Shown here in pieces: positions 1 to 64,000 of a stretch of DNA of 64,000 bases. The notes below the pieces were generated by a model. The model did no database searches and was not told the DNA's origin. It was given only the letters and a program-made list of their open reading frames with translations. Origin of the DNA: Prevotellaceae bacterium UBA1746 (GTDB lineage Bacteria > Bacteroidota > Bacteroidia > Bacteroidales > Bacteroidaceae); assembly GCA_905369775.1 (NCBI GenBank), contig CAJPJR010000002.1:44427-108426 (forward strand), in the 5' to 3' direction. The translations under genes and the position numbers were made by a program. Numbering within the stretch: position 1 is the stretch's first letter; the number at the start of each line of letters is the position of its first letter.

Positions 1-1
1 T

Positions 2-172
2 GCCGCCACTTGGGAGGTCAAGAACTTCGTCGTGGCCCAGGATCCCGAAGCCGTGAACCGCGTCAATGCCAGCAACGGTCGCACCGTGATCTTCGATCTC
101 AACGGTCGTCGTGTCGAGAAAGCCGAACGCGGTGTCTACATCATCAACGGCGTGAAGACCGTCGTGCACTAA
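2..172 (+). CDS. 3' end of a T9SS cargo protein (Por secretion C-terminal sorting domain); the 5' end is cut off by the window edge
   Basis: Frame +2 reads ...RTVIFDLNGRRVEKAERGVYIINGVKTVVH* with stop at 170-172. The tail resembles the C-terminal ends of the two full-length cargo proteins at 10533 and 12925 (VFDLAGRRVEAPVKGQVYVKNGKKFIQK and TYDLSGRRVQQTAKGQLYVRNGQKFVQQ). Confidence 0.55.
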   Translation, partial: AATWEVKNFVVAQDPEAVNRVNASNGRTVIFDLNGRRVEKAERGVYIINGVKTVVH

Positions 173-466
173 TCGCCGCGGCCTCGCCACGCTGCCTGCG
201 CGCAGCCCCCTCTTTTCATCGCCTCCCGGCGGTCGTTCGCCCGACCGCCGAGGGGCGTTTTTGCGTTGGCGGCTGCGCATTTCGACCCTCGTCACTACTT
301 TTGTCGCTTTTGAGGCGTTTTTCCGCACCTATCTGCGTGAATTACTGCACAAAACACAAACGCGCGTCGCGCTTTTTTCGTATTTTTGCACCGCCGTCCT
401 CCCCAACTTCTTCGTGACGACGGCACACTTTTGCCTTATTCTTCCACCCCTCTCCCCCATCCCCCC

Positions 467-2134
467 ATGACCGACCTCGAAATTGCACACGCCACACCGC
501 TGCTCCCCATCCGCGACGTCGCCGCCCAAATCGGCATCGACGAAAACGACTTGGAACAGCACGGCAAATACATTGCGAAAGTGCCCCTGCGCCTCATCGA
601 CGAAACGCAAGCGCACAAAAGTCGCCTCATCCTCGTGACCTCGATCTCGGCCACCCGCGCCGGTATCGGCAAGACCACGGTTTCGATCGGACTGGCCCTC
701 GGACTCAACCGCATCGGCCGCAAAACCGTCGTCGCCCTGCGCGAACCCTCGCTCGGCCCCTGCTTCGGCATGAAAGGCGGAGCGGCCGGCGGCGGACACG
801 CCCAGGTGCTGCCCATGGAGAAGATCAATCTCCACTTCACCGGCGACTTCCACGCCATCACCGCCGCGCACAACATGATCGCGGCCCTGCTCGACAACTA
901 CCTCTACCAGCATCGCGCCGAGGGCTTCGGACTCAAAGAAGTGCTCTGGCGACGCGTGCTCGACGTCAACGACCGTTCGCTCCGCAGCATCGTCACCGGA
1001 CTCGGCCCCTCGGTCAACGGCATCCCCACGCAGGCGGGCTTCGACATCACCCCCGCCAGCGAACTCATGGCCATCCTCTGCTTGGCGGCCGACGAAGCCG
1101 ACTTGCGCCGACGCATTGAGAACATTCTCCTCGGTTACCGATTCGACGGTTCGCCCTTCACGGTGAAAGATCTCGGCGTGGCGGGCGGTATCGTGGTGCT
1201 CCTCAAAGATGCACTCGAACCCAACCTGGTGCAGACCACAGAAAACACGCCGGCCTTCGTGCACGGCGGACCCTTTGCCAACATCGCCCACGGGTGCAAC
1301 ACGGTCGTGGCGACAAAAATGGCCCTCTCGCACGCCGACTACGTCATCACCGAAGCCGGATTCGGCGCCGACCTGGGGGCGGAGAAATTCTACGACATCA
1401 AGTGCCGAAAGGCCGGACTCCAACCCGCTCTCACCGTGCTGGTGGCCACCGCACAGGGACTCAAAATGCACGGCGGCGTGCCTCTCGACCAAATCGCGGA
1501 ACCCAATCTCGAAGGGCTCCGCGCCGGGCTGCCCAACCTCGACAAGCACTTGCGCAACCTCCGCTCGTTCGGACAGAACGTGGTGATCGTTTTCAATCGC
1601 TTCGCCGCCGACACCGACGAAGAGATGGAACTGCTGCGCCGCCACTGCGAGGAGGTGCTCGAAGCGCCTTTCGTGATCAACAATGCCTACGCCGAAGGCG
1701 GAGTCGGCGCCGAGGAGATGGCGCGCATTGTGGTCGACGCCGTCGAAAAAACACCCTCCGCGCCGCTGCGCTTCGCCTATGAAGACAGCGACTCCCTGCG
1801 CACCAAGATCGAGAAGGTGGCCCGCCATCTCTACGGAGCGGCCTCGGTGACCTTTGCCAAACCCGCACTCACGCGCCTGCGCCTCGCGGAAACGCTCGGC
1901 ATGAGCCATTTCCCCGTCTGCATCGCCAAGACGCAATTCTCCTTCTCCGACGATCCCAAGCAATATGGAGCCGCAGAGGGATTCGATTTCCTCATTCGCG
2001 ACGTGGTGATCAACGCGGGAGCGGAGATGATCGTGGCCATTGCGGGCGACATCATGCGCATGCCCGGACTGCCCAAGGCGCCCCAGGCACTCAATATTGA
2101 TTATATCAACGGAGAAATCACAGGACTCAGCTGA
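467..2134 (+). CDS. fhs: formate--tetrahydrofolate ligase
   Basis: Full-length match to the FTHFS family: MTDLEIAH...PLRLIDE...TPAGEGKTT-like P-loop region ([17 protein letters not shown]), [11 protein letters not shown], and C-terminal [12 protein letters not shown] at 467 chosen because the upstream part of the ORF (MHRRPPQ...) is not FTHFS-like. Confidence 0.93.
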
Positions 2135-2871
2135 TGCACATCGTTCTCAATCCCAAATACGACCGGCTTCGCGAACAACTCGTGCAGGCGGTGCGACACT
2201 TCGACAGCGTGGGGCAGGAAATCTACCACGCGCGCAACGTGATTCGCCTCATCGAAATCGACGGCTGCCGACTCGCCGTGAAACGCTACGGACGCATGCC
2301 GCTCAAACACCGAATGGCGACCCGCGTCTACAAGGCCAACAAGGCGAAAAAGGCCTTCGTCACTTCGCTCCTGCTCAAGGAACGCAGTTTCGAAAGCCCC
2401 GAACCGGTGGCTTTCCTGAGCGATCGCCGCGGACTGCTCGATGCCACACACTATTTCGTGAGTGTCTATTCGGACTATCGCCACTCCATGCGCGACATCC
2501 CCGGCTTCGACGGGGCTTTTCGCGAAGAGGTGACCAAGCACTTCGCACGCTACGCCGCACAGCTCCACGCCAGCGGCTTCATCCACAAGGATTTCTCGGC
2601 GGGCAACATCCTTTTCGACCGCATCAACGAGCGTTTCCACTTTTCGCTCCTCGACACCAACGCCCTCAAATGGGGCAAAAAAATCAGCGTGGAGCGCGGT
2701 TGCCAAAACTTCGCCCGATTGGTGGGACCACCTGAGTTCTTTGAGAGTCTGGGACGCCACTATGCCGACCTCCGGCAGGCCGATCCGCAAATGTGCATCC
2801 AACTGATCAAGGCCGCGCACGACGACTATCGCAGGAAACCCCACCCGCACCACCAACCTCTATTCGACTAA
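2134..2871 (+). CDS. lipopolysaccharide/Kdo kinase family protein (InaA/WaaP-like atypical kinase)
   Basis: 245 aa; kinase catalytic-loop-like HKDFSAGNILF; start overlaps the fhs stop (TGATG). The specific family assignment is from memory of the motif, not a search. Confidence 0.55.
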   Translation: MHIVLNPKYDRLREQLVQAVRHFDSVGQEIYHARNVIRLIEIDGCRLAVKRYGRMPLKHRMATRVYKANKAKKAFVTSLLLKERSFESPEPVAFLSDRRGLLDATHYFVSVYSDYRHSMRDIPGFDGAFREEVTKHFARYAAQLHASGFIHKDFSAGNILFDRINERFHFSLLDTNALKWGKKISVERGCQNFARLVGPPEFFESLGRHYADLRQADPQMCIQLIKAAHDDYRRKPHPHHQPLFD

Positions 2872-2971
2872 ACACAGCGCCGCCCCGCCGTTTTGGTAGG
2901 GCGGCGCTGCCTGCCGAATAAATCCCCCTTCATTCATTCGCAACATCACAACACACAAACACACCCTTCAC

Positions 2972-4846
2972 TTGAAAACATTCGCCGAACTGGGCTTAAA
3001 GGAACAGATCCTCAATGCCATCACCGAAATAGGCTACGAACAACCCACTCCCGTGCAGGCCGCGGTGATTCCCGTCCTCCTGGGCGAGGAAAACACCGAC
3101 GATACCGCCGACGGCGCCGCCGTTCCGACGCAAGACATCATTGCGCTGGCACAAACCGGCACCGGAAAAACGGCGGCCTACGGACTTCCCGTGCTCCAAA
3201 ACGTGGAAGCCGACGACCGCAGCACGCAGGTGGTCATTCTCAGCCCGACGCGTGAACTTTGTCTCCAAATTGCCGACGACCTCAAGGACTACAGTCGATA
3301 CATTGACGGCTTGCACGTGGTGGCAGTCTACGGCGGTGCGGGCATCGAAAGCCAGATTCGCCAACTCCGCAAGGGCTGCCAGATCATTGTGGCCACGCCC
3401 GGACGCCTCATCGACCTCATTCATCGCGGCGCCGCCCGACTGGAAGCCGTTCGCCACGTGGTGCTCGACGAAGCCGACGAGATGCTCAACATGGGATTCA
3501 CCGAAAGCATCGACGAAATCCTTTCGGCCATCCCGTCCGAGCACCAAACGCTCCTCTTCTCCGCCACCATGGGGCCCGACATTGAGCGCATTGCCAAAAA
3601 CTACCTCCGCGAATACCGCGAAATCGTGGTGGGCAGCCGCAACGAGGGCGCGGAACACGTGAACCACATCTATTATGCGGTGCGCGCACAGGACAAATAT
3701 GCCGCGCTCAAACGCATTGTCGACTACTATCCGCGCATCTATGCCATCATTTTCTGCCGCACCCGCCTCGAAACGCAGGAAGTGGCCGACCACCTCATCC
3801 GCGACGGCTACAGCGCCGAGGCTTTGCACGGCGATTTGGCCCAGGCGCAGCGCGATCTCACCATGCAGAAGTTTCGCACACACCGCACGCAACTCCTCGT
3901 GGCCACCGACGTGGCGGCGCGCGGCCTCGATGTGAACGAGCTCACCCACGTGATCAACTACGGACTGCCCGACGACGTGGAGAACTACACCCACCGTTCC
4001 GGGCGCACCGGCCGTGCAGGCAAGCGCGGCACCTCGATTTCCATCATCCACCTCCGCGAGAAGGGGAAGGTGCGCGTCATTGAGCGCGTGATCGGCAAGA
4101 AGTTTGAGGTCGGAACCCTCCCCGAACCGAAGGAAATCTGCACGAAACAACTCTACAAGGTGATCGACAATCTCGAACACACCGAGCCCGACGAGGAGCA
4201 AATCGCGCCCTTCCTGCCCGAAGTGATGCACAAACTCGAGTGGCTCACGAAGGAGGAACTGGTCAAACGCTTGGTGCAACAGGAATTCGGCCGATTCCTC
4301 ACCTACTATGCCGACGCTCCCGAAATCGTGCAGCCCACCGCGCGCGAAGAACGCGAGGAGAAGGGCAACAAACGCGACCGACGCGACGACAAACGGGCAC
4401 GCAATGCCAAGGGAAATCCCGTGGCTGAGGAGGGATACACCCGACTCTTCCTCAACTTCGGTAAGCGCGACAACTTCTTCGCCCGCGAAATCATCAACCT
4501 GGTGAACCGCTATGTGAAGGGAAAGGTGGAGATCGGACGCATCGACTTGCTGAACAACTGCTCGTTCTTCGAGGTACCCGAAGAGCAAGCCGAGCTGGTG
4601 ATGGGCAAAATGGCGAAGGCCAAGGTGGGCGAACGCCGCGTGGTGGTGGATTTCGCCGATCGCGCCGACGGGAAAGCCGACAGCGGCGCACACGGCCCGA
4701 AGGGACGCACACGCCGCAACGAAGATCGATATGCCGACTCACGCAAAAAGAGCAAGCCCAAGGCACGGAAAAACGCGGAACGACGCGAGCAAAACGACAA
4801 AGAACAGCGCTTCGGCAAAGACGATTGGAAGCAATTTTTCGATTGA
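2972..4846 (+). CDS. deaD: DEAD-box ATP-dependent RNA helicase (DeaD/CsdA-like) with C-terminal DbpA-type RNA-binding domain and basic tail; apparent TTG start
   Basis: Q-motif F..LGL...GY..PTPVQ, motif I AQTGTGKTAAY, DEAD box (VLDEADEM), SAT, HRSGRTGRAG; Lys/Arg-rich C-terminus. The ORF begins at TTG 2972, immediately before the conserved FAELGL; no in-frame ATG upstream. Confidence 0.9.
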   Translation: MKTFAELGLKEQILNAITEIGYEQPTPVQAAVIPVLLGEENTDDTADGAAVPTQDIIALAQTGTGKTAAYGLPVLQNVEADDRSTQVVILSPTRELCLQIADDLKDYSRYIDGLHVVAVYGGAGIESQIRQLRKGCQIIVATPGRLIDLIHRGAARLEAVRHVVLDEADEMLNMGFTESIDEILSAIPSEHQTLLFSATMGPDIERIAKNYLREYREIVVGSRNEGAEHVNHIYYAVRAQDKYAALKRIVDYYPRIYAIIFCRTRLETQEVADHLIRDGYSAEALHGDLAQAQRDLTMQKFRTHRTQLLVATDVAARGLDVNELTHVINYGLPDDVENYTHRSGRTGRAGKRGTSISIIHLREKGKVRVIERVIGKKFEVGTLPEPKEICTKQLYKVIDNLEHTEPDEEQIAPFLPEVMHKLEWLTKEELVKRLVQQEFGRFLTYYADAPEIVQPTAREEREEKGNKRDRRDDKRARNAKGNPVAEEGYTRLFLNFGKRDNFFAREIINLVNRYVKGKVEIGRIDLLNNCSFFEVPEEQAELVMGKMAKAKVGERRVVVDFADRADGKADSGAHGPKGRTRRNEDRYADSRKKSKPKARKNAERREQNDKEQRFGKDDWKQFFD

Positions 4847-5112
4847 ACGCAGCCGCGCGTCACAAATGCCCACCGGGCTCCGCACTACCCGATTGTGAGG
4901 AGGCAATACCTACTTTTTGGTGAAAGAATGCGGAGCATAAACGGAAAAAATCGGTAAGTCACCGCGAAACCACTCCGTATTTCCGCTGATTGTCAGCAGT
5001 TTGCAGAGCGTATGCGGTGGAAACCTACGCACAACGGGGGCACATCGCACATCGGGCGCCCACCTGTGCCAAATCACTGCAAATGGGTATTGCCAAAAGT
5101 CAAGAAAGTGCC

Positions 5113-5120
5113 TACCTTTG
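5113..5120 (+). promoter_or_regulatory. Bacteroidota-type -7 promoter box TACCTTTG (TAnnTTTG) inside a 660-nt non-coding gap
   Basis: Exact TAnnTTTG match followed by GC; the nearest downstream gene starts about 390 nt later at 5511. Confidence 0.3.
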
Positions 5121-5510
5121 CAGTGCATTCTGATAGAAGAGTCCGACACTTCGGTGGCGGTTGTCCGTCAGAGTAAGAATTTAAATTGTTATGTCTATGT
5201 TCGAAAGATGGCTGTCCTCAGCGGAGGATGGCCACTTTTGTTTTCCGCCCCGCGGCTACGCGCCGAGACCGCGGAAGCCGACGCTCACAAAGCCCCACGG
5301 CCGAACGAAACAAGGCTTGCAACGAACGAAGGATGCACTGCTACGAACCGACGGCGGGACGAACGGGCAGAAAATGGGCGTCGGACAGACGGAGGTCGGC
5401 TTTTTCGCCGGTCGCATGGGCAGAGTTTTGAAAATATGTTGTTCCTTTGCCACCACACACGGGCGCTGTTGCCCGTTTTCACTCCGCCACACTATTATAA
5501 TATACCGACT

Positions 5511-5807
5511 ATGAAATCCAACCTCCCTCCGATGATCATTCTCCTCGTGGCCATTGCGCTCCTCGTCTGCCTTTTTCCGCTCGCCTACGGCATGTTTATG
5601 CTCATTCGCTTCGTGGCGGCGGTGGTTTTCGCCGCATTGGCCTACGATTACTTCAAGCGCGACCGCAATACCGCGGGCTGGGTGTTTGTGGCGCTGACGT
5701 TGCTCTTCCAACCCCTCTTCAAAATCGCGCTGACACGCACCGTCTGGAACGTGGTCGACGTAGTGGTGGCGATTGGGCTCGTGGTCGTGTTGCTCAAACG
5801 CGACTGA
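5511..5807 (+). CDS. small hydrophobic membrane protein (98 aa, 3-4 predicted TM helices), function unknown
   Basis: ATG at 5511 inside the longer ORF 5001..5807; MKSNLPPMIILLVAIALLVCLFPLAYGMFMLIRFVAAVVFAALAY...; a terminator hairpin follows. Confidence 0.5.
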   Translation: MKSNLPPMIILLVAIALLVCLFPLAYGMFMLIRFVAAVVFAALAYDYFKRDRNTAGWVFVALTLLFQPLFKIALTRTVWNVVDVVVAIGLVVVLLKRD

Positions 5808-5843
5808 GGCACGCCGCTTCCCCACACGCCGCCCTAAACAATC

Positions 5844-5885
5844 CGACCGCGGCCGAACATTGCGTTCGGTCGCGGTCGTTTTGTG
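5844..5885. terminator. bidirectional intrinsic terminator between convergent genes
   Basis: cgaccgcggccgaac/attgc/gttcggtcgcggtcg forms a 15-bp stem with one G-U pair, followed by ttttgtg. Confidence 0.6.
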
Positions 5886-5942
5886 CGGGTCAGCTGCTTC
5901 GCATGGCGGAGCTCAAAGCCCCGCGACGAGAAGCGGCGACGT

Positions 5943-7406
5943 TTATTTGGAAGGTGCAAGTTCGTCTACGTGCACTCCCTCCGGTAAGTGGAAGCGATAT
6001 TTGCTATCGTAGATGGTGCTCACCTTATTGATCTCGAGGAAGCTCGTGCCGCCCCCGTCGCCGAAACTACCGCTGAGGTAAGCGATCTTGTCGTTGAGCT
6101 CGAGGAAACCTTTCTGGCGCATCATGCGGATGGCAGCCGTGAAGGTGTATTGCGCCGAAACGTGATTTTTCTGGTAGATGGGGATCACACCGTAGGAGAG
6201 ATTGAGCAAACGCATGGTCTTCTCCTTATAGCAGATGGCAATGACGGGCGTCGGGCCTCGGAACGAGGCGAGGGCGCGTGCCGTTTGTCCCGTTTCGCTG
6301 TCGGTGAGAATGCCCTTCACACCGAGTTGGCGCGTAGCTTCGACGGCAGCATGCGCCAAGAATTCACGCTGATCGGTGGTGTCGATCATCGGATCGAGGT
6401 CGTGCTCGCGCATTTTGTCGCGTTCGGCCTGCTCGGCAATGGCGGCCATGGTTTGCACCGCCTCGAGGGGATATTTGCCCGAGGCCGTTTCGCCGCTGAG
6501 CATGAGGGCATCGGTGCGATAGTAGATGGCATTGGCGATGTCGGTGACCTCTGCTCGCGTGGGACGCGGGTTGTTGATCATCGTGTGAAGCATTTGCGTG
6601 GCCACGATCACCGGTTTTTTCTTCACCACACACTTGTGAATGATCTGGCGCTGGATGCCGGGGATGCGTTCGATGGGCACTTCGATGCCGAGGTCGCCGC
6701 GCGCGATCATGATGCCATAGGAGGCGTCGATGATCTCGTCGATGTTGTCCACGCCTTCTTGGTTTTCGATTTTCGAAATGATCTTGATGTCGCTGCCGTG
6801 TGCGTCGAGAATGTCCTGCACAGCCTTGACATCGGCGGCGTTGCGCACGAAGGAGTGGGCGATGAAGTCGATGTCTTCTTCGATGGCCAGGAGGATGTTG
6901 GCCTTGTCTCGCTCGGTGAGTGCGGGCAAATCGATGTGTTCGCCGGGCACGTTCACGCTCTTGTGCGCGCCGAGCACGCTGTCATTTTGCACCGTGACGT
7001 GCAGGGCCTCGTCTTTCGCCGTGACCAGCATGTCGATGGCCCCGTCGTCGAAGAGCACATGGTCGCCCACTTGCACGTCGCGCACGAAGTGGGGATACGA
7101 TACATTGATGACATCGTGCGTGGTGTCGCGATCCGGACAACCATAGATGCGCACTTCTTCGCCGGCTTTGTATTCGAGGGGGGCTGCCAGTCCGGTGGTG
7201 CGCACTTCGGGACCCTTCGTGTCGATGAGCAGACCGAGGTGGGGCGAAACGGCACGGACGTTGCGAATGATTTTCTTGATGCCGTCGGCAGAGGCGTGGG
7301 CGGTGTTCATGCGCACCACGTTCATGCCGGCGAAAAACAACTTGCGGAGGAAATTTTCGTCGCAGCGCAAATCGCTGATCGAGCAGACGATCTTGGTTTG
7401 TTTCAT
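5943..7406 (-). CDS. pyk: pyruvate kinase
   Basis: 487 aa; MKQTKIVCSISDLRCDENFLRKLFFAGMNVVRMNTAHASADG...GLLIDTKGPEVRT... are typical pyruvate kinase N-terminal and active-site motifs. Confidence 0.93.
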   Translation of the reverse strand: MKQTKIVCSISDLRCDENFLRKLFFAGMNVVRMNTAHASADGIKKIIRNVRAVSPHLGLLIDTKGPEVRTTGLAAPLEYKAGEEVRIYGCPDRDTTHDVINVSYPHFVRDVQVGDHVLFDDGAIDMLVTAKDEALHVTVQNDSVLGAHKSVNVPGEHIDLPALTERDKANILLAIEEDIDFIAHSFVRNAADVKAVQDILDAHGSDIKIISKIENQEGVDNIDEIIDASYGIMIARGDLGIEVPIERIPGIQRQIIHKCVVKKKPVIVATQMLHTMINNPRPTRAEVTDIANAIYYRTDALMLSGETASGKYPLEAVQTMAAIAEQAERDKMREHDLDPMIDTTDQREFLAHAAVEATRQLGVKGILTDSETGQTARALASFRGPTPVIAICYKEKTMRLLNLSYGVIPIYQKNHVSAQYTFTAAIRMMRQKGFLELNDKIAYLSGSFGDGGGTSFLEINKVSTIYDSKYRFHLPEGVHVDELAPSK

Positions 7407-7598
7407 TATTGGGAGATTTCTTGTACGGGAAGTGTAGTCTTTGCTCGGCGAATTTACGAAAAAAACTACGGACTATCGGACACGACTTCCCTATTTTCAG
7501 CCGAAATATGGGAGCTCTTCCAAGTTGTCATTTGCTCTTTGCAATTCCTCCTCCCACAATCACTATTTGTGGGTATTGCATTGCGCGGGAGAAAGCCG

Positions 7599-7606
7599 TA
7601 ACTTTG
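7599..7606 (+). promoter_or_regulatory. -7 promoter box TAACTTTG upstream of feoAB
   Basis: TAnnTTTG consensus about 73 nt upstream of the ATG. The preceding segment cacaatcactatttgtgggtattgcattgc is partly palindromic and is a candidate Fur/iron-box (unverified). Confidence 0.35.
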
Positions 7607-7678
7607 CACATTGCTCCTTATATATAACAACGTCGATACGCCTTTTTTGCACGCACCGACCCAACGACTTAACAACGC

Positions 7679-9916
7679 ATGAATCTTTCACACATCAAAG
7701 ACGGGGCCACCGCCTACGTCACCGCCATCAAGGGCAGCCCTTCGCTGCGCGTCCGCCTCGAAGAACTCGGCTTCGTGCCGGGACAAGAGGTGACGCGCGT
7801 CTATGCCACGCCGAGCGGTTCGCCCGTGATCTACGCCATGCTCGGACAGCGCGTCGCACTCAGAACCGGCGAGGCGCAACTCATCGAGGTGAGCACCCAA
7901 CGACCCAACGAAAACTATGCCGACGAGCAACGAGTGGCCCGCACCGCCGCCGAAACTGCCGCCGCGGCGCCACTGCCCTCGGGCCCCATCGTGCCGGCCA
8001 CCGGCTGCGCGACCGAAAGTTGTGGGGGCTGCCCGGGGTGCGGACCGCGCAAACCGCTCGCTCCCAAGGCAGAAGGCACCATCACGGTGGCACTTGTGGG
8101 CAATCCCAACTGCGGAAAAACCACGGTGTTCAACGCGCTCTCCGGCGGACACGAACGCACGGGCAACTATGCGGGGGTGACGGTGGCCAGTGTGGTGGGC
8201 GAAACACACATCGACGGGCGCACCGTGCGATTTGTCGATCTGCCGGGCACCTACTCGCTGCGCGCCTACTCGCCGGAGGAGGCTTATGTGATGAGCGAGC
8301 TCTTGAAGGGCGAAATCGACGCGGTGATCAACGTGCTCGATGTGAACAACCTGGAGCGCAACCTGCTGCTCACCCTGCAAGTGCGCCGACTCGGACTGCC
8401 GATGGTGGGGGCGCTCAACTTGTGGGACGAGTTTTCGGAGAGCGGATCGACGCTCGATGTGGACCGACTCTCGGCGCACATGGGCATGCGCTTCGTGCCT
8501 TGTGTGGCCAGCCGCGGCGAGGGGCTCAAAGCCCTGGCCGAAGCGGTGATCGAGGCCTACGACCGTCGCGAGGAACAGCCCACACCGCCGCCCAACGACC
8601 CGCACTCGGCGGCCGACCCGCACGCACTGGTGCACCACTATCTGGCGGACATTTACCGACTGCGAGAGAGCAAAGCGGTGCGCTTCACCACGTGGGTCGA
8701 CCGCTTCTTGGTGAAGAATCCGCTGGCCTATGGCGTCTTTTTCCTCGTGATCCTGCTGGTTTTCTGGGCCACATTCACCATCGGACAGTATCCGATGGGC
8801 TGGATGCAGGCCGGAGTGACGTGGCTGACCGAGACGCTCACGAACGTTCTGCCCAAAGATCGCTGGTATGTCGATCTCCTGGCGTCGGGAGTGGTGGGCG
8901 GTGTGGGCACCGTGATTGTCTTTCTCCCGCAGATTTTGATCCTCTATTTCTTCATTTCCATTCTCGAAGACTCGGGCTATCTGGCACGCACAGCGCTGCT
9001 CTTCGACCCCTTGCTGCGGCGCGTGGGACTGCACGGCAAGTCGTTTTTCCCGATGCTCACGGGTTTCGGCTGCAACGTGCCGGCCATCATGGCCACACGC
9101 ACCATTGAGAACCGAAAGAGCCGATTGCTCACGATGATCACCTTGCCTTTCATGTCGTGCTCCGCGCGACTCACGGTCTACACGGTGTTCACGCTAGCCT
9201 TCTTCCCGCATCAAGCCACGTGGGTGCTCTTTTCGCTCTACTGCGGCGGCATTCTCATGGCCCTGCTCTCGGCTTGGCTGCTGAGTCACTTCATTCGCCG
9301 ACACGAAGAGAGCCATTTCGTGATGGAGATCCCGCCTTATCGGCGCCCGGTGGCGCAGAGTGTCGTGAGCCACACGTGGGAGAAGGGTCGCCAGTACCTG
9401 CGAAAAATGGGTGGCGTGATTCTCGTGGCTTCGATCGTGGTGTGGATCTTGGGCTATTTCCCGCATCCGGACCGAGAGCTCTCGCCCCTCGAACGGCAGG
9501 AGCAGTCGTATTTGGGACAGGCGGGACATCTCATCCAACCGGCCATTGCGCCGCTGGGTTTCGACTGGAGAATGGGCGTGGGGCTCCTGACGGGCGCAGC
9601 GGCCAAGGAGTTGATGGTCTCGACACTCGGCGTGCTCTACCACATGGACGAGGACAGTGCGGCGGCTGCGGGATCGGGCAACGACGCGAAGGCGGACCGG
9701 GCGATCTCTGCGGCCTTGCGTGAGGCCACTTCGCCCGCGGCTGCACTGAGCTACATGGTCTTTGCCTTGCTGTATTTCCCGTGTCTGGCTACGATTGCGG
9801 CCATCCGCGGCGAGAGCGGGCAGTGGAAATATGCCGTGCTCTCGATGCTTTACACCACGGGCGTCGCCTATGTGGCGGCGTGGCTCACTTTTCACATCGC
9901 GCGCCTCTGTATGTGA
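7679..9916 (+). CDS. feoB: ferrous iron transporter FeoA-FeoB fusion
   Basis: N-terminal FeoA SH3-like domain (MNLSHIKDGATAYVTAIKG...LEELGFVPGQEV); Cys-rich linker CATESCGGCPGCGPRK; FeoB G-domain GNPNCGKTTVFNALSG and polytopic membrane domain. Confidence 0.92.
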   Translation: MNLSHIKDGATAYVTAIKGSPSLRVRLEELGFVPGQEVTRVYATPSGSPVIYAMLGQRVALRTGEAQLIEVSTQRPNENYADEQRVARTAAETAAAAPLPSGPIVPATGCATESCGGCPGCGPRKPLAPKAEGTITVALVGNPNCGKTTVFNALSGGHERTGNYAGVTVASVVGETHIDGRTVRFVDLPGTYSLRAYSPEEAYVMSELLKGEIDAVINVLDVNNLERNLLLTLQVRRLGLPMVGALNLWDEFSESGSTLDVDRLSAHMGMRFVPCVASRGEGLKALAEAVIEAYDRREEQPTPPPNDPHSAADPHALVHHYLADIYRLRESKAVRFTTWVDRFLVKNPLAYGVFFLVILLVFWATFTIGQYPMGWMQAGVTWLTETLTNVLPKDRWYVDLLASGVVGGVGTVIVFLPQILILYFFISILEDSGYLARTALLFDPLLRRVGLHGKSFFPMLTGFGCNVPAIMATRTIENRKSRLLTMITLPFMSCSARLTVYTVFTLAFFPHQATWVLFSLYCGGILMALLSAWLLSHFIRRHEESHFVMEIPPYRRPVAQSVVSHTWEKGRQYLRKMGGVILVASIVVWILGYFPHPDRELSPLERQEQSYLGQAGHLIQPAIAPLGFDWRMGVGLLTGAAAKELMVSTLGVLYHMDEDSAAAAGSGNDAKADRAISAALREATSPAAALSYMVFALLYFPCLATIAAIRGESGQWKYAVLSMLYTTGVAYVAAWLTFHIARLCM

Positions 9917-10170
9917 GGCGTTCTCCGAAACAGAGCGGCGGCGCTCCGCAGCCGGGAGCCGATCTCTCGCGGCTACAGCCTTCTCCCACGAGCCGACCGA
10001 CAGTTTGCACGGGGCGGGGCTCGAAAAAGTCACCTGTAGACGCGATAAGCGGAGTAGGTAGATCGATAGGTGGCGCGCGTAGATTCGGCAAGCCCCCTCG
10101 TTCGGCGCAGGGCTCGGAAAAATGCCCATTCGTCGCCCAATAGCGCCACCCAACACCGAGCACGTCGGGC

Positions 10171-10218
10171 AAAAAACGAAGCAAGCACGTATGATCTGTA
10201 CGTGCTTGCTTCGTTTTT
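10171..10218. terminator. strong bidirectional intrinsic terminator (A-run, 15-bp perfect stem, T-run)
   Basis: aaaaaa-cgaagcaagcacgta-tgatctg-tacgtgcttgcttcg-ttttt. Confidence 0.6.
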
Positions 10219-10409
10219 ACGTAAAACAGCCCTTCCTTCCGCGCTCGCTCACACTTTTCTCCGCAGCTTTTGTCCATCGCCTCCGCACACGCTGCACTCC
10301 GAATCGCAAAAAACGCCTGTTATCGGCTTATTCGATAGCAAAAACCACTCTAAACAGATATTTATCTCATTTTTACCACGAAACTCTTGTCGCACTATAC
10401 AAAGAATTC

Positions 10410-10417
10410 ATACCTTT
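10410..10417 (+). promoter_or_regulatory. -7 promoter box TACCTTTG upstream of the first T9SS cargo gene
   Basis: The nonamer TACCTTTGC is identical to the one at 5113; about 115 nt upstream of ATG 10533 within an AT-rich leader. Confidence 0.35.
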
Positions 10418-10532
10418 GCCACGAAAACAGAGCAGAACCTGAGAGAAATCGCCCTCCGCCGGGCGATAACTGCGGGATTTCCGCCCATTTCTCGTAAATC
10501 ATCAATTCAATCGTATAATTCATAAAGCAAAA

Positions 10533-12257
10533 ATGCAGATGAAAAAAAATTACTTACTGCTTTTCTTCATCGCCCTACTCTTCGGGATCGGCACACTCCC
10601 CGGGAGAGCTGATGGAAATAGTGGCATCGATGTAAATTTAGAGTACCACTTCAAAATAGGCAATGGCTACATAAAGAAAAATGGAGCTAGTTTTGATTGT
10701 GTTGCAGACAAGTCGCAAGCTACCGTAATGAAATTTTCTGCCATGAGCAGTGGAACGTCTGTTAAGTTCGGCCCATACATAAACAACAAGTACACAGCTA
10801 TAAGGTATGACAAGAAAGGGAAATTTAGCATAATCGGTAATGACACATTTGAATATGTCACGATTTCCGGAAAGCATTACCTCAAAGCTACAGCTTACGA
10901 TCTCGGATATCTTACAAACGAGAATGGAAAGCTTGTTTTTAAACCTACGGCAACTCCTAATGCAGTTTTCGAGTTTGAGAATAAGAACGGTGATAATTCC
11001 GCAGCAGTCGCTAAGGGTAAAGAGCTAATGAAGACTTTTGCCATGTTTCAATGTATGCAGCACTCCGAAACTGGCGTAGGCGTAATCCGTAATCAATCTC
11101 CCTTAGTGGGCAATGGCTTGGGACAATACCCACTTCCCACATTCAAGGACTGGAAATACACCACAGACAATATGTTCTTGGATGTACATGATAATTTTGC
11201 TCCGGCTACAGTTGACAGTGACATAAGAAATCTGGAAGGTGCAATCAATGCACTAAAAATAACTCCGGTGACAAGCGGATATGTGTACATTACCACAAAA
11301 TCTAAATACGAGCAAGCCATTCGTGACACGACTTCCGGTCCAGGCCATTCGCAGCTTCCTGTAAATGATCAATTGGTTGGTCCCTCTCTGCCCGCGAAAT
11401 ACCTGAAAGCCTCGGATAGGGGCTACACGCTCACGGACAATAAGAGCGAAGCCGCCGTGTTCTACTTCGACGGACAGCACCTTACCGGAATTGACAACGG
11501 TTTCGGACTCGGAACGCCCAGCTACACGCAGACAGAGAATGATCAGAAAGCCGTTATCGCGCAAGGTAAGCTCGAAAAGACCCTCGATGCCGGCAGCTAC
11601 AGCCTCAAAGTGGGCGACAAGTTCGTGAAACTCGACCGCGACAACGGACTCATCCTCTCCACCAGCGAATCGGACAGCCACCTCTTCCTCGAAGAAGCCA
11701 CGAAGTTCACGCTCAACACCGACGAACTCGGCTACATCTCCTTCTTCGCCCCCACCGCAGTGAAAGTACCCGCAGGCGTTGAAGTATATAGCGGAAATAT
11801 CAATGCACAAAACAGCGTGATCACCTTCAACAAGGTAAACACGCAGGAGATTCCCGCCAAAACCGCCGTACTGCTCCGCAAGGTTACAGGTAAGGGCTCC
11901 TTCGAGGTTGAGAAAATCGCCTCTACGACTTCTACTATCGGCAACAACTCCCTCAAAGGCTACACCGTTTCGTCGAGCGATCACCTCAGCAATGCATACG
12001 GTCTCACCGTCGAAAATAACAAACTCGTCTTCAAGCCCTTGACACAAGGCGTCCGTGCCTTCCGCGCTGTCATCTACAGCAACACTGCCGCCGGTGCTCC
12101 CGCCTACTACCCCACTGCTTTTACCCCCGAAGGCATCCAGGGCGTAACCGTTGACGACAATCAGGCAGAAGTCTTCGACCTCGCCGGACGTCGTGTGGAA
12201 GCTCCTGTCAAAGGACAGGTCTACGTCAAGAACGGAAAGAAGTTCATCCAAAAATAA
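10533..12257 (+). CDS. secreted T9SS cargo protein, paralog A (signal peptide plus Por C-terminal sorting domain); N-terminal half is AT-rich
   Basis: MQMKKNYLLLFFIALLFGIGTLPGRADG signal peptide; C-terminus ...VFDLAGRRVEAPVKGQVYVKNGKKFIQK. The internal block GYISFFAPTAVKVPAGVEVY...IPAKTAVLLRK is shared with paralog B. Confidence 0.8.
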   Translation: MQMKKNYLLLFFIALLFGIGTLPGRADGNSGIDVNLEYHFKIGNGYIKKNGASFDCVADKSQATVMKFSAMSSGTSVKFGPYINNKYTAIRYDKKGKFSIIGNDTFEYVTISGKHYLKATAYDLGYLTNENGKLVFKPTATPNAVFEFENKNGDNSAAVAKGKELMKTFAMFQCMQHSETGVGVIRNQSPLVGNGLGQYPLPTFKDWKYTTDNMFLDVHDNFAPATVDSDIRNLEGAINALKITPVTSGYVYITTKSKYEQAIRDTTSGPGHSQLPVNDQLVGPSLPAKYLKASDRGYTLTDNKSEAAVFYFDGQHLTGIDNGFGLGTPSYTQTENDQKAVIAQGKLEKTLDAGSYSLKVGDKFVKLDRDNGLILSTSESDSHLFLEEATKFTLNTDELGYISFFAPTAVKVPAGVEVYSGNINAQNSVITFNKVNTQEIPAKTAVLLRKVTGKGSFEVEKIASTTSTIGNNSLKGYTVSSSDHLSNAYGLTVENNKLVFKPLTQGVRAFRAVIYSNTAAGAPAYYPTAFTPEGIQGVTVDDNQAEVFDLAGRRVEAPVKGQVYVKNGKKFIQK

Positions 12258-12277
12258 GCACAGACACATCTCAAAAT

Positions 12278-12442
12278 ATGAAACAGTATTCTGCACCTCA
12301 GGTAAAGGATGTCGTTCTTCACACGGAGCATGTCATGCTCGACGCCTCTAAAGGAAACGGAAGCATGACACCCGGACAGCAGCACACCACAGAAAAGCAG
12401 CTTGGCAACGACATTTGGAACGACAGCGAAGAAGAACAATAA
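12278..12442 (+). CDS. small acidic protein (54 aa), paralog of the ORF at 14577; not in the supplied ORF track
   Basis: Sits 20 nt after the cargo A stop. MKQYSAPQVKDVVLHTEHVMLDASKGNGSMTPGQQHTTEKQLGNDIWNDSEEEQ; followed by a terminator. It shares MKxYxxPx[LV]x[DE][FV]xLHxEx[IV]M and N[DP]IW[NG]D[DS]E with the 14577 ORF. Confidence 0.45.
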   Translation: MKQYSAPQVKDVVLHTEHVMLDASKGNGSMTPGQQHTTEKQLGNDIWNDSEEEQ

Positions 12443-12484
12443 AAACATCGCGCGTTACCAACGCACACTTACGCGAAACACTTA

Positions 12485-12525
12485 AAAAAGCGCCCGCTCA
12501 CCACAAGGTGACGGGCGTTTTTTTG
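12485..12525 (+). terminator. intrinsic terminator after the small acidic ORF
   Basis: gcccg(c)tcacc-acaa-ggtgacgggc with one bulged base, followed by ttttttt. Confidence 0.6.
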
Positions 12526-12924
12526 TGCCCCTACCGCACCCGCGCCGCGCATTTTTCCCTCGATCGCCTCACGCGCTTGGGCAAAACACAAAAAGTCCCC
12601 AACTTTTGGTTGCATTTCAGCTTTTCATGCGGAAATGATAGGCGAGAACAAGCAAAACACGTCATTTTTCAAAACAAATCCTACTTCACCGGCAAATTAC
12701 TTGGCATTTTGCTAAGGAAAAACTACATTCGCAATGTGTTGACGCCCTGAACGGCACAACAGCCCCACTTCGTGTTGCGAAAAATGCCATCAGCGGTAGA
12801 CACCGGTCCACTTCCGCTGCGATCTATCCCAGCCATCGAAGAGCGCTTGCCATCGAGCCGCATCAACACCCCAACCGCCGGGCGAAAGCCCCCAACCGTG
12901 ACCACATCGACCTAATCCATCCAC

Positions 12925-14562
12925 ATGAAACAACTCTACAAACTCTTCGCCTGCACCCTCTTCGCGGCAGGAGCCTGCGTTGGCGCGGCGGCACAACAGC
13001 TGCCCTTCAACGAAAGCGACACTTACTTCGTCAAAGTCGGCAACCCCGCCGATGGGAAAAACGGCTACATCCACTACAACCCCGAAGGCAATTACTTCGA
13101 TCTCGTCACTTCCAAATGGGAAGCCGACCCCGTCCACTTCCATATCGCGGGCAACGAATTCCAACTCGTCTACATCGGTGACGGCAGTGTGACCCTCGGC
13201 GCCGACAACTCCGACAATGGCACACGCCCCGGCGCAGCCGAAGGAAACGGCATGAAGTTCACGCTCGAAAAGAAAGGAGAAGTACTCAACTTCCGCTCCA
13301 CTATCGGTGCGAAAGGGTATCTCAACAACTATGCCGAGCAGGGAAAGCTCGCATTCTGGCAGGCCAACGGACCGGGATCCACCGTCGTCGTCGAAAAAGC
13401 CGATTACCAAACCCTCTACAACGAGGCCAAAGCCCAGTTCAAGCGCTACGCCGAAAACAATCATCTCTTCGGCACCACCGTAGGCACCTATTCTCGCCCC
13501 GGCAATCTGCAAGCCGCCATGAATGCCTACAACAACCCGCCCACCCAACCGCAGAAATACCAAGAAGAATTCAACAAACTGCGAGTCGCCCTCCGACAGA
13601 TTCATCTCAACATGCCCCAAGCAGGCGAATTCTTCCGCATCCGTTCCACAGCCGCCGGGCAAAGATTCCTCAGCATCGCCCCCGGCACGAACGGCATCCT
13701 CAAGGTGGTGCCCACAGCCGACGAACAAACGCTCTTCTACTACGACGGAGAGCACCTCACAGCCTACGCCACCGGCCAAGGATTGGCCAACGAAGCCAAC
13801 AATGTCAAGCCCGCCACCCTCGGCGACGCCGTGAATCGGGCCAGCTTCGCCGAAGGACGCGGCGACGGCACCTACTTAGTCACCACCGGCGACCGCACCC
13901 TCCTCTTCCGCGGCAACGAAGAAGTGACCCGCAGCGGGATGAACATGCCCAAAAGTTGGCCGGCGCAATACCTCGACCTCGTGCCCGTCGACGAAATTTC
14001 CCTCCACATCGGCGAAACCGGCTATGCCACCTTCTTTGCGCACCAAGCCATGAAGCTCAACGACTCGAGTGTCAAGATCTACGTGGCCGAACGCAACGGT
14101 ACAAACAGCTTGCAACTCACCGAACTCACCAAGGGAATCATTCCGGCCGCCACGGCTGTGATCCTCAAGGCCGACGGAGCGAAGACCCTCACCCTCTCGC
14201 GCACCGATGAAAAGGGCGATACGGAGAAAACCACCCACAACGTACTCAAAGGCTACGGCTATTCGCAACGAGCCACTGCAGGCAAAGCCGTGTATGCCCT
14301 CGCCCTCAATCCCGAAAACAACAAGGTCGAATTCGGAAAACTCGACGACGGCGTAGTGCTCCCCGCATTCAAAGCGTGCATCGAGCAGGATCCGGCCGCA
14401 GGCAACGCCGCCCCGCTCTTCATCGCCCTGCCCACGGCCGTACAACAGGCGAAGCGCTCAACTGTAGCTCCCGCCACCTACGACCTCAGCGGACGCCGTG
14501 TGCAACAAACCGCCAAAGGCCAACTCTACGTCCGCAACGGCCAAAAATTCGTTCAGCAATAA
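12925..14562 (+). CDS. secreted T9SS cargo protein, paralog B
   Basis: Signal peptide MKQLYKLFACTLFAAGACVGAAAQQ; C-terminal ...TYDLSGRRVQQTAKGQLYVRNGQKFVQQ. Blocks shared with paralog A: FYYDGEHLT/FYFDGQHLT, GYATFFAHQ.../GYISFFAPT..., IPAATAVILK/IPAKTAVLLRK, NVLKGY/NSLKGY. Confidence 0.8.
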   Translation: MKQLYKLFACTLFAAGACVGAAAQQLPFNESDTYFVKVGNPADGKNGYIHYNPEGNYFDLVTSKWEADPVHFHIAGNEFQLVYIGDGSVTLGADNSDNGTRPGAAEGNGMKFTLEKKGEVLNFRSTIGAKGYLNNYAEQGKLAFWQANGPGSTVVVEKADYQTLYNEAKAQFKRYAENNHLFGTTVGTYSRPGNLQAAMNAYNNPPTQPQKYQEEFNKLRVALRQIHLNMPQAGEFFRIRSTAAGQRFLSIAPGTNGILKVVPTADEQTLFYYDGEHLTAYATGQGLANEANNVKPATLGDAVNRASFAEGRGDGTYLVTTGDRTLLFRGNEEVTRSGMNMPKSWPAQYLDLVPVDEISLHIGETGYATFFAHQAMKLNDSSVKIYVAERNGTNSLQLTELTKGIIPAATAVILKADGAKTLTLSRTDEKGDTEKTTHNVLKGYGYSQRATAGKAVYALALNPENNKVEFGKLDDGVVLPAFKACIEQDPAAGNAAPLFIALPTAVQQAKRSTVAPATYDLSGRRVQQTAKGQLYVRNGQKFVQQ

Positions 14563-14576
14563 AACATCATCACCGC

Positions 14577-14786
14577 ATGAAATCCTATACTACTCCCCGC
14601 CTCGAGGAATTCCAACTCCACGGCGAACCCATCATGGGCCTGACTTCCTTGAAAATGAACTCCAGTTTCCGCGTCCAGCAAAACAACCCTGTGCTCACCA
14701 ACGAGGAATTTGTCAATCCCATCTGGGGCGATGACGAATCGGCCGACGACGACAACAGCTCTCTCGGCGAATTTTCAGGCTTCTAA
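14577..14786 (+). CDS. small acidic protein (69 aa), paralog of the ORF at 12278
   Basis: Sits 14 nt after the cargo B stop. MKSYTTPRLEEFQLHGEPIMGLTSLKMNSSFRVQQNNPVLTNEEFVNPIWGDDESADDDNSSLGEFSGF. It is the in-frame C-terminal portion of the listed ORF 14376..14786. Confidence 0.5.
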   Translation: MKSYTTPRLEEFQLHGEPIMGLTSLKMNSSFRVQQNNPVLTNEEFVNPIWGDDESADDDNSSLGEFSGF

Positions 14787-15357
14787 CGCCCTACCCCCTC
14801 TTCTCCGCATGCAGCATTCCGCGCTCCGTCGCCGGACAACCCCTGCAGTCATGCGGCATCGTGTCGAAGCGGCGAAGAGTTCCGCCTCACCTCGGCCTCC
14901 CGTTTCCTTCAACGGCTCAGACAGTCACCGGACTGTCCGAGCCGTTTTTTGTTTCTCCGCCGCAACCGGTCGTCCCCTTCGTCGCTTTTGCCGACGCGTC
15001 GCAGCAATTACCGCCGGAACCGTCACTGCCGCCTCGCAGCAGGCACAGCGCAACAATCCATTCGGCAGCAGCTCCTCCCGGTGCCTGCGGTGCGAACGGC
15101 CACGACCGAAAACGACGCCACGTCGCCCATCCATCGCGAAGCAGACGCGAAGTGCCGCCGGAAAAAGGGGGGCATCGGACGGAAACACACCCACTTTTTC
15201 GTGATTTCCCGCAACTTTTTCGAGCAAGTCCCCGTGCACAGCCCAATGCACCCCGACAACGCCCACGATCAGTCCGCCCCACAGCGTCTTTGCGGGCGAA
15301 AACACCATCCGCCCTCACGTTTTTTGCCTTCAGATTTGCATCTTTGCCCATTCCTCC

Positions 15358-15365
15358 CTATCTTT
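15358..15365 (+). promoter_or_regulatory. -7 promoter box TATCTTTG immediately upstream of the small His/Cys-rich membrane protein
   Basis: TAnnTTTG consensus. It is preceded by a cluster of TTTGC repeats (ttttttgcc, gatttgcat, atctttgcc, atctttgcg). Confidence 0.35.
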
Positions 15366-15375
15366 GCGGCAATAC

Positions 15376-15858
15376 ATGTCCGCAAAACTTCGCACCCTCC
15401 GTCGTCAAGTGGCCTTGGCTTGGATTCTTCTCCTCGCCCTGCTGCCGCAATTGGTGGTGAAAACCTTTCACTACCACGACAGCGCGGTGCCAACGGAGCA
15501 CATCGGCCTCAACGCCGACGGACAAGGCGCCGAGTGCATCGCCTGCCTCCGCGCCACCGCAGCCGCCACCGCCCGCGATGGGCAGCACGCGGGCGAAAAC
15601 GGCACACCCGCGCCCGCCCTCGCGCACCGAACGCACCGCCCATGCCATCGGCACCACCATTTGCCGGGGCAAGTGCCCGGCGACAAGCACGACAATTGCA
15701 GCATCTGCCATTTCGTGCCCGCCCCCTGCACCGTGCCCACGCTGCCTCAATTTTGCTTTTTCGTTTCCACCGCGGAAACACCCTTTCTTTCCGATCAACC
15801 CTCGATCGCTCACACGGTGATTGCTCGCGCAGTGCTGCGCGGCCCACCGACTGTCTGA
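15376..15858 (+). CDS. small membrane-anchored His/Cys-rich protein (160 aa), DUF2946-like; putative metal-binding partner of the downstream TonB-dependent receptor
   Basis: MSAKLRTLRRQVALAWILLLALLPQLVV gives a basic stretch plus a transmembrane helix. After it come HYHD, ECIACL, CHRHHH, CSICHF and PC, a layout typical of DUF2946 proteins found next to TonB-dependent metal receptors. The listed ORF starts at TTG 15364; ATG 15376 is preferred. Confidence 0.45.
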   Translation: MSAKLRTLRRQVALAWILLLALLPQLVVKTFHYHDSAVPTEHIGLNADGQGAECIACLRATAAATARDGQHAGENGTPAPALAHRTHRPCHRHHHLPGQVPGDKHDNCSICHFVPAPCTVPTLPQFCFFVSTAETPFLSDQPSIAHTVIARAVLRGPPTV

Positions 15859-16391
15859 TTTTTTCTCCCCGATTTTCTTTTTTTTCTCGTCGGCGAGCGC
15901 CCATTCCATCGAGTAGATACACCCGATGGCCTCCGATCGTTCCTGCACCCGCAACCGTCTCATGCCGGTTGGGGTTCGCCTCCCTACATCAAGGGAGTTC
16001 ACACGCAGGCCGTGCAGCTCTCGGTGCCTCCACGGCAGTGCTCCCCTCCTCGCTACGGGTTTTCGCTCGGAGCGTCGGTCGGGCGCAGTGTCCGCACGGT
16101 TGCACCGGTTCAGACCGGCACACCACGACTGACCGACTCCGCAACAGGCGTTGCCTTGTGGCGAAAGCGCACCCCGTCACGGCGGTTTCATCGACCGCCA
16201 CCGGCTGTTTGCTCACGATTCGCCCCTCTGCCGCACGCCCGCCGCAGCATTTCTCCGCCGCAGCGGTGCCTTTGCGCACGGCACGCCAACGGCCCGTCCC
16301 CCGCGCCCGCCGACAGCACATTCCCTTTCCCGGTCTCCGCAGCCCCCGGCGCAGCGGAGCCCCTTCATCCATCGTTTTCTCTCTCATTCCC

Positions 16392-18722
16392 ATGTCCAAA
16401 ATCCTTTTCCCGGGGCTGTTGCTGAGCGCAGCCGTGGTGATTCCCGCCACCACCCGCGCCGCCGAACCCCAACCCGTGGGCGCACCGCGCCTGCTCGTCA
16501 CCGACCGCGACAGCGGTCTCCCCGTTTCGGGTGCCGTGGTGCGCGGCGGCGGCAAAATCTGGCGCTCCGACGAGACCGGTCTGCTCGTGCTCACCGAAAA
16601 CGCCCTGCACGGCGACAGTCTCACGGTGAGTGCCGTGGGCTACACCGATCGGCGCGTCGCCACCGCCGAAGTGCGCAGCCACCGCCCCCTGCGCGTCGAA
16701 CTCATCGCCCTGACCAATCGCCTCAACGAGGCCGTGGTGCAAACCGGGCGCATCGTCCATTCGGTCAACACCGCCACCCAAAGTATTTCGGCGGCCGAGG
16801 TGCAGAAAAATCTGGGCAACTCTTTCGCTTCGGCCCTCGAACAAATCAAAGGCATGAGCATGGTGCAAACCGGTGCCACCATTGCCAAACCCGTTCTCCA
16901 CGGCATGTACGGCACGCGCCTACTCATCATGAACAACGGCGTGCGGCAACAGGGCCAACAGTGGGGCGTGGATCACGCGCCGGAGCTCGATGCCAACTCT
17001 GCCGGGCGCATCAATGTGGTGAAAGGCGCGGAAGCCGTGCGCTACGGCGCGGAGGCGCTCGGCGGCGTGATCCTGCTCGACGGCAAAGCCCTGCCCTACA
17101 CGCGTTCGCAACCCGAGGGCTATCTCTCCACGCTCTACGGCAGCAACGGCCGGCGCGCGGCACTGACCGGATCGGTCGATGCGGGCCTCCCCTTGGCGGG
17201 CGGTCGCGCAGCGTGGCGCCTACAAGGCACCTACCTCAACGGCGGCGACCGCTCCACTGCCCACTATCTGCTCAACAACACCGGCGTGCGCGAAGCCAAC
17301 GGCTCCGTGGCCTTCGGCTGGAAGCGCGACCGCTTCGAAGCCGACGGGTACTACAGCCTGTTTTCCACCCGCATCGGCGTGCTCTTCAGCGCTCAAATGG
17401 GCGACGAACAGCTCCTCCGCGAGCGTATCCGCCTCGGCCGCCCGACGGAATTCTACCCTTGGACGCGCCAAATCGACTACCCTTACCAGAAAGTGGTGCA
17501 CCAAGTGGCCAAACTCCACACGCGCTACACCCTCTCCTCGGGTGGGCATCTCGAGTGGCAGGCGGCCTTTCAGCACGACGACCGCCGAGAATTCAACCAG
17601 CGCCGCAATTTCCGCTCGCACGTGCCCACGCTCGACCTCCAATTGGAGAGTTTCCAAACCGACGGCCGTTGGCAGCAGTCGTATGCCGACCATTGGACCA
17701 CCGAGGCGGGGCTGTTCTATGCCAATGTCAAGAACACCAACACGCCGGGCACGGGCGTGGTGCCCATCATCCCGAACTACGTGCAGCAAAATGCCGGTGT
17801 GTTCGCCATTCAGAAGTATTCGGGCGACAATTGGGGGGCCGAAGCCGGTGCGCGGCTCGACCACCAGCGCCTCAACGCCCGCGGCATCGATCTCTACGGC
17901 CGCCCTTATGGGAAATTGGACCACTACAACAACCTCACTTACACCGTCGGCGCGCACGCGCACCTCTTGCCCGGGCTCGATGTTTTGAGCAATGTGGGAT
18001 CGGCCTGGCGCGCGCCGCACGTACATGAGTTGTACAGCAACGGCGTGGAGCACTCGAGCGGACTTTTTGCCCGCGGCGATGCCAACCTCCGCCCCGAGGT
18101 GAGCACCAAATGGATCACTTCGCTGCGCTATGCCGACCACGGTTTCACGGCCTCCGTCGACGGCTATGTGCAGTGGATCGACAACTATATTTTCGACGCG
18201 CCGACCTCCGAAGTCATCACGATGGTGTCGGGCGCCTACCCGGTTTTCCAATATCGTGCCACGGATGCCTTCTTCCGCGGGGTGGATGCCGAGGCCAAAT
18301 GGCAGATTTTGCCGCAACTCGCCGTGGAAGGCGGTGCCGCGTGGGTGCGGGCCGACGACCGCACGAAACAGCGCCCGTTGCCCTACATTCCGTCGTTTCG
18401 TGTCTCCGATGCCGTCACGCTCCAATTGGGCAGCATCTCGCACGTGCATGACGTCTATGTCAAGGCTTCGCACAAATATGTGGCGAAACAAACGCATTTC
18501 GATCCCGCCACCGACTTGATCAACTTCACGCCCGCGGCCTATCATCTTTTCGGCGCCGAGGTCGGTGCCAATTGGGTGCTGCCCGACGGTCGGAAGATCA
18601 AGTTTCTGCTCACGGCCGATAATCTTTTCAATCGCGAATACCGCGAATACACCAACCGCTTCCGCTACTACGCCCACGATCTCGGTCGTGACGTTCGCTT
18701 CATGCTCACTTGGGAGTTTTGA
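16392..18722 (+). CDS. TonB-dependent outer-membrane receptor with N-terminal carboxypeptidase-regulatory-like domain
   Basis: 776 aa beginning at the internal ATG of ORF 14949..18722. Signal peptide MSKILFPGLLLSAAVVIPATTRAAEP; CarbopepD-like LLVTDRDSGLPVSGAVV; plug region (NEAVVQTG...ISAAEVQK...); C-terminal TonB-box-partner beta-strand ending ...RDVRFMLTWEF. Confidence 0.9.
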   Translation: MSKILFPGLLLSAAVVIPATTRAAEPQPVGAPRLLVTDRDSGLPVSGAVVRGGGKIWRSDETGLLVLTENALHGDSLTVSAVGYTDRRVATAEVRSHRPLRVELIALTNRLNEAVVQTGRIVHSVNTATQSISAAEVQKNLGNSFASALEQIKGMSMVQTGATIAKPVLHGMYGTRLLIMNNGVRQQGQQWGVDHAPELDANSAGRINVVKGAEAVRYGAEALGGVILLDGKALPYTRSQPEGYLSTLYGSNGRRAALTGSVDAGLPLAGGRAAWRLQGTYLNGGDRSTAHYLLNNTGVREANGSVAFGWKRDRFEADGYYSLFSTRIGVLFSAQMGDEQLLRERIRLGRPTEFYPWTRQIDYPYQKVVHQVAKLHTRYTLSSGGHLEWQAAFQHDDRREFNQRRNFRSHVPTLDLQLESFQTDGRWQQSYADHWTTEAGLFYANVKNTNTPGTGVVPIIPNYVQQNAGVFAIQKYSGDNWGAEAGARLDHQRLNARGIDLYGRPYGKLDHYNNLTYTVGAHAHLLPGLDVLSNVGSAWRAPHVHELYSNGVEHSSGLFARGDANLRPEVSTKWITSLRYADHGFTASVDGYVQWIDNYIFDAPTSEVITMVSGAYPVFQYRATDAFFRGVDAEAKWQILPQLAVEGGAAWVRADDRTKQRPLPYIPSFRVSDAVTLQLGSISHVHDVYVKASHKYVAKQTHFDPATDLINFTPAAYHLFGAEVGANWVLPDGRKIKFLLTADNLFNREYREYTNRFRYYAHDLGRDVRFMLTWEF

Positions 18723-18790
18723 GTCCCCGCCGGCGCGCCTTCGCCGCCGGTCGGCTCTAAAAAGCTCCGTTTCATCGATCGTTACTCTCC

Positions 18791-19543
18791 ATGCGAAAAT
18801 CCTTTTCTCTCTTCCTCTTCTTCCTCCTCGGCTGTGCGACCCTGTTGCCCGCCGCTTGCTCGCTCGAACCCGAAGCACCGGTGGACGAACGCCGCAGCAA
18901 AGACCACGGCGACCCCACCCGTGTGGTGCTCACCCTGCGCCACGGTACGTGGGACGGCACGCATTTCACCCCCGAAACGGGCGAAACGGCCGACACCCGC
19001 GAACAGACCATCACCTATGCCCTGCAACCCGAATTGGGCTGGGCGCCGCTCTCGGGCACACCGGCCGGTTTCGTCGTGCGACGCGCCGAAGGGACGCAAC
19101 ATGCCTACGAGTTGCGCATCCGCTACTTCGACATTTCGGGCGAAGACATCACCCGGCAGTTTGTAGACAACGGGCAGGACAAAATCCACCAGCACTTTTT
19201 CATCCCCGATGCCGTGTACACGCCCGACAGCACCGCGCGTCCGGACGAGGCCCGCAGCAATCGCGTCTACACCTACACGTATGCCGACACCACCCCGTGG
19301 TACGACGAACTTTCCACTCCCGGCACGCGACTGACGGGCGATGTCAATCCGATTGGTTTCAAGGGCGTGCTGCAATTCAAGGAGGCGCGCGACTTGCACA
19401 TCTACATTCGCCTGATGCACGCCCGCGTTTCGAAATTCAACAAGCGCGACCACAGCCTTTCGCCCTTCTATGCGCCCACACCGGGGCAGCTGCAGGAGGA
19501 TGCGTGGGACATCGCCATGCGCTTCCCCGTGCAGTGTAGGTAA
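18791..19543 (+). CDS. lipoprotein, TonB-receptor-associated, paralog 1 (function unknown)
   Basis: Lipobox LLGCATLLPAACS. Shares IRYFDISGEDITRQFVDNGQDKIHQHFFIP, PIGFKG..QFK and SPFYAPTPGQL with the next gene. Confidence 0.75.
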   Translation: MRKSFSLFLFFLLGCATLLPAACSLEPEAPVDERRSKDHGDPTRVVLTLRHGTWDGTHFTPETGETADTREQTITYALQPELGWAPLSGTPAGFVVRRAEGTQHAYELRIRYFDISGEDITRQFVDNGQDKIHQHFFIPDAVYTPDSTARPDEARSNRVYTYTYADTTPWYDELSTPGTRLTGDVNPIGFKGVLQFKEARDLHIYIRLMHARVSKFNKRDHSLSPFYAPTPGQLQEDAWDIAMRFPVQCR

Positions 19544-19626
19544 GCCCCTCAGGATTTCGCCAAATACACGATTTCATCGGGTAGCCCACCCCATTCCGCA
19601 ATTATTCACCTCAAACATTCAGCCTT

Positions 19627-20658
19627 ATGTTCAGAAAAATCTTTGGCGTGCTCCTGCTCGCCACCGCAGCTTTCGCCTTCGGCGCCTGCGACAAGGACAA
19701 CAACGAAAAGCGACAGCCCACACCGCAGCCTCAACCTGCGCCCACCGAAGAAGTGGAACCGGTGCGTGCCGAACTCACCCTGGCCGGCGGACACTTCCAC
19801 GGCGTGGCTTTCCACCAAGATGCCGACGCGCAGGGCATTACTTATAAGAAAGCTGTGCAACACCTCACCTTTGTGCGCAAAGGCGACACTTGGGAACTCG
19901 AGAAAGGCAGTGCCGATGCCTTCCGCGTGTTGAGTTCCAGGCAATATCTCTATCCTTACGGTCTTTGGATCAAGTATTACGATGCCAAGGGCCAAGACAT
20001 CACGCCCATCATTGCTGAGAACGGCGAAAGTCGCGCACACCAGCACTTCTTTGTGCCCTCGGAGGTGAAGCCAACCTTCGATGGAACCGCCGAAAAAGAC
20101 GATCAAATCGCCGATTCGCTCCTCAACTATGTCTATATGGACACCAATCCGACCAACGGCATCCTGAAATCGACCACCGACAAGGCAACGGGGCAAACGA
20201 TTCCCGCAGCGAAACTCACCGGATCGAAGGTGGTGGGACAAAATGCCCTCGGCGACATTTTCGAACCGCTTAACCCCATCGGCATGAAGGGTTTCTTCCA
20301 GTTTAAGAAACCGCGCAAATCGTTCGTGCTCACCGTGACGCTCTTCCACTTCGACGGCGATGCTAAATTCCCCGGCGGCAAACCTTCGCCCTTCTTCGCC
20401 CCCACGGCCGGACAGTTGGCCACGGGTCACCGCGAAGTGGTGCTCCGCGTGCCGTTTGTGGTCTACGCCTCGCGCGAAGAAACGGGCGATTGGGAAACCC
20501 TCGACGCTGTGCCTTACGCCCAACTCCGCCCGGCCGAACAGCGCTTGGTGCTTTCCACCGCTCGCGCCTATGGCATCTCCGAAGAACTGGCCACCAAAGA
20601 TTGGTTTGCCCACATTCTCGGCGAAGTGGACAAGGAGAGCGGTGCGCTCTGGTTCTGA
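19627..20658 (+). CDS. lipoprotein, TonB-receptor-associated, paralog 2 (function unknown)
   Basis: Lipobox AFAFGACDKDNN. IKYYDAKGQDITPIIAENGESRAHQHFFVP, PIGMKGFFQFKKPR and SPFFAPTAGQL align with paralog 1; it has an additional about 60-aa C-terminal extension. Confidence 0.75.
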   Translation: MFRKIFGVLLLATAAFAFGACDKDNNEKRQPTPQPQPAPTEEVEPVRAELTLAGGHFHGVAFHQDADAQGITYKKAVQHLTFVRKGDTWELEKGSADAFRVLSSRQYLYPYGLWIKYYDAKGQDITPIIAENGESRAHQHFFVPSEVKPTFDGTAEKDDQIADSLLNYVYMDTNPTNGILKSTTDKATGQTIPAAKLTGSKVVGQNALGDIFEPLNPIGMKGFFQFKKPRKSFVLTVTLFHFDGDAKFPGGKPSPFFAPTAGQLATGHREVVLRVPFVVYASREETGDWETLDAVPYAQLRPAEQRLVLSTARAYGISEELATKDWFAHILGEVDKESGALWF

Positions 20659-20835
20659 TTTTCGCTCAGATCGACACACCGGCTATATTTTATTTCCCGA
20701 TGCCGTGATGAAACCGCACGTCTTTTCGGGAAAGTCCACCGAATTGCCCCAATTCATCGGCAGTTCGCAAAGACATGATCCCACATGCCTTCCCCGGTTC
20801 GCTCATTTCGGCGGATATTCGGGGAGGCACTGAGC

Positions 20836-20876
20836 AGCACCGCACGTTTTTCCCGAAACGTGCGGTGCTTTGGTTT
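20836..20876 (+). terminator. intrinsic terminator after the lipoprotein pair
   Basis: agcaccgcacgttt-ttcccg-aaacgtgcggtgct forms a 14-bp perfect stem, followed by ttggttt. Confidence 0.55.
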
Positions 20877-20937
20877 CTCAGCGCGAAGGCAACTGACGAA
20901 AAGGGGCTAAATGTTTGTCTTTCCGCCGATAAACGTG

Positions 20938-20945
20938 TAAATTTG
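20938..20945 (+). promoter_or_regulatory. -7 promoter box TAAATTTG upstream of dapB
   Basis: TAnnTTTG 23 nt upstream of ATG 20968. Confidence 0.4.
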
Positions 20946-20967
20946 CTCATCAGTAAAACCCTTTCTT

Positions 20968-21723
20968 ATGAAAATAGCACTCATCGGATACGGAAAAATG
21001 GGCAAAATGATCGAATCCATCGCCAAATCGCGTGGACACGAAATCGTTTCGATCATTGATGTCGACAACCGCGCCGACTTTGACACCGACGCTTTCCGCT
21101 CGGCAGACGTAGCCATCGAATTCACCACCCCCACCGCAGCCTACGAAAACTATCGGCAGGCTTGGGCGCAAGGCGTCAAGGTGGTGAGCGGATCGACAGG
21201 TTGGCTCGCGCAGCACGAAGCCGACGTGCGAAAGGCCTGCACCGCCGAGGGGCACACGCTCTTCTGGGCTTCGAACTTCTCGCTCGGCGTGGCTATCTTT
21301 TCGGCCGTGAACAAATATCTGGCCAAAATCATGAACGCTTATCCCGACTACGACGTTTCGATGGTGGAAACACACCATGTGCACAAACTCGACGCGCCGT
21401 CGGGAACGGCCATCACGCTGGCGGAACAGATCGTGGAGCGCTTGGACCGAAAAACAGCGTGGGTGAAGGGCGAAGTGCACGAAGCCGACGGCTCTGTCAC
21501 GGGCACGACCGAGCATGCGCCCGACACATTGCGCATCGATGCGGTGCGGCGTGACGAGGTGCCGGGCATTCACACCGTGACTTACACCTCGGAGGCCGAC
21601 AGCATCACCATCACGCACGACGCCCATTCGCGACGTGGGTTTGCTCTCGGGGCAGTACTTGCCGCAGAATACACAGCGCAGCACACAGGACTCCTCTCCA
21701 CCGACGACCTCTTCGACTTCTAA
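20968..21723 (+). CDS. dapB: 4-hydroxy-tetrahydrodipicolinate reductase
   Basis: MKIALIGYGKMGKMIE Rossmann N-terminus; ETHHVHKLDAPSGTA (DapB active-site region). Confidence 0.92.
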   Translation: MKIALIGYGKMGKMIESIAKSRGHEIVSIIDVDNRADFDTDAFRSADVAIEFTTPTAAYENYRQAWAQGVKVVSGSTGWLAQHEADVRKACTAEGHTLFWASNFSLGVAIFSAVNKYLAKIMNAYPDYDVSMVETHHVHKLDAPSGTAITLAEQIVERLDRKTAWVKGEVHEADGSVTGTTEHAPDTLRIDAVRRDEVPGIHTVTYTSEADSITITHDAHSRRGFALGAVLAAEYTAQHTGLLSTDDLFDF

Positions 21724-21787
21724 AACAGAACCGGGGCTTCATCGTGCCGAAGAGGCGGAATGAGCCCCATTTCATCGAAAAATACTC

Positions 21788-23218
21788 ATGGATAAAAAGC
21801 CAAAAATCACCACCCGACAGTGGGTCACCCTCGGCATTGTCCTCCCGCTCTATCTCCTTTTCCTCTATTGGGTGGAATCTTGGTGGGGCTTGTTGCTCGT
21901 GCCCTTTATCATCGATTTCTACACCACACGTTTCATCGATTGGTACTGGTGGCGCAAATCCTCCAGCGGGGTCGTGCGGACGCTCATGGGGTGGGTCGAT
22001 GCCATTGTCTTTGCCTTGGTGGCCATCTACTTCCTGAATCTCTATTTCTTCCAGAATTTCGTCATCCCCTCCTCGTCTTTGGAGAAAACCCTCCTGACGG
22101 GCGATTATCTGCTGGTGTCGAAACTGAGCTACGGCCCGCGCATTCCGCAAACGCCGCTGACGATGCCCCTCACCCAGCACAATCTGCCCGTGTGGTTGGG
22201 CGGTGGCAAGAGCTACGTCGAATGGCCGAAATGGGACTACCGGCGTGTCAAAGGCTTCGGGCAGGTGAAGCCCGGAGACATCGTGGTGTTCAACTACCCC
22301 TCGGGCGATACGGTGGCCAACAACTTTCAGGCGCAGGATTATTACCAATTGGTCTACTCCACAGGCGCACAGGCGCTCGGCGTGAACGAGCCTTCTGACT
22401 CCCTGGCTCCGGCTGTTCAACGCATAGCCTATGAAAAAATCTATGCCGTCGGGCATAACATGCTCTGGTCGGAGCCTTCGGTGGGCGGCATCATCGCTCG
22501 CCCCGTCGATCGCCGCGAGAATTACGTGAAACGCTGTGTCGGCGGACCGGGACAGACCCTGCAGATCAAAAACAACGTGATCTATCTCGACGGCAAAGCC
22601 CAACCGCAGCCCAAAGACGTGCAGTTCAACTATCTCGTGCACTTCAAACGGCTCCCGACTCCCGATTTCTGCAAAGAAAACGAGATCACCGAGGAAGATC
22701 TCCAGCGCAACGAGGCCGGCACGGTGACGATGCCGCTCACCGAGGCGCTGCGCCAAAAATTAGAGCGCATGCCGGACTTCTGTGACAAGCCGGTGAAAGC
22801 GCCGAGCTTCGACCAATGGCTCTTCCCGCTCGACATGGCGAAGAAATGGTCGACTTCGGACTACGGTCCGCTCTGGATTCCGAAACGCGGAGCCACGATC
22901 AAACTGACTCTCGCCAACCTGCCGATCTACGAACGCTGCATCGCGGTCTACGAAGGCAACCGCCTGGAGGTGAACGGCGGAAAGATCCTCATCAACGGCC
23001 ATGCCGTCGACAGTTACACCTTCAAGATGGACTACTACTGGATGATGGGCGACAATCGCGACAACTCGGCCGACTCGCGCTTCTGGGGTTTTGTGCCCGA
23101 AGACCACATTGTGGGCAAACCGCTCATGGTTTGGATTTCGCTCGACAAGGACTACGGCCTGTTTGACGGAAAGATTCGCTGGAATCGTTTCTTCAAATGG
23201 GTGGCCGACATCAAATAA
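21788..23218 (+). CDS. lepB: signal peptidase I
   Basis: Long Bacteroidota-type LepB. SSSLEKTLLTGDYLLVSK is the Ser box; KRCVGGPGQT, YYWMMGDNRDNSADSRFWGFVPEDHIVGKP are boxes D/E. dapB-lepB adjacency is the conserved arrangement. Confidence 0.9.
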   Translation: MDKKPKITTRQWVTLGIVLPLYLLFLYWVESWWGLLLVPFIIDFYTTRFIDWYWWRKSSSGVVRTLMGWVDAIVFALVAIYFLNLYFFQNFVIPSSSLEKTLLTGDYLLVSKLSYGPRIPQTPLTMPLTQHNLPVWLGGGKSYVEWPKWDYRRVKGFGQVKPGDIVVFNYPSGDTVANNFQAQDYYQLVYSTGAQALGVNEPSDSLAPAVQRIAYEKIYAVGHNMLWSEPSVGGIIARPVDRRENYVKRCVGGPGQTLQIKNNVIYLDGKAQPQPKDVQFNYLVHFKRLPTPDFCKENEITEEDLQRNEAGTVTMPLTEALRQKLERMPDFCDKPVKAPSFDQWLFPLDMAKKWSTSDYGPLWIPKRGATIKLTLANLPIYERCIAVYEGNRLEVNGGKILINGHAVDSYTFKMDYYWMMGDNRDNSADSRFWGFVPEDHIVGKPLMVWISLDKDYGLFDGKIRWNRFFKWVADIK

Positions 23219-23372
23219 AAGCGGAATCATCGGGGAGCAGCTGCATAAAAGACACCCGCTCTCCTCAATTCCTCCCCATTCTGCCGCCGCAGCTCCGCCC
23301 TGTGCTGAGCGGCGGCGGCTGTTTTTCGGCACCGCGCCGCCGGTGTCTGCTTCTGTTTCCCCTTCTGTTCTC

Positions 23373-24041
23373 ATGATCCACCTCCTTTCGTCGGCCTATC
23401 TGGGCCCCGTTCATTATTACACCAAGCTCTTCGACGGCACCCCGGTGATCGAAGAGCGTTGCGACCACTATGTGAAGCAAACCTACCGCAATCGCTGCCT
23501 CATTGCCACGGCCGACGGCGTGTTGCCGCTCACCGTGCCGGTGCAAGGCCGCAGCCGAGCACAAGGGGGCGACTCGAAAACGCCGATGCACGAGATGCGT
23601 CTCTCCGAACACGGACGCTGGCGGGAGATGCACCTCAATGCGCTGACTGCGGCCTACGAGCGCACGCCGTATTTCGAATATTACGTCGATGAATTCGCCG
23701 AAATCTATCGTACGCCCTTCGAACGTCTGGTCGATTTCAACGCGGCTTTTCAGCAATTGGTGCTGCGACTGCTCGACATGACACCGCAATGGAGTGCCAA
23801 CGAGGGGGACTATTTGCGCGCCGACGAGCATCGCGATATGATCGATTGGCGCGAAAAGATCCGTCCCAAGGTGTCGCCGGACTTCGACCCCACGTTTCGC
23901 CCTGCACCTTACTACCAGGTGTTTGCGGACCGCAATGGTTTTCTGCCCAACCTGAGTATTGTCGATTTGCTTTTCAATATGGGGCCGGAAAGTCGACTCG
24001 TTTTGCGCGATTCCATCGTGCCGAGTCCGGAACATCCGTGA
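23373..24041 (+). CDS. WbqC-like family protein
   Basis: Internal ATG of ORF 23091..24041. MIHLLSSAYLGPVHYYTKL...YRNRCLIATADG is the typical WbqC-like N-terminus. Confidence 0.7.
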   Translation: MIHLLSSAYLGPVHYYTKLFDGTPVIEERCDHYVKQTYRNRCLIATADGVLPLTVPVQGRSRAQGGDSKTPMHEMRLSEHGRWREMHLNALTAAYERTPYFEYYVDEFAEIYRTPFERLVDFNAAFQQLVLRLLDMTPQWSANEGDYLRADEHRDMIDWREKIRPKVSPDFDPTFRPAPYYQVFADRNGFLPNLSIVDLLFNMGPESRLVLRDSIVPSPEHP

Positions 24042-24170
24042 TCTCCATGTCGCCGGTGTCCGGTCTTTGGCTTGAAAACTGATCGCTTCAAAGCTTCACC
24101 GCCCGAAATGGGCGACCGGCCCGACACAAAAATCCGACCGGCGCGCAAAGTCTCGGCACAACAGGCCACA

Positions 24171-24215
24171 AAAAAACGCCGCACACGAAATTTCCTTCGT
24201 GTGCGGCGGTGTTTG
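24171..24215. terminator. bidirectional intrinsic terminator between convergent WbqC-like gene and bcp
   Basis: aaaaaa-cgccgcacacgaa-atttcc-ttcgtgtgcggcg-gtgtttgtt forms a 13-bp perfect stem. Confidence 0.6.
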
Positions 24216-24272
24216 TTGCAGCCTATGCCCAATTAGGTGCGCCAAGCACGAGGCGTGTCGGGCAAAGGGGGC

Positions 24273-24740
24273 TTATTCTTTGGGACTGACGGCCTTCAGA
24301 ATTTGCTCGGCGTGGATTTTGGTGCGAATCTGTCCGGGCGTGAAGATGCGCTCCACACATCCCTTTTCGTCGATGAGGAACGTGGTGCGCAAGAGGCCGA
24401 CGGTGATGCGACCATAGCGGTTTTTCTCGCCCCACACCCCCATGGCTTCGATGAGTTGCTTGTCGGTGTCGGCGATCAGCGGGAAAGGCAACGATTGTGC
24501 GGCGGCAAATTTGCGGTGGCTTTCGGCCGAATCGGCACTCACGCCCACGATGTCGTAGCCCAACGATTGCAATTCGGCGAAATGATCGCGCAGCGAACAG
24601 GCTTCGGCCGTACAACCGGGGGTGGAATCTTTGGGGTAGAAATAAAGTATGACCTTGCGGCCGGCGAAATCGCTCATGCGCACTTCGCGACCTTCTTGAT
24701 CGTGTCCGAGCACTTCGGGCACTTTGTCTCCAATTTGCAT
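24273..24740 (-). CDS. bcp: thioredoxin-dependent peroxiredoxin (Bcp)
   Basis: FYPKDSTPGCTAEAC contains the peroxidatic and resolving Cys in a 155-aa 1-Cys/2-Cys Prx Q fold. Confidence 0.9.
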   Translation of the reverse strand: MQIGDKVPEVLGHDQEGREVRMSDFAGRKVILYFYPKDSTPGCTAEACSLRDHFAELQSLGYDIVGVSADSAESHRKFAAAQSLPFPLIADTDKQLIEAMGVWGEKNRYGRITVGLLRTTFLIDEKGCVERIFTPGQIRTKIHAEQILKAVSPKE

Positions 24741-25043
24741 AGTTGAAATGAGTTGTTAGGTTGTGCGATGGAAAGACAAAGGTGCATTTTCTCCGGCACT
24801 CCACCAAATGGTCGAAGGAATAAAGCGTTCTCGACATATCCCCGACCTTTTGTTTTGCCAACCACAAACAACGAACTGCGCACACCGCAATAGCGGCAAG
24901 ACACTGCGAGTTTTTGCGGACAAAGGTTGGCTATGTCGGGCGCGTGGCGTAACTTTGCAATGCCCTCATGCGCCGTTTGGGCTGCTCCCTTCGGCACACG
25001 AGGTCAACGCAACGCATCACCATACAAACTCACAGCATACACA

Positions 25044-25790
25044 ATGAAAAGAATCGTTTTGCTCCGCCACGGCCAAAGCCAGTGGAACCTCGAAAACCGC
25101 TTCACCGGTTGGACTGATGTGGATCTCACCGCACAGGGTGAGGAAGAAGCCCGCAAAGCTGGTGCCCTCCTCAAGAAAGAAGGCTTCAAATTCGGCATGG
25201 CCTACACCTCGTACCTGAAACGCGCCATCAAGACGCTCAACAACGTGCTCGACACGATGAACGAGGACTGGATCCCCGTGCAGAAGTCCTGGCGTCTGAA
25301 CGAAAAGCACTACGGCATGCTTCAAGGCCTCAACAAGAGCGAGACCGCTGCCAAGTATGGCGAAGAACAAGTGCTCATTTGGCGCCGTAGCTTCGACATT
25401 GCGCCCGATCCCATCGCTGAAGACGACAAAGAGCGCAACGCCAAGTACGAAGATCGCTATGCTGAGGTGCCCGACGCCGAACTGCCCCGCACCGAATCGC
25501 TCAAGGACTGCATCGGTCGCACACTTCCCTACTGGACGGCCGTGATTTTCCCCACGCTCAAGAAGGTGGACGACCTGCTCGTGGTGGCACACGGTAACAG
25601 CCTCCGCGGTGTGATCAAACACCTCAAGGGCATCAGCGACAAAGACATCATCAGCCTCAACCTCCCCACGGCACTTCCCTACGTGTTCGAGTTTGACGAT
25701 GATCTCAACCTCGTGAAAGACTATTTCCTCGGCGACCCCGAAGAAATCAAGAAGCTCCAAGAAGCTGTGGCCAACCAAGGTAAGAAATAA
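25044..25790 (+). CDS. gpmA: 2,3-bisphosphoglycerate-dependent phosphoglycerate mutase
   Basis: [29 protein letters not shown] is the classic RHG motif N-terminus. Confidence 0.93.
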
Positions 25791-26242
25791 TTACCGCCGG
25801 GCGGCGACAGCATTCGCCTATAATTATTGCGCATCTTGCCCAAACAGCAAGATGCGCTTTCGCGTTTTGTGAATGGTGGCGAGCCAAAAGGACGGACAGC
25901 CCCGCTTCCGCAGATTCGGAAGCGGCACCTGCTTGGAAACGACGACACAAGATCGGCGCGAATCGAGGCTCCGCGTTGCATTTTCTCCCAAAGCAGAGCT
26001 AAAAACCACGGTTTCATCGAGAAAACCCCGCACATCGGTGTGCACTGCTTCGGAGGATATGCGCGGCCGTTCCCCATATAATAATGTACCCCTCGACGGC
26101 CCTAAAAAAACGGGATTCGGAGCAGAAAAATCCGGAAAATATTTTGCTTGAAATCAACAACTTGACTTCACATTACTGAAGCTTCATTCCAGGGGTGGGG
26201 GAAAATTCGTCACAGCGTCCGACCTATCTGCAGATTTATTAC

Positions 26243-26250
26243 TAACTTTG
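26243..26250 (+). promoter_or_regulatory. -7 promoter box TAACTTTG upstream of rsmH (dcw cluster promoter)
   Basis: TAnnTTTG 29 nt upstream of ATG 26279. Confidence 0.4.
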
Positions 26251-26278
26251 CTCGCTACTATATCGTAAATCTCACCAC

Positions 26279-27229
26279 ATGCCCACGCTCTGTCCCACTT
26301 ATCACGTTCCGGTGCTGCTCAGCGAGACTGTCGACGGCCTCAATGTGCGCCCTGACGGCACGTATGTCGACGCCACATTCGGCGGAGGCGGTCACAGCCG
26401 CGAAATTCTCCGACGCCTCGGGGCAAAAGGTCGGCTTTATGGCTTCGATCAGGATGCCGACGCCCGAAACAACGTGCCCGAAGACGAGCGGTTCACCTTT
26501 GTGGCCGCCAACTTCCGTTTCCTTCCCAACTGGATGCGCTATTACGGTGAAATCGAGGGGGTGGATGGTGTGTTGGCCGATTTGGGCGTGTCGAGCCACC
26601 ACTTCGACGACGAAACACGCGGATTTTCTTTCCGATTTGACGCGCCGCTCGACATGCGCATGAACACACGCGGCGGAAACACCGCCGCCGATGTGCTCAA
26701 CACGTATGAGGAGGAGCAATTGGCTCGCATCTTCCAACTTTTCGGCGAACTGAAAAATGCGCGGCGGCTGGCTTCGGCCATCGTCAAGGCGAGAGGCACC
26801 AAGCCATTGGCGCAGATTGCCGATTTGTTGGCGTGTGTCCATCCACTCGTACCGAAAGAACGCGAGAAAAAGGACTTGGCCAAGGTGTTTCAGGCGCTGC
26901 GCATTGAGGTGAACCACGAAATGGATGTGCTCCGCGCACTGCTCGAAGGTGCACTCCGCGTGCTCAAGCCCGGAGGCCGACTTTCGATTCTTACTTACCA
27001 CAGTCTCGAAGATCGTATGGTGAAGAACTTCATGCGGGCGGGCAACATCGAAGGAAAAGTGGAACAAGATTTCTACGGCAACCGCTTGGCGCCGATGAAA
27101 CCGGTCAACAACAAAGTGATCGTGCCCTCGGCCGAGGAACAAGCTCAAAACCCCAGAAGCCGAAGCGCGAAATTGCGTGTGGCAGAAAAATGCGTAACTG
27201 TGCAAGGACGTCCGCAACATGAAAGATAA
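26279..27229 (+). CDS. rsmH: 16S rRNA (cytosine1402-N4)-methyltransferase
   Basis: HVPVLLSETVDGL...DATFGGGGHSREIL is diagnostic of the MraW/RsmH family. Confidence 0.93.
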   Translation: MPTLCPTYHVPVLLSETVDGLNVRPDGTYVDATFGGGGHSREILRRLGAKGRLYGFDQDADARNNVPEDERFTFVAANFRFLPNWMRYYGEIEGVDGVLADLGVSSHHFDDETRGFSFRFDAPLDMRMNTRGGNTAADVLNTYEEEQLARIFQLFGELKNARRLASAIVKARGTKPLAQIADLLACVHPLVPKEREKKDLAKVFQALRIEVNHEMDVLRALLEGALRVLKPGGRLSILTYHSLEDRMVKNFMRAGNIEGKVEQDFYGNRLAPMKPVNNKVIVPSAEEQAQNPRSRSAKLRVAEKCVTVQGRPQHER

Positions 27230-27740
27230 TATCCCACTCGACGACACGACTCCCGACCCAAACAACACGGAACAGGAAACCGCCACGTCCCAACGGCCGA
27301 CAACTGAGCCCCAAAAGGAGAAAAAGAACTCGACTCCGGGCGCCGAGGGAAAAGAGCCGAATGAGGACGACATCGTCTTGCCTTCGGTCATCGAAATGAC
27401 CGACGACGAGCTGTTCTTCAGCGGGAAAGCTTTCCTCGATCTCGTCAGCGGTACGATGCTGAGCGAGAAATTTCGCCGCAACTGGGGATTTATCTTGCTC
27501 ATCGTGGCGCTTGTGCTGAGTTCTGTGGCTTTGGGCTATCTCACCCGCGCTGAGATGATCGAAAACGACCGCCTCAGCCGCGAAGCACTCAATTGGCGCT
27601 ATAAAGCACTGACGCGTTCGAGCGAACTGAGGGAGCGAACCTTGCGATCGAACATCGAAAATCGCCTGCCCGACTCCACCCTTCGCACACCGACCGAGAG
27701 TCCCTATGAACTTCCGGTAGAGAAAGAAGAAGAAAAATAA
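27219..27740 (+). CDS. ftsL: cell division protein FtsL-like (Bacteroidota type)
   Basis: It sits between rsmH and ftsI and overlaps the rsmH end by 11 nt. It has a single TM helix (GFILLIVALVLSSVALGYL) followed by a coiled-coil region. Confidence 0.6.
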   Translation: MKDNIPLDDTTPDPNNTEQETATSQRPTTEPQKEKKNSTPGAEGKEPNEDDIVLPSVIEMTDDELFFSGKAFLDLVSGTMLSEKFRRNWGFILLIVALVLSSVALGYLTRAEMIENDRLSREALNWRYKALTRSSELRERTLRSNIENRLPDSTLRTPTESPYELPVEKEEEK

Positions 27741-27767
27741 GAACCACCCGGTGTAGATCCGCTGCGT

Positions 27768-30287
27768 ATGGCTGACAATCAACCGAAATACAACACGAAA
27801 AGAGTCCTCAAACGTTACAAGATCATTGGCTTTGTCTTTGGTTTTGTGGGACTGCTCATCTTGATCAAAGCGGGCTATCTCATGACTGTGGCGCGCGATT
27901 ATTGGCTGGCCGTGGGCGAAAAGTTCGAAAGTGAGAATCGACCGCTGCCGGCCACGCGTGGCAATATACTTTCGGCCGACGGTCAACTTTTGGCCACCTC
28001 ATTGCCGGAATATCGCATCTACCTCGACCCTATGTCGTGGGAACCCGATTCCGCACGCCGCGTGAAAGACCAGCACCTGCGCGATTCGCTGCTCAACTTC
28101 TACATGGACAGCATCGTCAACGGCATGCACCGCATTCTTCCCGACGTGGATCCTGCGACACTACGCCAACGCATCAAAGAAGGACGCCGCAAACGGGAGC
28201 ACAATATTTCACTCTATCCCAAAAGGGTGACGTTTCTTCAACTCAACGAGCTGAAAAAGCTGCCGCTCTTCCGCCTTCCGGTGGGCAAAGGGGGATTTCG
28301 CGCCGACGAGTTCCGCCGACGCAAAAACCCTTACGGGAATTTGGCCGCACGCACCATCGGAAAACTGCGCTCGGACAACGATTCGGCGATGAGTGGGCTC
28401 GAATTGGCCTTCAACACCGAACTGAGCGGACGCCCCGGCGTGTATCACCGCGAAAAAGTGTCGAACCGCTATATCAATATTGTGGACACTTTGGCCGAAG
28501 ACGGCTGTGATGTGGTCACCACACTCGATGTAGGCATGCAAGACCTCACCGAAAAAGTGCTCGGCGACCAGTTGCGCCACCTCAATGCCCGCGCCGGCAT
28601 GTGCATCCTCATGGAAGTTGCTACCGGCGATGTGAAAGCAATTTCATCGCTCTCGCGACTTAATGACGGCACTTACGCTGAAATCGAACCGCGTGCCGTG
28701 ACTAACATGATGGAACCGGGATCGGTGTTCAAACCGATGTCGTTTATGGTGGCAATGGACGATGGAAAAATCACGATGAACAGCACTTTCGACACCGGGA
28801 CGGGCGTAAGAGACATTCATGGCCGCAAAATGCGCGACGCCGACTGGCGAAAGGGCGGAAATGGCGTGATGACGGTGCCCGATATCATCAAGCGCTCATC
28901 GAATGTGGGCGTGAGCGGACTCATAGATCGTGCCTACGGACGCGACCCCGACAAGTTCGTGGAAGGACTGCAGCGCATCGGCATCATGGAAGACTTGCAT
29001 ATTCCCATTCCCGGCTATCGTGTGCCGCGCATTCGCTACAAGCGCGACAATCCCAGCCGGTGGTACGGCACGACCCTCCCGTGGATGAGCATCGGATACG
29101 AAACGCAGGTGCCGCCTATCTCCACACTGACTTTCTACAACGGCGTGGCCAACGGCGGTAAACTCGTGCAACCGCGCTTTGTCACCGAAATCAGACGCAA
29201 TGATGAGGTGGTAAAAGAATTCCCGGTCGTGGTGCTGCGCGAGAAAATGTGCAAGGACCAAACGCTGCGCGACATCCAGACCTGTCTTGAAGGGGTGGTC
29301 GGCAAAAATAGCGGGACGGGTAAACTGGCCTATTCCAAATATTTCCGCGTAGCCGGTAAGACCGGCACTGCACAAATCTGGAGTAAACACGGGTTTGCCG
29401 CCAACTATCTGGTGAGCTTTGCCGGCTATTTTCCCGCGGACCGACCGAAATACTCCATGATCGTGTGCATTGAGAAAACGGCCCCCGCTTATGGGGGTAT
29501 GCACTGCTGCCCGGTGTTCAAAAAGATCGCCGAAACCGTCATGGCCCGCGATTTGAATGCAGACTACCGCGCGGCGCGCGACAGTACAGTCCTCCGGCAT
29601 GAACTACCTTTCATGGCAGCCGGCAACCTCAACGCACTTAATAATGTACTCGGTGCCATCGGTCTCGGAAAACAGGGACTACCGGTCACCGCCTCGGGCA
29701 TTGTGTGGGGAAGCAACACAGGTACAGACCGACAGGTGCGCCTCACCCAAGAAACCACCGTACAGGGTATGCCCTCACTCATCGGCTACGGATTGCGCGA
29801 TGCCGTCTATCGGTTAGAGCGCATGGGACTTCACGTCAAAGCCACCGGCGTGGGGCACGTGGTGCGGCAAAGCATCGCACCGGGCACCCGAGTGCAACGC
29901 GGCATGCGCGTCGGTCTGCTACTTTCGTCCAAGGACGACAAGCACATCTCCGAAGAAGAGGACCAAACCTTCAGACGAATGTATGGTCTGCCCGCAGAAA
30001 AGAAAGACAGTACGCAAAAAACTGCGGAACCATCGGTCCGAGAAAGCGAGAAGTCCGAGAAATCGGGCACGAACGACAACCCAACAAAGAAAACTCCCCA
30101 ACCCTCTACGAACGGTAAGGGAGAGAACGAAAAGAAAAAGGAACGGAAAACGGAAGCTGCGCCGACGACCAAATCTTCAACCGCCAACAACAAGACGCCC
30201 CACCCCGGTTCCTCAACATCGAGCACCGACAAGAAAAAGAATGCCGCCGCTCGCAATAAAAAAACGCCGAAAGGCTCCAAGTCATAA
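27768..30287 (+). CDS. ftsI: penicillin-binding protein (FtsI/PBP3 class B transpeptidase) with long Lys/Ser/Thr/Glu-rich disordered C-terminal tail
   Basis: N-terminal TM; transpeptidase motifs in context SVFKP (SxxK-like), SSN, KTGTAQ; position in the dcw cluster; about 120-aa low-complexity tail from about residue 715. Confidence 0.9.
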   Translation: MADNQPKYNTKRVLKRYKIIGFVFGFVGLLILIKAGYLMTVARDYWLAVGEKFESENRPLPATRGNILSADGQLLATSLPEYRIYLDPMSWEPDSARRVKDQHLRDSLLNFYMDSIVNGMHRILPDVDPATLRQRIKEGRRKREHNISLYPKRVTFLQLNELKKLPLFRLPVGKGGFRADEFRRRKNPYGNLAARTIGKLRSDNDSAMSGLELAFNTELSGRPGVYHREKVSNRYINIVDTLAEDGCDVVTTLDVGMQDLTEKVLGDQLRHLNARAGMCILMEVATGDVKAISSLSRLNDGTYAEIEPRAVTNMMEPGSVFKPMSFMVAMDDGKITMNSTFDTGTGVRDIHGRKMRDADWRKGGNGVMTVPDIIKRSSNVGVSGLIDRAYGRDPDKFVEGLQRIGIMEDLHIPIPGYRVPRIRYKRDNPSRWYGTTLPWMSIGYETQVPPISTLTFYNGVANGGKLVQPRFVTEIRRNDEVVKEFPVVVLREKMCKDQTLRDIQTCLEGVVGKNSGTGKLAYSKYFRVAGKTGTAQIWSKHGFAANYLVSFAGYFPADRPKYSMIVCIEKTAPAYGGMHCCPVFKKIAETVMARDLNADYRAARDSTVLRHELPFMAAGNLNALNNVLGAIGLGKQGLPVTASGIVWGSNTGTDRQVRLTQETTVQGMPSLIGYGLRDAVYRLERMGLHVKATGVGHVVRQSIAPGTRVQRGMRVGLLLSSKDDKHISEEEDQTFRRMYGLPAEKKDSTQKTAEPSVRESEKSEKSGTNDNPTKKTPQPSTNGKGENEKKKERKTEAAPTTKSSTANNKTPHPGSSTSSTDKKKNAAARNKKTPKGSKS

Positions 30288-30296
30288 TCCCACATC

Positions 30297-31745
30297 ATGC
30301 TCTTAAAGGATCTTCTTTTATCGACAGAAATTGTCGATTCCATCGGAAATCTCGAAACTAACATCACCGGCATTGCCATCGATTCGCGCCGTGTTCGCCC
30401 CGGTTTTCTATTTGTGGCCGTGAAAGGCACGCAAACCGACGGCCACGCGTTTGTGGACAAGGCCATTGAAAACGGCGCTGCCGCACTTGTGGTCTGCGAA
30501 CCCGTCAATGCGCCCAAAGCCTCCGCAGTGGTGCGCGTTTCCGACACGGAAAAGCTCGTGGGCCCCATTGCCACACGGTTTTATGGCGACCCTTCGCACA
30601 AACTGCGCCTCGTCGGAGTGACCGGCACCAACGGAAAAACCACCGTGGCCACGGTGCTCTACCAACTCTACCGAGGATTGGGTTACAAGGTGGGACTTGT
30701 GTCGACGGTGTGCAACTATATTGACGACCGCACCGTGGAAGCCACGCACACCACCCCCGATCCGATCGAACTCAACGCACTTTTGGCCGAAATGGTCGAG
30801 GCCGGCTGCGATTATGCCTTTATGGAATGCTCTTCGCACGCCATTCACCAACATCGCATCGGCGGTTTGCATTTCGAAGGGGCTCTCTTCACCAACCTCA
30901 CGCGCGACCACCTCGACTATCACGGCACTTTCGAGAACTACCGCAATGCCAAAAAGATGTTCTTCGACAATTTGAGCAAATCGTCCTTTGCCGTGACCAA
31001 CGCCGACGACAAAAACGGCATGGTCATGGTGCAAAACTGCGCAGGCAACGTCAAAACCTACAGCACACGCGCAGCAGCCGACTTCAAAGGTCGCATCATC
31101 GAGGAGAGCATCGAGGGAATGCTGCTCGAAATCGACGGGCGCGAAGTGAGTGTGCCCTTTGTCGGCCGTTTCAACGTGAGCAATTTGCTCTGCGTCTACG
31201 GTGCTGCGGTGATGTTGGGCGCCGATCGCGATGAGATTCTCCGCGTGATGTCGGGACTTCATCCCGTCAACGGACGCTTCGAAGCCATTCGTTCTCCCAA
31301 AGGCTTCAGCGCCGTGATCGACTATGCGCACACTCCCGACGCACTGGCCAATGTGCTGCAAGCCATTCACGATGTAATCGGAAAAAATGGGCGCATTATC
31401 ACCGTTTGCGGGGCCGGCGGAAACCGCGACAAGGGCAAACGACCGCTCATGGCGCAAGAAGCGGCCAAACAATCGGACCAGGTGATCATTACCTCGGACA
31501 ATCCGCGATTTGAGCGCCCGGAAGACATTATCAACGACATGTTGGCCGGACTCAACGACGAGCAACGCGCCAAGACTCTCCACATCACCGACCGACGAGA
31601 GGCAATTCGCGCTGCTGCCGCGATGGCACAACCCGGCGACGTGATTCTTGTGGCAGGAAAAGGACACGAACCCTATCAAGAAATCGAAGGAGTGAAACAC
31701 CACTTCGACGATCATGAGGAAGTGCGTGCGGCTTTCGGTCTCTAA
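30297..31745 (+). CDS. murE: UDP-N-acetylmuramoyl-L-alanyl-D-glutamate--2,6-diaminopimelate ligase
   Basis: [11 protein letters not shown]-loop; DNPR motif (TSDNPRFE) diagnostic of meso-DAP-adding MurE. Confidence 0.93.
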
Positions 31746-31814
31746 GCTTCGGACATTCGGCCGCCGGACTTCGGCCTTTCCCTCCTACATTCCCTCATTT
31801 TTCTCCATTTCATC

Positions 31815-33086
31815 ATGCTTTATTATCTTTTCCGTGCACTCGACCAGTTTGGCATCCCCGGATCAGCCCTTTGGAGCTACGTTTCCTTCCGTTCGCTCCT
31901 GGCACTGATTCTCGGCCTCATCATTTCCATGTGGTTCGGCGAGTATTTCATCAAATGGATGAAGCGCCGTCACATCGGTGAAACCGCTCGCGACGCCAAT
32001 ATCGACCCCTTCGGCGTGAACAAAGTGGGGGTTCCCTCAATGGGTGGCCTCATCATCATTCTGGCCATCCTGGTTCCCACACTGCTCCTCGGCCGATTGC
32101 GCAATATCTATACGCTTCTCATGATAGGCACCACAATTTGGTTCGGCGCCATCGGATTTCTCGACGACTACATCAAGATTTTCAAGAAGAACAAGGAGGG
32201 TTTGGCCGGACGCTACAAGATTTTGGGCCAAGTCATCATGGGACTCGTCGTGGGCCTCACGCTCTATCTGAGTCCCGACGCCGTGATTCGCGAAAATGTG
32301 GAGCGCGCCAAAGTGGGAGACAAGGTGGAAATCGTCCACAAAAGTGAGGCGGTGAAAAGCACCAAGACCACGATTCCGTTCGTCAAGAACAACAATTTCG
32401 ACTACGCCGACCTGGTTGGTTTTCTCGGCGAGCACAAACAGGCTGCCGGTTGGGTGGTGTTTGTGCTGATGGTCATTATTGTGACCACTGCCGTGTCGAA
32501 CGGCGCCAATCTCAACGACGGAATGGACGGCATGGCCGCCGGCAACAGCGCTTTCATCTGCATTGCACTCGGCATACTCGCCTACGTTTCGAGCCACATC
32601 GAGTATGCCTCGTATCTGAACATCATGTTTGTGCCCGGATCTCAGGAACTGGTGATTTTCATCAGCGCCACCGTCGGCGCACTCATCGGCTTTTTGTGGT
32701 ATAATGCCTACCCGGCGCAAGTGTTTATGGGCGACACCGGTTCGCTTACCGTGGGTGGCATCATCGGTGTATTGGCCATTATCATCCACAAAGAACTGCT
32801 CGTTCCGCTGCTCTGCGGTGTCTTCCTCTTCGAAAGTGTGAGTGTGATCGTTCAAACCCAGGTGTTCAAATTCTTCAAGCGCCGCGGACGTCGGGTACGC
32901 GTGTTCAAAAGCACGCCCATACACGATGCTTTCCGTCGCCTCGATTCGCAATTGGATCCGACCTCAACCTATCTGTTGCGCAACTGGCCCAACGGAGCCT
33001 GGCACGAAGCGAAGATCACCGTGCGTTTCTGGATCACCACCATTCTTTTGGCCGCACTGACCATCATTACCCTCAAAATCCGATAA
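31815..33086 (+). CDS. mraY: phospho-N-acetylmuramoyl-pentapeptide transferase
   Basis: Polytopic; DDYIKI, NGANLNDGMDGMAAG and VFMGDTGSL motifs. Confidence 0.93.
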   Translation: MLYYLFRALDQFGIPGSALWSYVSFRSLLALILGLIISMWFGEYFIKWMKRRHIGETARDANIDPFGVNKVGVPSMGGLIIILAILVPTLLLGRLRNIYTLLMIGTTIWFGAIGFLDDYIKIFKKNKEGLAGRYKILGQVIMGLVVGLTLYLSPDAVIRENVERAKVGDKVEIVHKSEAVKSTKTTIPFVKNNNFDYADLVGFLGEHKQAAGWVVFVLMVIIVTTAVSNGANLNDGMDGMAAGNSAFICIALGILAYVSSHIEYASYLNIMFVPGSQELVIFISATVGALIGFLWYNAYPAQVFMGDTGSLTVGGIIGVLAIIIHKELLVPLLCGVFLFESVSVIVQTQVFKFFKRRGRRVRVFKSTPIHDAFRRLDSQLDPTSTYLLRNWPNGAWHEAKITVRFWITTILLAALTIITLKIR

Positions 33087-33103
33087 TCCTCTTCCCCATA
33101 GTT

Positions 33104-34492
33104 ATGAAACTTGTTGTTCTCGGTGCCGCCGAAAGTGGAGTCGGCGCCGCCATTCTCGCCCAACAAAAAGGATATGATGTCTTCGTTTCCGATCGCGGCA
33201 GCATTCGTGCGCACTACAAAAGCCTGCTCGATGCGCACGCTCTGCCTTGGGAAGAAGGCCAACACACCGCCGAGCAGATTCTCGACGCCGACGAAGTGGT
33301 GAAAAGTCCCGGTATTCCCGACGACGCTCCCATGGTCAAAGCGCTGCGTGAGAAGGGGGTGCCCATTCTCTCCGAACTCGAGTTTGCCGCCCGCTACACC
33401 CAGGCTCAATTGCTCTGCATCACCGGCTCGAACGGCAAGACTACGACCACATCGCTCATTTATCACATCTTGCGCGAGGCCGGTTACAACGTGGAACTCG
33501 CCGGAAACATCGGTAGATCCATGGCATTGCGCGTGGCAGAAAACGAAGAAAAAGGCGATCCCGACTGGTTCGTGCTCGAAATCTCTTCGTTCCAGCTCGA
33601 CAACATGTACGACTTCCATGCCCACATCGCCGTGCTGCTCAACATCACCCCCGACCATCTCGACCGTTACGGCTATGTGATGCAGCGTTACGTCGATGCG
33701 AAGATGCGCATCATCCGCAATCAGACACCCGAAGACTACTTCATATACTGGGCCGACGACGAACATGTGCCCGATGAATTGGCACGTTGCGAGCATCCCG
33801 CGCGGCAATTGCCCTTCGCCGACCACCCCCGCGCGGGACTTGCAGCCTATGGTCGCGGAGAAGCCGGCGACGACAGTTACGGTTTCGCCGAAGGATCGAG
33901 CCTGGTCGTCGAACAACCGCGCGCCTTCTCCATCCCGCTCGCACAACTCTCCCTGCCGGGCAAACACAACCTGCGCAACTGCCAGGCGGCAGCCCTCGCC
34001 ACACTCGCTGCGGGTGTGGACCAAGCAACGTTGGCCCGCTGTCTCGCCGATTTTCCAGGCGTGGAACATCGACTCGAACGCGTAGGAAGTTTCGACGGCG
34101 TGCAATATATCAACGACTCCAAGGCCACTAATGTCGACGCTTGCTTCGTGGCGCTCGACGCACAAACCCAACCCACGGTACTCATCGTCGGGGGACTCGA
34201 CAAAGGCAACGACTACTCCACCCTCTACGACCTGGTGAGCCGCAAATGCCGCGCATTGGTCTACCTCGGTGCCGACAACACCAAGCTCCACGAAGCCTTC
34301 GACGCGCTCGCCGAAGCCAAGGGCATCGCGGTGGCCGACACCCATTCCATGGCCGACTGCGTGAAAGCCTGCCGAAAGTTGGCACAAACCGGCGACACGG
34401 TGCTGCTTTCGCCCTGCTGTGCCTCGTTCGATCTGTTCAAAAACATGGAAGACCGTGGCGAACAATTCAAAGAACTCGTGCGTCAAGCTTAG
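33104..34492 (+). CDS. murD: UDP-N-acetylmuramoylalanine--D-glutamate ligase
   Basis: ITGSNGKTTTT P-loop; Mur ligase C-domain; cluster position. Confidence 0.92.
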   Translation: MKLVVLGAAESGVGAAILAQQKGYDVFVSDRGSIRAHYKSLLDAHALPWEEGQHTAEQILDADEVVKSPGIPDDAPMVKALREKGVPILSELEFAARYTQAQLLCITGSNGKTTTTSLIYHILREAGYNVELAGNIGRSMALRVAENEEKGDPDWFVLEISSFQLDNMYDFHAHIAVLLNITPDHLDRYGYVMQRYVDAKMRIIRNQTPEDYFIYWADDEHVPDELARCEHPARQLPFADHPRAGLAAYGRGEAGDDSYGFAEGSSLVVEQPRAFSIPLAQLSLPGKHNLRNCQAAALATLAAGVDQATLARCLADFPGVEHRLERVGSFDGVQYINDSKATNVDACFVALDAQTQPTVLIVGGLDKGNDYSTLYDLVSRKCRALVYLGADNTKLHEAFDALAEAKGIAVADTHSMADCVKACRKLAQTGDTVLLSPCCASFDLFKNMEDRGEQFKELVRQA

Positions 34493-34522
34493 CCGACGCA
34501 CCTTTTTCCCAACGAACCACAC

Positions 34523-35722
34523 ATGACCCTCAGCCTAAAAAAACGTCCCAAGCTCTTAGTCGGCGATTACACGGTGTGGGCGATCTTTTTCACCCTCTGT
34601 TTCATCTCTGTCATTGAGGTGTACAGTGCCGGGAGCTACCTTACGATCAAAGAGAACAGCTACTTCTCGCCGCTCTTCAAGCAGATCTGCTACCTCGGAT
34701 TGGCCGCTATCACGGCCTCGGTGGTGCAGTTCATCCACTTCCGCTACTTGTCTTATCTGGCCATCGGCGGCGGTGTCATTTCGATCTTCCTTCTCTTTTT
34801 CACGCTCTTCGGAGGGCAGAACATCAACAACGGTGCCCGCTGGATCAGCATCGGGGGCATCAGCTTCCAACCCTCGGAACTAAACAAACTCTGTCTCATC
34901 ATTTACGCCACGGCCTTCACGGCCAACGCGCAAAAGCCCGACGGCACCACGCGAAAAATCTCCTTTCTGGTACTGGCGCCCACCTTCTTGTCGTTCGGTA
35001 TCATCGCCACACAAAACCTCTCGACGGCCCTCATGCTCGTCGTGTCCGTCTTTTCCATTCTGTTCATCGGCAATGTGCCTTGGCGCAACTTCCTGAAAAG
35101 CCTGGCTTACTTCTCGATTGGCGCCGTTGCCCTGCTGGGTGCGTTTTGGCTCTACTGGGGACCGAACAGTACCATGACGCAACGCTTCACCACCTGGGGC
35201 TCGCGTTTGGAGACTCGCGACGAACGTCCCCAAGACCCGCGCGATTTCGTCATCACCGACAAGAACCGACAGGTCACCCACGCCCACATTGCATTCGCGC
35301 GCAGCGGAGTCATCGGTCGCGGCCCGGGGCGCTCTGTGCAACGCGACTACCTTTCGGCCGCTTATTCCGATTTCATTTTCGCCATCATCGGCGAAGAGCT
35401 CGGCATCTTCGGCTGTGCCTTTGTTCTCTTGCTCTATATGGGTCTTTTCATCCGCACCTACTACATCGCCAAGCAGTGTACCGGCCGACCACCGGCCTTT
35501 ATCGTGATGGGGATCGGCATCATTCTGCTCATTCAAGCCCTGGCCAATATGGCGGTGGCCGTAGGATTGGCACCGGTCACGGGACAAACGCTCCCTCTCA
35601 TCTCCAAAGGGGGTACGTCTAACCTGATTACGGGGGTGTATTTCGGCATCATTCTGTCTATCAGTCACTATGCCCGCACCTGCAACCCCACGGAAGAGAA
35701 GAAAAAACTCCCCACGGCCTAA
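34523..35722 (+). CDS. ftsW: peptidoglycan glycosyltransferase FtsW (SEDS family)
   Basis: 10-TM SEDS protein. SEDS-family motifs SDFIFAIIGEELG and PLISKGGTS; follows murD. Confidence 0.9.
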   Translation: MTLSLKKRPKLLVGDYTVWAIFFTLCFISVIEVYSAGSYLTIKENSYFSPLFKQICYLGLAAITASVVQFIHFRYLSYLAIGGGVISIFLLFFTLFGGQNINNGARWISIGGISFQPSELNKLCLIIYATAFTANAQKPDGTTRKISFLVLAPTFLSFGIIATQNLSTALMLVVSVFSILFIGNVPWRNFLKSLAYFSIGAVALLGAFWLYWGPNSTMTQRFTTWGSRLETRDERPQDPRDFVITDKNRQVTHAHIAFARSGVIGRGPGRSVQRDYLSAAYSDFIFAIIGEELGIFGCAFVLLLYMGLFIRTYYIAKQCTGRPPAFIVMGIGIILLIQALANMAVAVGLAPVTGQTLPLISKGGTSNLITGVYFGIILSISHYARTCNPTEEKKKLPTA

Positions 35723-35735
35723 AACTCCTTCGCAC

Positions 35736-36425
35736 ATGCACCGCCTCATCGTCCTCCTTTGTGCCTTTGCCCTCCTCTTTCCGCTGTCGGGCAGGGCGCG
35801 GCGCGACACCCAAGTGGAATTTGTCACCACGGCCGGCAACTTCACCGTGCGCCTTCTGCGCGACACGCCCATCCATTCCCGGCATTTCGAGCAACTGGTG
35901 CGCGCCGGCTACTACAACGGCTTACTCTTCCACCGCGTCATTCGCGATTTCATGATTCAGGCCGGCGACTCCACCTCGCGCAACGCGGCTCCCGGCGTGC
36001 TCTTGGGAGAAGCCGATCGCAAAGAAACCCTCGCACCCGAAATCGATCTCCCCTATCACTACCACCGCCGCGGGGCACTGGCCATGGCGCGCGAGTCGGA
36101 CGAGGTGAATCCCGGTCGGCGCAGCAGTGCCACGCAGTTCTACATCGTTTGGGGCAAGACGTTCACTCCCGCGCGCCTCGCTCCGGTTCGTGCTCGCGTA
36201 GATGAAGCCACCGGACAGGAGGGAACCATCACCTCGTCCATGGCCGAAGAATATGAACACACCGGCGGCGCGCCGCATCTCGACGGCCAATACACCGTGT
36301 TCGGCGAAGTGGTGAAAGGCCTCTCCGTGATCGACAAGATACAGCGCGTGGCCACCGACGACAACGACCGCCCGCTCGAAGACGTCCGCATCATTTCGGC
36401 ACGCGTGGTGGGTGAGCAACGATAA
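35736..36425 (+). CDS. peptidyl-prolyl cis-trans isomerase, cyclophilin type (secreted)
   Basis: Signal peptide; FHRVIRDFMIQAGD and QFYIVW...GQYTVFGEVVKGL cyclophilin motifs. Confidence 0.88.
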   Translation: MHRLIVLLCAFALLFPLSGRARRDTQVEFVTTAGNFTVRLLRDTPIHSRHFEQLVRAGYYNGLLFHRVIRDFMIQAGDSTSRNAAPGVLLGEADRKETLAPEIDLPYHYHRRGALAMARESDEVNPGRRSSATQFYIVWGKTFTPARLAPVRARVDEATGQEGTITSSMAEEYEHTGGAPHLDGQYTVFGEVVKGLSVIDKIQRVATDDNDRPLEDVRIISARVVGEQR

Positions 36426-36553
36426 TCCCCGAGAGGGCTTAGTCGGCCCATCGCTACGAAGCCCACACCGGCTGCCGATTCCGCGCATAAGCGTGCACCG
36501 ACTTGCCCCTACACGCCGAGCAGCTCCCGCTCCACCGCCGTTTTTCAACTCAC

Positions 36554-36594
36554 AGCCTCCGCCCCTCGATCACGAGGGGCGGAGGCTTTTTTTG
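36554..36594 (+). terminator. intrinsic terminator after the cyclophilin gene
   Basis: gcctccgcccctcg-atcac-cgaggggcggaggc forms a 14-bp perfect stem, followed by ttttttt. Confidence 0.65.
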
Positions 36595-36745
36595 TACCCA
36601 GCGAAATGCGGTGCGTACAGTGGTGCGCCACAAGCCTTTCTTTCCACCTGTCGCGATGCAAAGGGTCGATTTTGTCATATCTACCTCGAATATATACACT
36701 TCCGAGCACGGAAGTCGTTTTTTTTTCCGATATTTGCCACATTAA

Positions 36746-40825
<4,080 letters not shown>

Positions 40826-40855
40826 TCTGCGCCGACAATCGGCAGTAAACAGCAA

Positions 40856-40894
40856 ATCCCCTCGCAACTCCGGTTGCGAGGGGATTATTTTTTT
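40856..40894 (+). terminator. intrinsic terminator after the beta-galactosidase
   Basis: atcccctcgcaac-tccgg-ttgcgaggggat, followed by tattttttt. Confidence 0.65.
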
Positions 40895-40995
40895 GCGCGT
40901 ATGCGCTTTTTCCGATCAAGGATAGGCCAATACCCGTCTGAAGTCTCCAACGAGCTCCAAAGCGACGGGAGGGTGCATTGCGACGATGTGGAGAT

Positions 40996-42009
40996 TTAAC
41001 GCTCGGACTCCGATTTCGTTTCTTCGGCAGGCGAGGGAGGAAAAGCCGCCCGAATGTTTCGCATCAAGCCCTCGTACTTCGCGCGCTTCACGGCTGAGCC
41101 TTTGAAGAGCGTGCGGTACTGTTCGACCGTAAGACCGCGCCAATCGTCGCGCGACATGGCCGCCAAGGCCGCAGAGGGGTAGAATTCCGCCACATCGGTG
41201 GGGACGGAGAGCCGATTCCACGGACAGCAGTCGGTGCAGCGGTCGCAACCGTAGAACATGTGCCCCAGTTTGTGGCCGGTGCCTTCGGGGAGCGTCTCGC
41301 CGCGGTACTCGATGCTGAGATAAGAGAGGCATTTGCGCGCGTCGAGACCGAGTTCTCGGCTCAAAGCCTGGGTGGGACAGCCACGCAAGCAGCGATCGCA
41401 GGTGCCGCACTGCGATTCCACCGGACTATCATAGGCATCGGCGGCGAAAGGCAGGAAGAGTTCGCCCAAGAAGAAGCGACTGCCGGCACCGGGAATGATG
41501 AGTTGCGTGTTTTTCCCGATCCATCCCAGCCCCGAGCGCCAAGCCCAGTAGCGTTCGTCCACAGGGGCGGTGTCGGTGAAGGCGCGCGCGGTCGAAAAGA
41601 CAGCCTCGGCGTCCGCACCGCCGGCACTTTCGTAGTGCGCACGCAGCGTGTTGAGGAGCGCAAAAAGACGCGATTTCATCACCTCGTGGTAGTCTTGACC
41701 GCGGGCATAGCGGGCAATGGACAAACGACGCGGACGGCCGTCGGCACCGAGGGGATCGGGCGTGTGATAGTTGAGCGCGACGGACACAATGGTGCGCACG
41801 CCCTCGACTAACAAGCGGGGATCGCGGCGTTTCTCCTCGTTGCGCGCCAAATAGCTCATCTCGCCGTGACAACCCTCGGCGAGCCAACGCTCACGGCGCG
41901 CGACATGTGCGGCGTCCATGGGTTCGGCGGACGAAAGTCCACAGGCAAAAAAGCCGAGGCGGCGGGCCTCGGCTTTGATGTAGGAGTGAGCAATACGATA
42001 ATCGGACAT
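40996..42009 (-). CDS. queG: tRNA epoxyqueuosine reductase
   Basis: Internal ATG (42009) of ORF 40996..42168. MSDYRIAHSYIKAEARRLGF...; two 4Fe-4S ferredoxin motifs CGTCDRCLRGCP and CDRCTDCCPWN. Confidence 0.88.
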   Translation of the reverse strand: MSDYRIAHSYIKAEARRLGFFACGLSSAEPMDAAHVARRERWLAEGCHGEMSYLARNEEKRRDPRLLVEGVRTIVSVALNYHTPDPLGADGRPRRLSIARYARGQDYHEVMKSRLFALLNTLRAHYESAGGADAEAVFSTARAFTDTAPVDERYWAWRSGLGWIGKNTQLIIPGAGSRFFLGELFLPFAADAYDSPVESQCGTCDRCLRGCPTQALSRELGLDARKCLSYLSIEYRGETLPEGTGHKLGHMFYGCDRCTDCCPWNRLSVPTDVAEFYPSAALAAMSRDDWRGLTVEQYRTLFKGSAVKRAKYEGLMRNIRAAFPPSPAEETKSESER

Positions 42010-42235
42010 TGCGAATGGTTTCTTGGGGAGTTTGGCGAAAAAGCCCCCGTGTTTCGGCCCAAAACGGCGGTGTTTGCGGCGAAGGCTGCGGACTTTGCGG
42101 CACAGAAGCGCAAGCGGTGTGCGGACTTTCGCCGTGCCCGTTCGTGCAGTTTGGAGAGCTTGTCGCATTTCCGCCTCATAGAGGGGCTGAGCAGGCGCGC
42201 TGCCTACGAAATGGACGATTTCACCGGAGACTTCC

Positions 42236-42847
42236 TCAATCGAAGACCTTAAAGGTGTAGCCTTCGGACAGCAACCACTCGATGGATCGCGGCAGTGCCG
42301 TGCGGAGTTTGTCGATGCTCTTCAGGCTGTCGTGAAAAGTGATGATGCTTCCGGGACGCGCATAGCGACGCACGTTGGCAAACACCTCGTCGGCGTTGAG
42401 CCGCTTGGAGTAGTCGCGGGTTACAACGTCCCACATCACGACTTTGTAGTGGCGAAGGATGGCGAAATACTGCTTCCACTTCATCCAGCCGTGGGGCGGA
42501 CGGAACAGATCGGTGTGCAGATACTGATTGGCCTGCTCGACGTTGCGCACATACGAGCCGATGCCGTGCAGATGACCGCTGATGTGGTTGAATGTGTGGT
42601 TGCCCAAGCGGTGACCGCGGGCTTTCACCATTTCAAACTCGGCGGGATGCTTGCGAATGTTGTCGCCCACCATGAAGAACGTGGCCTTCACGCCGTAGCG
42701 GTCGAGGACATCGAGCACCCAGGGGGTGACTTCGGGAATGGGGCCGTCGTCGAACGTGAGGTAGACCGCGCGCTCCGAAGGATCCATCCGCCACAGGGCG
42801 TGGGGATAGAGCCAACGGAGAAAAAAGGCGGGTTGTTCGATGATCAT
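42236..42847 (-). CDS. polysaccharide deacetylase family protein (NodB homology domain)
   Basis: LTFDDGP...ATFFMVG...RLGNHTFNH contains NodB motifs 1-3. Confidence 0.85.
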   Translation of the reverse strand: MIIEQPAFFLRWLYPHALWRMDPSERAVYLTFDDGPIPEVTPWVLDVLDRYGVKATFFMVGDNIRKHPAEFEMVKARGHRLGNHTFNHISGHLHGIGSYVRNVEQANQYLHTDLFRPPHGWMKWKQYFAILRHYKVVMWDVVTRDYSKRLNADEVFANVRRYARPGSIITFHDSLKSIDKLRTALPRSIEWLLSEGYTFKVFD

Positions 42848-42862
42848 GCGCGGAGCGTGAAG

Positions 42863-45800
42863 TTAGAAATCACCGTCTCCTTCGTCTTCACCGCCATTGC
42901 CGGGGGCAGCAGCAGCGGCACGACGCGCATTCATCGCGGAGATGAGCACATGGCCGGCGGTGGTGCGCTGCAACTGGTCGATGCGCTTGGTGTAGACGCC
43001 GACAAGCGGTGACTTACACTTCTGCAAACCTTCGATGGCCATGCCCAAGATTTGATACTGCTGCATGATGTCGCCGGACATCGACGAGAGACGGCTTTCG
43101 GAGAAGCTGTTGTACCAGTCGAAATAGGCCAGCGAACGATCGGCCACGGCCTTCAAGATTCTTTCGGCCTGCTTGGTCTGGCCCAACTCGCGGTAGCATT
43201 CGGGCATCATCAGCAGACCGGTCTTCGAATCGATGCCGAGCGACCACACTTCGTAGGGCACTTGACGCTGAGGCAGCACTTGTTCGCATTTTTCCAAGGC
43301 CTTCAGGGCTTTGTCGCGCTTGCCTTCCTTGATCAACTGCTGGGCCAACTGGGCGAAACGCATGCGGTGCGTGTAGCAGGTGCGCATCACGGTTTGATCG
43401 ACGTAGACTTTCGGATCGGCAATGTGGCCGTAGCGGAACTTCTTCATGAAGTTGTCGTACATGCGTTCGGTGTCTACACCGCTGTCACCGAGTTTGAAGG
43501 GCGTGACACGGGCGGCCAAACCTTCGAGCATCAAGTAGTTGTCCAAACCGGCCTGGTTGTCGCCGCCGAGTGTGGTGCTCATGTAGAGCGGACGGGTCCA
43601 ATTGTGGTGAGCCAGCATTTCGTAGACCATCATCTCGCTCTTGGTGAGGATGCGCTTGCCGCGAAGCGAGATAAACATCTTGTCGGGGATGCTGTCCTTG
43701 CCGTGGGGGAGCTTCATTCCGCTGCGCAATACGGCGGCTTTGTCCACGGTCATGACAATGGAGTCGGTGGGCACAAAGCCAATCTCGGGATTACGCACGA
43801 AATTGTCGATGATGTATTTCAGTTCGAACGGATCGTCCTTCTTGCCCTCGGCTTGGAAATCGTGTTTGAGCTGGAGTAGCTGCTCTTTCGCCTCGGGTTT
43901 GATGAAGAACATGTCGTGTCCCATGTTGTCAACGTACTCCCAACGCTTCCAAGTGATGGGCAATGAGGGACTATTCCACGCCGGACGACGCATTTGATCG
44001 ATATACCAGTCGGTTTGCAGGTAGGAGAGGTTGCAAACGCGGGCGTCGGTGCGATGACCTTCCACGTCTTGGTTGTACCACAGGGGGAAGGTGTCGTTGT
44101 CGCCGTTGGTGAAGATGACGGGATCGCCCTTTTCATCGAGCGAATAGAGATAGTTCAAACCAAAATCGCGGGCGGCGGTGCGACCGGAGCGGTCATGGTC
44201 GTCCCAAGTCTGGCTGACCATCTGCAAAGGTACCGCCAAGGCGATGACCGAAGCGATGCCGGCGGAGGCAAGATGGGGCAATTTGCCGAAACGGCGCAAT
44301 CCTTCGACGATGGCCGCGATGCCCAAACCGATCCATATGGCAAAGGCGTAGAAAGAGCCCGCATAGGCGTAGTCACGTTCGCGCGGTTCGCTCGGGGTTT
44401 GGTTCAAATAGAGGATAATGGCCAAACCGGTCATGAAGAAGAGGAAGAAGACAACCCAGAACTGCTGGATGCCTTTCTTTCCGCGGTAGGCTTGCCAGAA
44501 CATGCCGAGGAGTCCGAGCAACAAGGGCAGGCAGTAGAACACGTTGTGTCCCTTGTTTTCGCGCAGATCGGCGGGGAGCTTCGACTGATCGCCGTAGAGG
44601 GCGTTGTCAATGAAGGGGATACCGGTGATCCACTGGCCGTGATCGAGCTCACCGTAGCTTTGTACGTCGTTCTGACGGCCGGCAAAATTCCACATAAAGT
44701 AGCGCCAATACATGAAATTCACCTGGTAGGAGAGGAAGAAGCGGAGGTTGTCCCACTGCGAAGGCATCTCGCCGGTGAAATCGTAGGATTGGCCGTCGTA
44801 TTCTCCGTGCACATCCACCGGTTTCGTGTCGATACCGCCCAACCATTGCTGGTAAAGACCGGCATGGGCGCGGGAGAACATGCGAGGGAAGAGCATTTTT
44901 TGTTCAGAAGGGTAAACGGGTTGGCCATTTACCTCGACAATGTCATATTTGTCGGACTCGTTCGCATTTTTCTTCTCGTGACGCTGCACGCTTTCCTCCT
45001 TGCCGTAACCCACAGCTTGCGAGGTAAAGGCCTCACCATAGAGGAGGGGTTTCTGACCATACTGCTCGCGGTTCAGGTAAGTGCCGAGCGAGAAGATGTC
45101 TTCGGGCGAGTTTTGGTCCATCGGCGTGTTTTGCGTGGAGCGCAACACGATGAGTGCGTAGGACGAATAGCCGATCATGAGCATCAACATGCAGAGCAGC
45201 GAGGTGTTGAGCGCGCGTTTGCGCACCACAAATTGGCCCTTTTTCTTCCAGCTCAGGAGGAGAGCCAGCACTGCCAGCACAAAGAAACCGAGCAACAGGG
45301 GCGTAACATAGCCTTTGCCGTAGAACGGAATGCCCAACATGCCCACACTGGCAACGTAAAGCGCGACGCTGAGTGTACGATTGTTTTGGAGGGTCGACCA
45401 CAAAGCGGCACTCACCACCGCAATCAAGGCGAGGATGTAGATGATCATACCGCTGTTGAACGGCAAACCAACCAAGTTGACGAAGAACAACTCGAACCAA
45501 CCGCCCACTTTCACGATGCCGGGAACCACACCATAGAGCACGGCGGCCACAAGAATCACGCTGAGAACGAGGGCAATGAGCGAACCTTTCAAATTGGCGT
45601 CGGGCCATTTCTTGTAATAGTAGACCAAGACGATGGCGGGCAAGCACAGCAAATTGAGCAAGTGCACGCCGATGGACAAGCCGGTGAGGTAGAAAATCAG
45701 CACAATCCAGCGATCGGCGTGCGGTGAATCCGCGTTGTCTTCCCACTTCAGGATGAGCCAGAACACCAAAGCCGTGAACATCGACGAATAGGCGTAGACT

Positions 45801-46234
45801 TCGCCTTCCACTGCGGAGAACCAGAACGTGTCGCTCCACGTGTAGGCCAAAGCACCGGCCAAGCCGCAGGCCAAAATCGTCACCGTTTGTCCCACGGTTT
45901 CGACGATGCCGTCGGTACAGAGCAACTTACGCGCCAAATGCGTGATGCTCCAGAACAAGAACAGGATACAGAAGGCCGAGAGCAGGGCACTCATCACATT
46001 GATCCAGTAGGCTACTTGCTCGGGACCCGAGGCAAAGAGCGAAAAGAACTTGCCCGTGAGCATGAAGAAGGGCGCTCCGGGCGGGTGACCCACTTCCAAT
46101 CGATAGGCCGTTGTGATGAATTCCGGACAGTCCCAGAACGATGCTGACGACTCGACCGTGGATACGTAGGTGAAGGCGGCCACTAAGAAGACCAACCAAC
46201 CCACGACGTTGTTGAGGAGTTTGAATTGTTTCAT
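42863..46234 (-). CDS. DUF2723 (TMEM260/PMT-like) polytopic membrane protein with C-terminal TPR region; putative protein glycosyl(mannosyl)transferase
   Basis: The MKQFKLL... start is preferred over the listed upstream Met. ASFWDCPEFITTAYRLEVGHPPGAPFF is the hallmark N-terminal DUF2723 motif; many TM helices; C-terminal soluble helical-repeat domain. Family assignment is from memory. Confidence 0.7.
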   Translation of the reverse strand: MKQFKLLNNVVGWLVFLVAAFTYVSTVESSASFWDCPEFITTAYRLEVGHPPGAPFFMLTGKFFSLFASGPEQVAYWINVMSALLSAFCILFLFWSITHLARKLLCTDGIVETVGQTVTILACGLAGALAYTWSDTFWFSAVEGEVYAYSSMFTALVFWLILKWEDNADSPHADRWIVLIFYLTGLSIGVHLLNLLCLPAIVLVYYYKKWPDANLKGSLIALVLSVILVAAVLYGVVPGIVKVGGWFELFFVNLVGLPFNSGMIIYILALIAVVSAALWSTLQNNRTLSVALYVASVGMLGIPFYGKGYVTPLLLGFFVLAVLALLLSWKKKGQFVVRKRALNTSLLCMLMLMIGYSSYALIVLRSTQNTPMDQNSPEDIFSLGTYLNREQYGQKPLLYGEAFTSQAVGYGKEESVQRHEKKNANESDKYDIVEVNGQPVYPSEQKMLFPRMFSRAHAGLYQQWLGGIDTKPVDVHGEYDGQSYDFTGEMPSQWDNLRFFLSYQVNFMYWRYFMWNFAGRQNDVQSYGELDHGQWITGIPFIDNALYGDQSKLPADLRENKGHNVFYCLPLLLGLLGMFWQAYRGKKGIQQFWVVFFLFFMTGLAIILYLNQTPSEPRERDYAYAGSFYAFAIWIGLGIAAIVEGLRRFGKLPHLASAGIASVIALAVPLQMVSQTWDDHDRSGRTAARDFGLNYLYSLDEKGDPVIFTNGDNDTFPLWYNQDVEGHRTDARVCNLSYLQTDWYIDQMRRPAWNSPSLPITWKRWEYVDNMGHDMFFIKPEAKEQLLQLKHDFQAEGKKDDPFELKYIIDNFVRNPEIGFVPTDSIVMTVDKAAVLRSGMKLPHGKDSIPDKMFISLRGKRILTKSEMMVYEMLAHHNWTRPLYMSTTLGGDNQAGLDNYLMLEGLAARVTPFKLGDSGVDTERMYDNFMKKFRYGHIADPKVYVDQTVMRTCYTHRMRFAQLAQQLIKEGKRDKALKALEKCEQVLPQRQVPYEVWSLGIDSKTGLLMMPECYRELGQTKQAERILKAVADRSLAYFDWYNSFSESRLSSMSGDIMQQYQILGMAIEGLQKCKSPLVGVYTKRIDQLQRTTAGHVLISAMNARRAAAAAPGNGGEDEGDGDF

Positions 46235-46622
46235 TTCACACTTGAGTGATAATGCAAATGATGGGTAGGATTGCTTTGAAAAGATCGCGATGTGCACGCA
46301 CCGACTGCGTCGAAATGGGGTTTCGACGCTAAGACGAGACGCGCTCTCGTGCAAAAATACAAATTACCACGGACTATTGCGATTCGCAACACGCTTTTTT
46401 TCACCGCGCTCGCCCCCTGATAATCAGAAGCAAAGCGCGTCATACACTCCGCGTACCGTGCTTTCCGACCACCGAACGCCGATACGCTCTCGATGAAATC
46501 GGGCAAAATGAAACGTCTTTTGGACTTTCGCACAAAATGTCCTACTTTTGTACACATCGAACGGGCATCTGTTTTTTTTCACCGCACCTGTCCGCCGCCG
46601 TTTCTCACTAACGCGCACCACC

Positions 46623-48050
46623 ATGGAAGCTCTTTTACATTATGCCTGGCAGCACCGGTTCTTTCTCCCCGAGCCGATGCGCACGACCGACGGTCTCCCG
46701 CTCGAAATCATCGACACGGGACTGCACAACCACGATGCCGGTCCCGATTTTTTCAATGCCAAAATCAAAATCGACGGACAACTCTGGGTGGGCAACATCG
46801 AAATCCACGATCGCTCGTCGGATTGGTATCGACATGGCCACGAAACCGACGAAAACTACAACAATGTTGTGCTGCATGTGGTACGCATGGCCGATTGCCC
46901 CGTCAAAACGGCGAGCGGACGCACCTTGCCCCAGTGGGAAATGGCGGTACCCGAAAAGCTGACCGCGCAGTTCGAAGCCTTGAGCACGGCACCTCACTAC
47001 CCTGCATGCCGAGAAATCATCGGAAACATCGAACCCTTCGCACAAAAATCATGGCTCGGTGCACTCACTGTCGAGCGCCTCGAACAGAAAACGGAACGTA
47101 TCTCACATTGGCTCCGCGAAACGGCGGGAGATTGGGAGCGCACCTTCTTTATCACCCTGGCGCGAGCCTTCGGCTTCGGGAAAAACGCCGAGGCCTTCCA
47201 ACTTTGGGCCGCAACCCTCGATCCGCAACACATGGCCAAGCACCGAGACGACGCTTTCCAGATAGAAGCACTCTTTTTCGGCCAAGCCGGACTTCTCGAT
47301 CCCGCTTTGTTGCAACCCACGCAACGCGACGAACATTTCTGCCGACTCGAAAAAGAATATCACTTTTTGAGACAGAAATTCATAATCTCCCCGATTTCAC
47401 CGAAAGAATGGCGTTTTCTGAGGCTTCGTCCGCAGAATTTTCCGCACGTGCGCCTTGCTCAAATGGCTGCACTCTACGTATCGGGGCATTTATCCTTTGC
47501 CGCCGTGAGAGAGTGCGAGGCGTTGGACGACTTGCGCAAGCATTTCATTTTCAATACACTACCCTATTGGGAAACGCACTACACATTCGGTGAAAAGGTG
47601 GGGAAAACAGCGAAAGACATTGACAATTCAAAAAACGCCATTGAGCTAAAAAACGCCGATTCCATCGATTCCGACGCCGGGAAGGAAGAAAAAAACGGTG
47701 CAACGCTGTCGGCTTCCGAAAAACAGAGGCAACCGAACGAAAAAAGGCGGGCGACTTGTCTTTCGCGCACCTCGATCGACCTGCTCTTCATCAATGCGGT
47801 CATCCCGACCCTGTTTGCCTATGCCCGCGCGCACCATGACGACGAACGCGCCGAGCGGGCTCTCGAATGGCTCGAGCAGCTCCGTCCCGAATCCAATGCC
47901 ACCGTGCGCGCATGGCAAGAAGCGGGAATCACCGCGCGACACGCTGCCGACTCACAGGCCTTGTTGCAATTGAAACAGCACTATTGCGATCGCAAAGATT
48001 GTTTGCGTTGTCGCTTCGGTGCCTACTTCATGCAGGCCGCGCCCCGCTAA
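46623..48050 (+). CDS. DUF2851 family protein (with Lys/Glu/Asp-rich low-complexity insertion)
   Basis: MEALLHYAWQHRFF...LHNHDAGPDFFNAKIKIDGQLWVGNIEIHDRSSDWYRHGH is the DUF2851 N-terminus; low-GC insertion around 47590-47760. Confidence 0.7.
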   Translation: MEALLHYAWQHRFFLPEPMRTTDGLPLEIIDTGLHNHDAGPDFFNAKIKIDGQLWVGNIEIHDRSSDWYRHGHETDENYNNVVLHVVRMADCPVKTASGRTLPQWEMAVPEKLTAQFEALSTAPHYPACREIIGNIEPFAQKSWLGALTVERLEQKTERISHWLRETAGDWERTFFITLARAFGFGKNAEAFQLWAATLDPQHMAKHRDDAFQIEALFFGQAGLLDPALLQPTQRDEHFCRLEKEYHFLRQKFIISPISPKEWRFLRLRPQNFPHVRLAQMAALYVSGHLSFAAVRECEALDDLRKHFIFNTLPYWETHYTFGEKVGKTAKDIDNSKNAIELKNADSIDSDAGKEEKNGATLSASEKQRQPNEKRRATCLSRTSIDLLFINAVIPTLFAYARAHHDDERAERALEWLEQLRPESNATVRAWQEAGITARHAADSQALLQLKQHYCDRKDCLRCRFGAYFMQAAPR

Positions 48051-48441
48051 TCGTCGTGCCTATGGAAAAGGTGCCGCATCCTCCCGCTGCACCAACGTTT
48101 GTCCGCCCTCCGCCGAACCATCTCCGCACAAACGGGTCGGCACCTCCACCTTCAGTCGATGGTTTGCGCCAATCGTCGCACTGCCCTCGCCCGCACTGCG
48201 CGCCCCGCCGGGCTAAAATGGGACCGGGATGGGAGGTGCGCCGAAAAAACGCCCGGATTTCGAAAAATAACGGGCGTGTTTTCTCCCAAAGTTCCCCATT
48301 TTCCCGTTTTGTCCCGCCGCTATGTTTCGTTCGCTCCCGACTTCGGTCTACAACACGTGTCGAACGAAATGCTTTCGGCCCACGGTGGGCGCGGCTCACC
48401 GAATACTCCGTTAGAACTCCCCGAAAATAAAACGCTACGAT

Positions 48442-48870
48442 ATGGAATTCATTTTCTCCTTCCCGATGCGTGTTCGTGACTACGAATGCGACATCCAGGG
48501 CATTGTGAACAATGCCAACTACCTGCACTATTTCGAAGTGTGTCGCCACGAGTTCATCGAATCGCGCGGCGTAGAATTTGCAGACTTGCATCGCCGCGGC
48601 ATCGATGTCGTCGTGGCGCAGGCCGAAATCAAGTTCAAACGCTCGCTGCGTCCGCGCGATCGTTTCGAAGTGCGCTTGGCCATCGAGAAACGTGGATTGC
48701 GCTACGTCTTTCACCAGGACATCGTGCGCAGTGCCGACGAGGCGCGTGCGGCAACCGACGCTTCCTATGCGAAAGACCAATTGTGCATTCGCGCGCAAAC
48801 CGACATTGTGGCCATCATAGACGGCCGTTTGTCTGATTGTGCGGAGCTCAACGAAAAATTTGGACTCTGA
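48442..48870 (+). CDS. acyl-CoA thioesterase, 4HBT/YbgC family
   Basis: VRDYECDIQGIVNNANYLHYFEVCRHEF is the hotdog-fold thioesterase motif. Confidence 0.85.
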   Translation: MEFIFSFPMRVRDYECDIQGIVNNANYLHYFEVCRHEFIESRGVEFADLHRRGIDVVVAQAEIKFKRSLRPRDRFEVRLAIEKRGLRYVFHQDIVRSADEARAATDASYAKDQLCIRAQTDIVAIIDGRLSDCAELNEKFGL

Positions 48871-49067
48871 GCACAAAAACTTTTCTCCGCCCACTCGCTC
48901 GCTTCGCGATCCCCTTCGAAGCACAGAAAGCCCGATTTCATCGACGGGCGAAACCTCTCCCCTTTGCGCAGCCGCTACTTTCGGTGCGCAGAGGGGCTTT
49001 TTCGTAGAGGGGCGCCGCCACATGCACCGTCCGCCGTCTGCCGTGAAATCATTATCTTTGCATAGTT

Positions 49068-50960
49068 ATGGATACGACTTTTCATTATGATGTCATTGTG
49101 ATCGGTGCCGGACACGCCGGATGCGAAGCGGCAAGTGCCGCAGCACGCATGGGTGCACGCACGGTGTTGATCACGATGGACATGAACAAAATAGCCCAAA
49201 TGAGCTGCAATCCGGCCGTCGGCGGCATTGCCAAAGGACAGATCGTCCGAGAGGTCGACGCACTGGGCGGACAAATGGGCGAAGTGACGGATGCCACCGC
49301 CGTGCAGTTTCGCATGCTCAACCGATCGAAGGGACCGGCCATGTGGAGTCCGCGCGCGCAGTGCGACCGCATCCGCTTCATCGGCGAATGGCGCCGACGC
49401 GTTGAAAACACCGACGGACTGGACATCTGGCAAGACGAGGTAACCGAAATTCTCACCCGCGACGGCCAAGCCTGCGGCGTGCGAACCATCTGGGGAGCGG
49501 AGTTTCGCGCGCCTTCCATCGTGATCACGGCCGGCACCTTCCTCAACGGGCTGATGCACATCGGACGCAAAACGGTGGCCGGCGGGCGCTGCGCCGAACC
49601 GGCCTCGACGTTTCTCACCGCTTCGCTCGCGGACTTGGGCATCGAGCACCAACGCATGAAAACCGGCACCCCGGTGCGCATCGATGCGCGCTCGGTGCAC
49701 TTCGATGAAATGGAGATTCAACCGGGCGAAAACGACTTCCATCGTTTTTCTTTCGTCTCCGATCATCGCCCCCTGCCCCAACTTCACTGCTGGACGTGCG
49801 AAACGAATCCCGAAGTGCACCGCGTGTTGCGATCGGGATTGGAGGATTCGCCGCTCTTCAACGGACAGATCCAATCCATCGGTCCGCGCTATTGTCCGTC
49901 GATCGAAACGAAGTTGGTCACTTTCGCCGGGCGCGACTCGCATCCCCTCTTTCTCGAACCCGAAGGCATCGACACCAACGAACTTTACCTGAACGGTTTT
50001 TCCTCGTCACTGCCGATGCATGTGCAGATCGAAGCCCTGAAACAAATTCCGTGCTTCCGCGATCTGCGCGTCTATCGTCCGGGCTATGCCATCGAATACG
50101 ACTTCTTCCCGCCGACTCAACTGCACCACACGCTCGAATCGAAGCGAGTGGGCGGTCTGTTCTTCGCCGGACAGGTCAACGGAACCACCGGCTACGAGGA
50201 GGCGGCGGGCCAGGGCATCGTGGCAGGTATCAATGCTGCACTGCGTTGCGCGGGGAATTCGTCCTTCACGTTGCGCCGCGACGAAGCTTACATCGGGGTA
50301 CTCATCGATGACTTGGTGACGAAAGGCGTGGACGAGCCTTATCGCATGTTCACCTCGCGCGCCGAGTATCGCATCCTCCTGCGCCAAGACAACGCCGACG
50401 CGCGACTCACACCTTATGCCGAACGTTTCGGCACGGCAACACCCGAACGTTGCCGACGCTTCCGCCAAAAACAAAATGCCATCGGGGCACTGCTCGAGGC
50501 GGCCCGCACCACTCACCTCAAACCGACGGAGGTCAACGCGCTCCTTGAGCGCAAAGGTTCGCAAACGCTGAAACACGGCGCAAAATTGTTCGAACTCATC
50601 GCGCGACCGGAGCTAAGTTTGTCCGACTTCCAAGCCTTGCGCGAGGTGCAAGCGGTCGATGCTTTTTTCCAACCGCTCGAACTTCTCGACACCGATCGAG
50701 ACGAAACGATCGAGGCGGCCGAGGTGCTCATCAAATACGACGGATACATTGCACGCGAAAGACAATTGGCCGACAAAATGCAGCGACTCGAGGATCTAAA
50801 AATCCGAGGTCGTTTCGACTACAACGCACTGACGCAACTCTCCACGGAGGCGCGTCAGAAACTCTCGGCCATCGACCCCGAAACCTTGGCTCAGGCTTCG
50901 CGCATCCCGGGCGTTTCGCCCTCGGACATTTCGGTGCTTTTGGTCCTCATGGGCCGCTGA
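49068..50960 (+). CDS. mnmG: tRNA uridine 5-carboxymethylaminomethyl modification enzyme MnmG (GidA)
   Basis: YDVIVIGAGHAGCEAA FAD motif; full-length GidA homology including C-terminal IPGVSPSDISVLLVLM. Confidence 0.95.
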   Translation: MDTTFHYDVIVIGAGHAGCEAASAAARMGARTVLITMDMNKIAQMSCNPAVGGIAKGQIVREVDALGGQMGEVTDATAVQFRMLNRSKGPAMWSPRAQCDRIRFIGEWRRRVENTDGLDIWQDEVTEILTRDGQACGVRTIWGAEFRAPSIVITAGTFLNGLMHIGRKTVAGGRCAEPASTFLTASLADLGIEHQRMKTGTPVRIDARSVHFDEMEIQPGENDFHRFSFVSDHRPLPQLHCWTCETNPEVHRVLRSGLEDSPLFNGQIQSIGPRYCPSIETKLVTFAGRDSHPLFLEPEGIDTNELYLNGFSSSLPMHVQIEALKQIPCFRDLRVYRPGYAIEYDFFPPTQLHHTLESKRVGGLFFAGQVNGTTGYEEAAGQGIVAGINAALRCAGNSSFTLRRDEAYIGVLIDDLVTKGVDEPYRMFTSRAEYRILLRQDNADARLTPYAERFGTATPERCRRFRQKQNAIGALLEAARTTHLKPTEVNALLERKGSQTLKHGAKLFELIARPELSLSDFQALREVQAVDAFFQPLELLDTDRDETIEAAEVLIKYDGYIARERQLADKMQRLEDLKIRGRFDYNALTQLSTEARQKLSAIDPETLAQASRIPGVSPSDISVLLVLMGR

Positions 50961-51173
50961 GCTCTCGGCGAGCGGGAACCTGCTCGGCGATTTCACCGAG
51001 TGCCTGCCGCCTTTTCAGCCACTTAGCTCGACCGGCTGCACCTTTACTTCAACCCCCTCGGGCTCTTTCGACGCAGGCGCCCCCATTTCTCGATGAAATC
51101 GGCCAAAATCGGCGTTTCAACCTGCGTTCCACGTGAAACAAACAACAAATATCAATCCCAATATCAGCGCTTT

Positions 51174-51710
51174 ATGAAAAAAGAATTGTTGCTCGCGCAC
51201 CTGCGAAACATTCCCGATTTTCCCAAGCCCGGCATCCAATTTAAGGACGTCTCCACCCTCTTCAAAAACGCCACCTGCCTAAAGGAAATGCGTGAGGAAT
51301 TGGTGCGCCTATATGCCGACAAAGGCATCACCAAAGTGGTGGGCATCGAGAGCCGCGGGTTCGTTATGGGCGGCATCCTCGCCGACGCACTCGGTGCCGG
51401 CTTTGTCATGTGCCGCAAACGCGGAAAGCTTCCGGGCGACACACGCACACAGACCTATTCCAAGGAATATGGCGAAGACGTCATCGAGATTCACACCGAC
51501 GCTTTCTCGCCCAATGACGTGGTACTCATCCACGATGATTTGCTCGCCACGGGCGGTTCGATGAAAGCGGCCATCGACCTCGTCGAATCCTTCGGCGTGA
51601 AGAAAATCTACGTCAATTTCCTCATTGAGCTCCGCATGGAAGGACTCGAAGGTAGAGAGTTCCTGGGCAACAAAGCGGAGCTGACCACGTTGCTCACGCT
51701 CTATAATTAA
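51174..51710 (+). CDS. apt: adenine phosphoribosyltransferase
   Basis: Internal ATG of ORF 51093..51710; PRPP-binding VLIHDDLLATGGS. Confidence 0.9.
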   Translation: MKKELLLAHLRNIPDFPKPGIQFKDVSTLFKNATCLKEMREELVRLYADKGITKVVGIESRGFVMGGILADALGAGFVMCRKRGKLPGDTRTQTYSKEYGEDVIEIHTDAFSPNDVVLIHDDLLATGGSMKAAIDLVESFGVKKIYVNFLIELRMEGLEGREFLGNKAELTTLLTLYN

Positions 51711-51826
51711 CCCCCGCCCAAGTATCGGGACGTGTTTCGCCGACGCGCGACAACACGTCCCGTTTTCATCGCACCACCCCACGCGTTACCGCCCCCAACG
51801 GGCACAACGACTCTACTCCCACAAAC

Positions 51827-53671
51827 ATGACAAAAGAAGAACGCGAGGCACTCGAAGCGCACCTCAAAGGCATCGTACAGAACCTCCCCGAGAAGCCGGG
51901 GAGCTACCAATATTATGACGACGAAGGGACGATTATCTACGTCGGAAAGGCCAAAAACTTGAAGCGTCGCGTTTCTTCGTACTTCAACAAGGAGCAACAA
52001 AGCCGAAAGACGGCACTGCTCGTTTCGAAGATCCGAAACATCACCTACACGGTGGTGAATTCGGAGGAAGATGCCCTCCTGCTCGAAAATTCGCTCATCA
52101 AGCAATACAAGCCGCGCTACAATGTATTGCTCAAAGACGACAAGACCTATCCTTATATTGCCATCTCGAACGAATACCTCCCCCGTGTTTTCAAAACGCG
52201 CCACCGCGAACGCCGCGGTGCCACCTATTACGGGCCGTACAGCCACCTGCCGACCATGTATGCCCTCCTGGATCTCTGCCAACGCCTCTACCATCCGCGG
52301 CCTTGCCACCAACCGATGACGGAAGAAGGGGTGAAATCGGGGAAATACGACCTGTGCCTGAATTACCACATCCGCAAATGCGCCGGTCCCTGCGTACTCG
52401 GCAAACAATCGCACGAGGACTACTTGCGCAATATCGAAGCCTGTCGCGAAATTCTCAAAGGACACACGCGCGAAGTGGCGGAGAAACTGCGCGAAGAGAT
52501 GGCGACGCTTGCCGAACAACTCCGATTTGAGGAGGCGGCGGCGCTGAAAAAGAAGTATGATCTGGTGGAGAACTTCCGCGCGAAATCGGAGGTGGTGTCG
52601 AATGTGAGCTATGATATCGACGTTTTCTCCATCGAAAGCGACGAGAAAATCGCGTTTATCAACTTCCTGCACGTGGTCAACGGAACCATCACGCAGTCTT
52701 TCACCTTCGAATTCAAGAAAAAGCTCGATGAAAACGACGAAACGCTCCTCGCCTTGGGCATTGTGGAGATGCGCGAGCGCTTTTCGTCTCGGTCGCCGGA
52801 GATTGTGCTCCCCTTCCTCGTGGAACTTCCCGAGGGATATGCCAAACAGGTGGTACCGCAAATGGGCGGAAAGCGTACGCTCCTCGATCTTTCGCGCCAA
52901 AACGTGAAGCAATACAAGTTCGATCGCCTCAAACAAGCCGAAAAACTCAATCCGGAACAGAAACAGGTGCGGCTGATGAAGGAAATACAGACGCAATTGG
53001 GACTGCCCTCCCTGCCGATGCGCATCGAACTCTTCGATAACTCCAACATCTCGGGCGAAGATGCCGTGGCGGCCTGTGTGGTTTTCGAAAAGCTCAAGCC
53101 CGCCAAGAAACTCTACCGGAAGTTCCATATTAAAACGGTGGTGGGGCCGGACGACTACGCCTCGATGCGCGAAGTAGTCGAACGACGCTATTCGCGACTG
53201 GCCGAAGAAGGGGAAACGCTCCCCGATCTAATCATTGCCGACGGTGGAAGCGGGCAAATGGAGGCTATTCGCGAGATTGTGGAAGACCGTCTCGGTCTGA
53301 AAATCCCCATCGCGGGGCTGGCAAAGGACAACCGACACCGCACCCGCGAGATGCTGTTCGGCAATCCCCCCGTGTCGGTGAGTATTGCGCTCGACAGTCA
53401 ACTATTTAAGCTCCTCACTCGCATGCAAGACGAGGTGCATCGCTTCGCCATCACCTTCCATCGCCAACAACGCTCGAAGCGACAAGCGGCATCGGCCCTG
53501 GATGCCGTGGCGGGCGTGGGCGAAAAGACGAAAAAGCAACTGATTGCTCATTTCGGCAGTGTGAAACGCGTGAAAGAGGCCCCAATGGAGGAGTTGCAAA
53601 CGCTGCTCGGTGCGAAACGAGGGGAGAACATTTATCGACAATTGCACGAAGAAACCGAATTAAAACAGTAA
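51827..53671 (+). CDS. uvrC: excinuclease ABC subunit C
   Basis: GIY-YIG (PGSYQYYDDEGTIIYVGKAKNLKRRVSSYF), UVR domain, RNase H-like and HhH domains. Confidence 0.93.
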   Translation: MTKEEREALEAHLKGIVQNLPEKPGSYQYYDDEGTIIYVGKAKNLKRRVSSYFNKEQQSRKTALLVSKIRNITYTVVNSEEDALLLENSLIKQYKPRYNVLLKDDKTYPYIAISNEYLPRVFKTRHRERRGATYYGPYSHLPTMYALLDLCQRLYHPRPCHQPMTEEGVKSGKYDLCLNYHIRKCAGPCVLGKQSHEDYLRNIEACREILKGHTREVAEKLREEMATLAEQLRFEEAAALKKKYDLVENFRAKSEVVSNVSYDIDVFSIESDEKIAFINFLHVVNGTITQSFTFEFKKKLDENDETLLALGIVEMRERFSSRSPEIVLPFLVELPEGYAKQVVPQMGGKRTLLDLSRQNVKQYKFDRLKQAEKLNPEQKQVRLMKEIQTQLGLPSLPMRIELFDNSNISGEDAVAACVVFEKLKPAKKLYRKFHIKTVVGPDDYASMREVVERRYSRLAEEGETLPDLIIADGGSGQMEAIREIVEDRLGLKIPIAGLAKDNRHRTREMLFGNPPVSVSIALDSQLFKLLTRMQDEVHRFAITFHRQQRSKRQAASALDAVAGVGEKTKKQLIAHFGSVKRVKEAPMEELQTLLGAKRGENIYRQLHEETELKQ

Positions 53672-53681
53672 CTTTGCATAT

Positions 53682-54134
53682 ATGAGAGTCGTTCTTCAAC
53701 GCGTGGCCCACGCAGCTGTCGAGATAGACGGCGCGCCACACAGCAAAATTGGAAGAGGGATCTTGATTCTTTTGGGAATCGAGCCGATCGACACGCAGGA
53801 AGATGCCGATTGGTTGGTGAAAAAAATTGCGGCACTCCGCATTTTCGACGATGAAAACGGGGTGATGAATCGCAATGTCTGCGAGGTAGACGGACAATTG
53901 CTCGTGGTCAGCCAATTTACACTGATGGCTTCGTACAAAAAGGGCAATCGTCCGAGTTACATCCGCGCAGCACGCCCCGAAATCGCCGTACCACTCTATG
54001 AATATTTCGTGGAGCAAATGAAACAAATGACCGGAAAAGCCGTTGAAACGGGCGTTTTCGGTGCAGATATGCAGGTTTCGCTGCTCAACGACGGACCAGT
54101 GACCATCACCATGGACACACACCACAAGGAATGA
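53682..54134 (+). CDS. dtd: D-aminoacyl-tRNA deacylase
   Basis: MRVVLQRV...SQFTL...NDGPVT Dtd motifs; 150 aa. Confidence 0.9.
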   Translation: MRVVLQRVAHAAVEIDGAPHSKIGRGILILLGIEPIDTQEDADWLVKKIAALRIFDDENGVMNRNVCEVDGQLLVVSQFTLMASYKKGNRPSYIRAARPEIAVPLYEYFVEQMKQMTGKAVETGVFGADMQVSLLNDGPVTITMDTHHKE

Positions 54135-54219
54135 CCCACTTCCTGCGCAATGCACACCATGAACACATTATATATAATCCAACCGCCGCACAACAGTGAC
54201 GGCACAACCCACAAAATAT

Positions 54220-55167
54220 ATGGCTGAACAACACCATTGTGGCTGTGAACACGGGCACAACCACGAAATGAGCATTTACGAACAGGCTTTTGCGAAGTAC
54301 GATCTCGAGCTCGACGACGAAAAGGTGGCGCAAGCGGTGCGTCAACTCGTGGCCAATCACCGCGAAAAGTACAACACGCCGGAAGTTCTCCGCACTTTGC
54401 TCTCCACTATTGAGCTGACCACACTGACCGTTACGGATTCTCACGAGAATGTGATGCGGTTTACGGAGAGTGTCAACCGTTGGAGCGACCAACATCCCGA
54501 CCTTCCGCCGCTCGCCACCATCTGTGTTTACCCGAATTTCGCGGGCACGGTGAGCCAAAACCTCCAAGCCGACGGCGTTCGCGTGGCTTGTGTCAGCGGA
54601 GGTTTCCCGGCTTCGCAGACCTTCATTGAGGTAAAGACGACCGAAACGGCGCTTGCACTCAAAGACGGTGCGGACGAAATCGACATGGTCCTCTCTGTTG
54701 GCGCCTTCCAAAGCGGGGATTACGAAACCTGCGCCGATGAAATCGAAGAAATGAAGGCCGTTTGCGGCGAACATCCGCTGAAAGTGATCCTGGAGACGGG
54801 CGAACTGAAGAAGGCCTCGGACATTAAGAAGGCCTCTATCCTTTCGATGTACGCCGGAGCGGACTACATTAAGACTTCCACGGGCAAGGTTGCAGTCGCA
54901 GCCACGCCGGAAGCAGCACTCGTCATGTGCCAATCGATCCGCGAATACCGCGAATTGACCGGTCGCACGGTGGGATTCAAGGCCGCCGGCGGCATTAAAA
55001 CGGTCGATGAAGCCGTGGATTTCTACACCATTGTGGCAGAAACGCTGGGCGAAGCCTATATTAAGGAAGGACATTTCCGTATCGGCACGAGCCGCCTCGC
55101 CAATTTGCTGGCTTCTGCCATTGTGGGCGAAGACATCACGCCGTTCAACAACAAGGGCAACTACTAA
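54220..55167 (+). CDS. deoC: deoxyribose-phosphate aldolase with His/Cys-rich N-terminal extension
   Basis: DeoC TIM-barrel Schiff-base lysine region (ADYIKTSTGK). The N-terminus is MAEQHHCGCEHGHNHEM. The listed ORF starts at GTG 54196; ATG 54220 is preferred. Confidence 0.85.
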   Translation: MAEQHHCGCEHGHNHEMSIYEQAFAKYDLELDDEKVAQAVRQLVANHREKYNTPEVLRTLLSTIELTTLTVTDSHENVMRFTESVNRWSDQHPDLPPLATICVYPNFAGTVSQNLQADGVRVACVSGGFPASQTFIEVKTTETALALKDGADEIDMVLSVGAFQSGDYETCADEIEEMKAVCGEHPLKVILETGELKKASDIKKASILSMYAGADYIKTSTGKVAVAATPEAALVMCQSIREYRELTGRTVGFKAAGGIKTVDEAVDFYTIVAETLGEAYIKEGHFRIGTSRLANLLASAIVGEDITPFNNKGNY

Positions 55168-55370
55168 TTCCGCCCACACTCCCCACACTGCGTTTCCACT
55201 CCCCTACTCGGGTTTTGATACACACAAAAAATCGCCTCCGGATGGTTTCATCCGGAGGCGATTTGCGTTGTTGGCTTTTCGGAGCACGACTAATCGCTCT
55301 TTACATGGGCTGTCGACTTGCACTTAGCGCCAAGCAGCTTTTCTTAGTCGGCGCATTTTCGTCGCAAAAC

Positions 55371-56042
55371 TCACTTTTCTTCTATGAAGTCTTCGCAGGG
55401 CTCATCGAAAAACACGCCTTTCGAGATTTCTTCGAGCGTAGAAGGTGCAAAACGCACCCACTCAAGAGGTTGCCGCTTCCCTTTTTCCGTCTTAAAGTAC
55501 ACGGCTTCGAGACGATAAGGGGAGAAATAAACGATCTGCAGGTGAGTTTCGCCATGCTTTTGGTGGATGGTCAGCACGTTGCTCCGTTCATCGTAAGTGA
55601 CAACCTGCTCTTGATTGCAAGCATCAGCGTCGAAACTTACAAAATCCTTCAGCTTTCCTTTCACCACCGAGAATCCATTGTAAACTGTTCCCACCCATGG
55701 GGAAACCGTATCGGGATCCAATTTGCCCTGTTCCAAGAAAGAGCGCGAACTCATCTTAGCCCAATACGACTGACGGAAGAAAGCTTCGAGTTCACTGCGG
55801 TGCACATTGCGCACCTCCCCCACTGCAGTCACTACCCCCTCGCCTTTTGCAAAAAGGGTGTCGGGTGCCGGCGTGAACATGCTACTTGGCCAGCGCTTTC
55901 GTTCCGCTTCGGGATCAACTTTCGGCTTCTCCGTTTTGAGGGAGTCCGTTTTTTCGACGGGATGAGGGGGAACCGGCACAGGATCACTGCTGTCACAAGC
56001 GTAAACTGCGGCCAAGAGGAAGAGATAGAGGAGTTTTCTCAT
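55371..56042 (-). CDS. lipoprotein of unknown function
   Basis: Internal Met with lipobox LLAAVYACDSS; no recognised motifs. Confidence 0.5.
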   Translation of the reverse strand: MRKLLYLFLLAAVYACDSSDPVPVPPHPVEKTDSLKTEKPKVDPEAERKRWPSSMFTPAPDTLFAKGEGVVTAVGEVRNVHRSELEAFFRQSYWAKMSSRSFLEQGKLDPDTVSPWVGTVYNGFSVVKGKLKDFVSFDADACNQEQVVTYDERSNVLTIHQKHGETHLQIVYFSPYRLEAVYFKTEKGKRQPLEWVRFAPSTLEEISKGVFFDEPCEDFIEEK

Positions 56043-56360
56043 AACTTTATCGGGACGAGGAATCAATGAATACTTTATTTCGGGCGAAATCGCGTGCCGA
56101 CGGGGCACCGCCGTGCTGCTATTGCTGCAAAGCCCCCTTCAGTCCGGCAAAGGCCGGGGCAAAGGAGAGGTTTCTCACCGGTTGCGGAGTGAATCTTGGT
56201 AAGTTTCTGCAACAAACACAAGAATACTACTTGCCCAAATCGCAATCTAACCAAAAAAACAATCACGCAAATTATTTCTATTTCCGATTATAGCAATCAT
56301 CTCTCGACAAAGATAGAAAATTATCCCCTACGTACAAAACTTTCCGGCGCAAATCCGGGC

Positions 56361-56393
56361 AAAAAAATAGAGCGAAACGCTCAAACGTTTCGC
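56361..56393 (-). terminator. intrinsic terminator for ispB; the loop contains the ispB stop codon
   Basis: On the minus strand: gcgaaacg-tttgag-cgtttcgc, followed by tctattttttt. Confidence 0.5.
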
Positions 56394-57355
56394 CCTATGA
56401 CAAAATCAACGTAGGTTTGCAGTGCTTCTCGCACTTCTTGATTGGAAAAGCCGGCCAGTAATTCCAAAGCTTGGCGGCGGTAATCGTCCATCACCGCCTC
56501 GGCATGGGCAATTCCCCCGCGGCTTTTGGCATAATCGATGAGGAAAGCCCGGTCTTCCGGCGTGGATTCCATCGCCTTCACCCGCTGTGCGCAGGCCAGT
56601 GCTTCGGGATCGGCATCAGTTTTCAGCGCATAAATCAACGGAAGGGTCAATTTTCCCTCCAAAAGGTCGTTGCCCCGCGGTTTTCCGATCGCTTCGTCGT
56701 CGTAATAATCGAAGATGTCGTCACGAATCTGGAAACTTGCGCCGATCAAACTGCCCAAAGTGCGTGCTCGCTGCAAGAAATCGGCATCGGCATGCATCGA
56801 AAGCGCCGCCAATTCCCCGCAAGCTTCGAAAAGCGCCCCGGTTTTGCGATGAATGATCTTGAAATAGGTGGTTTCCGAGAAACTTTCTTGTTCTACGTGG
56901 GAGAGCTGCAAAATTTCGCCCTCGGCCAACGTCGCACCGAGGCGCGCCACGGCATCGACAATGCCGATGTGCCCCGTCATAGCCGACTGGCTTAGGGTCT
57001 TTGCCAGCATGTAATCGCCGAGCAGCACCGCTACTTTGTTGTCGTAAACCTTTCTTACACTGGCTTTTCCGCGCCTTTCTTCGCTTTCGTCCACCACATC
57101 GTCGTGAATGAGGGAAGAAGTGTGCAGCAACTCGAGCGAAACGGCCGCATGAAGCGTCGGTTCGGCAATCGTTCCCAGCTCTTTGGCCAACAACAAGACC
57201 AAGATTGGGCGCATCATCTTGCCCTTTCTGCCGCGGACATAGTCCAGCACCCGGCGCATGAAGTCCTCTTCGTGCGTCAGAACACTGTCGAAAAGCTGCA
57301 CATAGCGCGTCAACTCTTCGGCAATCGGCTGTTTAATGCGTTCAAGCTCAGTCAT
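56381..57355 (-). CDS. ispB: polyprenyl (octaprenyl/solanesyl) diphosphate synthase
   Basis: First DDxxD (LIHDDVVDESEERRG) and second DDxxD (IRDDIFDYYDD) motifs; internal start MTELERIK preferred. Confidence 0.85.
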   Translation of the reverse strand: MTELERIKQPIAEELTRYVQLFDSVLTHEEDFMRRVLDYVRGRKGKMMRPILVLLLAKELGTIAEPTLHAAVSLELLHTSSLIHDDVVDESEERRGKASVRKVYDNKVAVLLGDYMLAKTLSQSAMTGHIGIVDAVARLGATLAEGEILQLSHVEQESFSETTYFKIIHRKTGALFEACGELAALSMHADADFLQRARTLGSLIGASFQIRDDIFDYYDDEAIGKPRGNDLLEGKLTLPLIYALKTDADPEALACAQRVKAMESTPEDRAFLIDYAKSRGGIAHAEAVMDDYRRQALELLAGFSNQEVREALQTYVDFVIGRNV

Positions 57356-57489
57356 TTTCTCGAAAACATGCAGGCGCAACGTTCATCCGCCCGGCTCGTC
57401 GGTCGATCCTCGCCCAACAAGCCAAAGCCACGTCCTGCATTTACGCGACAAAAGTACAAAAAAACGAGCAAAGTGCCGATTATAATGCG

Positions 57490-57497
57490 TATTTTTG
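57490..57497 (+). promoter_or_regulatory. -7 promoter box TATTTTTG upstream of polA
   Basis: TAnnTTTG 21 nt upstream of ATG 57518. Confidence 0.35.
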
Positions 57498-57517
57498 AAG
57501 CTCAAAACGATAGAAAG

Positions 57518-60304
57518 ATGCAGAAATTGATGCTTCTCGATGCGTATGCACTCATTTTCCGTGCATATTACGGTCTGATTCGCTCGCCGCGCATCAACTC
57601 CAAAGGCGAAAACACCTCCGCGGTCTTTGGTTTCGTCAATACCCTGGAGGAATTGCTCCGCACCGAACAGCCCGATTACTTGGCAGTGGCCTTCGACCCG
57701 CCGGGAGGCACCTTCCGTCACGAGGCGTTTGCCGACTACAAGGCCCAACGTGAGGAGACCCCGGCCGGAATCAAGTGGGCCGTGCCGGTTATCAAAGAGA
57801 TACTCGAAGCTTATGGGATTGTCACTTGCGAAGTGAGGGGCTTTGAAGCCGACGATGTCATCGGAACGCTCGCACTGCAGGGACAAGCCGCCGGTTTGGA
57901 GGTGATGATGGTCACCCCCGACAAGGATTATGCCCAATTGGTGCGACCCGGCATCACGATGTGTCGACCCTCTTCGGGAAAAAGCGGACTGGAGAAACTG
58001 GACGTGGAGGCCGTCTGCCAAAAATACGAACTCGCCCACCCCACTCAGGTCATTGATATGTTGGCCCTCATGGGCGACGCGGCCGACAACATCCCGGGAT
58101 GTCCCGGCGTCGGGCCGAAGACCGCCGTCAAACTCCTGGCGGAATTCGGAAGCGTGGAGGAACTCATCGAGAAGGTCGACCAACTCAAAGGTTCGCTCCG
58201 ACAAAAAGTGAGCGACCACGTGGAAGACATTCGCAACTCCAAATTTCTCGCCACCATCGTCACGGATGTCCCGGTCGAATTGGATCTCGAGGCCATGAAA
58301 CGCCGCGAACCGAACAAAGAGAAGCTGAAGGCGCTCTTCGAAGCCTGCGAATTTCGCACTTTCATTCAGCGTTTTCTCGGAGAAGCCGCCGGCTCGCGCT
58401 CGAAGAGCACCGAAGGACCGGATTTGTTCGCCAACGAAGCCGCTGAGCAAAGCGCAGAATCGGGCAACTTATCAACAATTTCTGCACAACCCACGTATGA
58501 ATCACTTCAAGACATCGAGCATCAATACGTTCTCATTGAGAATCTGAATGATGCAAAAGAACTTTGCCGAAATTTGTTGACATTCTCCGTCGTATCATTC
58601 GACACAGAAACCACAAATATCGAGGCCATGAGCGCCGAATTGGTGGGAATGAGCTTCGCCGTCGAGGGAAACCGGGCGTGGTATGTGGCTGTGCCGGCAG
58701 ATGCTGCCGAAGCACAACAGTATGTCGATGCCTTCCGCCCCTTCTTCGAAAACGAAGCACAAATCAAGGTGGGGCAGAACCTGAAATACGATCTCACCGT
58801 GCTCTCGCACTACGGCGTGGAAGTGAAAGGCGAACTCTTTGACACCATGTTGGCGCACTACGTCGTGGAACCCGAACAGCGCCACAACATGGACTACCTT
58901 GCTGAGACGCTCCTCCACTACCGCACCATCCACATCGAGGAACTCATCGGCACGGGTCGCCAACAAAAAAACATGCGCGAGCTGCCTCCCGCCGAAATCT
59001 GCGACTATGCGTGCGAAGATGCCGACGTCACGTTGCGCCTCTACCCCCTGCTCCGCGAAAAGATGGCGGAGAGCGACGTGACCTCCGTGTTTTCCCAAAT
59101 CGAAATGCCTTTGCTGCCCGTCCTCGCCCGCATGGAACAAAACGGTGTGCGCCTCGACACCGAAACACTTCGCCAGACCGGCGACGACTTTCGCGCCAGA
59201 CTGCACACGCTCGAGGAGGAAGTCTACACACTGGCCGGGCATGAGTTTACCATCACATCGCCTAAACAAGTCGGCACCGTGCTCTTTGAAGAACTCAAAA
59301 TCTCGGACAAGGCACGGAAAACCAAGACGGGACAATATTCCACCTCCGAAGAGGTGCTCGAATCCCTGCGCGACAAGCACCCCATCGTCGAGAAAATCTT
59401 GGCACATCGTGCCCTGAAAAAGCTCCTTTCCACCTACGTCGATGCACTGCCGAAGCTCATCAACGCGCGCACCGGCCGCGTACACACCTCTTTCAATCAA
59501 GCAGTTACAGCCACCGGCCGCCTTTCATCTTCGAATCCCAACCTGCAAAACATCCCCGTTCGCGGAGAGGACGGTCGCGAAATCCGCAAGGCATTTGTGC
59601 CCGACGACGGCTGTACGTTTTTCAGTGCCGACTATTCGCAAATTGAACTGCGCATCATGGCCCACCTCAGCGGCGACGAGCACATGATCGCCGACTTCAA
59701 CGCCGGCCACGACATCCACGCCGCCACCGCCGCGCGCATCTTCCACAAACCCATCGAAGAGGTCTCGCGCGACGAGCGCCGCAAGGCCAAAACGGCCAAT
59801 TTCGGCATCATCTACGGCATCTCGGCCTTCGGGCTCTCGGAACGTCTCAGCATCCCCCGCGGGGAAGCCAAAGGCCTGATCGACAGCTATTTCGAAACCT
59901 ACCCGAAGGTCAAGGAATACATGAACACGTGCATCGATCGCGCCAAAGAGCGGGGCTACATCCTCACGGAATTCAAGCGCCGCCGCTACCTGCCCGACAT
60001 CAATTCGCGCAATGCCACCGTCCGCGGCTATGCCGAACGCAATGCCGTGAATGCTCCCATCCAAGGCACCGCGGCCGACATCATCAAGGTGGCCATGGTC
60101 GCCATCGATCGCCGACTCCGCGAGGAACAATTGCAGACCAAAATGATTTTGCAGGTGCACGACGAACTCAATTTTTCCGTTCCGCAACACGAACTCGACC
60201 CCGTTCGCCATCTTGTGGTCGAAGAAATGGAACGTGCTTTCCACATGCGGGTGCCGCTGCTGGCAGAATGTGGCGATGGCGCCAATTGGCTCGAGGCACA
60301 CTAA
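57518..60304 (+). CDS. polA: DNA polymerase I
   Basis: 5'-nuclease N-terminus (MQKLMLLDAYALIFRAYYG); 3'-5' exo-like region; polymerase motif A (DYSQIELR), motif B (RRKAKTANFGIIYG) and motif C (QVHDEL). Confidence 0.93.
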   Translation: MQKLMLLDAYALIFRAYYGLIRSPRINSKGENTSAVFGFVNTLEELLRTEQPDYLAVAFDPPGGTFRHEAFADYKAQREETPAGIKWAVPVIKEILEAYGIVTCEVRGFEADDVIGTLALQGQAAGLEVMMVTPDKDYAQLVRPGITMCRPSSGKSGLEKLDVEAVCQKYELAHPTQVIDMLALMGDAADNIPGCPGVGPKTAVKLLAEFGSVEELIEKVDQLKGSLRQKVSDHVEDIRNSKFLATIVTDVPVELDLEAMKRREPNKEKLKALFEACEFRTFIQRFLGEAAGSRSKSTEGPDLFANEAAEQSAESGNLSTISAQPTYESLQDIEHQYVLIENLNDAKELCRNLLTFSVVSFDTETTNIEAMSAELVGMSFAVEGNRAWYVAVPADAAEAQQYVDAFRPFFENEAQIKVGQNLKYDLTVLSHYGVEVKGELFDTMLAHYVVEPEQRHNMDYLAETLLHYRTIHIEELIGTGRQQKNMRELPPAEICDYACEDADVTLRLYPLLREKMAESDVTSVFSQIEMPLLPVLARMEQNGVRLDTETLRQTGDDFRARLHTLEEEVYTLAGHEFTITSPKQVGTVLFEELKISDKARKTKTGQYSTSEEVLESLRDKHPIVEKILAHRALKKLLSTYVDALPKLINARTGRVHTSFNQAVTATGRLSSSNPNLQNIPVRGEDGREIRKAFVPDDGCTFFSADYSQIELRIMAHLSGDEHMIADFNAGHDIHAATAARIFHKPIEEVSRDERRKAKTANFGIIYGISAFGLSERLSIPRGEAKGLIDSYFETYPKVKEYMNTCIDRAKERGYILTEFKRRRYLPDINSRNATVRGYAERNAVNAPIQGTAADIIKVAMVAIDRRLREEQLQTKMILQVHDELNFSVPQHELDPVRHLVVEEMERAFHMRVPLLAECGDGANWLEAH

Positions 60305-60399
60305 CCTAATTCGCAAGAAAACAGGTGCGAAAACAGCTATACACACAAAGAAAATTGCGAAGTATAGGATTCGTTACCATTCATGCCCCACATTGTTTG

Positions 60400-60439
60400 C
60401 CCCTCAACGACCGTTCTCCGTCGTTGGGGGGCACTTTTT
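60400..60439 (+). terminator. intrinsic terminator after polA
   Basis: cccctcaacgac-cgttctcc-gtcgttgggggg with one G-U pair, followed by cacttttt. Confidence 0.5.
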
Positions 60440-60625
60440 CTGCTTAAATGTAGCTGTCGCACACGTCAAATCATTAACTTTGTAACGCATCTAGGAGAGA
60501 GTTCTGCCAAACCAAGGCAAGGACCGCGGTGCGATTCGCGTCTTTCCCAGCGAGCCATGCGAAAATCGACCCCTCTCACCCCACTCTGCTCCCAATACAC
60601 AACCCTCAAAAACAATACACAGAAC

Positions 60626-61042
60626 ATGACTTGCAATTCCTCTTGCAACAACAGCTTCGGTCTCCTCATTCTCCGTCTCAGCACGGGCGGTTTACTACTT
60701 TTCCACGGCGTGGCCAAACTCCTCGGCGGTCTCACTTTCCTTCAGGGCATGCTCGCCGCGAAAGGGCTCCCCGGCTTCTTGGCCTACGGCGCCGTAGTGG
60801 GCGAAGTGCTCGCTCCGTTGGCCCTCATCATCGGGCTCTTCACGCGTGGTGCCGCAGCTGTCGTGGCCTTCAACATGCTGGTGGCCATTGCCATGGCGCA
60901 TCTCAGCACACTTTGCAGCGTCGATCCCAACACCGGCGGCTGGGCGGTCGAGCTCCCCATGCTTTACCTCCTGCCTGCCCTTGCTCTCGTCTTCACCGGT
61001 GGCGGCCGCTTCGCAGTGTCCACCAAGACGTGGTTGGACTAA
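60626..61042 (+). CDS. DoxX family membrane protein
   Basis: 138 aa with 4 TM helices; LLLRLSTGGLLLFHGVAKL is a typical DoxX N-terminus. Confidence 0.75.
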   Translation: MTCNSSCNNSFGLLILRLSTGGLLLFHGVAKLLGGLTFLQGMLAAKGLPGFLAYGAVVGEVLAPLALIIGLFTRGAAAVVAFNMLVAIAMAHLSTLCSVDPNTGGWAVELPMLYLLPALALVFTGGGRFAVSTKTWLD

Positions 61043-61071
61043 ACGGTGCGGTCTTTGTGACACACAGATTC

Positions 61072-61105
61072 AACGGTACAAGCCCCACGCTTGTACCGTT
61101 TTATT
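61072..61105 (+). terminator. intrinsic terminator after doxX
   Basis: acggtacaagc-cccac-gcttgtaccgt forms an 11-bp perfect stem, followed by tttatt. Confidence 0.6.
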
Positions 61106-61383
61106 GGCTGCGTCCAACGGGAAACAAGGCATCTGCACTTCGACAACCTCGCAACTAATGCACGGAAATCGGGAGCAAAAACGCAAAACGCCCCCGATTT
61201 TTCGCAAAATCAGGGGTGTTTTATTTGGCTGTGCGCTACGCTGAGGAAAGGTCTGCGCACTGTGGTGCACTTGTAGCCGAGGAATGCCCCCCGGCACCCA
61301 CATCGCGACTGCCCATCGGACACAACCGACAAGCGCCCCGAAGTTTTGCCCGACTAAAAAGCACAAATCGCGATTTTTCTTGC

Positions 61384-61391
61384 TAAATTTG
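61384..61391 (+). promoter_or_regulatory. -7 promoter box TAAATTTG upstream of rpoN
   Basis: TAnnTTTG about 105 nt upstream of ATG 61497. Confidence 0.3.
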
Positions 61392-61496
61392 CAAACACTG
61401 CGCCACCCTTCTGCCGAGGGGCGCGGTTCCTCATCGCAGAACAGGGAAAAAGCGGCTGCGCTTCGCGTGCGCCCTCCCGTAAAACCACACCCGATC

Positions 61497-62975
61497 ATGC
61501 CCCAAAGCCAAGGTTTCAGACAACAGCAGCAACAGCAACAGGTGCAAAACGCCTCGAGCGCGCAGGTGCTCCTCTCCTCGCTCATCGAGATGCCGCTGGC
61601 CGATTTCGAAACCCGCTTGCAAAACGAGCTGCTCGACAACGAGGCGCTCGAAGTGAGCGACCACGAGGGCAACGACGGCGGAGACTATGTGGACGCCGAC
61701 GGAGAAAATTACGAAGCCGGCGATCCGCTCGACGATGCCGTGGGCGACTATCGCACACTCGACGACGTGCCCGACAACCTGCGCGAGGCTTACACCAACC
61801 GCGGCGAAGACGATCGGCGCGAACGGCAGATCGGCGCCGACGAAACCTCCTACGACGACCTGTATCGACAGATCGGCGAACTCGATCTCACCGACCACGA
61901 ACGCGCCATCATGGTCTATCTCGTGGGCTCGCTCGACGAGAGCGGCTTTCTCACGAAAGACGATGCCACGCTGGCCGACGAGCTGGCCTTCAACGAGTAT
62001 ATCGACACCACGCCCGAGGAAGTGGCGCGGCTGGCGGGGCTGATGCAGCAATTTGAGCCCCGCGGCATCGGCGCGCGCAACTTGCGCGACTGCCTGCTCC
62101 TGCAATTGCCGCGAACGGGCGAGGCCCGTGAGGTGATCGATCGCTTCTACGACGACTTCATCCACTCGCGCTGGAACCGCATCGCCGAACGCATGCACCT
62201 GAGCGACGAGGACGTGGAACGCGTGCGCCGCGAAATCGGGCACTTGAATCCGCGTCCCGGCAGTGTGCTCTCGGAAGGCAGTCGCGCCAGTGCGCCGACG
62301 GTGGTGCCCGACTTCCGCGTGACGATCGACACGGAGGGCAATCCCGTCGTGTCGCAGCACCGCGGCGACCTGCCGGAGCTGCGCGTGAGCCCGGCCTTCG
62401 CCGAAACGCTCGTCATGCACCGCGCCGCACGCGATCGGGCGGCCGAACGCGGCGAGAACGCTGCCCTCTCGCGCAGTCAGGAGGAGGCTTTCATCTACGC
62501 CCGGCAGAAAGTCACCGCTGCGCAGTCGTTCATCGAAAGCGTACGCCGCCGGTTCCAGACGCTGCAATCGGTCATGGAGGCGATTGTGGCGCTGCAACGA
62601 GAGTTTTTTGTCAATGACGACGACGAAACTCTCCTCGTGCCGATGGTGCTGAAGGACGTGGCCGAACGAGCGCACGTGGACATCAGCACGGTGTCGCGCG
62701 CCATCAACTCCAAATACGTCGAAACGGACTACGGCGTGTACTCGCTCCGGCACTTCTTCTCCACGCAATTCACCTCGGCCGACGGCGAAACGGTGGCCGC
62801 ACGGCAAGTCAAGGCCGCACTGGCCGAGATTGTGGCCGGAGAAGACAAGCGCGCACCCCTCTCTGACGAGGCCATTGCCGACGCACTGGCCGCACGCGGA
62901 CTGAAGGTGGCGCGACGCACCGTGTCGAAATACCGCATTCAGCTCAACATTCCCAAGGCCGGCCTTCGCCGCTGA
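61497..62975 (+). CDS. rpoN: RNA polymerase sigma-54 factor
   Basis: Gln-rich region I (QQQQQQQVQ); core-binding domain; C-terminal HTH plus RpoN box (RRTVSKYR). Confidence 0.9.
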   Translation: MPQSQGFRQQQQQQQVQNASSAQVLLSSLIEMPLADFETRLQNELLDNEALEVSDHEGNDGGDYVDADGENYEAGDPLDDAVGDYRTLDDVPDNLREAYTNRGEDDRRERQIGADETSYDDLYRQIGELDLTDHERAIMVYLVGSLDESGFLTKDDATLADELAFNEYIDTTPEEVARLAGLMQQFEPRGIGARNLRDCLLLQLPRTGEAREVIDRFYDDFIHSRWNRIAERMHLSDEDVERVRREIGHLNPRPGSVLSEGSRASAPTVVPDFRVTIDTEGNPVVSQHRGDLPELRVSPAFAETLVMHRAARDRAAERGENAALSRSQEEAFIYARQKVTAAQSFIESVRRRFQTLQSVMEAIVALQREFFVNDDDETLLVPMVLKDVAERAHVDISTVSRAINSKYVETDYGVYSLRHFFSTQFTSADGETVAARQVKAALAEIVAGEDKRAPLSDEAIADALAARGLKVARRTVSKYRIQLNIPKAGLRR

Positions 62976-63038
62976 GCCCACAAGGGCTCGCCCGCCGCGT
63001 CGTCTCTCCTTTTTCACATCCTTACGCGCATTTCACCT

Positions 63039-63716
63039 ATGCCCGATTTCGATCCCCGTTCCTATGCCGCCGGCGATGCCGACTACGCTCGCAGGAATCT
63101 CACCAACAAGTACGCCCTGCTCACGGCCAAAGCCATTTCTTGGCTTTTCAATCCCTTCTACCTCCCCACGGTGGCCGTCACACTGCTACTGATGTTCAGC
63201 TATCTCAATCAAATTGACCTCCGCTATCGGTTGGCCTTCGGCAGCATCGTGGTGCTCTTCACGTGGGTGTTCCCACTCACGGCGATTTATCTCTATCGCA
63301 CGCTCAACGGCTGGACGAGCCACCAGATGAGCCACCGCGAACGGCGATTTGTGCCCTACATTGTGAACATCGTGTGCTACGGTGCGCTCTATGGGCTGAT
63401 GGAAATCTTCCACATTCCCAACTTCATCTCGACAGTCATCGTCTCGGCACTGCTCATCCAGATTGTTTGTGCGCTGACCAACGTGTGGATCAAGATTTCG
63501 ACCCACGCCGCCGCTTCGGGTGGGGTGATCGGCATGCTTATGGCCTTTTCGCTCATCTTTGGCTTCGACGCCACGGGCTGGTTGTGCTGTGCCATTCTGC
63601 TGAGTGGCGCGGTGTGCAGCAGCCGCATGGTGCTCAAGATGCACAACTACCACGAACTGCTCTTCGGCGTGGTGGTGGGCATGATCTGCGGCTGGGCCGT
63701 GGTGTGGTTTGTGTGA
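63039..63716 (+). CDS. PAP2-superfamily-like integral membrane protein (putative lipid phosphatase)
   Basis: Six predicted TM helices. Possible PAP2 motifs: KIS-THAAASGG resembles PSGH, and SRMVLKMHNYHE resembles SRxxxxxHxxxD. Weak. Confidence 0.45.
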   Translation: MPDFDPRSYAAGDADYARRNLTNKYALLTAKAISWLFNPFYLPTVAVTLLLMFSYLNQIDLRYRLAFGSIVVLFTWVFPLTAIYLYRTLNGWTSHQMSHRERRFVPYIVNIVCYGALYGLMEIFHIPNFISTVIVSALLIQIVCALTNVWIKISTHAAASGGVIGMLMAFSLIFGFDATGWLCCAILLSGAVCSSRMVLKMHNYHELLFGVVVGMICGWAVVWFV

Positions 63717-63791
63717 ACCGCCGGCGCTCCGCCCCCGCAAGGTGAGCACGCTGTCTTGCAATTTTTCATTTCCCCCCAATATTTCTCCGCT

Positions 63792-64000
63792 ATGACTCCT
63801 CTTGTCAGCATCATCATGGGTAGCACCAGCGATCTTCCCGTCATGGAAAAGGCCGCGAAGGTGTTTGACCAACTCGAAATTCCGTTCGAAATCAATGCGC
63901 TCTCGGCGCATCGCACACCGGCTGAGGTCGAAGCCTTCGCCCGCGGCGCCAAAGCGCGCGGCGTTCGCGTGATCATCGCCGCTGCCGGCATGGCCGCCGC
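63792..64000 (+). CDS. purE: 5-(carboxyamino)imidazole ribonucleotide mutase; N-terminal part only, the 3' end is cut off by the window edge
   Basis: MTPLVSIIMGSTSDLPVMEKAAKVFDQLEIPFEINALSAHRTPAEV is the canonical PurE N-terminus. Confidence 0.85.
   Translation, partial: MTPLVSIIMGSTSDLPVMEKAAKVFDQLEIPFEINALSAHRTPAEVEAFARGAKARGVRVIIAAAGMAA

Follow-up and report, generated by a model that had tools for sequence, protein, structure and literature searches.

Two paralogous genes for putatively T9SS-secreted proteins, cargo A and cargo B, are each followed closely by a short ORF in the 64,000 nt of Prevotellaceae bacterium UBA1746 DNA analysed here (the window), and this raises the question of what these ORFs, small a and small b, encode and how their products relate to the neighbouring cargo. 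The comparisons reported below demonstrate a family of small ORFs that are coding and linked in an operon with cargo, and they tie this family specifically to a cargo segment that we term module X. Cargo gene and small ORF form an undescribed, conserved two-gene unit across the Prevotella family, and we found no paper describing the small-protein family.

All features considered lie on the plus strand. In the product of the cargo A ORF (10533–12257, 574 aa) a signal peptide at the N-terminus precedes a passenger, then come module X and a linker, and a short T9SS CTD ends the protein. The ORF is followed after 20 nt by small a (12278–12442; MKQYSAPQVKDVVLHTEHVM … GNDIWNDSEEEQ), encoding an acidic protein of 54 aa with a net charge of -5 and a pI of 4.8. 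The ORF of cargo B (12925–14562), a 545-aa paralogue of cargo A, is followed after 14 nt by small b (14577–14786; MKSYTTPRLEEFQLHGEPIM … NPIWGDDESADDDNSSLGEFSGF), encoding 69 aa, again acidic, with a net charge of -8 and a pI of 4.2. An earlier sequence-only reading of the window had placed all four ORFs correctly and had quoted the N- and C-terminal peptides of the small proteins exactly. A pattern scan for the Bacteroidota-type -7 promoter box (TAnnTTTG) yielded TACCTTTG at 10411–10418, 115 nt 5' of the cargo A start codon, and no box directly 5' of small a or small b. Judging by sequence and fold, hairpins resembling intrinsic terminators end both operons: GCGCCCGCTCACC-ACAA-GGTGACGGGCG followed by T7 (12484–12524) for cargo A and small a, with an equivalent hairpin 3' of small a in locus L014, and CGGCTCAGACAGTC-ACCG-GACTGTCCGAGCCG followed by T6 (14913–14950) for cargo B and small b. 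Each cassette is thus best explained as a two-gene operon of promoter, cargo gene, small ORF and terminator. A third cargo gene, of the short-CTD type, is represented at 2–172 by its 3' end (tail VIFDLNGRRVEKAERGVYIINGVKTVVH; CTD HMM match, E 3.5e-9), which serves as context only and lies outside any cassette; as had been noted earlier, it has a T9SS-type tail and no small ORF downstream, and module X was undetected in the visible 56 aa.

The homology of the two small proteins, also proposed in that reading, is borne out by 35% identity (BLASTP E 2e-8) and by a Smith-Waterman score of 75, which none of 5000 shuffles matched (22.5 +/- 4.4, maximum 48, z = 11.9). Comparison of both small ORFs with their counterparts in a sister species gave a pS of 0.72, with synonymous sites near saturation, a pN of 0.23–0.28 and a dN/dS of 0.12–0.16, indicative of purifying selection, and both are called as genes, with the same synteny, in public metagenome assemblies. 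They are confirmed, therefore, to behave as coding sequences. Family members are 44–85 aa long, with a median pI of 4.5 and a median charge of -4, and they share the signature MKKxYxxP…ExLL..S, then a variable linker and then Trp with acidic residues. The N-terminal motif, in full MKKxY(I/T)xPxxxVVxLxxExLLxxS, looks able to form beta-strands, and the C-terminal box consists of Trp and an acidic cluster, the last residue often being aromatic. Although the DNA is unrelated and the members are only 15–30% identical, the Tyr is invariant and the Pro and Trp are near-invariant. The small proteins were found to carry neither a signal peptide nor a lipobox nor a transmembrane segment, and their maximal hydropathy over 9 aa has a median of 1.24, as against 2.83 for cargo signal peptides; export by the Sec or lipoprotein route was rejected for want of a hydrophobic h-region and a lipobox. 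An AF2 model of small b shows no secondary structure (pLDDT 58.7, pTM 0.13), and the small proteins are predicted to be intrinsically disordered. Searches of 12 small ORFs against NCBIfam and of 39 against Pfam gave nothing above noise, including the secretion-chaperone and precursor/leader models, and membership of known secretion-chaperone families was rejected on this ground and because the predicted disorder leaves no folded chaperone-like structure.

Cargo A and cargo B resemble each other over their C-terminal ~290 aa only (32% identity, E 6e-28), with no detectable similarity between their N-terminal halves. Cargo A has orthologues of 44–52% identity in related species and no Pfam or NCBIfam match. 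The Por/T9SS sorting domain earlier assigned to both proteins stands as a T9SS sorting signal and falls as the standard Por type: PF18962 (Por_Secre_tail) and TIGR04183 miss both cargo proteins even at E<=1, and ten related ones at E<=0.01, so that a type A CTD as in these models was discarded for lack of a significant C-terminal match. Judged from its sequence, the signal belongs instead with the short CTDs known from Prevotella intermedia. In cargo A it comprises 41 aa after a cleavage-type motif PE/GI (GIQGVTVDDNQAEVFDLAGRRVEAPVKGQVYVKNGKKFIQK plus stop codon, 12132–12257) and in cargo B 41 aa after PT/AV (AVQQAKRSTVAPATYDLSGRRVQQTAKGQLYVRNGQKFVQQ, 14437–14559), position +2 being Ile and Val, respectively. 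Across the family the segment from the proline, which includes the cleavage site plus ~2 aa, measures 42–53 aa (median 44), and CTD HMM matches end <=4 aa from the ORF end, placing the signal at the extreme C-terminus. The order and spacing of motifs B, D and E of short CTDs are present in cargo A, cargo B and their relatives, with VFDLAGRRV-EAPV-KGQVYV-KNGKKFIQK in cargo A and YDLSGRRV…KGIYVKNGKKFIVK in relatives. AF2 modelling of the cargo C-terminal part gave a disordered linker at residues 145–170 of the model and, after it, two clear strands (189–192 and 195–198) with isolated bridge residues (pLDDT 74–79). The CTD is basic (pI 9.5), the last 30 cargo residues carrying a net charge of +3 to +7. 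The N-termini are hydrophobic, as is typical of signal peptides, and the passengers vary between LRR, ricin-type lectin, Ig-like and InlB-repeat domains, all adhesin-like, mutually unrelated and with no toxin match. Cargo proteins are best explained as putative Sec-exported, T9SS-secreted surface proteins in which the passenger varies and is followed by the conserved module X, by a disordered linker that contains a PorU-type cleavage motif and by a basic short CTD of 41–47 aa.

The pairing is not confined to this locus. A signature-bearing ORF of 44–85 aa lies ~20 nt 3' of the cargo gene at 76 cargo loci, nearly all from Prevotellaceae (median gap about 20 nt at ~34 loci), and this recurrence upholds the proposal of a conserved functional unit. 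Among the carriers are the cultured Alloprevotella sp. OH1205_COT-284 and Prevotellamassilia timonensis An873. Within ~660 kb, every match to the small-family HMM was located 3' of a cargo gene or cargo remnant. Small a orthologues lie directly 3' of cargo A in all related loci, tandem cassettes occur elsewhere (L061, L041 and L051), and at L012 the strict small family adjoins cargo in another genomic context. At the 81 loci compared (L012–L092), cargo is the only gene family that recurs beside the small ORFs.

The pairing follows module X, a beta-sandwich of ~130 aa immediately N-terminal to the CTD cleavage linker (11694–12086, residues ~388–518, in cargo A and about 13996–14391 in cargo B). 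Among short-CTD ORFs, 50 have both module X and a small ORF, 12 module X only, 2 a small ORF only and 42 neither, and both of the small-only cases are truncated genes. After clustering at 60% identity the corresponding numbers are 23, 9, 1 and 33 (Fisher p 1.8e-9). Thus the presence of module X, rather than of the CTD alone, predicts the small ORF, and the earlier view that the pairing was specific to these two paralogues has to be abandoned in favour of a family-wide rule. Shared ancestry of a 3' cassette, instead of physical interaction, could account for part of the association. Profiles of the small family and of the X-CTD region show no similarity.

Sister species provide a further perspective. 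The a and b lineages had already diverged when at least three related species separated, and the comparison points to an old paralogy of the A and B cassettes with different passengers; the tandemly duplicated cassette suggested earlier is an overstatement, as the cargo proteins are alike only in their C-terminal ~290 aa and the split is older than these species. Cargo B survives in sister species as no more than a 3' remnant, or is missing, with small b intact and conserved (L008, L014 and L017–L019), and at L014 small b retains its motifs and has an apparent promoter-like box of its own. That small b is conserved even in species with a decayed cargo B, or with none, argues against a strict one-to-one escort, so that of the dedicated partnership raised earlier the conserved unit remains and exclusivity is hard to reconcile with the data.

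As to function, we tentatively propose that the small protein is a co-translated cytoplasmic escort for the cargo C-terminal region, a possibility that we hold with limited confidence. It would be translated from the same mRNA beside the emerging cargo C-terminus and would bind this region in the cytoplasm, its N-terminal motif joining module X by beta-augmentation and its acidic/aromatic tail contacting an export factor or the basic CTD. As escort or holdase it would keep the last-translated, fast-folding part of the cargo export-competent until Sec translocation, and it could also serve paralogous module-X cargo in trans. We counted for the escort the homology of the two small proteins and the purifying selection on them; the family-wide link to module-X cargo; the short-CTD features of the cargo tail; the PorP/SprF gene next to one module-X cargo; the operon structure with short gaps, no separate promoter box and a terminator after each small ORF; the link to the common C-terminal part and not to the differing passengers; the acidic, disordered and predicted cytoplasmic character of the small protein beside a basic CTD; and the lack of a third gene family as alternative partner. 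Counted against it were the acidity of module X itself (pI 4.7), by which electrostatics favour the CTD as partner, the short-CTD cargo without module X, which carry no small ORF apart from truncated genes, the 9 of 32 module-X cargo clusters that do without one, and the position of the motif at the extreme N-terminus, which suits a leader or a signal for export just as well. A further point against it is that few cytoplasmic chaperones devoted to Sec-dependent substrates are described, and none is known for T9SS. The conserved pairing nevertheless hints at a helper for one class of secreted proteins.

Chaperone or escort and precursor peptide, both offered in the sequence-only reading, stay candidates. 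For the latter, the N-terminal ~24 aa would be a leader for an exporter or maturase encoded elsewhere and the Trp/acidic part would be set free as a peptide that signals or is modified, in the manner of Phr/PapR or of RiPPs, and that is produced in step with adhesin expression; both the leader-core organisation and this role of the product appear rather unlikely. The conserved N-terminal motif with YxxP at its very start, a small-residue/Ser stretch (LLAGSG-like) after it, a fast-varying middle (within-species dN/dS ~0.9 in small a), the conserved C-terminal Trp box, the persistence of small b beyond its cargo and a gene order, small ORF right after larger gene, like that of Rap-Phr and PlcR-PapR are all in keeping with such a peptide. 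However, no maturase, peptidase or transporter recurs near ~35 cassettes or occurs among the other window ORFs scanned against Pfam, which are housekeeping genes; the peptides are nearly Cys-free (no Cys in 26 of 37 sequences), lack a Sec signal and match no NCBIfam or Pfam precursor model, and multiple copies per genome, each bound to one cargo architecture, would be unusual for precursors. A regulatory or cis role is improbable. Here the act of translating the small ORF, or the protein made from it, would adjust the stability, termination or expression of the cargo mRNA, for instance as feedback on the load of adhesin or T9SS that involves no contact with the cargo protein. It gains from the proximity of the small ORF to the cargo stop, from the strong terminator 40–125 nt downstream and from no binding partner having been identified, and it loses from the conservation at the amino acid level of unrelated DNA, the low dN/dS between species, the lack of an Rfam match and the L014 small b, which keeps its motifs next to what appears to be a promoter-like box of its own.

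We give little credence to a partner acting after export, which would take some unconventional path to the periplasm or cell surface and there affect PorV, the PorU attachment step, module X or the short CTD, or to the suggestion that it might supply strands missing from a three-stranded CTD or be an attachment acceptor or regulator. Short CTDs do have four strands fewer than the seven of long CTDs, module X adjoins the attachment site, and the small N-terminal motif, hydrophobic at Y+7, +8, +10 and +15 to +17, could form beta-strands; yet the small proteins carry none of the export features sought, their profile is unlike that of X-CTD, and no small ORF accompanies short-CTD cargo that are devoid of X (save truncated genes), so the CTD itself does not need the small protein. 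Immunity or antagonism, whereby the small protein neutralises the adjacent secreted protein, is very improbable and the least likely of the functions offered earlier, because the passengers differ widely, as unrelated adhesin-like domains with no toxin match, while the small-protein motifs are the same whichever passenger the cargo has. Many immunity genes are likewise small, encode acidic proteins and lie directly 3' of a secreted-protein gene, but the small protein is predicted to be disordered and has no export signal.

Several known systems invite comparison with the escort and its cargo. The cargo resemble the short-CTD T9SS proteins of P. intermedia (Ye et al. 2025, Open Biol, PMC11969387) in their signal peptide, short C-terminal signal, motif B-D spacing, basic motif E and adhesin-like passengers such as LRR. 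There the short CTD extends 40–51 aa (43–55 in the discussion) from a PT/GI cleavage motif with Ile at +2; motif B (Y/F..G plus a basic residue, Gly invariant) precedes by 1–6 aa motif D, which is GxY then I/V, and basic motif E follows (PMC11969387). T9SS-dependent secretion, cleavage of the CTD and glycosylation at the C-terminus belong to the criteria of this class. A single three-stranded sheet was predicted beyond a flexible linker in which the cleavage site lies, long CTDs having seven strands, and binding to PorV was modelled with no partner protein, a point against a post-export partner here; that study treats cargo only and mentions neither module X nor a downstream small ORF (PMC11969387). 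In the window, motif D reads GQ(V/L)Y in both cargo, one residue longer than in P. intermedia, and cargo B differs in its Val at +2.

Type B CTD cargo of Flavobacterium johnsoniae have a cognate PorP/SprF-like gene downstream, and PorP/SprF partners are outer-membrane proteins of ~300 aa with signal peptides. The arrangement is similar in that a dedicated partner gene lies 3' of the cargo and the type of C-terminal region sets the pairing, and at L032 a PorP/SprF gene lies 3' of a module-X short-CTD cargo without small ORF, which lends T9SS-dependent secretion of the family indirect support; here, in contrast, the partner is of 44–85 aa, disordered, acidic and devoid of a signal peptide. Phr and PapR carry Sec signal peptides and are recognised by receptors in the cytoplasm, and RiPP precursors adjoin maturases, with RRE-recognised leaders such as PqqA and the lasso YxxP. 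The small ORFs share with Rap-Phr, PlcR-PapR and RiPP leaders a tiny ORF after a larger gene, a conserved N-terminus with YxxP and a C-terminal box past a variable spacer, and differ in having no Sec signal and no adjoining maturase; beyond YxxP the lasso spacing (L +5, G +9 and T +15 from Y) is not conserved, and a RiPP precursor was rejected since no maturase, RRE protein or transporter recurs and no precursor or leader model matches. T3SS class I chaperones, and VirE1 for VirE2, are small, acidic, folded proteins encoded beside their substrates in Sec-independent systems, and they are thought to hold a substrate region secretion-competent in the cytoplasm. Although the substrates here are Sec-dependent and no sequence or profile relationship exists, the small proteins resemble these chaperones in being small, acidic and encoded in an operon with the substrate.

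The two cassettes, each consisting of a T9SS cargo gene and a small downstream ORF, lie on the + strand exactly where the sequence-only reading had placed their four ORFs. Cargo A (10533-12257, 574 aa) and small a (12278-12442, 54 aa) are separated by 20 nt, and cargo B (12925-14562, 545 aa) and small b (14577-14786, 69 aa) by 14 nt. The proposed homology of the two small proteins was confirmed over their full length (35% identity, BLASTP E 2e-8) and by a shuffle control, in which their local score of 75 compared with 22.5 +/- 4.4 and was reached by none of 5000 shuffles. Paralogy of the two cargo proteins is confined to the C-terminal ~290 aa (32% identity, E 6e-28). Since a Bacteroidota-type -7 box (TAnnTTTG) occurs upstream of cargo A, a pattern scan located none directly before small a or small b, and a strong hairpin with a T-tract follows each small ORF (12484-12524 and 14913-14950), the layout of a cassette is promoter, cargo, small ORF and terminator, and the two genes are linked in an operon.

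Cassette 1 has a G+C content of 0.45-0.53 as against 0.57-0.66 in its flanks (window 10001-13000), a difference that horizontal transfer or recombination of cargo A could explain; cassette 2 is near the local average. Cargo A (10533-12257) is also highly polymorphic in public data, its best 120 matches forming separate clusters of 92-100% identity, nearly all of them single-member, as is typical of surface proteins exposed to diversifying pressure. An NCBI record of a 324-aa partial cargo A protein, named 'hypothetical protein [Prevotellaceae bacterium]', matches cargo A at 97% identity across the 200 aa that the two have in common. The genomes nearest to it are uncultured Prevotellaceae MAGs, and relatives at a greater distance are found in Alloprevotella isolates.

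Small a and small b are genes. Both are called as such in syntenic loci of the same species (L001-L006) and of related species (L007-L011 and L014) and, between the window and a sister species, synonymous differences approach saturation (pS 0.72) with pN at 0.23-0.28, yielding dN/dS values of 0.12-0.16 for both. Within the species, changes in small a cluster in the middle of the protein and both ends are fixed. An RNA element in place of a protein was rejected, given that Rfam yielded only sub-threshold noise and conservation is at the amino acid level, and so was the idea that the small ORF extends the cargo by readthrough or frameshifting, as the gap keeps the reading frame in only 12 loci out of 34, about the chance level, and a stop codon always intervenes. 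A word-indexed search produced 34 close relatives of the small ORFs, whereas 1.8 billion cluster representatives, searched exhaustively by HMM with a strict small-ORF profile, gave only 13 matches. The nine best of these, together with a further match, P0042, are apparent family members of 53-69 aa that share both the N-terminal and the C-terminal box; three marginal matches (two large repeat proteins, and a 96-aa ORF that runs across the 3' end of a small b) are not family-like. No annotated plasmid examples were detected by tblastn. The wider family was recovered only by starting from the cargo side.

Identification of the cargo depended on its C-terminal tail. Pfam and NCBIfam scans, including Por_Secre_tail and TIGR04183, gave no match for cargo A or cargo B, and these two models also failed on ten related cargo proteins, which brings to 12 the Prevotellaceae short-CTD proteins tested, all of them missed by the standard CTD HMMs. 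The 'short CTD' class was defined in Prevotella intermedia by Ye et al. 2025 (PMC11969387), who determined by measurement where five short CTDs are cleaved and found C-terminal glycosylation on six cargo, short and long CTDs together. Its members carry 40-51 aa past a PT/GI cleavage motif, a basic motif E, and a motif B only 1-6 aa ahead of motif D (PMC11969387). The cargo A tail, in which TPE is followed by GIQGVTVDDNQAEVFDLAGRRVEAPVKGQVYVKNGKKFIQK, extends 41 aa past a cleavage-type motif, and the cargo tail fits this P. intermedia class (PMC11969387). The earlier assignment as T9SS cargo is therefore supported but refined, because the tail conforms to the class of Ye et al. while the Pfam and NCBIfam models fail: the proteins are of a short-CTD type that standard models miss. 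The third cargo fragment, the 3' end of a gene with a short-CTD-type tail at the window start (2-172), ends in ...GVKTVVH, with His in place of the family Lys/Arg, and the PT/GI motif is not recognisable in its visible 56 aa. A crystallised construct of a GH43 arabinanase from a rumen metagenome (PDB 4kca chain A) also ends in this short-CTD tail (IYDLSGRLVTTPLQKGIYIRNGKKYV, residues ~640-682), and the enzyme, judged from this sequence, is likely to be T9SS cargo of a Prevotellaceae member. PorP/SprF partners normally go with type B CTDs. In locus L032, a gene of this family (4472-5410; PF11751, E 6.6e-21, first 110 aa) directly follows a short-CTD cargo that carries module X, described below, and has no small ORF.

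The pairing of cargo and small ORF is family-wide. When one genome per species was scanned with the cargo tail pattern, a 44-85-aa ORF started a median of ~20 nt past the cargo stop in about half of 76 loci, nearly all from Prevotellaceae. The passengers of the upstream cargo are mutually unrelated, BspA-type LRR, ricin-type lectin, Ig-like and InlB-repeat domains among them, and the small ORF is tied specifically to module X, a beta-sandwich of ~130 aa just before the CTD cleavage site. All ORFs of the window and of the fetched loci were searched with three HMMs, one each for the CTD, the small family and the ~190 aa preceding the CTD, in which module X lies. Of the short-CTD ORFs, 50 had both module X and a small ORF, 12 module X only, two a small ORF only (both truncated genes) and 42 neither. 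After clustering cargo C-termini at 60% identity the corresponding numbers were 23, 9, 1 and 33 (Fisher's exact p 1.8e-9). The small ORF follows ~70% of cargo with the module X architecture, and every small-family match in ~660 kb sits after a cargo gene or cargo remnant. No third component emerged as a recurrent neighbour of the cassettes from all-against-all clustering of ORFs of >=120 aa in the compared loci. Tandem cassettes like those of the window also occur in L061, L041 and L051. Cultured carriers include Alloprevotella sp. OH1205_COT-284 (L020), Alloprevotella sp. Lung230 (L022) and Prevotellamassilia timonensis An873 (L048). In L034 (1846-2210) two small-family ORFs stand back to back after one cargo, the second abutting the next cargo gene.

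An AF2 model of the C-terminal 200 aa of cargo A (pLDDT 73, pTM 0.66) was built from a 26-sequence alignment fed by a third homologue search, which returned only fragments of <=343 aa and was inadequate for a census. Module X is predicted as a beta-sandwich at ~14-144 (pLDDT 80-90), followed by a disordered linker carrying the cleavage motif and by the short CTD (pLDDT 74-79). The CTD is basic (pI 9.5) and module X acidic (pI 4.7). Alignment of 37 small ORFs revealed an invariant Tyr and a near-invariant Pro in MKKxYxxP and, counting from the Tyr, hydrophobic residues at +7, +8 and +10, Glu at +13, Leu or Met at +15 to +17 and Ser at about +20; a variable low-complexity linker then leads to a near-invariant Trp next to acidic residues, and the final residue is often aromatic. 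The small proteins are acidic (median pI 4.5, median charge -4), hydropathy gave no signal-peptide core, and AF2 predicted no secondary structure for small b (pLDDT 58.7, pTM 0.13). The idea that the small ORF is a mimic or fragment of module X or the CTD was discarded after hhalign of the small-ORF alignment (A6) against X-CTD (A4) showed no similarity.

The A and B lineages are old paralogues, since the cargo A orthologues of related species share 44-52% identity, as against only 28-33% between A and B, and both small-ORF types occur in at least three species. What is left of cargo B in sister species is a 3' remnant that covers its final 66-180 aa and is 67-75% identical (L008 8590-8790; L010; L018 6481-7023; L019 6364-6573), three of the remnants being uninterrupted and one containing an internal in-frame stop codon; in L014 and L017 cargo B is wholly absent. 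The 3' end, which codes for the CTD, seems to be lost last. Small b, with its motifs, is intact just downstream of the remnants and in L014 and L017, which argues against a strictly one-to-one dependence on cargo B.

Elsewhere in the window, a 164-aa His/Cys-rich ORF (15364-15858), which matches no Pfam family and contains a single hydrophobic segment, precedes a TonB-dependent receptor (16392-18722) and may be a metal-uptake accessory protein; the pair is kept in L014 and L017-L019. Conserved ORFs of 250 and 343 aa (18791-19543 and 19627-20658), of no Pfam family, lie downstream of the receptor, and a 1163-aa protein (42863-46354, - strand) has a TMEM260-like protein O-mannosyltransferase domain (PF11028, E 8.6e-78).

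As to function, we tentatively infer that the small protein might be a cytoplasmic, co-translated escort, which would accompany the last-translated region of the cargo before it leaves the cytoplasm. This possibility is favoured because the small protein lacks an export signal, is disordered with two short motifs, requires no third gene and is encoded immediately after the cargo region that it tracks. The main rival, a leader-core peptide processed by machinery encoded elsewhere, would fit the layout of the motifs and the orphan small b, but with no linked enzyme or transporter we consider it unlikely. Roles in immunity, in cis-regulation or after export are less likely. Very improbable, in our view, are exported leader-core peptides co-released with this class of T9SS adhesins, acting either as a Phr/PapR-like signal or as an acceptor or modulator of PorU attachment. 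The N-terminal motif would then occupy the leader position, with the C-terminal Trp box as the other conserved element, and small b does outlive its own cargo, but no exporter or processing enzyme is tied to the cassettes. If true, it would be a first case in Bacteroidota of communication or attachment control by peptides.

Two uncatalogued families emerge from this work, that of the small protein and that of module X; annotation pipelines at present label both as hypothetical, and the small ORF may be missed entirely. T9SS cargo are the main displayed adhesins, proteases and glycoside hydrolases of Prevotella, Alloprevotella and rumen Prevotellaceae. Our literature search found no paper on these small ORFs or on any cytoplasmic T9SS cargo factor or chaperone. 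A conserved cargo-linked small protein under purifying selection implies an unrecognised step in surface-protein biogenesis, sorting or regulation. On present understanding, the T9SS needs only a Sec signal and a CTD on its cargo, the exception being type B CTDs with their PorP/SprF partners.
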